Positions 1-64,000 of a stretch of 64,000 nucleotides of DNA are shown in pieces. Position numbers and translations under genes: made by a program. Numbering within the stretch: the first letter of the stretch is position 1; every line of letters starts with the position of its first letter. This stretch comes from Gammaproteobacteria bacterium (GTDB taxonomy: Bacteria > Pseudomonadota > Gammaproteobacteria > Tenderiales > Tenderiaceae), in contig JAKFXL010000011.1 of NCBI GenBank assembly GCA_021731365.1, positions 7,848 to 71,847 on the forward strand, in the 5' to 3' direction. The notes beneath the pieces are model-generated. The model was not told where the DNA came from. It ran no database searches and saw only the letters and a list, made by a program, of their open reading frames with translations.

Positions 1-1
1 T

Positions 2-1255
2 TCCTCCCTAGATTTAGCCCCTGAGATTCAAAAAGCCCTTGATGCCTGTGGTTATCAGCAGATGACTCCGATACAGGAGCAGGCGATTATCCCGGCGCGG
101 CGTGGAAAGGATCTGCTTGCCAGCGCCCAGACCGGTACCGGTAAAACCGCTGCGTTTGCCATCCCTATCCTGCAACAGATGTGCGCCCGCCCCAAGGAGA
201 CACAGCCCGGCAACGCCCGTGTGCTGGTATTGACTCCGACCCGTGAGCTGGCCGAGCAGGTGGCGGAGACGATTGCCCGTTACGCCCAATTTTTGCCGCT
301 CTCGGTCGTGGCGCTCTATGGCGGCGTGAAGATGAGTGGTCAGGAGAATAAACTTAAGGCGGGGGTGGATATTATCGTTTCGACCCCAGGCCGCCTGCTT
401 GAGCATCTGGTACAGGGCAGCATTAACCTCTCTCAGGTGGAGTTTGTGGTGCTGGATGAGGCGGACCGGATGCTGGATATGGGTTTTATTGCCGATGTGC
501 AGTCACTGCTGCAAAAAACCAGCAAGCAGCGCCAGACACTGCTCTTCTCCGCCACCGTATCGCAACCCATTAAGGTGCTGGCCAACAAGATTCTGAGCCG
601 CCATGAGGTGGTGAGCGTGGCCAAACAGAACGCCATTGCCGAGACGGTGGAGCATGTGGTCTACCCGGTAGAGGAGCGCCGCAAAGGTGAGCTGTTTGTG
701 GAGCTGATCAACGCTCAAAACTGGTTTAAGGTGCTGGTTTTTACCAGCACCAAGGATCAGGCGGACCAGCTGATGTTGAAGCTGAAACATGCGGATATCA
801 AGGCGGCGCTCTGCCACGGTGATAAGAGCCAGGGGTCACGCCGCCGCGCCATTGCTGATTTTAAAGATGACAAGGTGCAGGTGCTGATTGCAACGGAAGT
901 AGCGGCCCGTGGCCTGGATATTCAGGGGCTGGAGCATGTGGTGAACTACAACCTCCCCTATCTGGCGGAAGATTATGTCCACCGGGTGGGACGCACTGGC
1001 CGCGCCGGTGCCACCGGTCAGGCAATCTCGCTGGTAAGCCGTGAGGAGGAGCGTGCGCTGGCAGCGATTGAGCGGCTGATTGGTAGCCGTATTAAACGTA
1101 TCAAGATGGCCGGTTATGAGGTGGGGAGCCGTGAGACGATTATCAAAAATCTGGCACAGCGCAGCCGCCCACAACGGGCCAACCGGGCCGGCAAAACCCA
1201 GATTGTGACAACCAAGGATGGCCAGGGGTATAGCGCTAAAAAACGTAAGCGCTGA
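2..1255 (+). CDS. DEAD-box ATP-dependent RNA helicase (RhlE-like), 5' end outside the window
   Basis: Motifs TPIQ, AQTGTGKT, PTRELA, DEAD, SAT, ARGLD, HRVGRTGR. The frame is open to the window edge (SSLDLAPEIQKALDACGYQQMTPIQ), so the true start lies upstream. Confidence 0.93.
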   Translation, partial: SSLDLAPEIQKALDACGYQQMTPIQEQAIIPARRGKDLLASAQTGTGKTAAFAIPILQQMCARPKETQPGNARVLVLTPTRELAEQVAETIARYAQFLPLSVVALYGGVKMSGQENKLKAGVDIIVSTPGRLLEHLVQGSINLSQVEFVVLDEADRMLDMGFIADVQSLLQKTSKQRQTLLFSATVSQPIKVLANKILSRHEVVSVAKQNAIAETVEHVVYPVEERRKGELFVELINAQNWFKVLVFTSTKDQADQLMLKLKHADIKAALCHGDKSQGSRRRAIADFKDDKVQVLIATEVAARGLDIQGLEHVVNYNLPYLAEDYVHRVGRTGRAGATGQAISLVSREEERALAAIERLIGSRIKRIKMAGYEVGSRETIIKNLAQRSRPQRANRAGKTQIVTTKDGQGYSAKKRKR

Positions 1256-1271
1256 TTTTGTATTGGGTTTG

Positions 1272-1429
1272 GGAGCCTCTGAATAACGCCTCCATACCCA
1301 AAACACTGCGTGGGGCAGACGTTTGGTGGTGGGCTTGTCGAACCATGAATGGAGGGTGTTTAACGATCCATACGTGACATCACCAGCCCTTCGACAGGCT
1401 CAGGGCGAACGGGCCTATTCAGAGGTTCT
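1272..1429 (+). repeat. MITE-like element family A, copy 1
   Basis: Terminal IRs GGAGCCTCTGAATA / TATTCAGAGGTTCT enclose the inverted pair GGTGGGCTTGTCGAACC and CCCTTCGACAGGCTCAGGGCGAACGG. Similar to copies at 7255, 26013 and 39371. Confidence 0.8.
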
Positions 1430-1449
1430 TTAACACCCGCGCCATGTTT

Positions 1450-2772
1450 TTAATCATCAACAGCTGCCTCCTCCAGCAGCGCCACGATGTCGGCAAAGCT
1501 GGGGCGCTGTTCTACCACCGTATCCAGGCAGCGCTGTTGCAGGTGGCTGAGCTGCTGGATGGAGGTGGGATAATAGGCCCGGTCATCCCGATCCAGCCGC
1601 GCCAACAGCTCTTCCAGCAGACAGCCAAACGCCCGGACCTCCAGCCGCTCCAGCGCCGCTGAACAGGTCTCCAGACCGACCATACTCTTATATATAGTGG
1701 CTGCGCCAAAATCCCCCAGCAGGATATCAGTAGCCTGATTGAGCAGGATGTTATGGCCATACAGGTCGCCGTGCATGATGCCGCGCCCGTGCAGATGGCT
1801 GGCCACTGCGGCAATACTGCGGGTGATGTTGAGCAGTGCGACGAGGCTGAAGGTTGCCTCTGCTGCATAGGTATCACGGGTACAACTCTCCAGACTGGGT
1901 GGGGCCGCCAGATTTTTAAATGCCTGATCCAGCAGCGCTAGCAGCAACCCGCACTTCTGTTCCGGATGGCCTACCAGCTTACCCAGCAGTGTCACCAGAT
2001 GGGTATGTTGCCCGGCGGCCAGGGCTGCTGCCATCTCATGCTCGGGCAGACCGTCGCTGGTGATGCTGCCTTTGAACAGTTTAACCGCCACATCACTGCT
2101 ACCGTTCCAGCGCGCCTGGCTGATCACCCCCGATGCCCCCTGCCCCAGCGGCTGACCCAGTTGCAATGTTTGCCAGTGGACCTCGGGTAGATCTGACGTG
2201 GTTTCAGGGTGCTGGCTACAGGGGTTACCAGCAAACGCCAACCAGGCCAGTTTGGGCAGTTTAACCAGCCACGCGGGCAGGGTGACCAGCCGGTTGGCAG
2301 AGATCCGCAGCAGTTCGATGTTGACGCAGTGTGCCATCTCATCGGGCAGTGCTGTCAGCTGGTTGCCCGCCAACATCACTTTTTGCAAATGGTGGTGGTT
2401 GCCAATTGAACGGGGCAGCGCTTCGAGCCGGTTATCGGTCAGAATCAGCCAGCGAATCCTGGCGGGCAGCGCGCCCTCAGGCAGCTCAGCAATCTGGTTG
2501 GCCTTAAAACCCACCATGCTCAACTCCGGGCATTGTGCGAGCACGGTGGGAAAACGGTGGAAGTGGTTGTTGGATAGAAACAGAATCCGCAGCTTTTTAA
2601 GCTGTGCAAAATTGTCTGGCAGCTCGCTTAAACAGTTGTCCGACAGGTCGAGATACTCCAGCGTCTCCGCCAACGCCAACAGCTGTTGTGGAAACACGGT
2701 TAACCCTTCGGCAATGTTTACCCGCTGTGCGCCCGCCAGTCGACCGGCCTGAAGATCTGCAAGAGTCTGTAT
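1450..2772 (-). CDS. Leucine-rich repeat protein kinase family protein
   Basis: LRR units (LEYLDLSDNCLSELP, LRILFLSNNHF, LILTDNRLEALP) precede kinase motifs LGQGASG, VAVK, HGDLYGHN and DFG. The frame extends upstream of the tracked GTG (2697) to an ATA at 2772, bounded by a TAA. Confidence 0.85.
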   Translation of the reverse strand: MQTLADLQAGRLAGAQRVNIAEGLTVFPQQLLALAETLEYLDLSDNCLSELPDNFAQLKKLRILFLSNNHFHRFPTVLAQCPELSMVGFKANQIAELPEGALPARIRWLILTDNRLEALPRSIGNHHHLQKVMLAGNQLTALPDEMAHCVNIELLRISANRLVTLPAWLVKLPKLAWLAFAGNPCSQHPETTSDLPEVHWQTLQLGQPLGQGASGVISQARWNGSSDVAVKLFKGSITSDGLPEHEMAAALAAGQHTHLVTLLGKLVGHPEQKCGLLLALLDQAFKNLAAPPSLESCTRDTYAAEATFSLVALLNITRSIAAVASHLHGRGIMHGDLYGHNILLNQATDILLGDFGAATIYKSMVGLETCSAALERLEVRAFGCLLEELLARLDRDDRAYYPTSIQQLSHLQQRCLDTVVEQRPSFADIVALLEEAAVDD

Positions 2773-3091
2773 ATCAACCTGCCTTTATAGTGTGCTGGAT
2801 AGAGCACGGCGGCCCCTGGCCACCCGTCTGCTGCCAAAGGGGTGCGACAATAAAGCGTCAGCGCCCTGGAATCAAGCCATGCGGGGGGATTGGGTAACGC
2901 CTATATGTACGGCGGGATTGCCAAACCATGGGCGGAGGATGGTTAATAATCAGTGCGTTACCTCACTCACCCGTGCCCATATTACCCGCCCTGCCCCCTT
3001 TAAACTGCCCCTGCCCGTCACCACCTACCCTTCCAGCTGTATCGATTTACGGTAATATGGCCCCACTTGCGACTGAGGACACAGAGCACTG

Positions 3092-4399
3092 ATGAATATC
3101 GTTGATAGCGTTCCTAACCTGACCACGACCCGCACCGGACCTCTGTTACAGATTGAGGGGCAGCTACTGGAGAATCAGGCCAATATCGAGGCGTGGTTCC
3201 GTCAGCAGTGGGTGGCCACCCCGGCCCCGTTTTATGCATCGGTCGATCTGCGGAACGCCGGTTTTAAGTTAGCGCCGGTGGATACCAACCTCTTTCCCGC
3301 CGGTTTTAACAATCTTAACCCCGCCTTTATTCCACTCTGCGTTCAGGCAATCCAGTCGATTATCGAACGTACGCTGCCCCAGGCCTGCAATATTCTGCTG
3401 ATCCCTGAGAACCATACCCGCAACCTCTTCTACCTGGAGAGCCTGGCCACCCTGCGCGATATCATTCTGACCGCCGGTTTTGAGGTACAGATCGGTTCAC
3501 TGCTGCCCGATTTAAAAGAGACAATGGTGATCGAACTGCCCTCGGGCCGGACCCTCGATCTGATCCCGGTGGAGCGCCACCGCAACCGTCTCTACGCCGA
3601 TGAGTTTGACCCCTGTGTGATTCTGCTCAACAACGATCTCTCCGACGGTATTCCAGAGCTGTTCAAGGGGCTGGAGCAGGACATTATTCCACCCCCGGAG
3701 CTGGGGTGGGTACAGCGGCGCAAGTCGGGCCACTTCAGCCACTATCAACGGGTGGCGGAGGAGTTTGCCGCCATGCTCGATATCGACCCCTGGCTGATCA
3801 ACCCCCTGTTCCGCCGCTGTAGCGATATCAACTTCATGAAGCAGGAGGGCAGCGACCGGCTGGCCCAGGAGGTGGGTTTGCTGCTGCAGGATATCCAGAA
3901 GAAATATGACGCCTATGGGATTAAAAACCAGCCCTTTGTGGTGGTCAAGGCCGACGCGGGCACCTATGGCATGGGCATTATGATGGTCCGCTCTGCCAAT
4001 GAACTACTGGAGCTGAACCGCAAACAGCGCACCAAGATGTCCGCCTCCAAGGGGGGGCAGGAGGTGAGCCAGGTGATTATGCAGGAGGGGGTCTACTCCT
4101 TTGAGACCATCGGCGAGGAGCAGGCGGTCACCGAGCCGGTCATCTATATGATCGACCACTTTGTGGTGGGTGGATTCTACCGCGTCCATACCGGACGTGG
4201 TCCGGATGAGAACCTGAACGCACCGGGCATGCACTTTGAGCCACTCGCCTTTGTGGAGCCGTGTAATACCCCGGACCAGCGCCAGCAGCCCGACGCCTGT
4301 CCCAACCGTTTTTATGCCTACGGGGTCATCGCCCGTCTGGCACTGGTGGCCGCCGCCCGTGAAATAGCCGCCCAGAACAGCCTGCGGGCCAAAACATGA
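3092..4399 (+). CDS. gshA: Glutamate--cysteine ligase (ATP-grasp type GshA)
   Basis: Motifs SVDLRNAGFKLAPVDTNLFPAGFNNL and KADAGTYGMG; overlaps gshB. Confidence 0.92.
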   Translation: MNIVDSVPNLTTTRTGPLLQIEGQLLENQANIEAWFRQQWVATPAPFYASVDLRNAGFKLAPVDTNLFPAGFNNLNPAFIPLCVQAIQSIIERTLPQACNILLIPENHTRNLFYLESLATLRDIILTAGFEVQIGSLLPDLKETMVIELPSGRTLDLIPVERHRNRLYADEFDPCVILLNNDLSDGIPELFKGLEQDIIPPPELGWVQRRKSGHFSHYQRVAEEFAAMLDIDPWLINPLFRRCSDINFMKQEGSDRLAQEVGLLLQDIQKKYDAYGIKNQPFVVVKADAGTYGMGIMMVRSANELLELNRKQRTKMSASKGGQEVSQVIMQEGVYSFETIGEEQAVTEPVIYMIDHFVVGGFYRVHTGRGPDENLNAPGMHFEPLAFVEPCNTPDQRQQPDACPNRFYAYGVIARLALVAAAREIAAQNSLRAKT

Positions 4400-5346
4400 G
4401 CATCAAACTGGGGGTGGTGATGGACCCCATCCAGACCATCAACCCCAAAAAAGATAGCACCCTGGCCATGCTGCTGGCGGCCCAGGCGCGGGGCTGGCAA
4501 CTCTATTATATGGAGCAGCAGGATCTGCTGCTGCGCGACGGCAAGGTCTTTGCCAACATGCGGCCACTCTCCGTCCGTAATGATATGCGCCACTGGCACT
4601 CCTTGAGTGAACCTGAGCTCACCCCCATGGAGCAGCTTGATGTGGTGCTGATGCGTAAAGACCCCCCCTTTGACATGCAGTACATCCATACCACCTACCT
4701 GCTGGAGCTGGCGGAGGCCGCCGGGGTGTTGATGATCAACAAACCCCAAAGCCTGCGCGACGCCAACGAAAAGCTCTATACCGCCTGGTTTCCGCAGTGT
4801 ACCCCCGCCACCCTGGTCAGCCGCGACATGGTACAGCTGCGCCGCTTTCTGCAAGAGCAGGGCGATATCATCGTTAAACCCCTCGAAGGCATGGGCGGCA
4901 CCTCGATCTTCCGCCTGACCCTGACGGACCCCAATATCAGCGTGGTGCTGGAGACCCTGACTGACAGCGGCAAGCAGTTCATCATGGCGCAACGCTACAT
5001 CCCCGAGATCAGTGCCGGTGACAAACGCATCTTGTTAATCGACGGCATACCCATCCCCTACGCCCTGGCACGCATCCCTGCCGCCGGTGAGACCCGTGGC
5101 AATCTGGCCGCCGGTGGCCGGGGCGAAGGGGTGCCACTCAGCCCCCGTGACCACTGGATCTGCCAACAGGTGGGGCCAACACTTAAACAAAAGGGGCTGG
5201 TCTTTGTGGGCATTGATGTGATCGGTGACTACCTGACCGAGATCAACGTCACCAGCCCTACCTGTATCCGTGAGCTCGATGCACAGTTCAACCTCAACAT
5301 TGGTGCGACACTCATGGACTGCATCGCCGCAAAACTTCACCACTAA
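4396..5346 (+). CDS. gshB: Glutathione synthetase
   Basis: Motifs MDPI, KKDSTLAM, MRKDPP, RGNLAAGG, TEINVTSPT. Confidence 0.96.
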   Translation: MSIKLGVVMDPIQTINPKKDSTLAMLLAAQARGWQLYYMEQQDLLLRDGKVFANMRPLSVRNDMRHWHSLSEPELTPMEQLDVVLMRKDPPFDMQYIHTTYLLELAEAAGVLMINKPQSLRDANEKLYTAWFPQCTPATLVSRDMVQLRRFLQEQGDIIVKPLEGMGGTSIFRLTLTDPNISVVLETLTDSGKQFIMAQRYIPEISAGDKRILLIDGIPIPYALARIPAAGETRGNLAAGGRGEGVPLSPRDHWICQQVGPTLKQKGLVFVGIDVIGDYLTEINVTSPTCIRELDAQFNLNIGATLMDCIAAKLHH

Positions 5347-5387
5347 CTGAGCAGCACCGCCAACCGCTCAACTACGAGGAGACCACG

Positions 5388-5828
5388 ATGAACGCCATCC
5401 ACCACCGGGTAGGCATCAACGCTTTACCCGCAACCATCTATACCGCATTAACCACCGATGAGGGGCTCAGCCGCTGGTGGACTGACGATGTCTCGGGCGC
5501 GGGGGGAGTGGGTTCAACCATTCAATTCCGTTTTAACGGCGGCGGCCCGGACTTTACTGTCACCGAGCTTGTGCCAAACCGCACGGTGCGCTGGAGACAC
5601 GCCGGTGCCGTACCGGCGGGATGGGTCGGCACAGAGATCCTGTTTCAACTCCAGGCCGAAGGGGGACAAACATTTGTCCGCTTTAGCCACAGCCACTGGC
5701 AGGAAGCTGGCGATTTTATGGCCCACTGCAGCACCAAATGGGCGGTATTCCTGCTGAGCCTAAAAGATGCCATTGAAACGGGGCAGGGAAAACCCTTCCC
5801 CAATGACCTACAGATCGACCATTCATGA
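5388..5828 (+). CDS. SRPBCC/AHSA1-like domain protein
   Basis: ALTTDEGLSRWW...WVGTEILF...HCSTKWAVFLLSLK pattern; AGGAG RBS upstream. Confidence 0.82.
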   Translation: MNAIHHRVGINALPATIYTALTTDEGLSRWWTDDVSGAGGVGSTIQFRFNGGGPDFTVTELVPNRTVRWRHAGAVPAGWVGTEILFQLQAEGGQTFVRFSHSHWQEAGDFMAHCSTKWAVFLLSLKDAIETGQGKPFPNDLQIDHS

Positions 5829-6892
5829 CAGAAAGTACGATCACCCGCCCTGCCCCCAGGCGACTGACAGTATGGGGGCTATTGGGTGCGCTGCTACTCA
5901 CCCTTGGCGGCTGCACAGAGAAACAGCCCCTCTACCAGCAGCAGCTGTTGGCCCTGGGCACCCTCATCGACATCAGCATCTATGGCAGCGATGAGACCAC
6001 CGCCCAAACGGCCATCAAAGAGGTGCAGGGGCAGATGGAACAGCTGCACCACAACTGGCACCCCTGGCAGCCGGGCAAGCTGATGGAGATCAACCGCAAA
6101 CTTGCGGCGGGTGAAGAGGCGGCCCTGGATGACGAAGGGCGTTTTCTCATCAACCGGGGCATGACACTCTCACAACAGAGTGGCAACCTGTTTAACCCGG
6201 CGGTGGGTGGGTTGATTCGTCTATGGGGCTTTCACAGCGATGACTGGAGTGGCAAACAGCCGCCGGCAGCCGCCGATATTGCCACACAGGTGGCGGCACA
6301 CCCACAGATGTCGGCACTCACCCTTGAGGAACATCGGCTACGCAGCCAGAACCCTGCCGTTACACTGGATCTGGGGGCCTACGCCAAAGGTTATGCAGTG
6401 GATATCGCCATCAAAACCCTGCGTCAACACGGCATCAATAACGCCATCGTCAACGCCGGTGGCAACCTGCGCCTGATTGGCAGCAAGGGCAAACAGCCGT
6501 GGCGTATCGGCATCCGCGACCCACGGGGGACTGGGGTGATCGCGTCACTCGAATCAAACAGTGACGAGGCAGTGATCACCTCCGGTGACTATGAGCGCTA
6601 TTTTGAGCATCAGGGCCAGCGTTACCACCACATTATCGATCCACGTAGTGGTTATCCCGCCCGTGGCGTCATCGCCACCACGGTTATCGCGGCGGATGGT
6701 TTGACGGCGGATGCCGCCTCCACCGCCCTGTTTATCGCCGGGCCAGACCACTGGTACCAGGTCGCCCAGGCTATGGGCATTAAAGAGGCGATGTTGATCG
6801 ACGAACATGGCACGGTACACATCACCCGGGCACTGATGCAGCGTATCCACTTCGAACAGAAACCCGCCCCCACCATCCATCTGGTTGACTGA
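5825..6892 (+). CDS. apbE: FAD:protein FMN transferase, lipoprotein
   Basis: Lipobox LGGC; motifs DLGAYAKGYAVD, NAGGN, TSGDYER, HHIIDPRSGYP, ADAASTA. Confidence 0.93.
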   Translation: MTESTITRPAPRRLTVWGLLGALLLTLGGCTEKQPLYQQQLLALGTLIDISIYGSDETTAQTAIKEVQGQMEQLHHNWHPWQPGKLMEINRKLAAGEEAALDDEGRFLINRGMTLSQQSGNLFNPAVGGLIRLWGFHSDDWSGKQPPAAADIATQVAAHPQMSALTLEEHRLRSQNPAVTLDLGAYAKGYAVDIAIKTLRQHGINNAIVNAGGNLRLIGSKGKQPWRIGIRDPRGTGVIASLESNSDEAVITSGDYERYFEHQGQRYHHIIDPRSGYPARGVIATTVIAADGLTADAASTALFIAGPDHWYQVAQAMGIKEAMLIDEHGTVHITRALMQRIHFEQKPAPTIHLVD

Positions 6893-7254
6893 TGTTCAAA
6901 CGGGCCGACTATGTGGTTATTTTTTTTGCGCTGCTGCTACTGCCGTACCTGTACGTAACGCTGTGGGGCAACGGTAGTTATGGCGAGCAGGTGACCATTC
7001 GCATCGCCAACCAGCCGCCCCAGCACTATTCACTCTACGACAACCGGCGCATCACTATCGAGGGGGTATTGGGGGATAACCTGATTGAGATCAAAGGGGG
7101 GCAGGTCCGTTTTATCGAAGCCCCTTGTCAAAACAAGCTCTGCATCCAGAGTGGCTGGCTGCGCCATGATGGCGAGCTGGCCGCCTGTCTGCCGAATGGT
7201 GTGACGGTGAGTGTATCGGGACGTGACAACCGTTTTGATGCGATTAATTTCTAA
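6892..7254 (+). CDS. NusG domain II-containing protein
   Basis: N-terminal TM helix; CQNKLC...G...ACLPN motif; typical neighbour of apbE and Gx genes. Confidence 0.85.
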   Translation: MFKRADYVVIFFALLLLPYLYVTLWGNGSYGEQVTIRIANQPPQHYSLYDNRRITIEGVLGDNLIEIKGGQVRFIEAPCQNKLCIQSGWLRHDGELAACLPNGVTVSVSGRDNRFDAINF

Positions 7255-7413
7255 GGAACCTCTGAATAATTCCTCCGTGCCCAAAGCACTTCGTGGGGCA
7301 GGCTCTTCGTGGTGAGCTTGTCGAACCATGAATAAAGGGGATTTAACAATCAATGCATTGCGTCACCAGCCCTTCGACAGGCTCAGGGCGAACGGGGTTA
7401 TTCAGAGATTACC
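7255..7413 (+). repeat. MITE-like element family A, copy 2
   Basis: GGAACCTCTGAATAA ... TTATTCAGAGATTACC, starting right after the TAA stop codon; same internal inverted pair as copy 1. Confidence 0.82.
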
Positions 7414-7451
7414 TAAGCCATCAACTGCGTGGTCGTAGACTCATCGGGCAA

Positions 7452-8408
7452 TCAACCATCCAACTCACCCAGCGCCTTACGGACCATTTTATTCAGCTCT
7501 ACGGGATTGAATTTGGCCACATAATAATCAGCCCCTACCGCCCGGCCAAGATTGGCATTGGCCTCCGCCGAGAGCGACGAGTGCATCACCACCGGAATGC
7601 CCGCAAAGGCGCTGTCGCTCTTGATCTTTTTTGTCAGTACATAGCCATCCATTTCCGGCATCTCAACATCGGTCAAGATCAGGTGTAACAGATTGCAGGC
7701 AGGAATCCCCTGCTCACTGGCGCGCTCCTTGATCATCAATAGCTGATCCCAGGCGTCTTTACCGTTATTGGCGCTGATATACTCCAGCCCCATCTTCTCC
7801 ATGGTCATGCCGATCTGTTTACGTGCTACCGATGAGTCGTCGGCAAACAGCACTGTCTTGCTATGCTCCACGGCGTGTACACCCTGGAACAGCATCTTCT
7901 CTTCCTCTTCTGAATGGGTGGTCTCCGCCAGGATCTTCTCCACATCCAGAATCATCACAATCCGGCCATCCTCCAGCTCGGAGACCGCCGTCAACAGCCC
8001 GCCCATACGGTTTGCCATCATGGTGGGCGGCACCTTAATCTGGCTCCAGTCCATGCGTAAAATATGTTCCACAGAGTGGACTAAAAATCCCAGCATATTT
8101 TTATTGTATTCGCTGACAATCAATATACTGGGCGGAACATCCGTCATCACATTGCAAAAATAGGCCAGATTGATCACCGGGATCATCGTGCCACGCAGAC
8201 TCACCATACCTTCAATACCGGCAGGCACATCAGGCGCATGGGTAATCGCAGGCACGTTTAATACCTCACGCACCTTAAACACATTGATGCCAAAGACCTC
8301 TTCATTACCGGTTTTAATATCTTTACCCAGGCTAAACAGCAGAATCTCCAGCCGGTTGGTGCCCGCCAACCGGGTGCGATCATCCACGGACTGCATGACC
8401 TTACTCAT
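7452..8408 (-). CDS. cheV: Chemotaxis protein CheV (CheW plus receiver domain)
   Basis: VDDRTRLAGTNRLEILLF, FGINVFKVRE, ADDSSVARKQ, LTDVEMPEMDGY. Start placed at ATG 8408. Confidence 0.92.
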   Translation of the reverse strand: MSKVMQSVDDRTRLAGTNRLEILLFSLGKDIKTGNEEVFGINVFKVREVLNVPAITHAPDVPAGIEGMVSLRGTMIPVINLAYFCNVMTDVPPSILIVSEYNKNMLGFLVHSVEHILRMDWSQIKVPPTMMANRMGGLLTAVSELEDGRIVMILDVEKILAETTHSEEEEKMLFQGVHAVEHSKTVLFADDSSVARKQIGMTMEKMGLEYISANNGKDAWDQLLMIKERASEQGIPACNLLHLILTDVEMPEMDGYVLTKKIKSDSAFAGIPVVMHSSLSAEANANLGRAVGADYYVAKFNPVELNKMVRKALGELDG

Positions 8409-8446
8409 AGTAAAAATCCTTTTTGCAAAACAATTGTCACTATGGA

Positions 8447-8472
8447 TTTCGTCCTCGCCGGGCTGAACTTGA
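8447..8472 (-). promoter_or_regulatory. Putative sigma-28 (FliA) promoter for cheV
   Basis: Minus strand TCAAG-N14-GACGAAA, compared with the TCAAG-N14-GCCGATA type consensus; about 40 nt upstream of the cheV ATG. Confidence 0.5.
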
Positions 8473-8569
8473 GCCAGCGCAGCGCCAAAGATTCGGTATT
8501 TGTGGCCGATGAATGGCACTATCACCGTATAATCAATCCACTACCATCAACTCCAATCATAAGTTTTTA

Positions 8570-9085
8570 ATGAAACTCACCCTCCAGACCACCCAAGAGG
8601 ATCACCGCATTGCCTGGCTGGCGGCGCTGGCTATCGCCATTCATATCGCTGAAAGCGTCCTGCCCACCCCCATACCCGGTGCCAAACCGGGGCTGGCCAA
8701 CATCATCACCATCATCTGTCTGATGCAGTATGGCTGGCGTACTGCCGTCTGGGTATCGCTGTTGAGGGTGCTGGTGGGGTCGCTGCTCATCGGTACGTTT
8801 CTCTCCCCCACATTTGCCTTGAGTCTGGCCGGGGCCAGTGCCAGCATCGCGGTACTGGGACTGGCCAGCCGCCTGCCCGGCATTGAGTTCGGCGCGGTTG
8901 GTTATAGCCTGCTAGCAGCCATGGCCCATATGGCGGCGCAGTTTTTCACCGCCTGGCTATTTTTCATCCCCCATGAGGGATTACTGCGACTATTACCCGT
9001 TCTAATGAGCATGGCGGTTTTTTTTGGCCTGACAAGTGGCATAATTGCCCATCAAATTATTGTGCGCATCAAGGCAGGCCGTTAA
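8570..9085 (+). CDS. Gx transporter family membrane protein (heptaprenyl diphosphate synthase component I-like)
   Basis: ESVLPTPIPGAKPGLANI motif; multiple TM helices. Confidence 0.85.
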   Translation: MKLTLQTTQEDHRIAWLAALAIAIHIAESVLPTPIPGAKPGLANIITIICLMQYGWRTAVWVSLLRVLVGSLLIGTFLSPTFALSLAGASASIAVLGLASRLPGIEFGAVGYSLLAAMAHMAAQFFTAWLFFIPHEGLLRLLPVLMSMAVFFGLTSGIIAHQIIVRIKAGR

Positions 9086-9092
9086 TAGCGAT

Positions 9093-9980
9093 ATGAGTAC
9101 AGCAATCAATAGCCCCACCGTATCCTCCAAAGACCGTCTGGCCTTTACGATATTTCTATCACTGGCCTTTAATGCCCTGATCATTCTTGGCATTAGTTTT
9201 GAGATGCTCGATCCCCCCGCCGCTGACGACGCCCCCCCCACCCTTGAGGTGATACTGGTTGAACCGAACGATACTGACAAGAAAAATGAGGAAGCGGACT
9301 TCCTCGGTCAATCCGCCCATGAAGGGGGCGGTAATACCCAGGAGCGTAGCCGCCCCACCACCCAGCGGGCCGCATCAAACTCGCCCATACCTGTTGAAGG
9401 CAATGCCGATCTCATGCAGCCACGCCAGGTAGCCAACAATAAAGCGGGGCAACAGGAGGTATTAAGTACCTATTTAGGTGAGTACCAGGTGCAGAACCAG
9501 GACAACCCTGACCGTGATCAGGCCAGCCAGACCACCGCTGCCCAGCTGATGATGCGGGGCCAGGAGATCGCCCGCCTTAGCGCCGAGATAGCCGATTCAC
9601 AGGCGATCTACTCAAAACGGTTGAAACACCGCACCATCAGTGCCAATACCAAAGAGTTTCGCGACGCCGAGTATCTGGATGGCTGGCGGCGCAGAGTCGA
9701 ATACATCGGTAACCTAAATTACCCCGAAGAGGCCAAACTGCGCCGCATCTCCGGGATTCTGGTGCTCGACGTCGCCATCAATGTCGATGGTACCATCCGC
9801 CATGTTGATGTCCTGCGAAGCTCCGGACAGAAGCTGCTGGACGACGCCGCTGTACGTATTGTGCGTTCTGCCGCCCCGTTTGCCGCCCTGCCCGCCGCCA
9901 TGCGCCAAGACACCGACATACTGCATATCACCCGCACCTGGGTATTTGAATCTGGCAGCAGTGGCTTGAGCACCAAATGA
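9093..9980 (+). CDS. TonB family energy transducer
   Basis: N-terminal TM helix; C-terminal GNLNYPEEA...SSGQKLLDDAA...LHITRTW; conserved position upstream of yqgE. Confidence 0.88.
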   Translation: MSTAINSPTVSSKDRLAFTIFLSLAFNALIILGISFEMLDPPAADDAPPTLEVILVEPNDTDKKNEEADFLGQSAHEGGGNTQERSRPTTQRAASNSPIPVEGNADLMQPRQVANNKAGQQEVLSTYLGEYQVQNQDNPDRDQASQTTAAQLMMRGQEIARLSAEIADSQAIYSKRLKHRTISANTKEFRDAEYLDGWRRRVEYIGNLNYPEEAKLRRISGILVLDVAINVDGTIRHVDVLRSSGQKLLDDAAVRIVRSAAPFAALPAAMRQDTDILHITRTWVFESGSSGLSTK

Positions 9981-10027
9981 GTCGCCCGTCCTGGTAACGG
10001 CCCGGCCACCCAACAATATGGATATTT

Positions 10028-10591
10028 ATGAACAACGCCATCTGCCTGACCAACCATTTTCTAATTGCCATGCCGCAGCTTCAGGATCACCATTTTTTTC
10101 ATAGTGTGACCTACATCTGTCAGCATGACGCCGAGGGGGCGATGGGGGTCATGATCAACCGCCCACTCGACATCCCGTTAAGCGAAATTTTTACGCAGCT
10201 GGATATCGCCCACAACAACCCTGCATTTACAAAAGATGCGATCTATTTTGGCGGACCGGTGCAACCCAACCACGGGTTTGTGCTTCACCGCCCGGAACAG
10301 CTGTGGCAGGGCATGACGTTGGTCTCAAAAGAGATTGCACTTACCGCCTCCAGCGACATCCTTAGCCACATCGCCCACCATGACCAACCCAAAGATCGGC
10401 TCATCGCCCTCGGTTATGCCGGCTGGGGAGCCGGCCAACTGGAGGATGAGCTGGCCCAAAACGCCTGGCTCAACGTTCCTGCCGACGCCAACATCATCTT
10501 CAACCTGCCTGCTGAGCAGCGCTGGCGCGCAGCTGCGGCACTGCTGGGGGTTGACCTGACCCGGCTCTCTGACGAGGTTGGACATGCCTGA
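10028..10591 (+). CDS. yqgE: YqgE/AlgH family protein
   Basis: NHFLIAMP, GGPV, LGYAGWGAGQLEDEL, C-terminal GHA. Confidence 0.93.
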   Translation: MNNAICLTNHFLIAMPQLQDHHFFHSVTYICQHDAEGAMGVMINRPLDIPLSEIFTQLDIAHNNPAFTKDAIYFGGPVQPNHGFVLHRPEQLWQGMTLVSKEIALTASSDILSHIAHHDQPKDRLIALGYAGWGAGQLEDELAQNAWLNVPADANIIFNLPAEQRWRAAAALLGVDLTRLSDEVGHA

Positions 10592-11033
10592 TCCCAAACC
10601 TGACAACGTTGGCCAGCGTACGCTGCTGGGGTTTGACTATGGCCGCAAACGCATTGGGGTGGCCGTTGGCCAGGAGTTCACCGGTACCACCCGGCCACTC
10701 ACCACTGTGAACGTCCATAATCAACTGATCGACTGGCCCCATATCGAACGGTTGATCAAGGAGTGGCTGCCCCATCTGATTATTGTGGGTCTGCCACTCA
10801 ACGCCGACGGTACCGAACATGAGGTGAGCCGTCTGGCGCGGCGTTTCTCCAACCAGCTGCATGGCCGTTTTAACCGCCCGGTGGAACTGGTAGACGAGCG
10901 TCTGACCTCCAGCGAAGCGGAAGAGATTATGGTGGAGGCACGCCGCCAGGGGCAGATGAGACGCCAGAAGAGCAAAGAGTCGATCGATCAGATTGCCGCC
11001 GAGTTGATCCTGAAAAGCTGGTTAGGCCAATAG
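10584..11033 (+). CDS. ruvX: Pre-16S rRNA nuclease / Holliday junction resolvase-like RuvX (YqgF)
   Basis: LGFDYGRKRIGVAVG, VGLP, VDERLTS, IDQIAA. Confidence 0.93.
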   Translation: MPDPKPDNVGQRTLLGFDYGRKRIGVAVGQEFTGTTRPLTTVNVHNQLIDWPHIERLIKEWLPHLIIVGLPLNADGTEHEVSRLARRFSNQLHGRFNRPVELVDERLTSSEAEEIMVEARRQGQMRRQKSKESIDQIAAELILKSWLGQ

Positions 11034-11143
11034 TCCAGTCCCCTTGCCAATCACCATCAATGGTTTAATAGCACCTGCAATTGCTGGTTTTAGGATTGTG
11101 GCTAAGCCGCTACAATAGCCACCTACCTGCGCCGGAGAGCACC

Positions 11144-11653
11144 ATGACAGACCCCATGGATATCAATAACACCCTGACCCGTCTTGCCGCCGAGACAGCG
11201 GCCTATCTGGAGCAGCGCGGCACAACCGATGCTGTAATGATCGGCATCCACTCCGGTGGGGTCTGGGTCGCTGAAAGGCTGCACGCGCTGATGAACATCA
11301 GCGAGCCGCTGGGGCACCTCGACATATCCTTCTACCGTGATGATTTCAGCCGTATCGGCATGAACCCCCAGGTCAAACCCTCGCAAATCCCGTTTAACAT
11401 TGATGACCGCCACATCATCCTGGTTGACGATGTGCTCTACACCGGGCGCACCATCCGCGCCGCCCTCAATGAGATCTTCGATTATGGCCGCCCCGCCAGT
11501 ATCACCCTGGTCACACTCATCGACCGGGGGGGACGTGAACTGCCCATCGAAGCCAATGTGGTGGGCATCAAAATGGCGCTATCAGACAACAAAAACGTCA
11601 AGCTTCAGGGACCTGAACCTCTGTCGCTGCAGATCAGCGAAAAAAACAGTTAA
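11144..11653 (+). CDS. pyrR: Bifunctional pyr regulator / uracil phosphoribosyltransferase
   Basis: LDISFYRDD, LVDDVLYTGRTIRAAL, DRGGRELPI. Start at ATG 11144 after GGAG. Confidence 0.93.
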   Translation: MTDPMDINNTLTRLAAETAAYLEQRGTTDAVMIGIHSGGVWVAERLHALMNISEPLGHLDISFYRDDFSRIGMNPQVKPSQIPFNIDDRHIILVDDVLYTGRTIRAALNEIFDYGRPASITLVTLIDRGGRELPIEANVVGIKMALSDNKNVKLQGPEPLSLQISEKNS

Positions 11654-11671
11654 ACGAGAATAAAACAGCCC

Positions 11672-12655
11672 ATGATTCGTACCAATCTCCAGCTGGACCA
11701 AAACGGGCGGCTGCGCCACTTCCTCACCATTGAAGGGCTCAAACGACAGATGTTGATCGACATCCTTGATACCGCCGAATCCCTGGCGGGGGTTGTTGAC
11801 CAGCAGGTCAAAAAGGTCCCGCTGTTACGTGGCAAAACCGTGGTCAACCTCTTCTTCGAGGCCAGCACCCGCACCCGCACCACCTTTGAGCTGGCGGCCA
11901 AACGGCTCTCGGCCGATGTGATCAACCTGAACATCGCCGCCTCCGCCGCCAAAAAAGGGGAGACACTGCTCGATACCCTGCACAATCTTGAAGCGATGCA
12001 CTGCGACATGTTTGTCGTACGCCATGAGGAGAGTGGTGCCGCCCACTTCATCGCCCGCCATGTGGCACCCCACATCAGCGTGATCAATGCTGGCGATGGT
12101 CGCCACGCCCACCCAACCCAGGCGATGCTTGATATGTATACCATCCGTCAGGTCAAAGGGGATTTTTACCCCCTCAAAGTGGCCATTGTCGGCGATATTC
12201 TCCACTCCCGTGTCGCCCGTTCACAGATCCACGCCCTCACTACCCTGGGGGTCAGCGAAGTCAGGGTCATCGGTCCTAAAACGTTGCTGCCCAAGGATGT
12301 CGAAAGCCTCGGTGTGCATGTCTATCACAACCTCATCAAAGGGCTGGAGGGTGTGGATGTGGTCATCATGCTACGGCTGCAAAACGAACGGATGGAAGGG
12401 GCTATGTTGCCCAGCGAACATGAGTACTTCCAGCTCTACGGTCTCACTGAATCGACCCTGGCCGCCGCCAAACCGGACGCCATTGTGATGCACCCCGGCC
12501 CCATCAACCGCGGGGTGGAGATCGAGTCGAGCATTGCCGACGGGCCACGCTCCGTCATTCTGCAACAGGTCACCAACGGCATTGCCGTCCGTATGGCAGT
12601 CATGTCGATGTGCATGGGCAGCCATGCCAGCGCTGGCGACGGGGGGGCCGCCTGA
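11672..12655 (+). CDS. pyrB: Aspartate carbamoyltransferase catalytic subunit
   Basis: [27 protein letters not shown]. Confidence 0.96.
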
Positions 12656-13935
12656 TGCGTATCCTGATCAAAAATGGTCACGTGGTTGACCCCGCCAACA
12701 AACGCGATGCCGTCGCCAACGTCTACATCAGCGATGGCAAGATTGCCGCCATCGGCAATACCCTGGCCGGTTTTACGGCGGATCAAGAGATTGATGCCAG
12801 CGGCAAACTGGTCTGCCCCGGTCTTGTTGACCTCTCGGCCCGACTGCGCGAACCCGGCTATGAACACAAGGCGACCATCGCCAGCGAGACCCGTGCCGCC
12901 GCGCTCTCTGGCATTACCACACTGGCCTGCCCACCGGATACAGACCCGGTCATCGACACCCCCGCCGTCATCAAACTGATCCGCCAGCGCAGTGAGCGAG
13001 CCGGTTACAGCAACGTGCACTGCATCGGTGCCGCCAGCCGTGATCTGGAGGGTGAACTGCTGAGTGAGATGGGGGCACTGAAAGAGGCAGGCTGTGTCGG
13101 TATCAGCAACGCCATGATTCCGATCAAAAATCCGTTAATCATGAAACGGATTATGGAGTACGCCGCCACCTTCGACCTGACCATCTTCCTGTTTGCCGAA
13201 GACCCCAGCCTGCGTAACAGCGGCTGTATGCACGAAGGGGCCATCAGCACCCGCCTCGGCCTGCCCGGCATCTCTGAAGCAGCCGAAACGGTCGCCGTCG
13301 CCCGCGATCTGGCACTGATCGCCGATACCGGCGTGCGCGCCCACTTCTGCCGCATCTCCACCGCCAAGGCGGCGCAGATGATCGCCCGTGCCCAGTATGA
13401 TGGCCTGGCCGTGACCGCCGATGTCAGCGCCCACCAGCTCTACCTGACCGATATGGATGTGGGGGAGTTTGATAGCCAGTGCCACGTGCGCCCCCCCCTG
13501 CGCAGCCAGCGCGACATGCAGGGGCTGCGTGAGGCGGTACGTAAAGGGAGCATCGGCGCAATCTGCTCCGACCATCAGCCCCACGAAAACGATGCCAAGC
13601 TGAACCCCTTCCGCGAAGCCGCCAGCGGTATCTCGGCGCTGGAGACCCTGCTGCCACTGACACTGCGGCTGGTGGATGAGTGCCGCATCAGCCTCAGTGA
13701 GGCCATCGCCCGTGTCACCGTGGAACCGGCACGTATTCTCGGTATCGATGCCGGCACACTTAGCGTGGGCAGTGCTGCCGACCTGATTGTTGTCGATGCA
13801 GAACAGTACTGGTCACTCTCAAAAGAGACCATGCTCAGCCGTGGGCGCAACACCCCCTTCTTTGGCTGGGAGTTGAAGGGACGGGTCACACAGACGTTGA
13901 TTAACGGCCAGCTGGTCTACAACGCGACAGAGTAA
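12655..13935 (+). CDS. pyrC: Dihydroorotase-like protein (PyrC'/PyrX type, probably non-catalytic ATCase partner)
   Basis: PGLVDLSARLREPG lacks the HxH metal ligands; PPLR and SDHQPH present; translationally coupled to pyrB. Confidence 0.85.
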   Translation: MRILIKNGHVVDPANKRDAVANVYISDGKIAAIGNTLAGFTADQEIDASGKLVCPGLVDLSARLREPGYEHKATIASETRAAALSGITTLACPPDTDPVIDTPAVIKLIRQRSERAGYSNVHCIGAASRDLEGELLSEMGALKEAGCVGISNAMIPIKNPLIMKRIMEYAATFDLTIFLFAEDPSLRNSGCMHEGAISTRLGLPGISEAAETVAVARDLALIADTGVRAHFCRISTAKAAQMIARAQYDGLAVTADVSAHQLYLTDMDVGEFDSQCHVRPPLRSQRDMQGLREAVRKGSIGAICSDHQPHENDAKLNPFREAASGISALETLLPLTLRLVDECRISLSEAIARVTVEPARILGIDAGTLSVGSAADLIVVDAEQYWSLSKETMLSRGRNTPFFGWELKGRVTQTLINGQLVYNATE

Positions 13936-13973
13936 TAGCAGAGTAATACCGGAAAGGGCAGGCGAGGCCTGGG

Positions 13974-14165
13974 TTACTCGTTATCATGGGTAACCCATAC
14001 CGCTGCCGCCCCCTCCTGATCCACCGACACATCAAAATTGATCGGCTGGCAGCAGACCTGACAATCTTCGATATAACGCTGCTGCGGTACGGAACAGTCG
14101 ATCAGGACATCGATCATCTCCCCACAGTAGGGGCACTGTACCGACTGCTCATCAAGTCCACTCAT
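13974..14165 (-). CDS. CPXCG-motif cysteine-rich protein
   Basis: CPYCGE...YIEDCQVCCQPI. Confidence 0.88.
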   Translation of the reverse strand: MSGLDEQSVQCPYCGEMIDVLIDCSVPQQRYIEDCQVCCQPINFDVSVDQEGAAAVWVTHDNE

Positions 14166-14818
14166 CACGCCACTCCTCCTGAAATAACAACCGCACCATT
14201 GCCACCCTGCCACACGGGATACTTTTTCATAACGGATTCAAACAGTGCTGAGCCGATCAGCTCGTCACTCCAGTTACGCAGTCGTGGATAAGGTGACTCC
14301 CGGAACCACAACGGCTCCACCCCGGCAAACTGGCGGATAAAGGGCAGTACCGCCATATCAGCAATAGAAAGTTGATCACCCAACAGATAACGATGGGCTA
14401 GCAACAACCCCTCCAGCTGCTGTAAAAAACACTCACCTTCGGCCCGGTAAAAAGTGGCGGGCTGTTCAGGATAACGGTCCGCATATTTGTAGCGGTCCAG
14501 CGCTGCCTTAAAACGACCATCATTCGCCTCCAACACCACCGCCGCCTCAGTCAGGTAGCCACCGTCATCCCCCAACCAGTGGTCGGGATCATGCTGTTGC
14601 AATGCCCAGCACATAATATCCCAGCTCTCATCCACCACCCGCCCCTCCGGCAGCACCAATACCGGCACACTGCCTTTAGGTGATGCCGCCAGCATCGCTG
14701 GTGGTTTGTCACGCAACTGGATTTCACGCAATTCATAAGGGATACCGCTCACCTGCAGCGCCAGACGGGCGCGAATGGCGTAGGGACAGCGTCTGAATGA
14801 GTAGAGAACGGGCACCAT
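14165..14818 (-). CDS. Glutathione S-transferase family protein
   Basis: LYSFRRCPYAIRAR, SPKGSVPVL, LDRYKY, PFIRQFA. Confidence 0.9.
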   Translation of the reverse strand: MVPVLYSFRRCPYAIRARLALQVSGIPYELREIQLRDKPPAMLAASPKGSVPVLVLPEGRVVDESWDIMCWALQQHDPDHWLGDDGGYLTEAAVVLEANDGRFKAALDRYKYADRYPEQPATFYRAEGECFLQQLEGLLLAHRYLLGDQLSIADMAVLPFIRQFAGVEPLWFRESPYPRLRNWSDELIGSALFESVMKKYPVWQGGNGAVVISGGVA

Positions 14819-14951
14819 AAGGCTCTATTAACCATCCGTTTTGGAGAGCGACAGTCAGGCTTTGAGTCCCACACTGACACGGGCAATATTAAAGGGGATA
14901 CAATCCCTGGTGACAGGCGTAGCGCCTCCGCGCCACCAGACAGGTATCTAC

Positions 14952-15638
14952 ATGAACACCACACCCCCAGAACATGAGATGGGCCGAGTATCAAACAACA
15001 CAACGCTGCCGGGCGGTTACTCACTGTTACGGCTGCATCTGCCACAGATGAGCCAGACCATCACCAGCGGTCAGCAGCTGCGTATTGAAGGGCGGATGTT
15101 GCCCGTCATGCGCTGCCCTCACAATCAGCAGTGGGTGGAGCTATTGGCCCGAACACCCCTGCCGTGGAGTACCGGCGACACCCTTCAGGTTGAGGCGGTA
15201 GGCAAGCCGTTTACCCTGCCCAACGCCCCAGTAACAGCCCTGCTGATAGGTGATTCACTGGGGCTCGCTCCCATGACCTTTCTGGCGGAACAGTTAAAAC
15301 AGACACGCAGCCACTCCCTGCTGGTACTGCTGGGTTTCAACGATACCCTCCCCTTCCGCCCGGCCCCGTCACGCATTATGGTTGATGGTCTGCCCGCAGG
15401 GGTTATTGCCACCATGCCACTGCTGGAGGATTGGTCAGTGCCTGGCCGTATCGCCCACATCGACGAACCCCCCGGCTGTTTTGGTGGCGACGTGCTCACC
15501 CTGGCGCGCCACTGGCTGGAACAACCTCAACTCGGAACGGAGATCTACATCAGCGCCACACAAACAACCTGCGCGGCTGGAGCCAGCCTCGCCAAAGAGT
15601 TTAATCTGCGCTATCAAACCGCCGTGGTCAGTGACTAA
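14952..15638 (+). CDS. Degenerate ferredoxin-reductase-like protein (PyrK-like electron transfer subunit)
   Basis: GKPFT...LLIGDSLGLAPMTFLA and PFRPAPS...PLLEDW...GCFGG; follows the pyr genes; no C-terminal Fe-S cysteine cluster. Confidence 0.6.
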   Translation: MNTTPPEHEMGRVSNNTTLPGGYSLLRLHLPQMSQTITSGQQLRIEGRMLPVMRCPHNQQWVELLARTPLPWSTGDTLQVEAVGKPFTLPNAPVTALLIGDSLGLAPMTFLAEQLKQTRSHSLLVLLGFNDTLPFRPAPSRIMVDGLPAGVIATMPLLEDWSVPGRIAHIDEPPGCFGGDVLTLARHWLEQPQLGTEIYISATQTTCAAGASLAKEFNLRYQTAVVSD

Positions 15639-16855
15639 GTCACCTCAGTGGGACGTCTGTTTTTACGTCCCACCATCGCACCAGGGTTGGTATCCGCCTC
15701 ATTTTCCAGCGCCATGCCTTTCATCGCAAACTCCAGCTCAGGGGTCATCCCCTTGCCGAGCTTGATCATCAACCGCACCTCATTGGCTGAATCGGCGTAG
15801 TGAATCGCCTCTTCATGGCTGATCTCGCCGGCCTGATAGAGTTCAAACAGGGCGTGGTCAAAATCCTTCATCCCCTGCTGGCTCTTTTTCATCGCATCCC
15901 GCAACAGGTGGAACTCACCCCGCAGGATAATATCCGCGACCAGCGGCGTATTCAGCATCAGCTCCACCGCCACGCGCCGCCCTGTGCCGCTGATGTGTGG
16001 CACCAGCCGTTGTGCCACAATCGCCTTCAGGTTCAACGACAGATCCATCAACAGCTGCTGACGGCGATCTTCAGGGAAAAAGTTGATGATACGGTCAAGT
16101 GCCTGGTTGGCGTTGGTGGCGTGGAGCGTGGTCAGCACCAGATGGCCGGTATCGGCAAAGGTGAGGGCATGTTCCATGGTTTCACGGCTGCGAACCTCAC
16201 CGATCATCACTACGTCGGGTGACTGACGCAAGGTATTCCTAAGCGCCTTATCAAAACTATGGGTATCAATACCCACCTCGCGCTGAGTCACAATGCTGCG
16301 GCGGTGTTGATGTACATACTCCACCGGGTCCTCCACCGTCACAATGTGGCCATCGCTGTTGCCGTTGCGGTAGCCGATCATCGAGGCAAGTGTCGAGGAT
16401 TTACCCGAACTGGTTGCGCCCACTATAATCACCAAGCCACGTTTGGCCATGGAGAGCTCTTCAAACCGCTCCGGCAGGCGCAGCATCTCAAAGGTGGGGA
16501 TATCACTTTTAATACGGCGAATGACCATGCCCACATCATTCTGCTGGCGAAATACATTGACACGGAAACGGCCGATACCCTGATCATGAATCGCAAAATT
16601 GGATTCAAGCTCCTCCTCAAAGATGCGGCGCTGATGAGGTGGCATGACGCCATACACCAGCACCTCGACCTGCTGACTACTGAGGGGCCGGTCTCCCAGC
16701 GGTCTCAATACGCCGTCAATCTTCAGGCTGGGCGGCATGCCCACGGTAATGAACAGATCCGTTGCCTCTTGTTTAACCACAAATCTCAAATAAGCTTTAA
16801 GATTTATTGGCTCTGTAACCCCTTCCTTGGATTTTAGTGATGCCACTTTGATCAT
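15635..16855 (-). CDS. pilU: PilT/PilU family type IV pilus ATPase (PilU-like)
   Basis: GATSSGKS, TVEDPVEY, QREVG, TLHATNANQALDRIINFFP. Confidence 0.85.
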   Translation of the reverse strand: MIKVASLKSKEGVTEPINLKAYLRFVVKQEATDLFITVGMPPSLKIDGVLRPLGDRPLSSQQVEVLVYGVMPPHQRRIFEEELESNFAIHDQGIGRFRVNVFRQQNDVGMVIRRIKSDIPTFEMLRLPERFEELSMAKRGLVIIVGATSSGKSSTLASMIGYRNGNSDGHIVTVEDPVEYVHQHRRSIVTQREVGIDTHSFDKALRNTLRQSPDVVMIGEVRSRETMEHALTFADTGHLVLTTLHATNANQALDRIINFFPEDRRQQLLMDLSLNLKAIVAQRLVPHISGTGRRVAVELMLNTPLVADIILRGEFHLLRDAMKKSQQGMKDFDHALFELYQAGEISHEEAIHYADSANEVRLMIKLGKGMTPELEFAMKGMALENEADTNPGAMVGRKNRRPTEVT

Positions 16856-17042
16856 CTCTCATATAGTGTGTTGTGCGGGAGGCCGTATTTACTCCATGCG
16901 GGCAACGGCTAAAGCCCCATCTTCAATTCTACCCGGTTTTGCTACCCTTTCTGCAAGGTTTACCGTGTTATGGCGACAGATCAACTGCATATCGCTCACC
17001 TACAGCCGATACCTACAACCGAAAACCTCTTAAGGATAGACC

Positions 17043-18467
17043 ATGAGCCAGACAGAGTATGACCTTTGTATCATCGGTGGCGGTGCCGCCGGACTGGTCG
17101 CCGCCGCTGGCGGGGCCACCCTCGGGGCCAAAGTGGTGCTGGTGGAAAAACATAAAATGGGCGGTGATTGCCTGCACTACGGCTGCATTCCCAGCAAAAG
17201 TCTGCTGCACGCCGCCAAAGTAGCCCAGACCTTGCGTACTGCGGACAGCGTCGGCCTCACCGCACACACACCTGAGATTGATCTGGCAAAGGTGATGGAG
17301 CGTATTGCAGCGGTTATCAAAACCATCGAACCCCACGACAGCCCGGAGCGGTTTCGTAGCCTGGGGGTAGAGGTAATCAGTGGCAGTGGCACCTTTACCA
17401 CCCCTGAGAGTTTTGTGGTCAATGGTAAAGAGATTCGCGCCCGCCACTTTGTGATCGCCACTGGCTCCCGCCCCGCCATCCCTGCCATCCCCGGCATTGA
17501 AAAGGTCCCCTACCTCACCAACGAGCAGATTTTTGATCTGCGCGAACCGGTACCCAGCCTCACAATCATTGGCGGTGGCCCGATTGGGTTGGAGATGGCA
17601 CAGGCCTTTGTCCGGCTTGGCAGCAAGGTCACGGTGGTGCAGCGCGGTGACCAACTGCTACCACGGGAGGACGCCGACCTCGCGGCCATCATCGCCAAAC
17701 GGCTGGACGATGAGGGGGTCGAACTACTGACCGGCCACACACCGATGGGTGTCGACGGTCAAAAGGGGGATATCCGGCTGACGGTGCGTAACCATCAAGG
17801 TATCGAACGGACAATACAGAGCACCCACCTGCTGCTGGCGGCAGGTCGCAACGCCAATATTGAAAACTTAGGCCTGGAGCGCGCCGGTGTAACGGTGGAA
17901 AAGGGGCGCATCCTGCTCGACCAGCGGCTCCGCACCAGCAACAGACGGATCTTTGCAGCGGGCGACGTGGCGGGGGGGCAGTTCACCCACATGGCCGAAC
18001 ATCACGCTGGCGTGGTACTGCGCAACACCCTCTTCCGGCTACCGGCCAAGATCGAACAGCGTGTTATCCCTTGGGCCACCTTTACCGACCCGGAGCTGGC
18101 CCGGGTGGGCCTTTCGGAGACCGAGGCCAAAGCCGCCAATATCGACCACCGCGTCTACACCTTTCCCCTGGCGGAGATCGACCGCGCCCGTACCGATGAT
18201 ATCCATGAGGGCATGGCCAAGATCATCACCACCCCCAAAGGCAGACTGCTCGGTGCTGCCATTGCCGGTGCCAATGCCGGTGAGCTGATCCACGAATATG
18301 TGCTGGCCATTGCCAAAGGGATGAAGGCGGCGGATCTGTCCGGGGTCATACACATCTACCCCTCACTGGCCCAGATCAACCGCCGCGTCGCTGACGCCCG
18401 ATTGAAAGAGGGGCTAACCCCCACGGCCAAAAAATGGATCGGGCGTATTTTTCGTCTACGGGGGTAG
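17043..18467 (+). CDS. Class-I pyridine nucleotide-disulfide oxidoreductase (Lpd/MerA-like)
   Basis: IGGGAAG, GGDCLHYGCIPSK redox disulfide, GGGPIGLE, FTDPELA, IHIYPS. Confidence 0.88.
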   Translation: MSQTEYDLCIIGGGAAGLVAAAGGATLGAKVVLVEKHKMGGDCLHYGCIPSKSLLHAAKVAQTLRTADSVGLTAHTPEIDLAKVMERIAAVIKTIEPHDSPERFRSLGVEVISGSGTFTTPESFVVNGKEIRARHFVIATGSRPAIPAIPGIEKVPYLTNEQIFDLREPVPSLTIIGGGPIGLEMAQAFVRLGSKVTVVQRGDQLLPREDADLAAIIAKRLDDEGVELLTGHTPMGVDGQKGDIRLTVRNHQGIERTIQSTHLLLAAGRNANIENLGLERAGVTVEKGRILLDQRLRTSNRRIFAAGDVAGGQFTHMAEHHAGVVLRNTLFRLPAKIEQRVIPWATFTDPELARVGLSETEAKAANIDHRVYTFPLAEIDRARTDDIHEGMAKIITTPKGRLLGAAIAGANAGELIHEYVLAIAKGMKAADLSGVIHIYPSLAQINRRVADARLKEGLTPTAKKWIGRIFRLRG

Positions 18468-18491
18468 AAAGTCGTGCTGTTGATACCGGTA

Positions 18492-18989
18492 TCAGACGTG
18501 GTCTACTGCTTCACCAAACAGTGTCCCGATACGATCCAACGCCAACTTCATCTGCACAGGGTCATCCTTTAACACCACCAGCGGCAGTGCTAGAAACGCC
18601 TCGATGCGGGCACGCAGAATACGGTAGGCGGTCATAAACGCGGCGTCGATCTCAGCATCACTGCCGGTGGCGTGGGCTGGATCCTCCACCCCCCAGTGGC
18701 TGCGGATGGCAGGCCGCAGGTAGGCCGGGCAACTTTCGCCAGCGGCACTGGCACACACAGTAATTACAATGTCAGGGGTGACAGGCAGACCTTGCCACGA
18801 TTTGCTGTGCAGGCCTACGGTTGAAATGCCCTCCCGCGCCAGCAACGCCAGGGAGCGGGGATGGACCTGGCCGGCAGGTCTGCTACCGGCACTGATGGCG
18901 TGCCAACCGGCCGGGGCAAGGTGGTTAAAGGTGGCTTCCGCCAGGATCGACCGGCAGGAGTTGCCGGTACAAAGAATGAGTATATTCAT
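18492..18989 (-). CDS. arsC: Arsenate reductase ArsC (LMW-PTP fold)
   Basis: LCTGNSCRS P-loop, ITVC...CP, HWGVEDP. Confidence 0.85.
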   Translation of the reverse strand: MNILILCTGNSCRSILAEATFNHLAPAGWHAISAGSRPAGQVHPRSLALLAREGISTVGLHSKSWQGLPVTPDIVITVCASAAGESCPAYLRPAIRSHWGVEDPAHATGSDAEIDAAFMTAYRILRARIEAFLALPLVVLKDDPVQMKLALDRIGTLFGEAVDHV

Positions 18990-18998
18990 CTGCCTGCC

Positions 18999-20837
18999 CT
19001 ATTCGCTTTTCACCGGTTTAACGTAGGTCACATCGTTGCTGAGGAGATCCAGGCGGTCCCCGCTCCAGTAAAAGTAACCATCGGCCATGGTGGCGCTGCC
19101 ATCCAGAACAACCTTGCTTTTACCCACGGTAAACTCAACCAGGGCGTTATTCCCCACATTACACATCTGATTACTGAAGATCCCCTGGACAACCCATGAG
19201 GCGGGGCTATCGCTGGCTGTGGTATCGGTTGTGATCGCCAGCTCATCCCGGGTAACCGCAGCGTCCTCCTCCAGCCGTACCAGAAAATCGATATTGATGT
19301 TGGCAAAAAGTGGATGGTTGATGGTCTGCAGCGGCACAGCACTCATCTCCATGGGTCCACAGCCGCTGGCGGGGGTGACCGATATGCCGTAACGTTTCGG
19401 TGTCGCTTCCGCCAGGGTTCTCGCCAGTGACTGCCCCGTCCCCCCCAACCCAACCACACCGATACCGGCAGCAATGGCGGCATCGTAAAGATTGAGCATT
19501 ACATCTAGCGAAACAAAGTCATTGGCCAGCACCACCACCTCATATTTAGCAAGATCCCCTGCCACCCCCACCGGTGTCAGCCAGGTATTGGTGGCCAATG
19601 CCAATGTGACACCCATATCCCCACTCCAGTACACGTCAACCACACCGCGGCGCAGATCGAGCCAGGCCAACCGGCCATTGCTCACTTGTGGACGGGTCTG
19701 GTCGGTGATGTCGCTGGTAACACGCTGTTCGCTGGCGGTGGCAAAGGAGTATGCGTAGATGTCGTAGTGATCATTTCGCAGATCCTGCCAGGTGACTAGA
19801 TCGCCGGAGATTTGGGGCAGCGTCTGATCTTTATCATTACTGGTCAGGCGTGTCTCTGTCGCGGTTGAAAGATCGTAACTATAGATATCAAAGCTACCGT
19901 TGCGGTTATCCTGCCAGACCACCCGATTGCCCGAAATACGTTGATGGCGCTGTTGGCCGGGCTGCAACGCCACATTAATCAGGGTATCGCTGGAGAGCCG
20001 ATAGGCGTAGATATCATCATCCACACCGTTGCGGTTATCCAGCCATACCACGTAGTCACCACTGAGTTGCGGCTGATACTGGCTGCTGGTAGCCGTGCCG
20101 CTGGTGAGATTTTTTTTGACCCCGGTAGATATCTGGTAACGGTAGATGTCGTTATAGCCGTTCTGGTAATCCTGCCAGACAATAAAATCCCCCGAGACCT
20201 GCGGATACCACTGATCCCCGACACCTGTCTCCACCGGGTAGACCGCGCCGCCCGCACCCGCCAGCTGGAAACGGTAGACATCTGCCGAGCCGCCGCGCTG
20301 ATCGTACCAGACCACATTGATACCATCGGTCTGTGGCGCAAGCTGATTCTGTGGCTGCTGTGTGATGACAAAGGTTTTTTTGGTGGAGATCTGATACCCA
20401 TAAATATCTGCATTACCATTGCGGTAATCTTCCCAGACAATGTAGTCCCCCGCGATGGCCGGTTGCCACTGCTTGCCCACCGCTTTTGCCACCACAAACT
20501 CGGTATTGGTGGAGATCTGATAGGCGTAGATATCAAGATCCCCTTCATCAATACCGTTGCGATTATCGCTCCAGACGATGTAATCACCAGCGACCTTCAG
20601 ATCATCCGAGACCGCAAAGCGATAATAGGGGACATCCAGCACCTCCATGTTCCTCTCCCGCAAAAAATCGGCAAGTTTGGGGGAGTTGGCATCCCCCACT
20701 ACCAACACCTTGGTGGGCGGCACAACCGGCACTGGGGGATCAACATTCAGCGCCGTCCCGCGCAATGGTTCAAAGTTATTTGAACAGCCCGCCAGGAGCA
20801 GCAACAGAGAGATAAAGATGGTTACAGGTTTAGACAT
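18999..20837 (-). CDS. Lipoprotein with about 8 beta-propeller repeats (VWQDxRNGxxDIY type)
   Basis: Lipobox LLAGC; eight ~40-aa repeats QxxPxISGDxVVWxDxRNGxxDIYxY. Confidence 0.8.
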   Translation of the reverse strand: MSKPVTIFISLLLLLAGCSNNFEPLRGTALNVDPPVPVVPPTKVLVVGDANSPKLADFLRERNMEVLDVPYYRFAVSDDLKVAGDYIVWSDNRNGIDEGDLDIYAYQISTNTEFVVAKAVGKQWQPAIAGDYIVWEDYRNGNADIYGYQISTKKTFVITQQPQNQLAPQTDGINVVWYDQRGGSADVYRFQLAGAGGAVYPVETGVGDQWYPQVSGDFIVWQDYQNGYNDIYRYQISTGVKKNLTSGTATSSQYQPQLSGDYVVWLDNRNGVDDDIYAYRLSSDTLINVALQPGQQRHQRISGNRVVWQDNRNGSFDIYSYDLSTATETRLTSNDKDQTLPQISGDLVTWQDLRNDHYDIYAYSFATASEQRVTSDITDQTRPQVSNGRLAWLDLRRGVVDVYWSGDMGVTLALATNTWLTPVGVAGDLAKYEVVVLANDFVSLDVMLNLYDAAIAAGIGVVGLGGTGQSLARTLAEATPKRYGISVTPASGCGPMEMSAVPLQTINHPLFANINIDFLVRLEEDAAVTRDELAITTDTTASDSPASWVVQGIFSNQMCNVGNNALVEFTVGKSKVVLDGSATMADGYFYWSGDRLDLLSNDVTYVKPVKSE

Positions 20838-20992
20838 GGGAACTTACTTCAATCAGAGTTATCGCCTAATTTGCTGCTGGCACTGTACCACATTCTCTAC
20901 GCCGCAATACCTCACTCAACTGCTGACCAGCAGGTCAACAATGTGGATGTTTGTGTTCAAAAAGTGATCTATTGACTATATGATGGCTCCCC

Positions 20993-21565
20993 ATGCCCAC
21001 ACTCACAGACCCCAACCTCTGGCCCGACCTCTACGGCGATGCACTCTACCGGCACGCGCTGTTCCGGTTGCGCGACCCCATGGCTGCCGAAGAGATGGTG
21101 CAGGAGACCTTTCTGGCTGCGCTCCAGGGCCGCGACCGTTTTGCCGGCAACTCGGCGGAAAAAACCTGGCTGATCGGCATACTCAAACACAAAATCATCG
21201 ACCATCTGCGTAAAACAATCCGCGAACGACCCCACAACGAAGCGTCGCAACCCTTTGATGAGATGGAGGAGTCCTGCTTTGATGACAGCGGCCACTGGCA
21301 GATCAAGGTAGGGCGCTGGTCCAATCCCGACAACGCCCTGGACAACGAACAGTTCTGGCGCACATTGAACGACTGTGTCAGCCGCCTGCCACCACGCATG
21401 GCCACGCTGTTTATCCTGCGCGAAATAGATGGCCTGGAGAGTGAAGCCATCTGTCAGGAAATGGCCCTCTCCTCGACTAACAATCTCTGGACGATGTTAT
21501 CGCGGATGCGCCTGCGCCTGCGCCAATGTCTGGAGCTGAACTGGTTTGGAGATGGGGCCAAATAA
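20993..21565 (+). CDS. ECF sigma-70 factor
   Basis: AEEMVQETFLAA, TWLIGILKHKIID, ICQEM...NNLWTMLSRMRLRLRQCLE. Confidence 0.9.
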   Translation: MPTLTDPNLWPDLYGDALYRHALFRLRDPMAAEEMVQETFLAALQGRDRFAGNSAEKTWLIGILKHKIIDHLRKTIRERPHNEASQPFDEMEESCFDDSGHWQIKVGRWSNPDNALDNEQFWRTLNDCVSRLPPRMATLFILREIDGLESEAICQEMALSSTNNLWTMLSRMRLRLRQCLELNWFGDGAK

Positions 21566-21568
21566 AAT

Positions 21569-21820
21569 ATGCTGAATTGCAAACAGACCACTGACCTGAT
21601 CTCCCACAGCCTGGAGCACACGCTCACCCTACGCCAGCAGCTGGGGTTAAAGCTGCACCTGTTGATGTGCCATCTCTGCCGTAACTACGCCCACCAGCTG
21701 CGTTTTTTGCACCGCATCGCCCCCAGCCTCAATGCCCACATCGAAGCGCAACATGAACAGACTCTATCCGCCACCGCCAAAGCCAAGATTCGGGCCAAAA
21801 TAAAAGATCACCCGCACTAA
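21569..21820 (+). CDS. zf-HC2 (ZAS) anti-sigma factor
   Basis: MLNCK...HLLMCHLC (HxxxCxxC); directly after the ECF sigma gene. Confidence 0.87.
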   Translation: MLNCKQTTDLISHSLEHTLTLRQQLGLKLHLLMCHLCRNYAHQLRFLHRIAPSLNAHIEAQHEQTLSATAKAKIRAKIKDHPH

Positions 21821-21897
21821 AATCTGCGCTTGGATAGCCACCCGAAACACTGCATACTCGCGCCACCACAATTGGTGGTTTTCTGGTCAATGCGTTC

Positions 21898-22533
21898 ATG
21901 CACACCGCCGCCCGCGCCCTCCCCACGGACACCTCCCCCGTCACCCTCGTCTGTGACGACCTGATCGCCCAGGGCTGGAGCGCCATCCCCCATTTTTTCC
22001 CCGGCCATTTAATCACCGCCTTACACATAGAGCTAATGGAACATGCCGAACATAACCGGCTACAGGCCGCCCATATCGGCAAGGGCGAACAGCGCACCCT
22101 GCGTAGCGACATCCGTGGTGACGAAACCCGCTGGCTTGATGGCAAAAGCCTGGCACAACAGGATTTTCTGGCACAGATGGAGCTATTGCGCCAAGCGCTG
22201 AACAGCCAGCTTTTTCTTGGATTAAATGATCTGGAGGCACACTTCGCCCTCTACCCCCCCGGCACAGGTTACAGCCAACACATTGATAGCTTTCAGAATA
22301 ACAACCTGCGCCGTATCACCATCGTTGCCTACCTGAACGAACACTGGCAGCCAGAGGAAGGGGGGGAGCTGCTGCTGTTCAATGATGACAACGAGATCTA
22401 CCAGCGCATCCTGCCCGAAGCCGGTACCCTCGTCTGTTTTATCAGTGAAGAGATCCCCCACGCCGTGGCCATCACCCAACGGCCACGCGCCAGCATTGCC
22501 GGCTGGTTCAGGGTCCGCGACACCTCTTTTTAA
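21898..22533 (+). CDS. 2OG-Fe(II) oxygenase (prolyl-hydroxylase / SM-20-like)
   Basis: IRGD, HID facial-triad motif, YLN, GGELLL, PHAV, RASIAGWF. Confidence 0.88.
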   Translation: MHTAARALPTDTSPVTLVCDDLIAQGWSAIPHFFPGHLITALHIELMEHAEHNRLQAAHIGKGEQRTLRSDIRGDETRWLDGKSLAQQDFLAQMELLRQALNSQLFLGLNDLEAHFALYPPGTGYSQHIDSFQNNNLRRITIVAYLNEHWQPEEGGELLLFNDDNEIYQRILPEAGTLVCFISEEIPHAVAITQRPRASIAGWFRVRDTSF

Positions 22534-22657
22534 CGCCATTAATCTTTTTTTAAGAAACCGCCTATACCCTACCTAACGTTATGCTGAACTACGCTCGCCG
22601 GGGGTACTGGCCACCCCCAACACACAACGCAACCACCTAAAAGATAAGGAAATAACC

Positions 22658-23233
22658 ATGCGATACTGGATGATAGTTGTACTATCACTCTGCGGCACCA
22701 CCCAGGCAGTTGCCCAAGACGAACTAACAACCGCCAGCCTCTGGGGTGACTACTCACTCAATAACCGCGCCACCCTCTACCTGGCCAGCGCGGAAACAGT
22801 CGATACCGGACACGCCACCATAACCACCACCAAAGTGGAGAGCCCGGTTTACGAAGAGCGTTATTTTACCGCCAACAAAGTCCACCAATACTTGGGAATA
22901 GGCTCTATTCTCGCCGCAGGTGCCACTGTGCTGGCCCCCAAGCCCGCCGTGGATCCTGTCACTAACGAGGCCGAAAGCAGCACCCATGAAACCCTTGCCA
23001 AAACCGCCACGGCCCTGGGTATCGGCGCGGTTATCACCGGCCTGCTCTTCCACTGGGATGACTTCAACCTGAGTGATGGCGTCAAGGATCCGGACAACCT
23101 GCACGTCATGCTCACCACGGCGGGTACCCTCGGCTATCTCGCTGCCATCAGTGCCGCCCCCGACAGCGGCCACGCCGGATTGGGTGGTGTTGGTGCCATT
23201 GCCATGGCTATCGGCATCAAGATGAACTGGTAA
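22658..23233 (+). CDS. Hypothetical membrane protein with signal peptide and four His-containing hydrophobic segments
   Basis: AAGGA RBS; signal peptide (AVA); segments VHQYLG, THETLA, LHVML, GHAGLG. Confidence 0.7.
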   Translation: MRYWMIVVLSLCGTTQAVAQDELTTASLWGDYSLNNRATLYLASAETVDTGHATITTTKVESPVYEERYFTANKVHQYLGIGSILAAGATVLAPKPAVDPVTNEAESSTHETLAKTATALGIGAVITGLLFHWDDFNLSDGVKDPDNLHVMLTTAGTLGYLAAISAAPDSGHAGLGGVGAIAMAIGIKMNW

Positions 23234-23277
23234 TCACCTCCCCCTTTCCAGTTCCCTATATTCAAGACGAGGACACT

Positions 23278-23829
23278 ATGAAAAGAGCGACCCCCCTACT
23301 CACCCTGGCCGCCATCCTGATGGTTGGCGTAGTCTCCACCGGCCAGGCCGCCGAAAGCGGCTTTTTCTCCTACTTCTCACTGGAGCGTAAAAAGGAGGTA
23401 ATGGCTATTAACGATGCCACCTACAACAAGGAGTGTGGTGCCTGCCACTTTGCCTATCAGCCCGGCCTGCTGCCGGAGGGTTCGTGGCGCAAGCTGATGG
23501 ACGCCCAGGCACTGTCCGACCACTTTGGTGAAAATGCCGAGCTGGATGAACAGACCCGCAGCCATATATTAACGCTGCTGGTGGCCAACTCTGCCGACAA
23601 GTCGAACCGTAAACGCTCCAAAAAGATCATGGGGTCACTCAACGGTGCCACCCCACTACGCATCACCGAGGTTGCCTACATTAAAAACAGGCATGAAGAG
23701 ATACCGGCAAAGCTCATCACACAGCCCAAGGTAAAATCCCTGAGCCAGTGCAACAAGTGCCACATGAAGGCTGATAGTGGCAGTTTTGATGATGATACCG
23801 TGGTCATTCCCGAACACGGCACCTGGTAA
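23278..23829 (+). CDS. Diheme cytochrome c (DHC family)
   Basis: Signal peptide; ECGACHFAYQPGLLP, DHFGENA, PLRIT, CNKCH. Confidence 0.9.
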   Translation: MKRATPLLTLAAILMVGVVSTGQAAESGFFSYFSLERKKEVMAINDATYNKECGACHFAYQPGLLPEGSWRKLMDAQALSDHFGENAELDEQTRSHILTLLVANSADKSNRKRSKKIMGSLNGATPLRITEVAYIKNRHEEIPAKLITQPKVKSLSQCNKCHMKADSGSFDDDTVVIPEHGTW

Positions 23830-23969
23830 CCACCCCTGACCGACCGGTAATTCCCCTCGCCCAGAGGGGGACTACCCCACCCTCCTCCCCTGCCAACGAA
23901 TAACCGTTGTTAAAACCCAATCCTGAACTACCTTTATGGGACCCACCCCCTCAATAAAGGAGATCAGCC

Positions 23970-26006
23970 ATGAGTTCCAAACTCAAAAACGCTAAAACAG
24001 CCTCCAAAAAACCCACCGTCTCGCCACCGCGCCCCGCCATCACTCAGGAGCAGATCACCAGCGACACCCCCATGGGGGCCACGCTCACCGCCAATGGCGC
24101 AACCTTCAGGGTCTGGGCACCCAATAAAGGGATCGCCGTCCATCTCCATCTCTTCAATAAAAACAGTACGATAGATACCCCCTGGAGAGCCAGCGCCGCC
24201 ACCCAGCTGCTACGCCACAGCGACGATACCTGGACCGGCTTTATGCCCGGCGTGGTGGATGGTGACCACTACCGCTTCTACATTGCCGGTCGGGGTGAGC
24301 AGCCCTATAAACGTGACCCTTACGCCCGTGAGCTGGAGTTTTATGGCTACCCCGATTGTGACTGCATTGTGCGCGACAGCAACAGCTACCCCTGGCACGA
24401 TCAGGATTACCGCACCCCCGCCTTTAACGATCTGGTGATCTACCAGCTCCACATTGGCCGTTTTTACGCCACCTATGACGACGGCAGTGATGCCCGACTC
24501 GACCGGGTGGGTAAATTTCTCGACCTGCTCGACCGCATCGAATATCTGCAAAGCCTTGGCATAAACGCCATTCAGCCCCTGCCCATTGTGGAGTTTCAGG
24601 GTCCCTACAGCCTCGGCTACAACGGTACCGATCTCTTTTCGCCCGAGATGGACTACGCCGTCGAGCCCCATGACCTGGCCCCCTACCTCACCAAAATCAA
24701 TGCCCTGCTGTCAGCCAGGGGGGCCGCCGCGTTGACAGAAAAACAGCTGCATGGGCAGATCAACCAGCTCAAAGCACTGATCGACATCTGCCACCTGCAC
24801 GGCATCGCCGTCATCCTTGATGTGGTCTACAACCATGCCGGCGGCTTTGGCCATGATGACCAGAGCATCTACTTTTTTGATCGTGCCTTCACCGGCAATA
24901 ACAGCGACAGCCAATATTTCAGCGACATCGGCCATGCCGGCGGGCTGGTCTTTGCCTACTGGAAAAAAGAGGTCCGGCAGTTTCTGATCGACAACGCCAC
25001 ACTCTTCCTCAACGAATACCACGTCGATGGCTTCCGCTATGACCAGATCACTGTTATCGACGACGACGGTGGTGCCGATGGCTGGCGCTTCCTGCAGGAC
25101 CTCACCAATACCCTGCGAGCCATCAAACCACAGGCCATCAATATCGCCGAATATTGGCGTGACGACCCCTCCTGGGTCATGCGTGATGCCCAGCAGGGGG
25201 GGGCGGGATTTGACGCCGTCTGGTATCCCGGCCTGCGCGCTGCCGTGCGGACCCTGCTCGCCCAAGCCGCACAAGGTGAAAACGCCCATCTCGACATGAA
25301 CCGCCTGGGCGATGCACTCCAGCGCCCCGCCAGTTTCAGCGCCGCCTGGCGCGCCGTGCAACATCTGGAAAACCACGATCTGCAACGCAAAGAGAATAAC
25401 AACGACCGCCAGCCGCGCATCGCCGCACTTGCCGACAGCACCAGCTCGCGCTCCTGGTACGCCCGCAGCCGTGCCCGTGTTGCCAACGGCCTGCTGCTCA
25501 CAGCCCCCGGTATCCCCATGATGTTTATGGGGCAGGAGTTTCTTGAGGATAAATATTGGAGTGACAGCCCCGACGGCAGCGCCCTCCTCTGGTGGCAGGG
25601 GCTGGAACAGGACCCACACATGGCCAACCATCTGCGTTTCACACAGGCACTGTTAAAGGTCAGGCGTGAGCAACCGGCCCTGCGGGGTGAGGCGATCAAT
25701 CTCTTTCATGTCCATGAAGAGAACCGGGTCATCGCCTGGCACCGCTGGATCGAAGGGGTCGGCCAGGATCTGGTGATTGTTGCCAGCTTCAATGAAACCA
25801 CCCTCTACCACTACTCTATCGGTATGCCCCGCGGCGGGCAGTGGCAGGAGCTGCTGAATAGCGATGTCTACGACCACTACCCCAATCCGGATGCCGCCGG
25901 TAACCACGGTGCCATTGAGGCAAACAATCTGCCACAACACGGTCTGCCCTACTCCAGCGAGATCACCCTGCCGGCCAATAGCATTCTGATCTTTGCCAGC
26001 CGGTAG
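23970..26006 (+). CDS. GH13 alpha-amylase family enzyme (GlgB/TreZ-like, N-terminal CBM48)
   Basis: TFRVWAP, DPYA, DVVYNH, GFRYD, IAEYW, ENHD, PGIPMMFMGQE. Confidence 0.88.
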   Translation: MSSKLKNAKTASKKPTVSPPRPAITQEQITSDTPMGATLTANGATFRVWAPNKGIAVHLHLFNKNSTIDTPWRASAATQLLRHSDDTWTGFMPGVVDGDHYRFYIAGRGEQPYKRDPYARELEFYGYPDCDCIVRDSNSYPWHDQDYRTPAFNDLVIYQLHIGRFYATYDDGSDARLDRVGKFLDLLDRIEYLQSLGINAIQPLPIVEFQGPYSLGYNGTDLFSPEMDYAVEPHDLAPYLTKINALLSARGAAALTEKQLHGQINQLKALIDICHLHGIAVILDVVYNHAGGFGHDDQSIYFFDRAFTGNNSDSQYFSDIGHAGGLVFAYWKKEVRQFLIDNATLFLNEYHVDGFRYDQITVIDDDGGADGWRFLQDLTNTLRAIKPQAINIAEYWRDDPSWVMRDAQQGGAGFDAVWYPGLRAAVRTLLAQAAQGENAHLDMNRLGDALQRPASFSAAWRAVQHLENHDLQRKENNNDRQPRIAALADSTSSRSWYARSRARVANGLLLTAPGIPMMFMGQEFLEDKYWSDSPDGSALLWWQGLEQDPHMANHLRFTQALLKVRREQPALRGEAINLFHVHEENRVIAWHRWIEGVGQDLVIVASFNETTLYHYSIGMPRGGQWQELLNSDVYDHYPNPDAAGNHGAIEANNLPQHGLPYSSEITLPANSILIFASR

Positions 26007-26012
26007 TATTAA

Positions 26013-26142
26013 GGAACCTCTGAGTAACCCCGTTCGTCCTGAGCCTGTCGAAGGAGTGGTGACGTAACATATTGATTATCAAGAATCCTCCATTAGTGGT
26101 TCAACAAGCTCACCACGAACGGAAGAGTTATTCGGAGCTTCC
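26013..26142 (-). repeat. MITE-like element family A, copy 3 (inverted, internally shorter)
   Basis: GGAACCTCTGAGTAAC ... GTTATTCGGAGCTTCC flanked by TTAA/TTAG; contains CCGTTCGTCCTGAGCCTGTCGAAGG. Confidence 0.8.
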
Positions 26143-26194
26143 TTAGGGATGACTTGTAGCTCAATATCATGGCCTGGGAAACCTGTCCCGGCCA

Positions 26195-26923
26195 CTATTG
26201 CAACTGTTGGCTATCCAGCGCACGCCACAGCGACTGCTGCTCACCTGCGCTTTTATCCACCAGGTTCAGATACGCCTCGTGGTCAGCCAACTCCTCTGCC
26301 GTTGCGCTGATGACCCGCAGTGGTGGCCGGTCCTGGCTCAATGGCCGGACAATCTCCTGCTGATTGCCCACTCCATCCTGCTCTGCATCCAGCAGCAACA
26401 GGGTCTGGCCGCCGGTCATGGCAAGGTAGACGTCCGCCAGGATTTCAGAGTCAAGCAGCGCACCGTGCAGGGTGCGGCTGGAGTTATCGATGTCGTAACG
26501 TTTGCAAAGCGCATCCAGACTGTTGCGCTGGCCGGGATGCATCCGGCGCGCCATATCCAGGGTATCAAGCACGGTGCAGTGGTCGAGTACCGAACCCCAC
26601 TCCGGCCCCAGCAGCGAGAGTTCATAATTGATAAACCCAATATCAAACGGGGCGTTGTGGATAATCAGCTCAGCGCCTTTGATGAACTCCATAAACTCGG
26701 CGGCAACGGTGGCAAACAGCGGTTTGTCGAGCAGAAACTCATCGGTGATGCCATGCACCTCAATGGCACTCTCATCACTGGGGCGCTCAGGCTGTAGATA
26801 TTGGTGGTAGTGGTTGCCCGTCAGACGGCGGTTGAGCAGCTCAACACAACCGATCTCAATAATCCGGTGCCCCTCACGGGTCTCCAGACCGGTTGTTTCG
26901 GTATCAAGAATTATCTGCCGCAC
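26195..26923 (-). CDS. dnaQ: DNA polymerase III epsilon subunit
   Basis: [35 protein letters not shown] start at 26923. Confidence 0.95.
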
Positions 26924-27386
26924 TGGCAACTCCTCCACTCTTTTTATTTAACTGCAGCTCATCGATGCCAAGGTTGGCGAGCTGGTCGGCCTGCTCATTT
27001 TCGGGGTGGCCACTATGGCCTTTCACCCAGCACCACTGCACCTCGTGGCGCAAACGGGCCAGATCCAGCCGCTGCCACAGGTCAACATTTTTAACCGGCT
27101 GCCGGGCTGAGTTTTTCCAACCGTTTTTTTTCCAGCCCTTAATCCAGTCGGTAATGCCCTGCATCACATACTTGGAGTCGGTGGTCAGTGTGACCTGACA
27201 GGGGCGGGTCAATGACTCCAATCCCTGGATCGCCGCCATCATCTCCATACGGTTATTGGTGGTATCGGCCTCGCCACCGTGCAGTGTCTTAACCTTGCCT
27301 TTGCTCCGCAAGACCACCCCCCAGCCACCGGGGCCAGGGTTGCCACGACAGGCACCATCCGTAAAAATTTCCACTATTTCCGACAC
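26904..27386 (-). CDS. rnhA: Ribonuclease HI
   Basis: [35 protein letters not shown]. Confidence 0.96.
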
Positions 27387-28147
27387 TGTGTACTCCGTGT
27401 AGTTGGGCGCGCCAGCTCACCCAGCAGTCGCCGCCGTGGCTGCCAGCGCGGTTTAATAGGTGTCACCGTGGTGACTCGCTTCTGCGCCACCAACAGGTAG
27501 GCTCCTGAAAGGCCTGGCCAGAACCGCTGCCCCAGCCGCTCCATAAATCTAAGTCTGCGCATCAGCAGGCGATTTTTCAGTGGTGGCCGAAAAAAGTGGT
27601 GTTTAACCTCCACCACATCAAACCCCAGCAGCGCCATCCAATCCTTAACACGCGAGGGGCTGAGAAAGTCACCGCACCAGGGGGTATCCCCCTTCCGGCC
27701 ACGGGCTAGTCGCCAAAGCCCCCAGAGACTCCAGGGGTTAAAACCCAGTATCACCACATGCCCTTCGGGGATCAAAATTCGGTCCACCTCACGCAGGATC
27801 TGGTGTGGGTCACGTTCAAACTCCAGGGTATGGTGCAGTACAACCACATCCACACTATCAGCCGCGATGGGGATGGCGTCAGGGTAGGCATAGAGCCCTA
27901 ACGGAGAGACGCCACAGCCTCTGTCCGGATCAATCAACACACGGTGGGGAATACGGCTGGATGTCAGCAGCTCATCCCCCAGCAGAGACCCCATCTGTAC
28001 GATGTGGTAACCAAACAGTGTTGGCAATACCTCACTTAGCCGCTCACGCTCCTGCTGCAACAGCCATTTACCCACCGGACGGCCATACCAGAGGCGTAAC
28101 GCCTGACGAATTTTATTGATCTGTTGGCGCTTAAGGCCGGCAATCAT
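27374..28147 (-). CDS. Class I SAM-dependent methyltransferase (YafS-like)
   Basis: [28 protein letters not shown]; conserved position between gloB and rnhA. Start approximate. Confidence 0.85.
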
Positions 28148-28206
28148 GCAACACCCCCCATTTCGCGTTACCATGCAGCGCCTCTGCCAGCATGACATTC
28201 AAGACA

Positions 28207-28980
28207 ATGATAAACATCCAGACGCTCCCTGCATTCTCCGACAATTATATCTGGCTGATCCTGCTGGAAGGGAAACAGGCCGCCGTGATCGATCCCGGTG
28301 ATGCCCAACCCGTTATGGCAGCACTCAAACAACAGGGGCTGACACTGACCGCCATCCTCATTACCCACCACCACCATGACCATATTGATGGCATAGAGAC
28401 CTTACGTCACCACTACCCTGATGCCCCTGTCTACGGTCCCGACACCCCGCAGATCCCCCAGGTCACCCACCCGGTCATTGACGGTGACATCATCACCCTG
28501 GGTCTAGACCCTCTGACACTGACGGTTCTTGAGGTTCCCGGCCATACCCAGAGCCATGTCGCCTATTACGGCGAGAACAGCCTCTTTTGTGGTGATACGC
28601 TATTTGCCGCAGGCTGTGGTCGATTACTCGGCGGAACGGCCGAACAGCTCCATGAATCTTTAAGCAAAATCAAAATGTTACCCATCAATACACAACTCTA
28701 CTGCGCACACGAGTATACCCTATCAAACCTGATTTTTGCCCGGATAGCGGAACCAAACAACCCGCAGATACTCGAACGGCAGTTAATCGAGACAGCCAAG
28801 CGGCAGCGCGGCGTGGCCACCGTGCCCTCCACCCTGGCCCTGGAGCTACAAACCAACCCCTTTTTGCGCTGCAATGAAACAACAATATGGACCGCTGTAG
28901 AGCAATTTGCTGGCCATCCGTTACAGACAGAGGCGGCAGTATTCAAAACACTGCGCTACTGGAAAGACACACTCGATTAG
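28207..28980 (+). CDS. gloB: Hydroxyacylglutathione hydrolase
   Basis: DNYIW, THHHHDH, PGHT, GDTLFAAGCGR, CAHEYT, NPFLR. Confidence 0.95.
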   Translation: MINIQTLPAFSDNYIWLILLEGKQAAVIDPGDAQPVMAALKQQGLTLTAILITHHHHDHIDGIETLRHHYPDAPVYGPDTPQIPQVTHPVIDGDIITLGLDPLTLTVLEVPGHTQSHVAYYGENSLFCGDTLFAAGCGRLLGGTAEQLHESLSKIKMLPINTQLYCAHEYTLSNLIFARIAEPNNPQILERQLIETAKRQRGVATVPSTLALELQTNPFLRCNETTIWTAVEQFAGHPLQTEAAVFKTLRYWKDTLD

Positions 28981-29053
28981 TTGATTTAGCCAGTGCCGGG
29001 ATATACTTTTGCCACAAAATGACAATTTTAAGGTTACGAACTCCATGGGGAAA

Positions 29054-30808
29054 ATGAAACAAGCCATCGTCAACAGCTGTTTTGGCGTCACGTTAACCGT
29101 GCTCATCGCTGGCTGTGCTGGCCCAACCAACACGTTAAAACCTGCTGCCACCGCAGGTGCACACACCTCTGTGAGCGGCACCGGCAACGCAACACAAACA
29201 ACACCGGGTAACAAACGCCGCGCACCGCTGCCACCCAGCGAGGAGATAGCGCTCGGCGATGACGAAAATATGCCTGATGACGATCCTGACAACGCCGTCG
29301 AAGATCCCACCGCTGAAGATGAAGGTGAAGTGGGTCAGGCGGTATTAAGCGCCTCTCAGCGACTGCTCAACAAAAACAGTCTTAACGGCCAGAATGACGA
29401 TATCTGGCCACGGATTAGGGCCGGCTTTAGCCTGCCAGACAGCGACCACCCCAACGTACAACCCAGCCGCGAGTGGTTTGCCAACCACCAGGTCTACCTC
29501 GACCGCACCTTTACCCGTGCTGCCCCCTATATGCACTACATTATCGAAGAGGTCGAGGCACGGCAGATGCCCCTCGAGATTGCCCTGTTACCCGTAGTCG
29601 AAAGCGCCTTCCAACCCTTTGCCTACTCCCGCAGCCATGCCGCCGGCATCTGGCAATTTATCCCCGGCACCGCTACCAACTACGGACTGAAAATCAACTG
29701 GTGGTATGACGGCCGCCGTGACATCCACGCCTCCACCCACGCTGCCCTCACCTACCTGCAAAAGCTGCACAACCAGTTCAACGGTGACTGGCTGCTGGCC
29801 CTGGCCGCCTATAACTCTGGCGAAGGCACCGTAGGTCGCGCCATCATTGCCAACCAGAACCGTGGGTTGGGCACTACCTTCTGGGATCTGGATCTGCCAC
29901 GGGAGACCCGCAACTACGTACCACGCCTGCTGGCCATCGCCAATGTGGTTGCCGACCCGGAAAAGTTTGGTCTCACCCTGCGCACCATCCCCAACAAACC
30001 CCTGCTCAAGCAGGTCAACATCGGCGCACAGCTCGATCTGGCCATTGCCGCCGACATGGCCGAGCTTGAACTACAGGAGTTGTACACCTTCAACCCTGGC
30101 TTTAACCGCTGGGCCACGGCCCCCAACGGCCCCCATACACTCCTGTTGCCGCTGGAAAAAGCCGACGCCTTTGAAGATAAACTGGCGGAACTCACCCCTT
30201 CACAGCGGATGGCGTGGGCACAGTATCAAATCCAGCCAGGGGACAATCTGGGTGCCATTGCCAAAAAATATAATGTCAGTGTCGCCGCCATTCAGCGCGC
30301 CAACAAGCTGGATGGCAGCGCTGTACACGCCGGTGAAACACTGACCATTCCGACCTCCAGCCGCGCTTCACAGGAGTATCTGCTCACGGCCAACCACCGT
30401 TTAGAGAGCCGGCAGAACAAAAGTCAGGAGAAACAGAAGGTGGTCTACACCGTACGTGGTGGCGACACACTCTCCGAAATCTCCTCTAAACATAAAATCA
30501 GCGTCAGCAATCTGGCCAGCTGGAACAAAATGAAGAGCCGCGACACCCTCCGCAAAGGCCAAAAACTGGTGATATGGAAGGAAGGGACACGGGGCAGTAG
30601 CACCAAGCTCAGTAAAAACGGCAGCACCACCAAAAAAGTCAGCTACCGCGTCCGCAGTGGTGACTCACTGGCGCGAATCTCACAAAAATTCAACGTCACC
30701 ATCAACAACCTCAAAGAGTGGAACCCTAAAGTACGTGGCCAGTTCATTCAGCCGGGCCAACAGCTGGTTGTGTACGTCGATAGAAACAGGGCCACCGATA
30801 ACAGCTAA
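29054..30808 (+). CDS. mltD: Membrane-bound lytic murein transglycosylase D (SLT plus 3 LysM)
   Basis: Lipobox IAGC; VESAF, AGIWQF, AAYNSG, ETRNYVP; three LysM repeats. Confidence 0.9.
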   Translation: MKQAIVNSCFGVTLTVLIAGCAGPTNTLKPAATAGAHTSVSGTGNATQTTPGNKRRAPLPPSEEIALGDDENMPDDDPDNAVEDPTAEDEGEVGQAVLSASQRLLNKNSLNGQNDDIWPRIRAGFSLPDSDHPNVQPSREWFANHQVYLDRTFTRAAPYMHYIIEEVEARQMPLEIALLPVVESAFQPFAYSRSHAAGIWQFIPGTATNYGLKINWWYDGRRDIHASTHAALTYLQKLHNQFNGDWLLALAAYNSGEGTVGRAIIANQNRGLGTTFWDLDLPRETRNYVPRLLAIANVVADPEKFGLTLRTIPNKPLLKQVNIGAQLDLAIAADMAELELQELYTFNPGFNRWATAPNGPHTLLLPLEKADAFEDKLAELTPSQRMAWAQYQIQPGDNLGAIAKKYNVSVAAIQRANKLDGSAVHAGETLTIPTSSRASQEYLLTANHRLESRQNKSQEKQKVVYTVRGGDTLSEISSKHKISVSNLASWNKMKSRDTLRKGQKLVIWKEGTRGSSTKLSKNGSTTKKVSYRVRSGDSLARISQKFNVTINNLKEWNPKVRGQFIQPGQQLVVYVDRNRATDNS

Positions 30809-30844
30809 CCCAGACACGGATAGACCCAGCCGTTCTGTTACCTC

Positions 30845-30878
30845 ATCAAGGGCCACTACCCTGGCAGTGGCCCTTGAT
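30845..30878. terminator. Hairpin between convergent mltD and modC
   Basis: 13-bp perfect stem ATCAAGGGCCACT-N8-AGTGGCCCTTGAT; no long U-tract. Confidence 0.55.
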
Positions 30879-30896
30879 CATATAAAACCATACCCC

Positions 30897-31976
30897 CTAC
30901 CCCATAGAGACCGCTTTGATCATAACGTAGAGCCGCTGCCCGGGCACCAGTGCCAGCGTGTGCAGTGACTTGCGGCTGATGCTCGCCAGGAGTGGTGCCC
31001 CGACATCCAGTTTTACCTGTACCGCATGTTGATCCACCGCCGCCTCGGCAATCTCCATCACCGTTGCCTGCAGCACGTTCAGTACACTCGTGGCACTGGT
31101 GGGTGGCTCAAGGATCAGTGCAACGTTGCGCGCCAGCACCTGTACCCGCAGCTCACTGCCAACGGCTGCGTTTTGCAACGGCACGTAGAGCGGCTGTCCA
31201 TGCAGGTCAAGTTGCGTCAATCCAAAGTCGTGATCATGGGAGGCCACCCGAGTCTCCAATACGGCACCGGCCAACGCCCCTAACGAGTCGGCCCAACGGA
31301 GGTCACTGCACACCTCCAACAAGGGGCCACTAGCCACCACTGTCCCGTGGGAGAGCAGCAGCAGTGTCTGCGCCAGTGGCAGAATCTCCGCCAGTGAGTG
31401 GCTCACATAGAGTAGCGGTAAATGTAACTCATGATTCAACCGCTGGATGTAGGGGATAATCTCCTGCTTGCGCTGTTCATCCAGGGAGGCCAACGGCTCA
31501 TCCAGCAACAGCAACCGTGGGCTGGAGAGCAGTGCCCGGCCAATGGCTACCCGCTGCTGCTCCCCCAACGAGAGATGGCTGACGGTACGCGCCAGCAAGG
31601 GTTGTAACGCCAACAGCGTTACCACCTGCTGCCACTCAACCGTTCTCTGGCCCGGCGCTACCCGCTTATACCCATACTCCAGATTGCCGTGCACACTCAG
31701 ATGGCTGAACAGCCGTGGCTCCTGAAAGACAAAACCAAACCGGCGTTTGTAGGGGGGGACAAAAATACCCAGCGTCTCATCCTGCAACAGCTCGTCCCCG
31801 AGCCGCAGATATCCCCCTGGGCTGCGCTCCAATCCGGCGATACAGCGCAACAGGGTTGACTTGCCCGCGCCGGAGGGGCCAAAGATAGCACTCGCCCCCT
31901 GGGCGGGAAGATCAAACTCAGCGGCCAGGGTAAAGCCAGCCTGCTGTAAATGAAACCGCCCCTGCAACCGACTCAT
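30897..31976 (-). CDS. modC: Molybdate ABC transporter ATP-binding protein
   Basis: GPSGAGKS, LSLGEQQR, LLLDEP; C-terminal TOBE (TSVLNVL, IKAVS). Confidence 0.92.
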   Translation of the reverse strand: MSRLQGRFHLQQAGFTLAAEFDLPAQGASAIFGPSGAGKSTLLRCIAGLERSPGGYLRLGDELLQDETLGIFVPPYKRRFGFVFQEPRLFSHLSVHGNLEYGYKRVAPGQRTVEWQQVVTLLALQPLLARTVSHLSLGEQQRVAIGRALLSSPRLLLLDEPLASLDEQRKQEIIPYIQRLNHELHLPLLYVSHSLAEILPLAQTLLLLSHGTVVASGPLLEVCSDLRWADSLGALAGAVLETRVASHDHDFGLTQLDLHGQPLYVPLQNAAVGSELRVQVLARNVALILEPPTSATSVLNVLQATVMEIAEAAVDQHAVQVKLDVGAPLLASISRKSLHTLALVPGQRLYVMIKAVSMG

Positions 31977-32644
31977 CTACGCTCACCCCGCTGCATCCCA
32001 TATACCAACAGCAACACAACAAATGTAAAACCGAGCAGACCGATCGAGAGCAGATGGGCAGTGGCGTAATCCATCACCTCAACACGCTCAAAGATAGCAA
32101 TCGACAATACCTGCGTCTTACCGGGAATACTGCCACCCACCATCAAGACCACCCCAAACTCACCCAGCGTATGGGTAAAACCCAGCACAGCAGCCATGAT
32201 GTAACCCCGTCTTGCCAGTGGCATAACCACCGTGACAAAGGTATCCAGCGGGCGGGCACCCAAGGACCACGCACTCTCCAGCGGTTTGCGCCCAACGTTG
32301 GTAAAGGCACCCTGTAACGGCTGCACTACAAACGGTAAGGAGTAGAACACCGAGGCGATCACCAGACCACTAAAGGTAAAGGTCAATGGCGATCCGGTCA
32401 TGCCCTGCCAGGGGCCACCCAGCCACCCCTCCGGTCCCAACAGTATCAACAGATAAAAGCCCAACACCGTTGGTGGCAATACCAGCGGCAACGCCACCAC
32501 CGCCTCCAGCGGCGTGCGCCAGCGTGATCCGGTATGGGCCAGCCACCACGCCAGCGGCGTCCCCAGCAGCAGCAATACCACCGTGGTCACCGTGGCCAGT
32601 TGCAGGGTTAACCAGACCGGTGCCAGATCAATGGCGTTCAACAC
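31973..32644 (-). CDS. modB: Molybdate ABC transporter permease
   Basis: LPLVLPPTVLGFYLL, HTLGEFGVVLMVGG. Confidence 0.93.
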   Translation of the reverse strand: MLNAIDLAPVWLTLQLATVTTVVLLLLGTPLAWWLAHTGSRWRTPLEAVVALPLVLPPTVLGFYLLILLGPEGWLGGPWQGMTGSPLTFTFSGLVIASVFYSLPFVVQPLQGAFTNVGRKPLESAWSLGARPLDTFVTVVMPLARRGYIMAAVLGFTHTLGEFGVVLMVGGSIPGKTQVLSIAIFERVEVMDYATAHLLSIGLLGFTFVVLLLVYGMQRGERR

Positions 32645-32659
32645 AGCGCCTCACCACCC

Positions 32660-33115
32660 TCACAAAAAGTACCAGTCAGCAAACATCGCTGCCTGCCCAT
32701 GGTAACCACCGTCCCCATCCACCAGATTCCAGACCGTGGCCCGCTCAATCATAAAACGGCGACCATCATTGGCAATACGCACACCACTATAGTTATCAAT
32801 GAAGCCGTGGGTTTTTACCTCATACAGCAACCGCTCACGCGCCTCACGGTTAGGTTGCTCCGCAGAGTAGCGCGAGGGCAACGCCGTAAACGTCTGCCAC
32901 TCCATACCAAACAGATCCAATGCGGTTTGATTGCCATAATTAAAAACGGGGTCCGCCTCAGTACCGTGTGATACCAACGCAAACGGCGCACGATCAAAGG
33001 CCTCCGCCAACCGTTCCGGTAGCGACAACTCAAACGCCAGCAGCTGTCGTCCCGTTAAACGAGAGTAGCTATCCTGCAGCAACATAAGATGGGGAACTAA
33101 CGAATCAACCTGCAT
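32660..33115 (-). CDS. MEKHLA domain protein
   Basis: SHGTEADPVFNYGN, LPSRYSAE, YSGVRI, GQAAMF. Confidence 0.87.
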   Translation of the reverse strand: MQVDSLVPHLMLLQDSYSRLTGRQLLAFELSLPERLAEAFDRAPFALVSHGTEADPVFNYGNQTALDLFGMEWQTFTALPSRYSAEQPNREARERLLYEVKTHGFIDNYSGVRIANDGRRFMIERATVWNLVDGDGGYHGQAAMFADWYFL

Positions 33116-33538
33116 TTATATAAACCCAATATCAACCAACAACTCCAGGCACTTCTCATCAACATCAAGCGTAGCAATGGCCAGCGCACTAACCCACGCC
33201 GCGTCCAATACCGCAGCCCCCGGCTGTAACTCCCCGCCAAGATAATCTGCCTCCATCTCAATCACAACCGAATGTTCCGTTACTGCCCCATCCGTCGCTG
33301 ATACCATCCGGTCATAACCATGAAGCACCGCCCCGGAACGGATAACAACCCCCGTCGCCGCCAGCACCTCACGCTCAACACAGCGCTGCAAACACTCACC
33401 CCACGGCAACACCGCCAACGGCAGAGACCAACAGACCTCACCCGCACTACACACCCGCTTCACAAGCAATACCGCGCCGTAGTGCACCACCACTGCCGCA
33501 ATCTCAACAACCGGTGCCTTCATCAAATGCCCATCCAT
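33116..33538 (-). CDS. Nudix-fold protein with degenerate Nudix box
   Basis: VLLVKR...WSLP...GECLQRCVEREVLAATGV. Start uncertain. Confidence 0.7.
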   Translation of the reverse strand: MDGHLMKAPVVEIAAVVVHYGAVLLVKRVCSAGEVCWSLPLAVLPWGECLQRCVEREVLAATGVVIRSGAVLHGYDRMVSATDGAVTEHSVVIEMEADYLGGELQPGAAVLDAAWVSALAIATLDVDEKCLELLVDIGFI

Positions 33539-33582
33539 ACATCCAAACCCACACCACACAAACAATAAAAAACGGCGTTTTC

Positions 33583-33611
33583 TTGTCCCCCACACCCCAT
33601 CCGCGTAAACT
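33583..33611 (+). promoter_or_regulatory. Putative sigma-70 promoter for slyD
   Basis: TTGTCC-N17-TAAACT, 33 nt before the ATG. Confidence 0.45.
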
Positions 33612-33644
33612 GTGGCTTTAAATCACAAGCAAGGGTAATACACT

Positions 33645-34124
33645 ATGCAAATCGGCAATAACAAGGTAGCCGTCATCACCTACACCCTAACCGATAACAG
33701 TGGCACTGTCATCGATCAAGCCACCGCACAAGAACCCTTTGCCTTTATACACGGCATTGGCAACATCATCCCCGGGCTTGAAAGAGCGCTGGAAGGCAAA
33801 ACAGCCGGTGACACCCTCACAGTCGCCGTTGAACCTGCCGATGGTTACGGCGAACGTGATGATGCCCTCACCCAGGTCCTGGCCAAAGCCATGTTTGAAG
33901 GTGTTGATGAGATCACCCCCGGTATGCAGTTCCACGCCCAGACCCCCAACGGCATGAGCATTGTCACCGTAACCGCCGTTGAAGAAGACCAAGTCACCAT
34001 CGATGGCAACCACCCCCTCGCAGGTGTTGCACTCAACTTTAATGTCAGCGTACTTGAAGTGCGTGATGCCACTGAAGATGAGATCGAACACGGCCACATT
34101 CACGGCGAAGGGTGTGACCACTAA
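33645..34124 (+). CDS. slyD: FKBP-type peptidyl-prolyl isomerase SlyD
   Basis: GNIIPGLE, DGNHPLAG, VRDATEDEIEHGHIH. Confidence 0.93.
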   Translation: MQIGNNKVAVITYTLTDNSGTVIDQATAQEPFAFIHGIGNIIPGLERALEGKTAGDTLTVAVEPADGYGERDDALTQVLAKAMFEGVDEITPGMQFHAQTPNGMSIVTVTAVEEDQVTIDGNHPLAGVALNFNVSVLEVRDATEDEIEHGHIHGEGCDH

Positions 34125-34146
34125 CTCACTATATTAAATAGCGAGT

Positions 34147-34177
34147 AATAAAAGGGAGCTTGGCTCCCTTTTTTATT
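34147..34177 (+). terminator. Rho-independent terminator after slyD (possibly bidirectional)
   Basis: AATAAAAGGGAGC-TTG-GCTCCCTTTTTTATT. Confidence 0.85.
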
Positions 34178-34200
34178 GCCCATCAGATTACATCACAACT

Positions 34201-34511
34201 TTAAAAAACCCAGTTCAGCTGATCAACCCAGACAACCCCACCATCCTAAATAATTTCTGTATAGCATCAACAAGGCACTCAAGTTTCCACGTTTGAATCG
34301 AGGTATTTATTCCTTCATTTATAAAGCAATTCATCGCTTCATTTTAGGCATGAACAACAAGTTTCTTATTTAGGAATGTGGTGCTATATTTCGAACGGTG
34401 CACATACCAAGGATCAGCCGGAGATTTAATCCCTTGTTTATCAGTGGAATTCATATAACGATCCCAAAACCAACTGGCAGGAACTGTTTCTTTTGATACG
34501 CGGATATCCAT
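34201..34511 (-). pseudogene. Disrupted 5' fragment of a long-form integron integrase-like gene
   Basis: Translation FWDRYM...KQGIKSPADPWYVHR...KKLVVHA*...W...VDAIQKLFRMVG/VWVDQLNWVF* resembles, from recall, the N-terminal extension of long IntI proteins. It has an internal stop, a frameshift and no catalytic domain, and it diverges from an attC array. Confidence 0.6.
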
Positions 34512-34599
34512 ATTCCAGCACTGAAAAAAAATGGTGTAAAACCACAACGTCAAACGTTGCCTATGGGAATGGTATCAAAACGACAGTAGCGGATGTGCT

Positions 34600-34653
34600 A
34601 GACAGATTCTGTCTGGCACGCTTTTTAATATTTCTGTTTAATACACGTTAGCC
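34600..34653 (+). other. Putative attI site (core GTTAGCC at 34647-34653)
   Basis: Core site with no preceding attC hairpin, between the intI-like fragment and cassette 1; exactly complementary to GGCTAAC at 34915. Confidence 0.55.
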
Positions 34654-34914
34654 TAAAAATAATAAAACTAGTTGGGCGTTTACGTGCCCATAGAGTTAAA
34701 CCGTGGGGCGTTGACAAAAGGCATTATGTTGTGGTCTCGAATTGAAATCGCCAGGCATCAAGCGCATCATCAGAGGCGGGCTTGGTTCATTCAGTGTGCA
34801 ATGGTTAAGCACATCGTAGTCTGAACGTTTTTTGGAAAGTGGTCGCCACTAGCAGGCAGTGGGCCGCTCAGTTATAAACAATAGTGCGTTCGGCGTGTTG
34901 GGCTTTGTTCATCA

Positions 34915-35016
34915 GGCTAACTCAACAATTCACCAGACCCACTCCAGCGGCGGACCTATTCACTCCGTCTTTGCCACGTGCGCCGCTTCCGTGGTCCGGT
35001 TATCAAAACGTTAGGC
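34915..35016 (+). mobile_element. attC site 1 (end of ORF-less cassette)
   Basis: GGCTAAC ... ACCAGACC ... GGTCCGGT ... GTTAGGC; 102-bp imperfect palindrome. Confidence 0.75.
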
Positions 35017-35083
35017 ACTTAATTAAGCAGCAGTAGTAGCATGTTGGAATAGTACTTTCTGAATATTTTTAAAGGAGAGAATC

Positions 35084-35353
35084 ATGGAATCAAAATACAA
35101 AGTATCCCTACATATTCGACGCGAAACAGACGGTAAAGAAGTAGTCTTACAGTTTAATGAGAATCAAACTGCAGAAATTTCCAGTACGGATGGCTTGGAC
35201 TATGGCCACTTCAGGTTGGTCGCTGAAGGATTGCCTCAAACCGACGCTGTGGAAATAAAGGGGACTTTTGATCAGTGTCTTAAATATTGCACTATCGATG
35301 AGGGACATTCTTTGCCATATTGCCTAGCAATTTGTGGGGCTGCCGCACCTTAA
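35084..35353 (+). CDS. Cassette-borne hypothetical protein with C-terminal twin CX3C motif
   Basis: AAGGAG RBS; lies between GTTAGGC (35010) and GCCTAAC (35366). Confidence 0.72.
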   Translation: MESKYKVSLHIRRETDGKEVVLQFNENQTAEISSTDGLDYGHFRLVAEGLPQTDAVEIKGTFDQCLKYCTIDEGHSLPYCLAICGAAAP

Positions 35354-35365
35354 GTGCAGGCCGTG

Positions 35366-35443
35366 GCCTAACCCAGCACTCCAGCCGACCCGCTACAGCG
35401 GGCTTCGCCCGCTTACGCAGTCGGCTGAGTTCACACGTTAGCC
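35366..35443 (+). mobile_element. attC site 2
   Basis: GCCTAAC-CCAGCACTCCAGCCGAC...GCGGGCTTCGCCCGC...GTCGGCTGAGT-TCACAC-GTTAGCC; 78 bp with an extra unpaired base in the left arm. Confidence 0.88.
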
Positions 35444-35474
35444 ATATAATCAGAAAGAGTGGATCGGAGAAAAT

Positions 35475-35837
35475 ATGTCTAATTCAAACATCAATAGCGT
35501 GATTGCAGTCTTGCCAGTGAAGGATCAAGATGCGGCTGTCTTGTGGTACAAAAAGCTACTTGGGCGGGATGCGGATATCGTACCTGTAGACGGTGTGGCT
35601 GAGTGGCAGCTTGCCGAAAATGCATGGATTCAAGTGACTACTGATCCGGAGCGAGCAGGTAGCGCAACTGTCATTATTGGCGTGAATGACATCGAGTCTC
35701 AGTGTAAATTTTGCGCGGCAGCGAATGTGCCACATGGCGAAATTATAGAGTACCCGGAGATTATCAAGATGATTGAAGTGATCGATCCAGAAGGAAACAA
35801 GATTGCATTTGTACAAGATATTTCTAATGCGGCCTAA
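35475..35837 (+). CDS. VOC/glyoxalase family protein (gene cassette)
   Basis: LPVKDQDAAVLWYKKLLG...DPEGNKIAF; followed by a truncated attC start GCCTAATCAATCGTT. Confidence 0.85.
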   Translation: MSNSNINSVIAVLPVKDQDAAVLWYKKLLGRDADIVPVDGVAEWQLAENAWIQVTTDPERAGSATVIIGVNDIESQCKFCAAANVPHGEIIEYPEIIKMIEVIDPEGNKIAFVQDISNAA

Positions 35838-35869
35838 TCAATCGTTAAAGGGGTCACGTTAAAGGGGGC

Positions 35870-35930
35870 AGCCCGTAGGTCCGATTAGCCCGTAGGTCCG
35901 ATTACGCTGCGCTAATCGGACCTACGAGCT
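35870..35930. repeat. GTAG-type REP cluster (partial copy plus full hairpin)
   Basis: AGCCCGTAGGTCCGATT repeated directly, then CGTAGGTCCGATTA-CGCTGCGC-TAATCGGACCTACG. Confidence 0.85.
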
Positions 35931-36212
35931 ACTATTGGTGGCCAGCCTTAGGTGAGAAAATAGTACCTGTTCATTATGGTGTTTCGAAAAGGCATATTGA
36001 GTATTCGTCGTGGTATGACGAAAGCGGTGATTTTCAGGAAGCGGGAGATTATGATAAACCTTACAAAGTAATAAAGGCTCCTGAGTTTGGCCCAGAGTTG
36101 AGTATTGAATCTGACTTCTATTTTCACTCAAGAGAAGAGTTTACCCCTGAAAATGAGCGAAAATCAGTGCCGGCCTGTATAACTTGGCAAGATACACTAG
36201 AACAGTGGTGGG
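35930..36212 (+). pseudogene. Startless ~94-codon coding fragment between two REPs
   Basis: Stop-free frame YYWWPALGEKIVPVHYG...CITWQDTLEQWWE in AT-rich DNA; no RBS or start codon of its own. Confidence 0.5.
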
Positions 36213-36470
36213 AGCCCGTAGGTCCGATTAGCGCAGCGTAATCGGACGCATGTGAAATGGCTATCACCTGATTAAAAAACGGAAAACGGAAAATGCGTAA
36301 CTATTGTCAGGCCTTTATTCTCGGTGGCGCATGTTCAGGATTGGCTCTATTCCACCATTACGTCAAACTGGGGATTTGCTCTCTGAATTGGCGTGGTGAT
36401 CCCAGGGTGAGCCTTGAGGGTGGCGATTGTCATGCGTCCGATTACGCTGCGCTAATCGGACCTACGAGCT
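36213..36470 (+). mobile_element. Mini-RAYT element copy 1 (inverted REPs around an internally deleted RAYT/TnpA-REP)
   Basis: Perfect 36-bp IR (36217-36252 / 36431-36466); interior MRNYCQAFILGG joined to HVQDWLYST..HYVKLGI..LNW. Confidence 0.78.
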
Positions 36471-36519
36471 GTTGATCACCGACTCTGTCTGTCTGCCATG
36501 CCTGTCAGCACTATTGGCA

Positions 36520-36638
36520 TTAATATACGGACGCCTGAATAACAATTTCATTTCACATCAATCAATTACGATGGCATCATGGGCGTCAGTATATTAAATA
36601 ACGTCCGGGCGCTGGTGCCCGTCTATTACCTGTTAGGG
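36520..36638 (+). other. Second attI-like region
   Basis: 15/16 IR TTAATATACGGACGCC / GGCGTCAGTATATTAA around an IHF-like CATCAATCAATTA; ends in core GTTAGGG, complementary to CCCTAAC at 37079. Confidence 0.5.
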
Positions 36639-36645
36639 GCCGTAT

Positions 36646-37065
36646 ATGACAATGACCAGCTATGAAATCGCAGATTACGCATTTAAGAGCGACTCCGTTC
36701 TTTCCGATGACAATGAGAAACTCATCGGCTACCTATGGGGGCTACAAAATCACACCAATACGTCCCCCGGTACAGAACAAAGAGACGTCATTCGCGGCAT
36801 CACGATCAATCACATTCTGTTACAGCGGCATATTGACCGCCTCGATAAACAAAACACAAAAACCCAGCGGTTAGTCATCGCTCTCACAGTAGCAGCTCTA
36901 TTAAGCGGAATACCGCAAATATGGCTTGCGTACAGGGCGGACAGAAGAGCTGAGACAGAACAAAAAACCATTGCAATCCAACAGCCAGCGCCAGCCCCAC
37001 AATCGGTAGCCCCATCCCCGGCGTTACCCCCGTCTTCCGATCAACCCAAGAAGAAAACCCCTTGA
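36646..37065 (+). CDS. Cassette-borne hypothetical protein (one TM helix, Pro-rich tail)
   Basis: ORF fills the interval between GTTAGGG and CCCTAAC. Confidence 0.72.
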   Translation: MTMTSYEIADYAFKSDSVLSDDNEKLIGYLWGLQNHTNTSPGTEQRDVIRGITINHILLQRHIDRLDKQNTKTQRLVIALTVAALLSGIPQIWLAYRADRRAETEQKTIAIQQPAPAPQSVAPSPALPPSSDQPKKKTP

Positions 37066-37078
37066 ACTTAACCGCAGC

Positions 37079-37165
37079 CCCTAACCCTGCATTCGAGCTG
37101 ACGCGTCTGACGCCGCTATTCTTCTCTGGCTTTTTCATGCACACGGCTCAATTTGAACGTTGGGC
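37079..37165 (+). mobile_element. attC site 3
   Basis: CCCTAAC-CCTGCATTCGAGCTG ... CGGCTCAAT-TTGAAC-GTTGGGC; 87 bp. Confidence 0.78.
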
Positions 37166-37183
37166 TTCGCAAGGAACCATCTC

Positions 37184-38032
37184 GTGCCATTAAAAAAGTT
37201 AAATATTAGGGGATGCAAAGCAACTACGACACCTGATGGTCAAGTGATTTTCAAGGTGCGTGATACACATACTCTAATTCAAGCGGCAGGATATTTAAAA
37301 CATGTAAGAGGAAGTAAAAACTCTGAGTTAGTGTGCTTTCGTGGTGAGTCAAAGTTGTATCCAACACTTCCTCCCACGGCGTTTCGTGGTATCTCCTCAC
37401 ATAGCGCTGTTTCAAGCGCGATTAACCGGATCAACAAAGCAATAATTCAGTTCGAGAGGCCGCTAAAGTCTACGGGTGTATATGCCCACGAAGCGCTGCT
37501 GCAGCATTACGGCCTCAAAACTACATGGGTGGATTTGGTTGATAATATATGGGTCGCTCTTTGGTTTGCCTGCCATAATGCTCTATCCGTCGGCCCGGCC
37601 GGTGAGCATCTGCACTTTGAACGCCGCGTTCCACGTACTGAACCAACTGGAAAAGCGTATGTGCTGTTAGTTGCTGTGGATGCCGTGGCACCAGACAATG
37701 CATGTCCTGGTTTTTACGCCGGGACAAATACAGAGTTAATAGACCTCCGTATAGCGGCGCCCTCAGTGTTTGTGCGTCCTCATGCACAGCACGGTCTTCT
37801 CATGAGAAAGAAAGGAAATACAGTTCAACGCCCCACGGATTACAGTAGCCAGATCAGAGGCATCCTAGAGATAGAGCTCGCCGATGCATTAGAGTGGCTA
37901 GGAAACAGTAGCGCGCTAAGCGTGCACAGTCTTTTTCCGCCCCCAACTTATGACAATGGCTATAGAAATTTACTATCCGTTGAATTCAAAGGGGCAAAAA
38001 ATGTCGGATGTGTGTCGCATATCGGAGCATAG
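37184..38032 (+). CDS. FRG domain protein (gene cassette, attC lost)
   Basis: CFRGES...LQHYGLKTTWVD...VALWFAC...AQHG. GTG start 8 nt after AAGGA. Confidence 0.85.
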   Translation: MPLKKLNIRGCKATTTPDGQVIFKVRDTHTLIQAAGYLKHVRGSKNSELVCFRGESKLYPTLPPTAFRGISSHSAVSSAINRINKAIIQFERPLKSTGVYAHEALLQHYGLKTTWVDLVDNIWVALWFACHNALSVGPAGEHLHFERRVPRTEPTGKAYVLLVAVDAVAPDNACPGFYAGTNTELIDLRIAAPSVFVRPHAQHGLLMRKKGNTVQRPTDYSSQIRGILEIELADALEWLGNSSALSVHSLFPPPTYDNGYRNLLSVEFKGAKNVGCVSHIGA

Positions 38033-38044
38033 CCCGTAGGTCCG

Positions 38045-38120
38045 TATATGGCCCCCTCTCGATTTGCAAACAAATTGGTGTAAAGGGATAAGGAAAATTG
38101 CATCCGTATATTCGGCTTAT
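38045..38120 (-). mobile_element. IS110/IS1111-family right-end-like remnant inserted in a REP
   Basis: Minus strand GCCGAATATACGGATGCA...TTGCAAATCGAGAGGGGGCCATATA abuts the half-REP AGCCCGTAGGTCCG (38030-38044). Confidence 0.5.
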
Positions 38121-38134
38121 TGTCGAGAAGGTAG

Positions 38135-38390
38135 GCCCGTAGGTCCGATTAGCACGGCGTAATCGGACGCATGTGAAATGGCCACCACCTGATTAAAGAA
38201 ATGGCAAACAGAACATGCGTAACTATTGCCGGGCCTTTATTTTCGGTGGCGCATGTTCGGGATTGGCTCTACTCCACCATTACGTCAAGCTGGGCATTTA
38301 CTCTCTGAATTGGCGTGGTGATCCCAGGGTGAGTCTTGAGGGTGGTGATTGTCATGCGTCCGATTGCGCTGCGCTATTCGGACCTACGAA
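38135..38390 (+). mobile_element. Mini-RAYT element copy 2
   Basis: About 90% identical to 36213-36470 by manual alignment; same deletion junction; slightly decayed REPs. Confidence 0.78.
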
Positions 38391-38690
38391 CTTACGCGCT
38401 TTATAGGCCGTTTTACGACGATCATTTGTCAGTCGTTGTGTTTGCTGTGGCCTGTATCCCCTTGATTCTGCATTGCGTTTTAATTGTCGGCTAATGGTGG
38501 AAGGGCTTCGTTCCATCAGTACAGCAATATCCTGTTGTGAATGTCCGGCTTTCTTTAATGCATAAATTTGGTATCGTTCGTTTTCGGTCAGTTGGTTGTA
38601 GTTCATTGTGCTTTTCTCTTGGCGGAGGGAGGTGCTGACTCTACCAGCTGGCCTCTCTGTTACCAATTGCACTTATTATCCGAAACCGCC
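38391..38690 (-). mobile_element. Truncated IS30-family element (left IR plus transposase N-terminus, 38606-38391)
   Basis: MNYNQLTENERYQIYALKKAGHSQQDIA...RSPSTISRQLKRN (IS30 HTH); terminal GGCGGTTTCGGATAATAAGTGCAA at 38690-38667. Confidence 0.85.
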
Positions 38691-38713
38691 AATTTTAAAG
38701 AGGCAAGATAATC

Positions 38714-39331
38714 ATGAAATATTCAAAGGTATTTACCAGTCGCATTTCTGCTATCTCGCTCTCATTCGCTGTTGGATGCGGGGCAATGCTGTTACCCGCA
38801 CAACATGCCATGGCGGAAATTCCAATGGAGGCGAGCAGTGCCAAGCCCCAGGGCTGCCCACAGGTTGATCCCGATGCAAATCTTGAAGCGCTCGGTATTG
38901 TGTTAACACCGCCTCCTCAGCCTATCGCCAACTTTGTACCCGCCGTGCGAGTTGGCAAGCTCATGTATCTGGCGGGCAATGGTCCACGCTTGGCAAATGG
39001 ATCATTCATCACAGGTAAGCTGGGTTCGAAACCAGACCAGCTTACCATCGATGAGGGCTACCAGGCGGCCCGGGTGACGATGATCAATCAATTGGCGGTG
39101 CTGAAGGCAGAACTCGGCGAGCTCAAGAAAGTAAAACGTATTGTGAAAGTTTTTGGGATGGTGAATTCAGATCCTGATTTCACGGATCATCCAAGAGTAA
39201 TCAACGGTGCTTCGAATCTGCTCGTAGACGTATTTGGTGAGTGCGGCAAGCATGCACGCTCAGCTGTGGGAATGGTTTCTCTGCCATTCAATATTGCTGT
39301 CGAAATTGATATGGTGGTTGAGCTTCGTTAG
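38714..39331 (+). CDS. Rid (YjgF/YER057c/UK114) family protein with N-terminal signal-like extension
   Basis: ANFVPAV, GKLG, VINGASNLL, GKHARSAVG, LPFNIAVEI. Confidence 0.85.
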   Translation: MKYSKVFTSRISAISLSFAVGCGAMLLPAQHAMAEIPMEASSAKPQGCPQVDPDANLEALGIVLTPPPQPIANFVPAVRVGKLMYLAGNGPRLANGSFITGKLGSKPDQLTIDEGYQAARVTMINQLAVLKAELGELKKVKRIVKVFGMVNSDPDFTDHPRVINGASNLLVDVFGECGKHARSAVGMVSLPFNIAVEIDMVVELR

Positions 39332-39370
39332 TCTGATGGTTAAAAAGGTCAGCGCCCTCTAATGTTAATC

Positions 39371-39430
39371 TTAACAATCATCACCAATCCTTCGACGGGC
39401 TCAGGACGAATGGGGTTACTCAGAGGTGCA
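39371..39430 (+). repeat. MITE-like element family A, partial copy 4 (right half)
   Basis: TTAACAATCA...CCTTCGACGGGCTCAGGACGAATGGGGTTACTCAGAGGT. Confidence 0.7.
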
Positions 39431-39586
39431 TTATCTGCTTGGCGACGGAGGTCCACACTGTGCTTTGTGGTTACGAAATCAACTTGTTAAAAGAGATGTT
39501 TTCAATGAATTTTATTTGTTGGTGCCATTCAGCCCCATGTTACAGAGACGTTACTGCCTTCATAAAACGACCATGAAATAGAGTAT

Positions 39587-39618
39587 AAAAAAATGGCCCG
39601 CCATAATGACGGGCCATT
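39587..39618 (-). terminator. Rho-independent terminator of the metallophosphatase gene
   Basis: AATGGCCCG..CGGGCCATT stem with a T-tract on the minus strand. Confidence 0.75.
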
Positions 39619-39646
39619 ATCCTGCTTTAAGCTTTCTGTATGCTTT

Positions 39647-42031
39647 TTAGTTTTGATCGTACTGGTTAAATCTGTAGTTCACTTGGCCATAGGTGCTGTT
39701 GTATCCGGCCGTGCCTACTGCACGTGCTCCCCACACTGGCTCGACGGTTGGGAAACCAAGGCTTGGGCGCGTATCTGGTAATGCAGCTGTCATATCGATG
39801 CGTGGGAATGGAAGTTCCGCTGCCTCTATGTTGCCACCCAGGAACTGTTTGATGTAAAGCGCGACAACTTCTACCGCGTCGACATTTTCGTAAGCGGCGT
39901 AGTCAGCCGCCAGCGTTGGCCAGCTTTGTACCAGGCGCAAATTTGCGAGTGTCTCGGGCGCTGTGCCTTTGATGCGCATGATTTTGCGAATTGAGTTTGG
40001 CGTTGTTGCTGAGTTGGGTGCCGGGGCGATATTGTTCACAACGGTGGGTGAGACATCATAGTAGTACGAGGCGTAGCGATAGCGTTTGCCATTGTCGGCA
40101 TTCGACAATACATAGCCGGTTGCATCATCGCTAATTGAGGTGCGTCCCAAGGCAAACTGGGAGACGCGTCCTTGCACATCGTTGATCTTATAGTTTATGC
40201 CCGTGACTGGATTGATTGTGTCGACACGCCCAATGACACCGTAGGGATCAAACTTCATGGTTACACCGCTGAAGTTGAAGAACCAGCCCCCCGCCCATTG
40301 GGTGACATCCGGATTCATGCAGCTATCCGCTGCACTCTCTGCCTGGTTGTTCAGCGCGCCACCAGTAAGCTCGGTCACTGCAACTTGTGGCCCAATAGAT
40401 AAAAAGTGGTATAGATCTTCGTAAGTGATTGCGCTGCCAGCTGGGTAGCTGTTAACAAAACGGAAGCCACGGATCGCAGCAATAAGATATTTGCCATCGG
40501 TTGACGGCGTGATGTTGCCGCTGGTATCAAGCCCTGTTTTCTCACTGGCCGGTAACAGTGCATTGGTGACCACACGGAATGCATCGGTGATCAGAGAGTG
40601 CGCGGCACCTTCGATGACCCCCGGCATTATGCCGTTGGCGGGATCCCACTGATGTGAGAAGTTATTGCGTGACAACTCGACATCGGTATAACCAATCACT
40701 TGATTCAGCGGTGCGTATGGCTTGGTGCCATTGAACGGATTGGTGAAGGCGTTTGGATCAAAAGCGGCGCCTTTAAACGGTGCTGTCACCTCTTCAACTT
40801 TAGCGGCGATGATGGGATCTTCTGCCACTGCATCGGTTATATCGTGCTCTTTCCATTTCCAGGATTCGATGCTGTAGTTTGTATCGCCTGCCTTCTTTTT
40901 AAATTTGAATGCCAGCTCGCCGACTTGAGCACCATCTTCCCCCTCTTCAATAATCAAGGTCTTGCCACCGTTCGGCGTAGTGATTTGTACTGGATAGTTG
41001 GTCTCCTCATGCATATCGGAAGAGAAGATGACGTCGATGCCGTTGTAGTGCTCGGCGTTGTACATGTTTTCTGCCAGTCCTGCCTCGGATAACATAATTA
41101 CCATATCAACCCCTTTCTGATTACGGAGGATATCAACGTACTTGGGAATTTCCGGGACTGTATTGAAGCCGCCCGGATTTTCTGGGTCCTGATTGGCATG
41201 ACCACCCACTGGCCATTGAATGGCTCTGTTATTTGCAGAGGCGACTTTGCCGTTGCAGTTGGTGAAGGTGACACCCTCTGTTACGTTACCGCCCACAATT
41301 TGTGGGCCACGGTTTGTTGTGCAGCCGAAGATGCCCACCTTTACACCATCTATATTCACAACACGATAAGGTTTGCCGTTGTAGGGGGCGACAACCAGTT
41401 CGCCAACAGCTGTGGCCGCGTTAGCGCTGTACGGTGCTGCGGGATCTGCGAATCCCCCCGACGTATTGCCCGCCTCACCGTTGTAGTAGGCGTTCACCGC
41501 TGTTATGCCCCACGGTGCGATCGGCGCTACGTACTCATTTTCTGAAGTGGCTGGATTATCCGGCGTACCTAAAAAGAGTTCACGGAAGCGCCCCAAACCG
41601 TAGGTGTGCTCCCAATTACCAGGGGCAAATGCGTCGACGCCCATCAAGTTTACGACATCAACCATCGCTTGCCCTTTGGTGAACAGGGTCTGGGCACCTC
41701 CCTGAATGGTATCGCCGGTATGTATGTAGAAAGAGTTCTGCGCGCGGTTGCGTATTGTTTTTACCACGGTGGCAACACGTGCCAATCCGCCTTCTGATGG
41801 TTGGCCGTCGCGCACATTGGCGTGTGCATGGAAATCACCGTGAAAATCACCTGTGTGAATAAAGGTAATGTGACGAACATCGGTCGCGTTTATGATGTTC
41901 TCTTTTTTATTTACATTATTAGCACCGATTATTTTATCGTTGCTGGCATGGACCGGTGCGACAACTAACACACTGGATGCAAGCGTGCCTAATATTGCAG
42001 ACAACAATACTTTTTGTTTAAATTTCATCAT
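39647..42031 (-). CDS. Secreted 5'-nucleotidase/SoxB-like dimetal hydrolase
   Basis: Signal peptide (VHA); GDFHG, GGLAR, GDTIQG, GNWE, SSDMHE; C-terminal nucleotidase-like domain (RGFRF, WAGGW). Confidence 0.8.
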   Translation of the reverse strand: MMKFKQKVLLSAILGTLASSVLVVAPVHASNDKIIGANNVNKKENIINATDVRHITFIHTGDFHGDFHAHANVRDGQPSEGGLARVATVVKTIRNRAQNSFYIHTGDTIQGGAQTLFTKGQAMVDVVNLMGVDAFAPGNWEHTYGLGRFRELFLGTPDNPATSENEYVAPIAPWGITAVNAYYNGEAGNTSGGFADPAAPYSANAATAVGELVVAPYNGKPYRVVNIDGVKVGIFGCTTNRGPQIVGGNVTEGVTFTNCNGKVASANNRAIQWPVGGHANQDPENPGGFNTVPEIPKYVDILRNQKGVDMVIMLSEAGLAENMYNAEHYNGIDVIFSSDMHEETNYPVQITTPNGGKTLIIEEGEDGAQVGELAFKFKKKAGDTNYSIESWKWKEHDITDAVAEDPIIAAKVEEVTAPFKGAAFDPNAFTNPFNGTKPYAPLNQVIGYTDVELSRNNFSHQWDPANGIMPGVIEGAAHSLITDAFRVVTNALLPASEKTGLDTSGNITPSTDGKYLIAAIRGFRFVNSYPAGSAITYEDLYHFLSIGPQVAVTELTGGALNNQAESAADSCMNPDVTQWAGGWFFNFSGVTMKFDPYGVIGRVDTINPVTGINYKINDVQGRVSQFALGRTSISDDATGYVLSNADNGKRYRYASYYYDVSPTVVNNIAPAPNSATTPNSIRKIMRIKGTAPETLANLRLVQSWPTLAADYAAYENVDAVEVVALYIKQFLGGNIEAAELPFPRIDMTAALPDTRPSLGFPTVEPVWGARAVGTAGYNSTYGQVNYRFNQYDQN

Positions 42032-42592
42032 GTAGTGCCCCTTTTTATATTGACGTAAAAACAAGATGCCATAAATTAAATAGGCATAATGGTTGCCCCG
42101 TTTACAACTTGGTTTGGTTTCATTGCATTGGTAAAGGCCGGGTAGCCATCAGCTAGAGTGATGTGCACCCCAATGGAGTGATCCCGCATGCACCATATCA
42201 AAGGAGTATGATTTCCGATAGAGATTATCCCAGGATAACCTCTGAATAAGCCCATAGGTCCGGGGTTGGTAACATGTGAGGCAACAAACAGCTCACCCGA
42301 TTGTCATTACAAGGTCAAACCAACGTCAATGGCCCGTGAAAACTCTACTACATGGCCACAACACCTAAAAACTGGCGCATTATTATTATGCAGTGAAGGG
42401 TGAGGTGACTGGATCTCATCACGATCACAAAGACCTTTGACGAACCCATAAAGATAAAAAAATCGATGGAGAAACATGTGCCCTACACAACTTGGAAACC
42501 AAAAAAATCGTGCTCCTTAGTCATTCGGGAAAATGATACATTGTTTTTTCTACACCATCGTTAGCCATATCACTCAACCAAAGAGGCTCCTC

Positions 42593-43153
42593 ATGAAAAA
42601 ATCAGTTCTACTGCTCGCGTGTACGCTATCTTCCGTATTGTTATTCAACCTTGCCAATGCCAACCCCAACCCGCCATCCCCTTATTCAGGACAAGAGTCG
42701 CGAGAGATCAAGGCGCTCAGTTCCGAGGATGTTCAGGCCTATCTTTCCGGAAAAGGTTTGGGATTTGCGAAGGCCGCTGAACTGAATGGTTATCCGGGCC
42801 CATCTCATGTGTTGGTTTTGGCTACCGAACTGGGGCTGACCGCAGATCAAAAACAACGCACCGAATTACTCTTCAAGGGCATGGAATCCAAGGCCATATC
42901 GCTGGGTCATCCGCTGGTCGAAGAGGAACGTAAACTAGACCGGATGTTCGCGGAAAAAACAGTTACAGCAGAGTCACTTAATCAGTCACTAAAACGCATT
43001 AGTGAATTGCACGGACAGGTGCGCCAGGCACACCTTGAAGTCCACTTAGCCCAAGCTGAAATACTGACCCCCACACAGCTATCCAAATATATGAAGCTTC
43101 GTGGATACTCTGACACTCATCAAGCCGGAAGCCATGCTGGCCATACACATTAA
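42593..43153 (+). CDS. Periplasmic Spy/CpxP-like (LTxxQ) protein, probable former cassette
   Basis: Signal peptide; AELNGYPGPSHVL, LTADQ, LTPTQ, His-rich tail; preceded by GTTAGCC at 42560. Confidence 0.8.
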   Translation: MKKSVLLLACTLSSVLLFNLANANPNPPSPYSGQESREIKALSSEDVQAYLSGKGLGFAKAAELNGYPGPSHVLVLATELGLTADQKQRTELLFKGMESKAISLGHPLVEEERKLDRMFAEKTVTAESLNQSLKRISELHGQVRQAHLEVHLAQAEILTPTQLSKYMKLRGYSDTHQAGSHAGHTH

Positions 43154-43156
43154 ATT

Positions 43157-43206
43157 GGCTAATCTTACGTTCAAGAGGGACACCGCAAAGACGCGGTGCC
43201 CCTCAT
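43157..43206 (+). mobile_element. Degenerate/truncated attC
   Basis: GGCTAAT-CTTACGTTCAAGAGGGACACCGC-AAAGAC-GCGGTGCCCCT; right end and core site missing. Confidence 0.6.
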
Positions 43207-43577
43207 CGTTGCGAGTGCGTGGCCTAAACTGGCTGTAATAGCCAGCAACATATTTCGTAATGCCATGCTTTTCTTTTTAAAAAGAGGCATAGCCAATCTT
43301 AGATGTCCACTCGGCTTTCAGATTTCTGACAACACGCACCATCGCACCATTGCGCCCAAAGCACTTCATGGGACCGCCCCAAAAACAATTCGATCATGCA
43401 CCTTACATATATCAATATGTTTGGTGTGTAATCCGAAACTAAAGAGGATTTGTCTTGAAAGTCGGGGATGATTGGGCAAAGATGTAGGCGATCAATTTCT
43501 CGAGGGCTTGAGAATGGTTTCCTACAGACTCATTAGGCGTCACAGGTAGATCGAACCAAAACACCAAGGAGATTCAC

Positions 43578-45032
43578 ATGAAGAAAGATGACCGCAAACC
43601 CACAACAACAGATGCTGGTATCCCCGTTGCCAGCGATGAACACTCACTCACCGTGGGGCCCGATGGCCCCATCCTGCTCCAGGACCATTACCTCATCGAG
43701 CAGATGGCCAATTTCAACCGGGAGAAGATCCCGGAGCGACAGCCCCACGCGAAGGGCTCCGGGGCCTTCGGGCACTTCGAGGTCACCAACGATGTCAGCC
43801 AATACACCAAGGCGGCGGTCTTCCAGCCAGGGACAAAGACGGATACGTTGATCCGATTCTCCACGGTGGCGGGTGAGCAGGGCAGCCCTGACACCTGGCG
43901 TGATCCACGTGGCTTCGCGCTGAAGTTTTTCACCAGCGAGGGCAACTACGACATGGTGGGGAACAACACTCCGGTGTTCTTTATCCGTGATCCCATGAAG
44001 TTTCAGCACTTCATCCGTTCCCAGAAACGCCGTGCGGATAACGGCCTGCGCGACCACGATATGCAGTGGGACTTCTGGAGCCTATCACCCGAGTCGGCCC
44101 ACCAGGTCACGCTGTTAATGGGTGACCGAGGGATCCCGAAGACCTGGCGGCACATGAATGGCTACTCAAGCCACACTTACATGTGGGTCAATGCAAGCGG
44201 CGAGCGCTTCTGGGTGAAGTATCACTTCAAGACTGACCAGGGCATCGACTTCCTCACGCAGGAAGAGGCTGACAGGCTCGCCGGCTCTGACGGTGACTAC
44301 CACCGGCGTGACCTGTTCGAGGCGATCAAGCGGGGTGATCATCCGAGCTGGACACTGAAAATGCAGATCATGCCCTTCGAGGAAGCCAAGACCTATCGCT
44401 TCAACCCCTTCGACCTGACCAAGGTGTGGCCGCACGCTGACTACCCGTTACATGAGGTTGGCCGGCTGACGCTGGATCGCAACCCGACCGACTTCCACAC
44501 CGAGATCGAGCAGGCGGCGTTCGAGCCGAACAATCTCGTGCCAGGGATCGGTGTCAGCCCGGACAAAATGTTACTCGGCCGCCTCTTCGCCTACGCCGAT
44601 GCCCACCGTCACCGCCTGGGGGTCAACTACAAGCAGATTCCGGTTAACCGGCCTAAGTCAGAGGTGAACAGCTATAGCAAGGATGGGCCGATGCGGATTG
44701 ATAACGTATCCGACCCTGTGTACGCACCAAATTCTAAGGGTGGCCCAAAGGCCGACAGTAGCCGTTATTCCGAGACAGCGATCTGGGAGGCCAACGGCGA
44801 GTTCACCCGTACCGCTTACACCTTACGTACAGACGATGATGACTACGGTCAGGCGGGCACGTTGGTACGCGAGGTTATGGACGATGAGCAGCGCAGTCGG
44901 CTGGTATCGAACGTCGTCGGGCACCTCAAGGGAGGGGTGTCCGAACCCGTACTACAGCGTGCGCTTGAATACTGGTGCAATATCGACAAGGAAATAGGCA
45001 ACCGTATCACCAAGGAGATGAAGGGGTGCTGA
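43578..45032 (+). CDS. katA: Monofunctional small-subunit heme catalase
   Basis: [43 protein letters not shown]; AAGGAG RBS. Confidence 0.93.
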
Positions 45033-45127
45033 GTTCGACCGCGTCGGGTACCGGCCGTACGAATTTAAAGTGCCAGGGTGTGGGACAGAACGTAGGCCTC
45101 TATTTGGCTTTATATAAGATACGACCC

Positions 45128-45187
45128 GCTTAACAAACAGCATCCAACGGAGACGCTATACGTCACCGTTGGTGCTGCGTGTTAGGA
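45128..45187 (+). mobile_element. attC site downstream of catalase
   Basis: GCTTAAC-AAACAGCATCCAACGGAGACG-CTATA-CGTCACCGTTGGTGCTG-CGT-GTTAGGA; 60 bp with an unpaired base in the left arm. Confidence 0.75.
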
Positions 45188-45509
45188 AAAAATATGGGAC
45201 TTCGTGTTCTCGGGGGGGTGCTTAGCACCCCCTTAACATTTATGTACTTCTGGGAATTCGGTGGCCTTTCCGACACGGACAATGGGCTTTGGCTGCCCCT
45301 CATATAAAGAGGAACAATGAAACCTCGCCTTCCGTACCTTGGCTTCATACCAGAAACCTCAAAGAGTCTTCGCACTGCTGGCTTGTGTCTCCAGGATTGT
45401 ACGTTAGGCCGCCAGTTAACGGACAAGGGCACATCAGATTTAACATTTTCCATATCAAATATGAACACGTTGAATCACCTTTCAATGAGCATGAGGCAAA
45501 AGAAAGTTT

Positions 45510-45758
45510 ATGCGTGGCTCCATTCCAGCTCGTTTTGCTCCCGTTCTTTTTGGGGCTATTCTATCAACCATTATGGTTTCCATCGTGTCAGCAGCCGTTA
45601 TCATCGTAAATCAAGGGATCACCACTGACTTTCTTGCGCGATGGGTAAGGAGCATTGCGACTACATTACCGATTGCATTTCCTATTGTGCTTGTAGTTGG
45701 CCCTGCTGTACGGCAGGTGGTTGGCTATCTCACAACAACTCACCCTGACTCAACGTGA
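45510..45758 (+). CDS. DUF2798 family small membrane protein
   Basis: IPARFAPVLFG..LS.IM..IVS and RW...AFP..L.V.P.VR pattern. Confidence 0.78.
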   Translation: MRGSIPARFAPVLFGAILSTIMVSIVSAAVIIVNQGITTDFLARWVRSIATTLPIAFPIVLVVGPAVRQVVGYLTTTHPDST

Positions 45759-45772
45759 AACCACATGTCGAC

Positions 45773-46429
45773 CTAAATCCCTTGCCGCCTGTGGTCAACC
45801 CAGAGCTCACTTCGCGCAACCACCAACGCCCGGACCAGCAGATACAACACTACGCCGTTTAATAGGTGCCACATGAAATGCGTCCCGATAGTGAGCAATT
45901 CACACACGGCTGCATCTACGGTGCGGAATGCCAGTGAAGCACAAAAAACTAGCGCGCCCAGCAACAGTGATAAACGCCCATTCTGATTGGTTAGATAGTG
46001 AAAGCTGCCCAACAGCAGCAGCACCGAGATTGCGGGCAGGTACATGGCTGAGCCATTCAGCGACAGCGGGAACTGTAGCGCTACTATACTTGCCATCAGG
46101 AACAGCGCCACTGCCATAGCGCAATTTAACGCGGACCAGCGGATCACCTGACGACAATAGAGACAGAGGAAGGTGAGCTGAAACAGAAATATGGGAATAA
46201 CATCAAGCCACTTTGCCCACACAGTGGCATAGGTATGAAACAGGCCGCTACCGATCCCGATGGTGGCAATAAGCAGCACCAGAAACTTATGACCGCCCTC
46301 CCCCCCCGCACCGCGCTGCAACAGTCGCCACGCCACAAAGGCGGCAATCAGGAATGAGAGGTTGCTCAATGCGTTTAGTGGCTCTGCCCAAAGTCCTGGC
46401 CCTATCCGTTCGCAGTAGTTGTCAATCAT
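45773..46429 (-). CDS. Ceramidase-domain (CREST family) membrane protein
   Basis: YCER...WAEPLNALSN, GIGSGLFHT, DVIPI, GTHFMWHLLN. Confidence 0.87.
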   Translation of the reverse strand: MIDNYCERIGPGLWAEPLNALSNLSFLIAAFVAWRLLQRGAGGEGGHKFLVLLIATIGIGSGLFHTYATVWAKWLDVIPIFLFQLTFLCLYCRQVIRWSALNCAMAVALFLMASIVALQFPLSLNGSAMYLPAISVLLLLGSFHYLTNQNGRLSLLLGALVFCASLAFRTVDAAVCELLTIGTHFMWHLLNGVVLYLLVRALVVARSELWVDHRRQGI

Positions 46430-46568
46430 CCTGCATTTCCTGGATCTACTTGTCAGGCCATAGGGTATCAGCCGTGTAGTTCTGTTAACAGACTAACCGA
46501 TTGGGTTAGCTGGCAGGGTGCGGGTTAATTCCGCTCACTCTCAACCGCGCCTATGCAAGGAGCTGTAT

Positions 46569-47309
46569 TTAGAAGCTATACGCCAACGTAACAGTGCTTT
46601 TTCGATCACTCTTCACCACCCCTTCCGGAACTGTTGAGGTGTACTGCAGGGCATAAGAGAGTTTTATTGCCAACGAACCATTCAGTCTGTGTTTGAAGCT
46701 GGTGGCTGAGCTGAAGACGTTGGCACCATTGCCACTGCTGGATATTTCAGCGCCGATATCCTCTGTCAGCAGGGTATCTTTATCAATATTCCAGATAAAA
46801 TCCCCGTTTAGCCATGCCACCTTTTTGTGGTCAACCGGCTCATCTTCCGGTTTACTCTGGCGCGCGCCAGGGCCCGCCTCTAGATCCAGAGTTATTCCCT
46901 CTTTTGCGATCACTCGCTGGCCGTAACCGACAATTCCGCTGGAGCGATAGTCATAACCACTGAACCGGTCACTCTCATATTTGACCAGACCAAAGAAATA
47001 TTGGCGGTTATCAACCTTAAATTTGGATTTGACGCTAGCGCTATAGGCTTCACCAGTGGTATTGGTTGCATCTTGAGTATGCATCGCCTCCAGGGTTGCC
47101 CTGTTACGCCAGTAGGTCCGTTCATTCAGGGTGCTGGCTTTTCCGTTAATGGTCTCTGTATTGGTATTGCCGCTATGGGTAATAAAACCAAACTCTACTT
47201 CACTTTGCCATGTTGTGGGCACAACATCCTGAGCCATCACCTGCGCGGGGGCCAATAACGCCGCCACGGTGGCCAAGCTTACAAAGAGTGAGGGGGGCAC
47301 AAAACGCAT
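46569..47309 (-). CDS. DUF481/YdiY outer-membrane beta-barrel protein
   Basis: Signal peptide; SGNTNT, DRFSGYDYR, LEAGPG; terminal LAYSF. Confidence 0.85.
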   Translation of the reverse strand: MRFVPPSLFVSLATVAALLAPAQVMAQDVVPTTWQSEVEFGFITHSGNTNTETINGKASTLNERTYWRNRATLEAMHTQDATNTTGEAYSASVKSKFKVDNRQYFFGLVKYESDRFSGYDYRSSGIVGYGQRVIAKEGITLDLEAGPGARQSKPEDEPVDHKKVAWLNGDFIWNIDKDTLLTEDIGAEISSSGNGANVFSSATSFKHRLNGSLAIKLSYALQYTSTVPEGVVKSDRKSTVTLAYSF

Positions 47310-47556
47310 GTTTCTATCTATCCATGGCACTGTCTATGGGCGGTATTTTATCTGTTGCGAGGCTCCCTATTCTGGGAAAAAGTATGCGGCAACTCATAAC
47401 ATAGATAAATTTGGCGCGATTGTGCCTAGATTTTGCCTATATTTCATCACTATTTATTTAAATAATGGTGAACGACCGATAACAAAATCATAACCTTCTG
47501 ATAGCTATATGATTTATACAAAAAACCACAAAGCATGATGGTCATATACGCAGCAA

Positions 47557-48768
47557 CTAATCACCAATAAGGATGCGGCAGGTTTCGCTCGCCCAGGCGA
47601 TGGACTGCAGGTAGGCATCCATAATCACTTCCCGTGGCAGCTCGCTGTGCAGCACTTCGTCCCACTCGCTCGACTCGTAGTGCAGTACCATGGCCAGGAT
47701 ATTGCCGGGGATCCCTTCATGGCTGGCCAGGGCACTATTTACCTCTTCAGACATAGAGAGCATTTCAAGCACGTTCTCCATCTCCATATCGAGCAAGGCA
47801 TCCAGCACGGAGAGCAGCCCCACGGTAAAACAGAGATCATCAGCGGGATAACCCCTGGCCTTGGCCAGAAGTTCACTCATCTTGGCGCGGACAACGGCGG
47901 TCACCATCAGCTCCACCGGTTTATCATCAAAGCGTGACAGTATTAACAGGGTAGCCCAACGTTTGATCACGTTGGTACCCAAAAAAACCACCGCACGCTG
48001 GATTGAGTCGATGGGTTTTGGCAGCCCGAAAAACGAGGAGTTGATATAACGCAGCAGTTTGTAGCTCAGCCCAACATCGTGGCTGATTAAGATTTCAAGT
48101 TTAGGAACGGTGACATCCGGATGCTGTAGCTCGGCCAGCAGCTTGATCAGCGCTATCTGGTTACCCGGCAGCCGTTTGCGTTTGATGATTTTGGGGCGGG
48201 AGAAAAAATAGCCCTGAAAGTAGTGAAAACCCAGATCACGGCAAACCTCATACTCCTCATACGCCTCCACCTTCTCAGCCAGCAGCTTGAGGTGCGGGTA
48301 ATCACTGAGCGCTACCACATGGTAGCGGAGAGTATCTTCAGACATCGCCTGAATATCGATCTTGATAATATGCACCAGCGCCAGTAGTGGCAGGACCGCT
48401 TCACGGTAGACAAAGTTATCCAGTGCAATGGTATACCCTTGTTGGGCAAGCCGTTTGATGCTTTCAATCAACTCGTCATCAATATCAACACTCTCCAGCA
48501 CCTCAATCACAACCCGATCATTTGGCAGGGGTAACGGATAGGTACCGACCAAAAAACCGCGGGAGAGGTTAATAAACGCCAGTCGGCTGCCCACCAGGCT
48601 ATCGGTGCCAATCTCGGTAAAGGCGTTAAGCAGTGTCTGTGAGGTTGCCACATCCCCCTCTGGGAGCTTGGCACGATTTTCATCATCGGAGCGATACAGC
48701 AGCTCATAACCCAGCACATGTTGTGTACGGTTGTAGATAGGTTGACGGGCAATAAAAATATCAGGCAT
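47557..48768 (-). CDS. EAL and modified HD-GYP (HDOD) domain protein
   Basis: ARQPI, GYELLYR, LLAEKVE, FQGYFF, DVGLSYKLLRYINS. Confidence 0.88.
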   Translation of the reverse strand: MPDIFIARQPIYNRTQHVLGYELLYRSDDENRAKLPEGDVATSQTLLNAFTEIGTDSLVGSRLAFINLSRGFLVGTYPLPLPNDRVVIEVLESVDIDDELIESIKRLAQQGYTIALDNFVYREAVLPLLALVHIIKIDIQAMSEDTLRYHVVALSDYPHLKLLAEKVEAYEEYEVCRDLGFHYFQGYFFSRPKIIKRKRLPGNQIALIKLLAELQHPDVTVPKLEILISHDVGLSYKLLRYINSSFFGLPKPIDSIQRAVVFLGTNVIKRWATLLILSRFDDKPVELMVTAVVRAKMSELLAKARGYPADDLCFTVGLLSVLDALLDMEMENVLEMLSMSEEVNSALASHEGIPGNILAMVLHYESSEWDEVLHSELPREVIMDAYLQSIAWASETCRILIGD

Positions 48769-48879
48769 TCGCTCATCCGTTCTTTAATGGCCACTGACGT
48801 ACTCAAGGTATCGGCCAAATCAGACAATTCACCAACGGTTTCTCACCCGCCACAGGGCACCAGACATTTATAGACCAGG

Positions 48880-50238
48880 TTAGAGCAGCAGCAGTGTCGC
48901 CAAGCCTAAAAAGACGGAGAAACCCACCACATCCGTCACGGTGGTTAATACCACTGATGAGGAGAGTGCCGGATCGACACCAAAACGGCGCATTAACAGC
49001 GGGATTGTGGCCCCCGCCAGCGCCGCCATGACCATATTAATCATCATTGCAACACCGATAATCAGACCAATCCTGATATCACTAAACCAGATCCCGGCCA
49101 CCACCCCAACCACCAGCGCCCAGAGCAGACCATTTAACGCCCCTACAGCCAACTCTTTGATCAATATCCGTTTAGCGTTAGCAGAGTCAATATAACCCAA
49201 GGCCATCCCACGGATCACCAGGGTCAATGTCTGGCTGCCGGCAATGCCGCCCATACTGGCAACAATTGGCATCAGTACCGCCAGCGCCACAATCTGTTGA
49301 ATCGTCGCCTCAAACAGCCCAATCACCCAGGAGGCGAGAAAGGCGGTGAGCAGATTGATGCCTAGCCAGATACCACGCCGCCGTGAGCTGGTGACCACCG
49401 GGGCAAAGATGTCATCCTCTTCATCCATACCGGCCATGCTCATGATCGAGTGTTCGGCCTCGTCACGAATCACATCAACCACGTCATCGATGGTGATACG
49501 GCCCAGCAGTTTGCCATCATCATCCACTACGGGAGCGGAGATCAGGTCGCGGAACTCAAATATCTCCGCCACCTCACGCGCTGTCATCAGGGCGGGAATA
49601 GGATCGATATCCTTCTCCATCACCCGCCCCACACTCAGGCTTGGATCTTTTGTCAGCAGGTCAGAGATGGAGAGCAGACCGATATAGCGGTCTGCCCGGT
49701 TTACCACGATCAGATAGTCGGTCATGGGCGGGATTTCACCACGCAGCCGCAGATACCGCAGCACCACGTCCAGCGTCACATTAGGGCGCACGGTGATGGT
49801 ATCGATATTCATCAGACCCCCCGCGGTGTCCTCTGAATAGGCCAGCATCGTCTCCAGCCGCTCACGATCCTGGCTGCCCATCGAGGCCAGCACCTCCTGA
49901 ATAACAATGTCAGGCAGATCCTGGAGCAGGTCGGCCAGATCGTCCGTCTCCATGGTCTCGGCGGCGGCCACCAGCTCGGCGGGGGCCATCTGCCGGATGA
50001 GTTTGGCACGTACATCATCATTGACGTAGGTGAGTACCTCACCATCCTTTTCCGGCTCCACCAGCTCCCAGACCAATTCACGTTCGCTGGGATGCAGCGA
50101 TTCGAGCAGATGGGCGATTTCAGCGGGATAGAGTTCATTAACCATGCGCCGAATATTGACCAGACGGCCACTCGCCAACGCCGTCGCAAACCGCTGCAGG
50201 CGTGTCTGGGTCTGTTCGTTGTCTGGGGAGTCAGGCAT
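48880..50238 (-). CDS. mgtE: Magnesium transporter MgtE
   Basis: EDTAGGLM, CBS pair, GRITIDD, MGGIAGSQT, DPAL, TDVVGF. Confidence 0.95.
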   Translation of the reverse strand: MPDSPDNEQTQTRLQRFATALASGRLVNIRRMVNELYPAEIAHLLESLHPSERELVWELVEPEKDGEVLTYVNDDVRAKLIRQMAPAELVAAAETMETDDLADLLQDLPDIVIQEVLASMGSQDRERLETMLAYSEDTAGGLMNIDTITVRPNVTLDVVLRYLRLRGEIPPMTDYLIVVNRADRYIGLLSISDLLTKDPSLSVGRVMEKDIDPIPALMTAREVAEIFEFRDLISAPVVDDDGKLLGRITIDDVVDVIRDEAEHSIMSMAGMDEEDDIFAPVVTSSRRRGIWLGINLLTAFLASWVIGLFEATIQQIVALAVLMPIVASMGGIAGSQTLTLVIRGMALGYIDSANAKRILIKELAVGALNGLLWALVVGVVAGIWFSDIRIGLIIGVAMMINMVMAALAGATIPLLMRRFGVDPALSSSVVLTTVTDVVGFSVFLGLATLLLL

Positions 50239-50335
50239 CAGCGGCAATCATCACGTCAGGAGGCAAAGTGGTTGCCGGAATTCTAAGGGGAATAGACGCT
50301 TAGCGCCACCCCTTAATTAAGAAACAGAAGATTGT

Positions 50336-52087
50336 TTACGAACCTGTTTTACGACTGTTCAGGCGCTCAACCAACGTCTCAACTTCGACCATGGAGGGGA
50401 GCTGCAGTACCCCCCGCACCTTTTTGACCAGCTCATCAACATCACTCTCCTGCACGATGCGTTTCACCTCCGGCACCATCACTGGCTGCATGCTGAAATG
50501 GCGCAACCCCAGCCCCAACAGCAGCCGGGTATAACGCGGCTCCCCCGCCATCTCCCCACACATGGAGACCGGGATACCCGCCTTGTGCCCCGCCTTGATC
50601 GCCATGCTGATCAACCGCAATACCGCCGGGTGGGTGGGCTGATAGAGATAGTTAACCGCGTTATCAAGACGGTCTGCCGCCAGCGTATACTGCACCAGAT
50701 CATTGGTACCAATAGAGAAAAAGTCGAGATATCTGGCAAAGGTATCGGCACAGAGCGCCGCCGCAGGCACCTCGATCATGCCACCAATCTCAATATTGGC
50801 ATCAAAGGATTTGCCCTCACGACGCAGCTCCTGCTTGGCCTGCTCGACCAGCTCCAGCGCCTGATGCAGCTCCTGCATACTCGACAACATCGGCAGCATC
50901 ATGCTCACCGGCCCCTCGGCCGCCACCCGTAAAATTGCCCGCAGTTGTGGTTTGAAGAGCGCGGGGTCACGCAAACAGAGGCGAATCGCCCGCAATCCCA
51001 GCGCTGAATTGGTCGGCACGACACCACGTCGATCCGAGTGCAGCTCTTTGTCCACCCCCAGATCAAGGGTTCGGATCGTCAACGGCGCACCCTTAAGCGC
51101 CAGAACGATATTACGATAGGAGCTGAGCTGCTCCTCCTCATCAGGCAACTCAGTTCGGTTCATGAAGAGATATTCAGTGCGGTACAGCCCCACCCCTTTT
51201 GCCGCCACCCGCGCCAACATCACCATATCCTCAGGCAGCTCAACATTGGCAAGCAGCGTGACCGCCACACCATCGTGGCTGACGGCAGGCAGCTCCTTAA
51301 ACTTGTTCAGTTCGGCCGAATCGTGACGCTCCTGGGTCTGGCGGTGGCGGTAATGGCGGATGCTGCGCTCATCAGCACCGGCAATCACCACACCATGGTG
51401 GCCATCCACCACCAGGTGTTCCCCCTGCTCCAGGTAACGCAGTACATGTTTAACCCCCACCACAGCAGGAATACCCAGGCTACGCGCCAAAATTGTGGTA
51501 TGGGAGGTGGGGCCACCATACTCGGTCACAAAGGCCACAATCCCTTCATGCTGGAGCATGACCGTATCCGCCGGGGCCAGATCATCAGCGATGACAATCC
51601 GTCCCTCCAGACCCCCATCACCCGCGCTGGGCAGACGTTCGCTCTGGTTCAGCAGGATCCGCTGAATGCAGTTAACCGCATGGTTAACATCATCCTTACG
51701 GGTGCGTAGATAGGGATCATCCATCGCCTCAAACACCGCCACCAGTGCATCGCGCTGCAGCTTCAGCGCCCACTCGGCGTTACAGCCACGTTGACGAATC
51801 ACCTCAATAGGTTTTTGGGAGATGGCCTTATCCGCCATCATCAGCAGATGTGTATCAAAAAAAGAGGCGATATCAACAGGTGTGTTCTGGGGGATTCTGT
51901 CACGTATCGTGATCAGATGTTGCTGCGCGACCGCCAGGGCCCGGTTAAACCGGCCAACCTCCGCCTCAATCAGGTGCGCCTCAATCAGGTATTCGCGTAT
52001 GCTCGGCTGGTTACGTTGCAGCAGATGGGCCTTGCCCATGGCAATGCCACGGGAGACCCCTACCCCTTTAAGGCCAAGTGTCGCCAC
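50336..52087 (-). CDS. ptsI: PTS enzyme I (no GAF domain)
   Basis: GGPTSHTTILARS, GLYRTE, SIGTNDLVQY, CGEMAG. Confidence 0.92.
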   Translation of the reverse strand: MATLGLKGVGVSRGIAMGKAHLLQRNQPSIREYLIEAHLIEAEVGRFNRALAVAQQHLITIRDRIPQNTPVDIASFFDTHLLMMADKAISQKPIEVIRQRGCNAEWALKLQRDALVAVFEAMDDPYLRTRKDDVNHAVNCIQRILLNQSERLPSAGDGGLEGRIVIADDLAPADTVMLQHEGIVAFVTEYGGPTSHTTILARSLGIPAVVGVKHVLRYLEQGEHLVVDGHHGVVIAGADERSIRHYRHRQTQERHDSAELNKFKELPAVSHDGVAVTLLANVELPEDMVMLARVAAKGVGLYRTEYLFMNRTELPDEEEQLSSYRNIVLALKGAPLTIRTLDLGVDKELHSDRRGVVPTNSALGLRAIRLCLRDPALFKPQLRAILRVAAEGPVSMMLPMLSSMQELHQALELVEQAKQELRREGKSFDANIEIGGMIEVPAAALCADTFARYLDFFSIGTNDLVQYTLAADRLDNAVNYLYQPTHPAVLRLISMAIKAGHKAGIPVSMCGEMAGEPRYTRLLLGLGLRHFSMQPVMVPEVKRIVQESDVDELVKKVRGVLQLPSMVEVETLVERLNSRKTGS

Positions 52088-52286
52088 CCCGTTAATCCTG
52101 ACGCACGATTAAAGACAACCCAACGTCACAGGCAGCGGGGATAGCGACCCCTTCACAATCGTCATGGAGCCACAACACGGCATTAATACAAAGTGGCAAC
52201 GACCCAGATCCCTGATAATCCATGTGTGCCCCTTAGGTGCTCAGCAATAGCTGTGCATTATTAAACCATTCTTAACTTAACTTCAA

Positions 52287-52556
52287 CTACTCCGCCTCGC
52301 CAAAACGCTCCACTACCAGCTGTTCCAGTGCCGCCATCGCCTGCTCTTCATCCGGGCCATCTGCCGTCAGCTCCAACATCGAACCACGACTGGCAGCAAG
52401 CATCATCACCCCCATAATGCTTTTGCCATTGGCGCTACGGCTCCCTTTACACATGGTAATTTCACTGGCAAACCCCGATGCCGTTTTTACAAACTTAGAG
52501 GCGGCACGGGCATGCAACCCCAACTTGTTTACTATTTCCACCGTTCTATTAATCAC
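52287..52556 (-). CDS. ptsH: Phosphocarrier protein HPr/NPr
   Basis: NKLGLHARA, GKSIMGVMMLA. Confidence 0.9.
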   Translation of the reverse strand: MINRTVEIVNKLGLHARAASKFVKTASGFASEITMCKGSRSANGKSIMGVMMLAASRGSMLELTADGPDEEQAMAALEQLVVERFGEAE

Positions 52557-52951
52557 AGGCTATCCGTTTCACAAATAAAAATACCGTCCCGGCCACCACT
52601 GAGCGCCTTATGTGCCAGCTCCATCAGCGGCAGATCCGGATAGTTAAACACCCGCACCAACATTGGCAGATTTAACCCGGCAACCACCATCACATTGGAC
52701 TCACTGGCAAGACGGTTAGCCACGTTGCTGGGCGTTGAGCCATACATATCGGTCAATACCAGCACACCGCTGCCCCGCTCGAGACGTCGTACCGCCGCCA
52801 AGGCCTTGTCGTAAAGCGACTCCGGAACACAACCAGGCGAAACCGGCAGCAGCTCCAGTGCCATTGGGCACATCTCCAGCATCAGTGATGCGGTATCGGC
52901 TAACGAGCCACCCACCGTCTCGTGGCTGATAATCAGCAGTCCGGTGGTCAC
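52553..52951 (-). CDS. PTS mannose/fructose-type IIA component
   Basis: LIISH, LTDMYGSTPSN, GLNLPML. Confidence 0.9.
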   Translation of the reverse strand: MTTGLLIISHETVGGSLADTASLMLEMCPMALELLPVSPGCVPESLYDKALAAVRRLERGSGVLVLTDMYGSTPSNVANRLASESNVMVVAGLNLPMLVRVFNYPDLPLMELAHKALSGGRDGIFICETDSL

Positions 52952-53805
52952 AGCGACAACTCCCGATGCCGCAGCAGCACATCAAAATTAAATGAAGAGA
53001 AGTGGTCATGCAGCCGTTTGGCAAGATAGACCGAACGGTGCTGACCGCCGGTACAGCCAATCGCAACAGTCATGTAGGTGCGGTTATCGGCCTGAAACGC
53101 CGGTATCCAGCGCTCCAGAAAACGTTGAATATCCTGATACATCTCATTCACATCAGGCTCTTTATCAAGAAACAGCTGCACTTCCTTCGACATCCCGGTC
53201 AACGCCCGCAGCTGTGGATCCCAATGGGGATTGGGCAGACAGCGGATGTCAAAGACAAAGTCCGCATCCACCGGAATACCGTGTTTAAAACCGAAGGAGA
53301 GGAAGGTCAAGGTCAGGCTTTTGCTGTCACTCAGCATCTGGGCGCGAATAATGTCGCGCAGCTGATGGATGTTGGTGCGGCTGCTATCGATGCACCAATC
53401 GGCGTTGATCGACACCCCCCCCAGCAGTTTGCGCTCCTGTTTGATCGCCTCCGCCAGAGAGGTGCCTGCCTTGGTGAGTGGGTGTTTGCGGCGTGTTTCG
53501 CTAAAACGTTTGATCAGTGTATTGTCATCCGCCTGTAAAAAGATGATCTCGCAGGCCAGCCCCAAGTCGCGAATCTGCGATATAAGATCGGCAAAACTGC
53601 CAAAGTCATTGTTCAGATTACGGGCATCAATCCCCACCGCAGCACGCTGATACTCACCCAGCGCACCTTGCGCCATCTGGGTGGCAAACTCTTTCAGCAG
53701 ACTCAGCGGCAGGTTGTCGATGCAGTAAAACGAAAGATCTTCCAGGGTGTGCAAAACCACACTTTTACCAGAACCCGACAGGCCGCTAACAATCACCAAT
53801 TTCAT
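52948..53805 (-). CDS. rapZ: RNase adapter RapZ
   Basis: SGLSGSGKS, FSETRRKHPL, SFGFKHG, GCTGGQHRSV. Confidence 0.95.
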   Translation of the reverse strand: MKLVIVSGLSGSGKSVVLHTLEDLSFYCIDNLPLSLLKEFATQMAQGALGEYQRAAVGIDARNLNNDFGSFADLISQIRDLGLACEIIFLQADDNTLIKRFSETRRKHPLTKAGTSLAEAIKQERKLLGGVSINADWCIDSSRTNIHQLRDIIRAQMLSDSKSLTLTFLSFGFKHGIPVDADFVFDIRCLPNPHWDPQLRALTGMSKEVQLFLDKEPDVNEMYQDIQRFLERWIPAFQADNRTYMTVAIGCTGGQHRSVYLAKRLHDHFSSFNFDVLLRHRELSL

Positions 53806-54377
53806 GGCCGCCCCTCCCAAAAGGCACTCAACTTCACTTCAAACTCAGCTGCATCATCATGTCCCTGCTGCCAGTGGCGACTCAAACGCACCGCCACCTC
53901 AACCAACAGTGGCAAATCACGGCCCCGGCCACAGGGTAACAGCACCTCTTTCACACTGACTCCCAAATATGCCCAGTCACGCTGCTGACAATAGAGGCGC
54001 TCGCCCAGCACCCGTGGCACATCATCCGCCGTTTTAAGTGTCAGCACCAGCCCCAACGGCAACGCCTGACAGAGCACCTGTTCGCCGTAAAGGCGCGCCA
54101 AGTTTACCACCCCCAGGCCATGAATCTCGATAAAACCGGCCCCACCTGGCGGGCAACTCCCCACCAGCTGACCGTTAACAATCCTGAAGGCCACCTGATC
54201 ATCGGCAACCAGACGGTGCCCCCGATCCACCAGCCCCAGCGCCAGATCGCTCTTGCCACAACCACTGCTACCGGTCAGCAGCACCCCCATGCCCAACACC
54301 TCAACCAGTGTGCCGTGGAGCGTAGCAATCTCATCGACCTCGCCCACTGTGGGGCCAAAAATGGGTTGTTGCGCCAT
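53802..54377 (-). CDS. hprK: HPr kinase/phosphorylase, catalytic domain only
   Basis: LHGTLV, GSSGCGKS, RGHRLVADD, EIHGLG; 191 aa. Confidence 0.8.
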   Translation of the reverse strand: MAQQPIFGPTVGEVDEIATLHGTLVEVLGMGVLLTGSSGCGKSDLALGLVDRGHRLVADDQVAFRIVNGQLVGSCPPGGAGFIEIHGLGVVNLARLYGEQVLCQALPLGLVLTLKTADDVPRVLGERLYCQQRDWAYLGVSVKEVLLPCGRGRDLPLLVEVAVRLSRHWQQGHDDAAEFEVKLSAFWEGRP

Positions 54378-54383
54378 AGGCGA

Positions 54384-54866
54384 CTATGCCTGCTGACCTG
54401 CCTGACGGTGTGCCGACGACCACTTTTCCACCACGGCAGAGAGGCCCGCAGGTGTGGTTGTCTGGCGCAGTTCGCGACGTGTGGCGGCGTCGCTGAACAT
54501 CTCTGCCAGGGCCGCCAGCAGCTGCAGATGCTCCTCCGTAGACTGCTCCGGCACCATCAGCGCCACCACCAGGTCGACCGGCTCACCGTCAACCGCGTCG
54601 TAATCCACCGGCTCTGCAAACCGCACCAGTATGGCTATCGCCTGTGTCAGCGTACCAAAGCGGCCATGGGGAATGGCAATGCCATGGCCCAACCCGGTAC
54701 TGCCCAACCGCTCGCGGGCAATCAGACCGTTAAATATATCCGACTCTGACAAGGGCGCCCCCGCACCCACCAACAGCGCACTCAATACATCCATCGCACG
54801 CTTCTTACTGCTAACGGCCACGTCACAATGGATGTGCGGGACGGTCAATAATGCTGAGATTTCCAT
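54384..54866 (-). CDS. ptsN: PTS nitrogen-regulatory IIA
   Basis: SSKKR, RERLGSTGLGHGIAIPHGR, HLQLL. Confidence 0.92.
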   Translation of the reverse strand: MEISALLTVPHIHCDVAVSSKKRAMDVLSALLVGAGAPLSESDIFNGLIARERLGSTGLGHGIAIPHGRFGTLTQAIAILVRFAEPVDYDAVDGEPVDLVVALMVPEQSTEEHLQLLAALAEMFSDAATRRELRQTTTPAGLSAVVEKWSSAHRQAGQQA

Positions 54867-54893
54867 TTTGCTCTTTTTACCTGCTATACCGCG

Positions 54894-56423
54894 CTATACC
54901 AGCCGCTTTCGCTCGTTAGAGGGTGGAATCGAGAGCGCCTCCCTATACTTGGCCACTGTTCGACGTGCAATGTTAATCCCTTCATTCTCCAGAATCTGGG
55001 CAATTTTGCTGTCACTCAGTGGTTTAACCTGATTTTCAGCCGCCACCAGTTTTTTGATCAAGGCACGAATTGCCGTGGAGGAGCACTCGCCCCCCTCGGC
55101 TGTGCCGACATGGCTGGAGAAAAAGTATTTCAACTCAAAAATACCACGCGGGGTGTGCATATATTTTTTAGTGGTCACCCGCGAGATGGTCGACTCATGC
55201 ATGCCCAGCTCTTCAGCAATGGCATGTAATACCAGTGCTTTCATCGCCTCTTCACCAAACTCCAGAAAGCCGCGCTGCCGCTCAACAATCGCGGTGGCCA
55301 CTTTGAGCAGTGTCTCATTGCGGCTGGAGAGACTTTTAATAAACCAGCGCGCCTCCTGCAGCTGATTACGCAGGTAGGTATTGTCACTGCTGTTATCCGC
55401 CCGGCGAATCAACCCCGCATACTGGGCATTCACACGCAGGCGTGGCATGGCATCCACATTCAGCTCAACCCGCCAGGTCTCGTTGACCTTTTTTACAAAA
55501 ACATCGGGGACGATATATTCCGCCTTGGTGGTATCGATGCTGTTGCCCGGGCGGGGATTGACCCCCTGCACCACCAGAATCGCCTCCTGCAGCTGCTCAC
55601 GGCTCAGCTTCATCCTCCGCATGATCTGGTTATAGTCGCGACCACCGAGCAGGTCGATATGTTCGCTGACCAAGACCATGGCCGCCTCAACCTCCGGCAG
55701 CTCACGATCCAGGGTCTGTAACTGCAACAGCAGACACTCACGCAGATCACGGGCACCAACACCCACGGGGTCAAAATTCTGGATGCGGTGCAATACCGCC
55801 TCGATCTCATCCAGCTCAACCTCAATCCCCTCATCCAGTATCAAACTGGAGCAGATATCCTCAAGGGTGCTGCTGAGATACCCCTCCTCGTTAATGGAAT
55901 CGATGATTGTTTCGGCAATCTGCATATCCAGATCACTAAACGGGGTGAGCCGCATCTGCCACAACAGGTGATCCTGCAGGCTTTCGCCGCCATCGTCCTG
56001 ATTTTCAAACCCACGGTAGTCATCATCGCCTGAGCTGCTGGCGCTGCTGCTGGGCAGGACGCTGTCATAAACATCCTCCCAGTTACTGTCGACAGGCAGC
56101 TCATCAGGCATTTCCGTCGCCTGCAGATCCACCGCCGAGTCCTGGCTGGTCGTTGTGGTGGGTACCTCTGGCGACGACTCATGTTCACTGGCGGAGTTGT
56201 AGTCGGTAGAACTCTCCTGGATATCACCACTCTCCCAATGGTCATCTGAACCATCTGCCGGGGCCGCATGTTCATTGACCTCCAGCAGCGGATTGCTCTC
56301 CAGCGCCTCCTGAATCTCGGCCTGCAGATCAAGCGTCGACAGCTGCAACAGACGGATCGCCTGTTGTAGCTGTGGCGTCATGGTCAGCTGTTGTCCAAGA
56401 CGAAGTTGAAGTGTTTGTTTCAT
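54894..56423 (-). CDS. rpoN: RNA polymerase sigma-54 factor
   Basis: [21 protein letters not shown], RpoN box [10 protein letters not shown]. Confidence 0.97.
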
Positions 56424-56528
56424 GTGTCAGCGTTATCTCAATACTGCGATTCCCCACTCCCAGAGCGGGTAATCGTCGGATAAGAAGCAGAGTCTACCGT
56501 AGTTATCGGCAGGATACAGTCTTGAATT

Positions 56529-57254
56529 TTAGAGCCGAAAGTGCTCACCCAGATAAACATTACGTACCTGTTCGTTGGCCAAAACCTCATCCGGCGTCCC
56601 TTGGGCAATCACCCGTCCCTCGCTCATAATATAAGCCCGCTGGCAGATCCCCAGCGTCTCCCGAACATTGTGATCCGTGATCAACACACCAATCCCCTTC
56701 TCCTGCAACTGACTGATAATGCGCTGAATGTCGATCACCGAAATCGGATCAACCCCGGCAAACGGCTCGTCCAGCAGAATAAAATCGGGCCTCATCGCCA
56801 ACGCCCGGGCAATCTCCACACGCCGCCGCTCCCCGCCGGAGAGACTCATGCCCAAGGAGCTGCGAATGTGGCCGATGTGCAGCTCACCCAACAACCTCTC
56901 CAGCATCTCATCACGCTGCTGGGCAGTTAACCCACGCTGGGTCTGAAGGATCGCCATGATGTTATCCACCACACTCAGCTTGCGGAAAACCGACGCCTCC
57001 TGCGGCAGGTAACCGATCCCCAGACGGGCGCGGGCATGCATTGGCAGCGCCGTAATATCGCGGTCATTGATATAGAGTCGTCCTGTATCACAGGGAATCA
57101 ACCCCACAATCATATAAAAGCTGGTAGTTTTACCGGCGCCGTTAGGCCCCAGCAGCCCCACCACTTCACCGCTATTGACCTCCAGCGATACGCCGTTGAC
57201 CACCGAACGGCCACGATACCCTTTGAAGATGTTCTCCGCACCTAACCGACTCAT
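56529..57254 (-). CDS. lptB: LPS export ABC transporter ATPase
   Basis: [34 protein letters not shown]. Confidence 0.96.
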
Positions 57255-57805
57255 GGTTTAACGACATCTCTGTCCGGACTGTTAGTTGTACGGCGCGGTT
57301 GAATGACGATATTCACCCGACCACCCTCACCATTGGGGGATACCGACTTGCCGGCACGGACGATCTTTTTTTCTGCCTCATACTCAATGCGGTTGCCGGA
57401 AAACTGGTTTTCGCCCTGCCGGAAACGGGCCTGTCCATCGAGGATCACCAGTGACTTGGGGGCCACATACTCAATCCGCAGCGCCTCCCCCGAGGCGCTT
57501 TTATCGGGTTCGGGTGAGCGCTGTTCAAAACGGGCCGGTGTACCTTTGGCAACAATGGTCTCAACATCACTACGGTTACGGGTCTGGATCACCAGCGTAT
57601 CCGCGGTGAGCGTGGCCGCCCCCTGCCGAAAGACCACACTACCCTGATAGGTGCTGAGGCCTTTTGCATCGTCAATTTTAAGGCTGTCGGACTCTATATA
57701 GATCGGTTCGTCCCGCGACAATGTCGCTGCCGCCGCTGGCAGCCCAATACCTAGCAGCGCCACCGCCAGACCGGCGGTACCCATACGCCGTTTGATACTA
57801 CTCAT
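57251..57805 (-). CDS. lptA: LPS transport periplasmic protein
   Basis: Signal peptide; [25 protein letters not shown]; synteny. Start approximate. Confidence 0.9.
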
Positions 57806-57806
57806 A

Positions 57807-58409
57807 TTACCGCTCCCGAACATATTCACCACGCACAGCGGCCAGCAGCTCTATCTGCCCCGCCTTAATATCAATCTTCAACCCTTGGGCGCGGGTAACG
57901 CCATGGCGCTCACGAATCTCCACCGCCGCACCGGACTCGGCACGCTGCTGATCGACATAGACCCGCAGATCGCGTGTAAGTAACTCCTGCATCACCGTCT
58001 CTTTTTCATCAATATGCTGCACCTGGACTGCACCCTTCAGTAGCGCCTCTGCGCCATTACTCTCAATATGCGCCTGCTCTGCCCGCAACTGCCAACGCTC
58101 CACGGCCTGCGGACCAGCGGGCTGACCAACAGGCTGATAAAGCAGCAGCTCCGGCTGCTCCAGGATTGAACTGCCATCGTCCATATAGTGTTGCATCGAG
58201 ACTGCACGCAGACGGTGACGGGGACGCCCCTGCTCATCCATGGCCATCACCTCAAAATCACGCATTGAGTAGTCGACCACATGGCTATCACGCGGCTGCT
58301 CCACCCCCGTGGCACTCTCCTGACGCTGAAACCACCAGCTCAGCAGCGCCAATACCAGCACCACAACCATGCTGATATAACGTTTATGTCCACCTACACT
58401 AACGGCCAT
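57807..58409 (-). CDS. lptC: LPS export protein LptC
   Basis: N-terminal TM helix; C-terminal VRGEY; between kdsC and lptA. Confidence 0.87.
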   Translation of the reverse strand: MAVSVGGHKRYISMVVVLVLALLSWWFQRQESATGVEQPRDSHVVDYSMRDFEVMAMDEQGRPRHRLRAVSMQHYMDDGSSILEQPELLLYQPVGQPAGPQAVERWQLRAEQAHIESNGAEALLKGAVQVQHIDEKETVMQELLTRDLRVYVDQQRAESGAAVEIRERHGVTRAQGLKIDIKAGQIELLAAVRGEYVRER

Positions 58410-58421
58410 ATAGGATTGAGG

Positions 58422-58949
58422 TCACTCAGCCACGTACTTGGCCATCTGCCCGGCCAGAGTCCCTTGGGCCTCCATGATCAGCTCACAGATATCACGCGCC
58501 GCACCACGCCCACCGGCGGAGGGGGTCTGCCAGTGGGCATGTCGTTTAACCAGACCGTGGGCATCCTGAACCGCCACCGCCAGCCCCACCTGCTGCATCA
58601 CCGGCAGATCCACCACATCATCCCCCACGTAGCTCACCTGCTCCGCCTCCAGTGCCAAAAGCTCTAGCAGATGGGCAAAGGCGACCCGTTTGTCATGCTG
58701 CCCCTGATAGAGATACTTCACCCCCAGGCCATTCATCCGGTGCTCCACCACTGCCGAGCTGCGGCCTGTAATGATGGCAATCGGAACCCCCGTCTCCTGC
58801 AACATCTTCATGCCATGGCCATCACGGGAGTTGAACTGTTTGTACTCGTGGCCCTCCTTGTCCATGATCAACCCACCATCGGTCAATACACCATCCACAT
58901 CAAAGATCAGCAGTTTAATGCGCGCCGCACGGGCGAGAATATCTTGCAT
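58422..58949 (-). CDS. kdsC: KDO 8-phosphate phosphatase
   Basis: DVDGVLTDG, GDDVVDL, GGRGAAR. Confidence 0.95.
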   Translation of the reverse strand: MQDILARAARIKLLIFDVDGVLTDGGLIMDKEGHEYKQFNSRDGHGMKMLQETGVPIAIITGRSSAVVEHRMNGLGVKYLYQGQHDKRVAFAHLLELLALEAEQVSYVGDDVVDLPVMQQVGLAVAVQDAHGLVKRHAHWQTPSAGGRGAARDICELIMEAQGTLAGQMAKYVAE

Positions 58950-58976
58950 AGGGACTCCGTTTTATCGCTAAAGGGG

Positions 58977-59984
58977 CTAAACCACACCGGCACGCAGCAG
59001 GTCATGCATATTCAGGGCACCCACCACTCGCTGGTCACCATCCACCACCAGCAGGGCATTGATCTTATGTGTCTCCATCAGCCGCAGTGCCTCGGCAGCC
59101 AGCTCATCCGGCCCCACGGTTTTGCCACCACGGGTCATCAGCTCCGCCACTTTGGCGTGATAGATATCGACCCCCTGGTCAACTGCACGGCGCAGGTCGC
59201 CGTCGGTAAAGACACCCAGCAGGGTCTGCTGCTCATCCACCACGGCCACTACCCCCAACCCCTTGCGCGACATCGCCATCAGCGCATCGATCAGGGAGAC
59301 CTCGGCGGTCACCAGCGGCAACGCCTCACCACTGTGCATCACATCGCGGATCAACAGCAGCAACCGCCGCCCCAGACGACCACCGGGGTGGGAGCGGGCA
59401 AAATCCTCCGCCGTAAAACCGCGTTGCTCCAGCAGCGCCACGGCCAACGCATCCCCCATCACCAGGGCCGCCGTGGTGCTGCAGGTAGGGGCAAGTCCCA
59501 GCGGACACGCCTCTTCCGCCACCGTCACATCAATGTGCACATCAGCGGCGCGGGCCAGGGTGGAGCCAGTGTTGCCCGTCAGGGTGATCAACGGCACGCC
59601 GATACGTTTAATCAGCGGCAGTATGGTCAGAATCTCATCGGTCTCTCCTGAATTGGAGAAGGCCATCACCACATCCTTGGGCATGATCATGCCCAGGTCG
59701 CCATGGCTGGCCTCACCGGGATGGACAAAAAAGGCCGGACTGCCAGTGCTCGCCAACGTGGCGGCAATCTTGCCACCAACGTGGCCAGACTTACCCATAC
59801 CAATCACCACAATGCGCCCTTCACACGCCAGCATCAATTCGCAGGCGTGGACAAAACTCTCATCGATACGCGCCGCCAATGCCGCAACCGCACGCGCCTC
59901 GGTTTCGATGACCGCCAACCCCAGGCGCTTCAGTTTGTCGCGCTCGGCCGCTGCCAATACCATCGTCTTCTGTTCAGATCTCAA
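58977..59984 (-). CDS. kdsD: Arabinose 5-phosphate isomerase
   Basis: GMGKSGH, HPGEASHGDLG, HPGG; CBS pair. Confidence 0.95.
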   Translation of the reverse strand: MRSEQKTMVLAAAERDKLKRLGLAVIETEARAVAALAARIDESFVHACELMLACEGRIVVIGMGKSGHVGGKIAATLASTGSPAFFVHPGEASHGDLGMIMPKDVVMAFSNSGETDEILTILPLIKRIGVPLITLTGNTGSTLARAADVHIDVTVAEEACPLGLAPTCSTTAALVMGDALAVALLEQRGFTAEDFARSHPGGRLGRRLLLLIRDVMHSGEALPLVTAEVSLIDALMAMSRKGLGVVAVVDEQQTLLGVFTDGDLRRAVDQGVDIYHAKVAELMTRGGKTVGPDELAAEALRLMETHKINALLVVDGDQRVVGALNMHDLLRAGVV

Positions 59985-60191
59985 TTAACCTTTTACCTCA
60001 GGGTAGCCCAGCGCCACCAATTTGGCGGCAATCGCACCGCGATCCAGCGCCGCGCCGTTCACCAGCACCTGTTTGGTGGCCAGATCAACACTCACAGACT
60101 CAATCCCCGCCATCTGGCCAAGACCGTTCTCAATGTTGCTGACACAACCGCCACATTTGACGTTTGTGACTATAAACCGCTCTTCTGCCAT
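59985..60191 (-). CDS. Heavy-metal-associated (CopZ-like) small protein
   Basis: VTNVKCGGC...LGY; AAGGAGAGG RBS. Confidence 0.85.
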   Translation of the reverse strand: MAEERFIVTNVKCGGCVSNIENGLGQMAGIESVSVDLATKQVLVNGAALDRGAIAAKLVALGYPEVKG

Positions 60192-60201
60192 CACCCTCTC
60201 C

Positions 60202-61173
60202 TTATGCAATTGCACTGATATAGAGCCACACCATATACCCACCAAAGGCGAGCAGCAAAGCCCCCCCTTCCCAGCGGCCAATACTACGCTGGCCACGAAA
60301 ACCGTAGGCCATCATGAACATCGCCAGGGTCAGGCCGATCACCCACGGAAAATCGCGGGTCAGCACCGCCGCCTCAAAACCGCCCGGATGGATCAACCCC
60401 GGCAGACTCAGCACCCCCAGCAGGTTAAACATGTTGGAGCCGATGATATTGCCCAACGCAAGGTCCGACTCTTTTTTCAGCGCGCTCATCACCGACGCCA
60501 TCAGCTCCGGCATACTGGTACCAATGGCGATGATGGTCAGCCCAATCACCAGATCACTGACACCAAAGGCCTGGGCAATATTAACACTCCCCCAGACCAA
60601 CAGCCGTGACGACACCAACATCACCACCAGTCCCAACAGGAGCCAGAAGAGCGCCCGCTGGGTACTCATGGCCGCCGGCAGTTTAGACGCCACCTCCGCC
60701 GCCAGTGGATCCTCCTGCCCCCGGGCATTAAGACCAATCCGAACCACCAGATAGATCAGCGCAATCAAACTGATCATAAGAACAAACCCATCCAGCCGCC
60801 CCAACTCACCATCAGAGAGTAGCCAGTACGATAACAGCGTGACCGCCAGCAGCAGCGGAAACTCGCGCCGCAACGTATCGGAGCTGACCAGCAGCGGTGC
60901 CAGCAGCGCTGTCGCCCCCAGCACCAGCCCAATGTTGGCAATATTGGAGCCCAGCGCATTGCCGATGGCCAGACCGGTATTGCCGCTCCAAGAGGCCATG
61001 CCCGCCACCAGCAGCTCGGGGGAGGAGGTGCCAAACCCGACAATCGTCAACCCGATCACCATCGGCGAGACACCAAAATTACGGGCCGTTGCCGACGCCC
61101 CCAGCACACACCGTTCAGCGCTCCAGACCAGCAACAGAAACCCACCCAGCACCGCCAACAGGGAGACCAGCAT
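60202..61173 (-). CDS. yrbG: Calcium/sodium antiporter (YrbG)
   Basis: Two alpha repeats: GTSSPE/GSNIAN and GTSMPE/GSNMFN. Confidence 0.9.
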   Translation of the reverse strand: MLVSLLAVLGGFLLLVWSAERCVLGASATARNFGVSPMVIGLTIVGFGTSSPELLVAGMASWSGNTGLAIGNALGSNIANIGLVLGATALLAPLLVSSDTLRREFPLLLAVTLLSYWLLSDGELGRLDGFVLMISLIALIYLVVRIGLNARGQEDPLAAEVASKLPAAMSTQRALFWLLLGLVVMLVSSRLLVWGSVNIAQAFGVSDLVIGLTIIAIGTSMPELMASVMSALKKESDLALGNIIGSNMFNLLGVLSLPGLIHPGGFEAAVLTRDFPWVIGLTLAMFMMAYGFRGQRSIGRWEGGALLLAFGGYMVWLYISAIA

Positions 61174-61175
61174 CC

Positions 61176-62057
61176 CTAGCCGGCCTTGTAGTAGTGCAGT
61201 GCAATACCCACAAACACCGCCGCGCCAACCCACTGATTGTTCAGAAACGCCCTGAAGCAGAGCATGCCGTCACGATTCTGGATCAGATACTGCTGGTAAC
61301 ACATGAAAAAAACCGCCACCGCCAACCCGGCATAATAGTAACCACCCAGCTCCAGCTTGACCCCTACCGTCACCAGCACCACCAGCGTCAACGCCTGAAT
61401 GATGGCAATCATGGCACGGTCCGCCGGACCAAACAGGATCGCCGTCGACTTGACGCCAATCTTCATATCATCCGGGCGGTCAACCATGGCGTACATCGTA
61501 TCGTAGGCGGTGGCCCACAACACCGTGGCGATCAGCAGCAGCCACGCTACTGTTGGCACACTGCCGGTCTGTGCGGCAAAGGCCATCGGCACGGCCCAGC
61601 CAAACGCCAGCCCCAGATAGACCTGTGGCAGATAGGTGTGGCGTTTCATGTAGGGGTAACTGGCCGCCAGTGCCGCCCCCACAAAGGAGAGCAGGATAGT
61701 GAGCAGGTTCATCGTCAGCACCAGTGCAAACGCCGTCAGTGACAGCACCGCAAACAGCAACAGCGTCTCTTTAGTTGTCACCCGCCCCGCCGTCAGTGGC
61801 CGGTCGCTGGTACGGGCCACGTACCGGTCAATGTCGCGGTCGGCGTAGTCGTTAATCACACACCCTGCCGAACGCATCAGCACCACCCCCAGCACAAACA
61901 CCGTCGCCACCCAGAGGTCCGGTTGCCCCTCTGAGGCTATCCACAACGCCCATAGGGTTGGCCAGAGCAGTAAAAAGATACCAATCGGGCGGTCAAATCG
62001 CGTGAGCAGGATATATTGCCGTAACCGTTGCATTATCAAACCAACACTCTCATTCAA
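61176..62057 (-). CDS. ubiA: 4-hydroxybenzoate polyprenyltransferase
   Basis: [33 protein letters not shown]. Confidence 0.95.
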
Positions 62058-62601
62058 TCACCGTATAAACCATGCCCGTCACTAATGACGGCAAAAAAAT
62101 CTCATTCACCAGCAGAGGCCGGCCAGCCACGGTAAAGACCGAACGCCGCCCCCAGAGGGGTCTGCTACCGGCCACTGCGCCGTACGCGCCCTGTTCCGGA
62201 CCCACCAGCGCCACCTGCATCTCACCACGATACATGGTGCGATCACGAAACAGCTGCTCACCCAGTGGCCTGCCGCCCAACCGCGCCAGCCGCCGCTGCC
62301 GCCCCACCAGTGTCTGACGTGGCAAGATGGTGCGGGCGTAGACCACCGCCTCACCATTGCACCAGAGCCGCACCTGTCGGATCAACGCCACCGCCCGTGG
62401 CTCCAGCCCCAATACCTGCTGTTCACACCTTAATGGTCTGGCCCAATGCTGCCGGAGCAGTTCAACCCGAAAGTCACCACCACTAGCCTGCCGCAGCCGC
62501 CGTGTCAGGGAGCCGTTATCAAACAGCCAGCCTGCAATCCGCGGGGGTACCTGACCCCGTCTGATCAGACGGGCGTTGCGCCACGCCGGCTCACCCTTCA
62601 T
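62050..62601 (-). CDS. ubiC: Chorismate pyruvate-lyase
   Basis: [35 protein letters not shown]. Start approximate. Confidence 0.9.
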
Positions 62602-62632
62602 CCAAGACTGCCCATATTCTGGAATAGAACCC

Positions 62633-64000
62633 TCAAACATCGCCGTAACGCTGCGCCTCACCCAACCAACGTGCAATCAGTGGTGGTACCCGCTCTGGCC
62701 AGCGCTGCAGCAGCTGCCCGGCCACTGCTTCCACCTGCGGCAGCAGCGCCTGATCACGCACCAGATCGGCGATACGCAACATCAACAGACCACTCTGCCG
62801 GGTCCCCAATACCTCACCGGGGCCACGTAACTCCAGATCACGGCGGGCGATTTCAAAACCGTCATTGGTCTCGCGCAGCGCCGCCAGCCGGGCACGCCCC
62901 TGAGCGGAAAGCGGCTTATGATACATCAAAACACAGCTGCTACTGACGTCGCCACGCCCAACCCGGCCCCGCAACTGATGCAGTTGCGCCAGCCCTAAAC
63001 GCTCGGCATTTTCAATAATCATCAAACTGGCATTGGGCACATCCACCCCCACCTCAATCACCGTGGTCGCCACCAGCAGCTGCAGCTCACCGCCCTTAAA
63101 GGCGGCCATAATCGACTCTTTTTCGGCGGACTTCATCCGCCCATGAAGCAGGCCGATGTTCAGGTCCGGCAGTGCTTCAGTCAACTCGACCACCGCCGCC
63201 TCTGCCGCCTGACACTGCAACAGCTCCGACTCCTCAATGAGTGTGCAGACCCAGTAGGCCTGACGCCCCTCGCTGGCGCAGGCGCTATGAACCCGCTGCA
63301 CCACCTCGGCACGACGACTGTCGGAGATCACTACTGTTTCAACAGGCGTGCGCCCCGGCGGTAACTCATCAATCACTGAGATATCAAGATCGGCATACGC
63401 GGTCATCGCCAGGGTCCGTGGGATCGGTGTCGCGGTCATGATCAGCTGATGGGGCAGCCGACCGTCGACATCACGCCCTTTCTCACGCAGCGCCAACCGC
63501 TGATGCACCCCAAAGCGGTGCTGCTCATCAACCACCACCAACCCCAACCGGTTAAAGACCACCTCATCCTGGAACAGGGCGTGGGTCCCCACCGCCAGCG
63601 CCGCATCGCCCGCCACCAGTCGCGCCAGATTGTCGCGCCGCTCCCGCACCCCTTGCTTACCGCTGAACCAGGCCACCTGCAGCCCCAATGGCTCACACCA
63701 GTGGCGGAAGTTACGCAGATGCTGTTCCGCCAGCAGCTCCGTCGGGGCCATCACCGCCACCTGATACCCCGCCTCCACCGCTTGCAGTGCCGCGGCGGCG
63801 GCCACCAGGGTTTTGCCACACCCCACATCCCCCTGCACCAGCCGCTGCATCGGATGGGGTTTGGCCATATCGGCAAACAGCTCTGCCATCACCCTCCGCT
63901 GCGCCCCGGTCAGGGTAAAGGGCAACCCGGCACGGAGCTGTTGTAACAGACTCCCAGGAACCACCATCACCGGCGCACTGTTAATCTCAATACGTTGACG
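62633..64000 (-). CDS. recG: ATP-dependent DNA helicase RecG (5' part outside the window)
   Basis: QGDVGCGKT, DEQHRFG, TATPIPRTL, QLRGRVGRG, RGPGE. Confidence 0.96.
   Translation of the reverse strand, partial: RQRIEINSAPVMVVPGSLLQQLRAGLPFTLTGAQRRVMAELFADMAKPHPMQRLVQGDVGCGKTLVAAAAALQAVEAGYQVAVMAPTELLAEQHLRNFRHWCEPLGLQVAWFSGKQGVRERRDNLARLVAGDAALAVGTHALFQDEVVFNRLGLVVVDEQHRFGVHQRLALREKGRDVDGRLPHQLIMTATPIPRTLAMTAYADLDISVIDELPPGRTPVETVVISDSRRAEVVQRVHSACASEGRQAYWVCTLIEESELLQCQAAEAAVVELTEALPDLNIGLLHGRMKSAEKESIMAAFKGGELQLLVATTVIEVGVDVPNASLMIIENAERLGLAQLHQLRGRVGRGDVSSSCVLMYHKPLSAQGRARLAALRETNDGFEIARRDLELRGPGEVLGTRQSGLLMLRIADLVRDQALLPQVEAVAGQLLQRWPERVPPLIARWLGEAQRYGDV

Follow-up and report, generated by a model that had tools for sequence, protein, structure and literature searches.

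What are the two 258-bp repeats in this window (the whole 64,000-nucleotide stretch analyzed here), both of which open and close with a REP hairpin and hold between those hairpins only pieces of a transposase gene? A REPtron consists of a RAYT gene (TnpA-REP, an HUH Y1 transposase) plus its two flanking inverted GTAG-REP hairpins, and the initial annotation proposed that the repeats descend from such a gene, from which the HUH motif and the catalytic tyrosine were deleted once before the leftover unit was copied. Our comparisons lead us to conclude that each repeat is an internally deleted REPtron, probably copied in trans by an intact RAYT, and that the two copies in the window (hereafter minis; Table 1) are now immobile, non-coding fossils.

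Table 1. Positions of the minis, their parts and their neighbors in the window.
Feature	Position	Strand	Remarks
Solo REP (fully collapsed unit)	35864..35930	+	One hairpin, GTAG on one side, CTAC on the other; 17-nt partial REP duplication just before
Presumed CoiA-like gene, C-terminal third	35927..36214	+	5' part cut off at solo REP; natural end (..WW) abuts copy 1
Mini-RAYT copy 1 (type A)	36213..36470	+	Left REP, RAYT 5'UTR + codons 1-13, deletion junction, RAYT 3' end, right REP
Copy 1 left terminal arm	36213..36252	+	AGCCC, GTAG, REP hairpin (GTCCGATTA / loop GCGCAGCG / TAATCGGAC), GCATG
RAYT start codon + first ~13 codons	36293..36333	+	Ends in deletion junction GGTGGCGCATG (36323-36333)
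RAYT 3' coding remnant (..QDW.YS..HRYVKLG..W.GDP..)	36334..36430	+	7-bp deletion ~36350-36357; former stop TGA>TGT at 36428-36430
Copy 1 right terminal arm	36431..36470	+	CATGC, inverted REP hairpin, CTAC, GAGCT
145-bp conserved upstream "leader" repeat	36494..36638	+	Precedes unrelated genes in other genomes
Cargo ORF between minis, 139 aa	36646..37065	+	No family
Cargo ORF between minis, 290 aa, FRG domain	37160..38032	+	PF08867, E 7.6e-9, 36.8 bits, cut-off 25
Truncated left-REP stub (AGCCCGTAGGTCCG...)	38025..38050	+	Directly after FRG gene
Mini-RAYT copy 2 (type A)	38135..38392	+	Same three lesions as copy 1; positional counterpart of G002:C26:2609-2881
IS30-family transposase gene, N-terminal remnant (HTH_38)	38393..38672	-	Cut exactly at right end of copy 2

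The repeats are real and a little longer than the ~255 bp at first estimated, and the manual count of about 20 differences between them becomes 22 in a MAFFT alignment (235/257 aligned sites identical). A repeat search returned them as two direct repeats, 36214-36279/38135-38200 (92%) and 36274-36470/38196-38392 (91%), which form one 258-bp unit with a 1-nt indel, and chance is excluded as the source of their likeness (copy 2 against copy 1, BLAST E 4.7e-101). In copy 1 the two 40-nt arms are 98% complementary, and their sole mismatch, at position 4, leaves the 36 perfect nucleotides that had been described as its terminal inverted repeat, within arms made of GTAG-REP hairpins. The inverted repeat of copy 2 is degraded (43 nt, 84%), its REPs having decayed through five changes in the arms, with a mismatch in the right stem. 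Folded as single-stranded DNA, the whole unit forms a 40-bp stem (-66.2 kcal/mol, z -8.96), and 0/200 shuffled sequences did as well.

Where did the interior come from? An intact RAYT of 176 aa lies between the same REPs, with the same 40-nt ends, in a congeneric genome (G002:C266:652-1303); it matches both the E. coli TnpA-REP structure 4ER8 (E 6.4e-58) and the family model NF047646 (202.8 bits, cut-off 80). At the DNA level, what remains in the minis is homologous to the two termini of this NF047646-type, Y1 HUH gene (85% identity in the 5' part, E 2.6e-32; 77% in the 3' part, E 1.1e-28), as the idea of a collapsed RAYT gene had predicted, and the alignment allows the deletion to be mapped. 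Relative to the G002 locus the window copies lack 386 bp, equivalent to residues ~14-141, and with them both the HUH motif (H60-M61-H62 of the intact protein) and the catalytic tyrosine (Y129, in the HVDYVHVNP region). The deletion site is marked by an 11-nt microhomology, GGTGGCRCRTG, which codons 11-14 of the intact gene share with its codons 139-143. Two further lesions accompany the large one, the removal of 7 bp and the loss of the stop codon through a TGA>TGT change, and all three are common to 5/5 copies of this kind (type A; two in the window genome and three in G002), which also carry many substitutions absent from all full-length copies. Because all five copies share three lesions, they must have had one origin and been copied afterward; the aligned copies show a single ancestral 386-bp loss followed by copying that left at least four lineages in four contexts and two genomes, much as originally proposed.

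The contexts of the five type-A copies, which in G002 are C26a, C26b and C7, are what sets them apart from an ordinary duplicated segment. Flanks of copy 1, copy 2, C26a and C7 are unrelated right up to AGCYC/GTAGG, giving four contexts with exact ends for five copies, and the element termini AGCCC/GTAGG are conserved at 12 or more loci. Copy 1 and C26a (G002:C26:3393-3657) are identical at 256/257 sites, in genomes whose backbones are ~75% identical; their flanks differ on both sides, and similarity stops within 1-3 nt of both termini. No target-site duplication accompanies the minis. The counterpart of copy 2, C26b, is flanked by two parts of one transposase gene, which cover IS30 profile positions 1-37 and 217-266, and it therefore arrived after the IS30 element. 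Around the mini the IS30 gene has lost about 180 codons, a figure read from NCBIfam profile positions for want of an intact IS30 copy, none of which was found in G000 or G001-G005. In both genomes two copies lie 0.5-1.7 kb apart, which is odd for random transposition.

The ends of the minis also appear to be constrained, judging by identity along the unit: the arms are 98.5% identical to those of the intact locus and the interior 74.4%, and among the minis themselves the corresponding values are 97.0 and 90.1%. A junction-specific pattern retrieved no further copy elsewhere in 185,579 species genomes. The same pattern (GTGGCGYATGTTCRGGATYGGC) had three matches in metagenome contigs, which we rejected as chance, the sequences being unrelated and sharing only ~23 nt. 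No empty site for copy 1 was found in G001-G004, where its left flank (35931-36212) has no match. As protein, that flank has one distant homologue in 401 genomes of the class, and this homologue shows the mini to lie immediately beyond the gene's natural end and not inside the gene. The remnant matches the C-terminus of a G177 ORF of 256 aa at 38% identity and has no Pfam or NCBIfam match, and its name, CoiA-like, is one that we presume from the sequence of its homologue. In four runs from four studies, Logan contigs part from the window sequence at 36213 and 36471 or no more than five bases away; as other family members have the same arms, this counts as weak support. One Logan contig joins 36471 back to 36216 (X1; side 31 nt) and another skips 36256-36430 (X5; side 23 nt); neither is counted as a circle junction or an excision, given how short the sides and how repetitive the arms are. 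The cargo between the minis had no Logan cover at 36640-37980 (X7), which carries no weight as absence.

Is there an enzyme in the window genome that could still move these units? A PF01797 profile search of that genome returned five matches, none flanked by the REP of the minis, and its only intact RAYTs (on C4 and C22) are 50-51% identical and have different flanking REPs. No cognate RAYT was found in the window genome, and we therefore regard both window copies as immobile fossils there. A cognate RAYT is present in G002, by MAG binning only: G002 is a metagenome-assembled genome whose RAYT contig (8.1 kb) has no other tie to the contigs that bear the minis (5.5 and 5.9 kb).

One ancestral REPtron, then, lost 386 bp between two 11-nt near-repeats with both REP ends kept. 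In the copying that we consider probable, an intact cognate RAYT, acting in trans, would have bound the GTAG-REP hairpin on single-stranded DNA and cut at C-T sites at or near the CTAC/GAGCT end, and the strand would have been rejoined elsewhere with no target duplication. This putative mobilization in trans by a RAYT would follow the copying route thought to apply to REPINs and to MITEs derived from IS200/IS605. It is modeled on the E. coli TnpA-REP, which, according to PMC3333891, needs GTAG plus a hairpin, takes a single-stranded DNA substrate, cuts between C and T, including within CTAC, and carries out strand transfer.

How do the minis compare with known systems? MITEs from IS200/IS605-family insertion sequences arise by internal deletion of the transposase gene. 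Like them, the minis keep both subterminal hairpin ends, have terminal inverted repeats, fall within 100-400 bp, contain no transposase and lack a target-site duplication; unlike them, the minis have as their parent a Y1 enzyme of the RAYT class (class 2, "domesticated"). In the literature searched we found no MITE-like derivative of a RAYT-class enzyme, although the supplementary tables of PMC3686654 and PMC5581495, on pseudogenized and duplicated RAYTs, might hold comparable cases. That parent is a REPtron resembling yafM of E. coli K-12 as presented in Ton-Hoang 2012 (PMC3333891), since a gene is bracketed on both sides by inverted GTAG-tagged hairpins of one family; in REPtrons BIMEs may take the place of the flanking REPs. 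PMC3333891 and PMC6006769 describe one REPtron for each REP type and no transposition of the whole unit, whereas here the genomes have several copies each of the parental unit, full-length or deleted and at different loci, with only 13-23 REPs genome-wide, and the window holds only the shell and no enzyme. With REPINs, non-autonomous REP doublets mobilized by a RAYT (Bertels and Rainey 2011, PMC3116915), the minis share two inverted REPs in one long hairpin, the lack of a self-encoded transposase and stronger conservation at the ends than in the middle. They differ in that their spacer is 178 nt of recognizable RAYT gene in place of a short linker, and in that there are five copies (two here, three in G002), with no cognate RAYT in the window genome, against tens to hundreds of REPINs. 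Finally, pseudogenized RAYTs with frameshifts or deletions appear in Nunvar 2013 (PMC3686654) as single decaying loci, whereas here one deletion product has multiplied.

Could the deleted REPtron have spread with no transposase at all? Horizontal transfer of island modules, combined with homologous or illegitimate recombination in which crossover points or fragile hairpins were provided by the REP arms of 40 nt or by all 258 bp, would be such a route, and although we hold it to be unlikely it is the alternative to be taken most seriously. The window region is a mosaic of modules patchily shared between genomes: the backbone is 96% identical to G001 vs 75% to G002, the VOC-like gene at 35437-35843 is 99% identical to G002:C234, and G001:C60 matches the YjgF-like gene alone, at 96% identity. 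(A motif at two module borders, TTAA(A)GGGG(G/T)CA, was considered as a repeat family and rejected, with 10 scattered matches; Rfam gave only two sub-threshold chance matches in window 34000-39500, and no tRNA was found in 30000-45000.) Truncations of the CoiA-like and IS30 genes coincide with REP ends, and since REP ends are thus breakpoints of other rearrangements, some of the contexts could have come about through recombination or deletion at REPs. The minis are neighbors in both genomes with the spacer between them replaced, a mini of a second type (type B) appears flipped relative to a shared flank (G002:C159 vs G000:C8), as expected from recombination between inverted arms, and gene conversion among REPs could also yield conserved ends. 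Recombination between dispersed copies, however, requires prior dispersal. Moreover, the similarity between copy 1 and C26a that ends within a few nucleotides of the termini is that of a discrete unit and not of variable crossovers, and conservation is far higher at the ends than in the interior, also when the distant intact locus is the reference. We therefore prefer copying in trans by an intact RAYT.

A bolder possibility, which we put forward only tentatively, is that this RAYT lineage is a REPtron that is autonomous, or was until recently, that moves as one unit and that spawns MITE-like minis (type A of 258 bp, type B of 179 bp and, at the smallest, solo REPs), with cargo genes captured or swapped at its REP ends. 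The initial annotation took RAYTs to be usually described as single-copy, and that does not hold for this lineage: the full-length parental unit is multi-copy in the genus. Type B is a second multiplied deletion derivative, with an independent deletion and several loci, among at least four independent internal deletions of the family in the genus. Other RAYTs are decaying in place between REPs (G002:C246, G001:C15, G002:C133 and G059:C247), and the REP core occurs 13 times in the window genome. Handling of cargo is suggested by a Rap1a-Tae4 type VI immunity-effector pair inside a type-B mini (G000:C10:76832-78024), where a 39-nt duplication surrounds the pair and for which a sister genome has the empty form, by the FRG cassette between the type-A minis, and by a Tae4-like pair that adjoins the C7 mini.

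Might the minis instead have been kept for what they encode? A reading frame runs through each window copy (36293-36475 and 38215-38406), MRNYC(Q/R)AFI(L/F)GGACSGLAL(F/L)HHYVKLGI(C/Y)SLNWRGDP..., and the peptide strings of the initial annotation are as it described them, including HVQDWLYST in a shifted frame. Such a 60-63-aa product (RAYT N-terminus, 8-residue linker, RAYT C-terminus) could be imagined as a functional small protein, for instance a regulator or inhibitor of RAYT; the frame is open in 4/5 copies, and the 386-bp and 7-bp deletions jointly restore the frame of the C-terminal HRYVK..W motif. We think this very improbable. Two deletions restore a frame one time in three by chance, variable sites among the minis show no third-position excess (6/9/9 by codon position), the start codon is lost in C26b, where ACG replaces ATG, the 60-aa ORF has no Pfam match, and, because the stop codon was lost, the frame reads through the REP to a different end in each copy. 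By these signs the minis are non-coding. Least probable of all is a simple local (segmental or tandem) duplication within one ordinarily decaying RAYT locus, with no mobility: the window copies are indeed only 1.9 kb apart in direct orientation, and RAYT pseudogenes with deletions are on record in PMC3686654, but similarity between copies 1 and 2 ends at the inverted-repeat termini with no shared flank beyond, the two are 9% diverged from each other while copy 1 is nearly identical to a copy in another genome, and a further copy stands in a third context (C7), so that the larger duplication against which the initial annotation had asked us to check is not seen.

REPINs have been proposed to derive from an IS200-like ancestral element through its hairpin ends, with RAYTs regarded as single-copy and unable to move themselves (PMC3116915, PMC6006769 and PMC5581495), and intermediates between the two were previously lacking. 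The mini is an intermediate of this rare kind, with a transposon on one side and the tiny bacterial REP repeats on the other. In this genus the steps occur side by side, as several full-length units, at least four independent deletions, two multiplied deletion products whose ends are strongly conserved, and solo REPs, and they come with a very small free-REP population; the hypothesis of REPIN origin therefore becomes testable, with a defined enzyme (of the G002:C266 type) and 258-bp and 179-bp substrates. For annotation, short ORFs that start MxNY(R/C).. between REPs are transposase relics and not genes. If the autonomous reading were true, this lineage would bridge, as a living intermediate, the step from IS200/IS605 insertion sequences to RAYT/REPIN systems, and its REP ends would represent a new way to move small gene cassettes.

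The window spans G000:C8:7848-71847. Its two direct repeats, copies 1 and 2, are mini-RAYTs, the remains of a REP-associated tyrosine transposase (RAYT) gene that lost its interior and kept its REP ends, and they are identical at 235 of 257 aligned sites. The inverted arms that close copy 1 are 40 nt long and mismatched at a single position. Every arm consists of AGCYC, GTAG, a hairpin (9-bp stem GTCCGATTA/TAATCGGAC, 8-nt loop) and GCATG. Folded as single-stranded DNA, copy 1 pairs its ends over a 40-bp stem (-66.2 kcal/mol, z -8.96); in copy 2 the arms are degraded (84% complementary). Beyond the arms the flanks of the two copies are unrelated. Neither a target duplication nor a flanking consensus was found at the at least 12 element ends compared, as Y1 HUH elements would lead one to expect.

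We searched for the element in 61 genomes, its own and 60 relatives. Full-length matches occurred only in its own genome and in G002, a congeneric metagenome-assembled genome. In G001-G004 the match was split, query 1-121 and query 111-258 lying some hundreds of bases from each other, which suggested undeleted relatives. The protein of the intact unit on G002:C266 matches E. coli TnpA-REP (PDB 4ER8; E 6.4e-58), with LPEHMHC and HVDY(V/I).(V/I)NPVKHG aligned, and scores 202.8 bits against NCBIfam NF047646 'REP-associated tyrosine transposase' (cut-off 80) and 19.4 bits against Pfam Y1_Tnp, under the cut-off of 23. Compared with this unit (alignment A1 and a 17-sequence alignment), all five 258-bp copies have a 386-bp gap, its edges at GGTGGCACATG (codons 11-14) and GGTGGC(A/G)CGTG (codons 139-143), a 7-bp gap in the near-repeat TTCCACC/TTTCACC, and the old stop codon changed from TGA to TGT (36428-36430 in copy 1, where the deletion junction at 36323-36333 reads GGTGGCGCATG). 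Residues ~14-141 are thereby missing, H60-M61-H62 and Y129 among them. Many further substitutions are common to the five minis and absent from every full-length copy in the 17-sequence alignment. Together, the three lesions and the mini-only substitutions show that the deletion arose once and that its product was copied afterwards. The initial annotation had proposed just this, namely a collapsed RAYT that lost its HUH motif and catalytic Tyr in one event before being copied, and the alignment to an intact unit with the same REP ends bears it out. The deletion itself probably occurred by slippage or recombination at microhomology. Both ORFs translate into the peptides described in that annotation, and the mini ORF is non-coding: variable sites fall 6/9/9 by codon position, ATG has become ACG in 'b', and the tails are unlike from copy to copy.

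Members of the RAYT family and associated features (G000, own genome; G001-G004 and G059, related genomes; C, contig; the intact unit was the census query)
Feature	Location	Description
Mini-RAYT copy 1	window 36213-36470	258 bp, direct repeat with copy 2; ORF 36293-36475
Mini-RAYT copy 2	window 38135-38392	258 bp, direct repeat with copy 1; ORF 38215-38406
Mini 'a'	G002:C26:3393-3657	258-bp type
Mini 'b'	G002:C26:2609-2881	258-bp type
Further mini	G002:C7:397-655	258-bp type
Intact RAYT unit	G002:C266:652-1303	full-length, same 40-nt ends as minis; encloses open 176-aa gene
RAYT copy	G002:C246	full-length or contig-truncated; stops and frameshifts
RAYT copy	G001:C89	full-length or contig-truncated; canonical ATG out of frame, open from residue 3
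RAYT copy	G001:C36	open as far as contig end
RAYT copy	G003:C292	full-length or contig-truncated; open
RAYT copies	G003:C78; G003:C297; G004:C217	full-length or contig-truncated
Independent internal deletions	G001:C15:380-756; G002:C133:2027-2520	not type A (the 258-bp type)
Type-B minis	G000:C8:6260-6438; G002:C159:2820-3006; G001:C41:4392-4557; G000:C10:76832-78024 (with insert)	179 bp; left REP joined to last ~125 bp of unit
End fragments of RAYT unit	G000:C43; G001:C24; G001:C12	
Solo REP	window 35864-35930	
RAYT remnant (L037)	G059:C247:3766-4016	~250 bp between same REPs; different family of the class
17-nt REP-arm duplication	window 35872-35905; G002:C266:640-671; G003:C292:2437-2468; G001:C36 near 552	

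The G059 remnant keeps ..HIDYIHVNPPKYGHV.. and ..GLYSLN.. and is independent, with a different deletion. REP cores (15-mer, at most one mismatch; controls 0-2 per genome) number 13, 15, 23, 21 and 1 in G000, G001, G002, G003 and G004, and these low counts indicate that most REPs are ends of RAYT-derived units. As G001-G004 are draft or metagenome-assembled, copy counts there depend on assembly and binning, as does the presence of minis together with an intact RAYT in G002. In the minis' own genome the PF01797 profile finds five matches, two of them RAYTs (C4 and C22) that share 50-51% identity with the G002 protein and are flanked by REPs differing from those of the minis (GTAGGGTGCGC.. and GTAGGGTGGGC..); this genome is without a cognate RAYT for the minis. 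Among 400 sampled genomes of the class, 89 hold RAYT homologues (E<=1e-45; the tally takes in four genomes flagged unpublished, none of which underpins a claim), the nearest outside the genus being 72% identical.

Several loci of the family carry oddities of their own. At several independent loci, 17 nt of the REP 5' arm (CCGTAGGTCCGATTAGC) are duplicated in tandem ahead of a complete REP, which may be the footprint of a stereotyped cleavage-rejoining event. At G000:C43:329-1184 (L021) lies a Y1 gene of another kind, encoding 238 aa (Pfam Y1_Tnp 54 bits; NF047646 69 bits, under the cut-off of 80), and immediately after it come the final 117 bp of the RAYT unit with its right REP. C43 opens with 29 nt that, when reverse-complemented, equal the left flank of the G002:C246 pseudogene. 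An insert of 1 kb interrupts the G000:C10 type-B mini (L005/L006, outside the window). Its genes specify a Rap1a immunity protein (PF18602, E 7e-13) and a type VI amidase effector, Tae4 (PF14113, E 2e-16), and it is enclosed by a direct duplication of 39 nt whose start lies at the 3' arm of the hairpin in the left REP. At G001:C41:4392-4557 the same element is free of the insert. The type-B minis within G000:C8:6260-6701 and G002:C159:2820-3244 (179 bp, 95% identity) lie in opposite orientations relative to a flanking block of 185 bp common to both, as though recombination between the mini's own inverted arms had turned it round.

By pairwise identity the minis form four lineages, copy 1 with 'a' (256/257 identical), copy 2, 'b' and the G002:C7 mini, which are 89-92% identical to one another. 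Window 38135-40998 and G002:C26:1-2880 run collinearly (94-95% identity), making copy 2 and 'b' positional counterparts. Right of both, an IS30-family transposase gene survives as its N-terminal part (HTH_38, E 2.8e-14; IS30 profile positions 1-37), and in G002 its C-terminal remnant (positions 217-266 of 267, E 7.6e-24) lies on the other side of 'b' in the same orientation, which places the mini inside an IS30 gene that lacks ~180 codons. Left of copy 2, the only sequence common to the window and G002 is the mini copy 1/'a', whose similarity stops within 1-3 nt of either terminus, and a third context is that of the G002:C7 mini, which neighbours a Tae4-like gene. No further copies were found with a junction-specific pattern among 185,579 species genomes, and metagenome contigs gave chance matches only.

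Left of the island, backbone identity is 96% with G001 and 75% with G002, whereas single island modules are 94-99% identical to G002; the island is thus a horizontally exchanged mosaic. A glyoxalase/VOC-like gene (35437-35843; PF00903 weak, E 0.0056) is 99% identical to G002:C234:5614-6020 in another context, against a genomic backbone of ~75%, which looks like gene-sized horizontal exchange. Between the window minis (36646-38032) lie a 139-aa ORF without family and a gene for a 290-aa FRG-domain protein, neither found in G001-G004; two other studies have runs whose contigs contain pieces of this interval at >=99% identity. A 145-bp sequence (36494-36638) with an inverted repeat (36520-36535/36582-36597) and no Rfam match recurs at 79-88% identity immediately upstream of unrelated genes (G002:C7, Tae4-like; G002:C55; G002:C189; G004:C127) and may serve island cassettes as a common promoter or leader. 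A 374-bp repeat (34646-35019) occurs three to four times in tandem in G001:C73 and recurs in other G001 contigs; in G001:C24 it directly adjoins a RAYT 3' fragment with its REP.

How, then, did exact-ended copies of one deleted unit come to lie in unrelated contexts? We infer that a cognate RAYT would mobilise the minis in trans. According to PMC3333891, E. coli TnpA-REP binds single-stranded REPs only with a 5' GTAG and a stem irregularity, cleaves at C|T on either side of an inverted REP, including within CTAC and >400 nt away, and carries out strand exchange. Each strand of a mini compares with this substrate in having GTAG plus hairpin at its 5' end and ..GGACC|TAC GAGC|T at its 3' end. 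The main rival, recombination at REPs combined with module-level gene transfer, accords with genes truncated at REP ends and with the mosaic island, but must contend with the exact termini of the minis and with their conserved arms: between minis and intact locus the arms (79 nt) are 98.5% identical and the interior (178 nt) 74.4%, and among minis 97.0% and 90.1%, with nearly all arm changes in copy 2. Metagenome contigs from four studies part from the window at or within 5 bases of 36213 and 36471, which is weak evidence, the arms being common to the whole family.

Few RAYTs, 7.7% overall and 0.8-6.3% in non-IS-like groups with figures, have a near-identical duplicate on their own replicon (PMC5581495), and pseudogenised RAYTs with deletions are on record (PMC3686654); in the main-text literature searched, no deletion derivative of a RAYT was found described as having multiplied. 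The feature first annotated is real and its interpretation essentially right, mobilisation in trans remaining its conjectural part. We conclude that the minis belong with the known REPtron, REPIN and MITE, as a low-copy form that is fossil in its own genome and whose mobilisation is putative.
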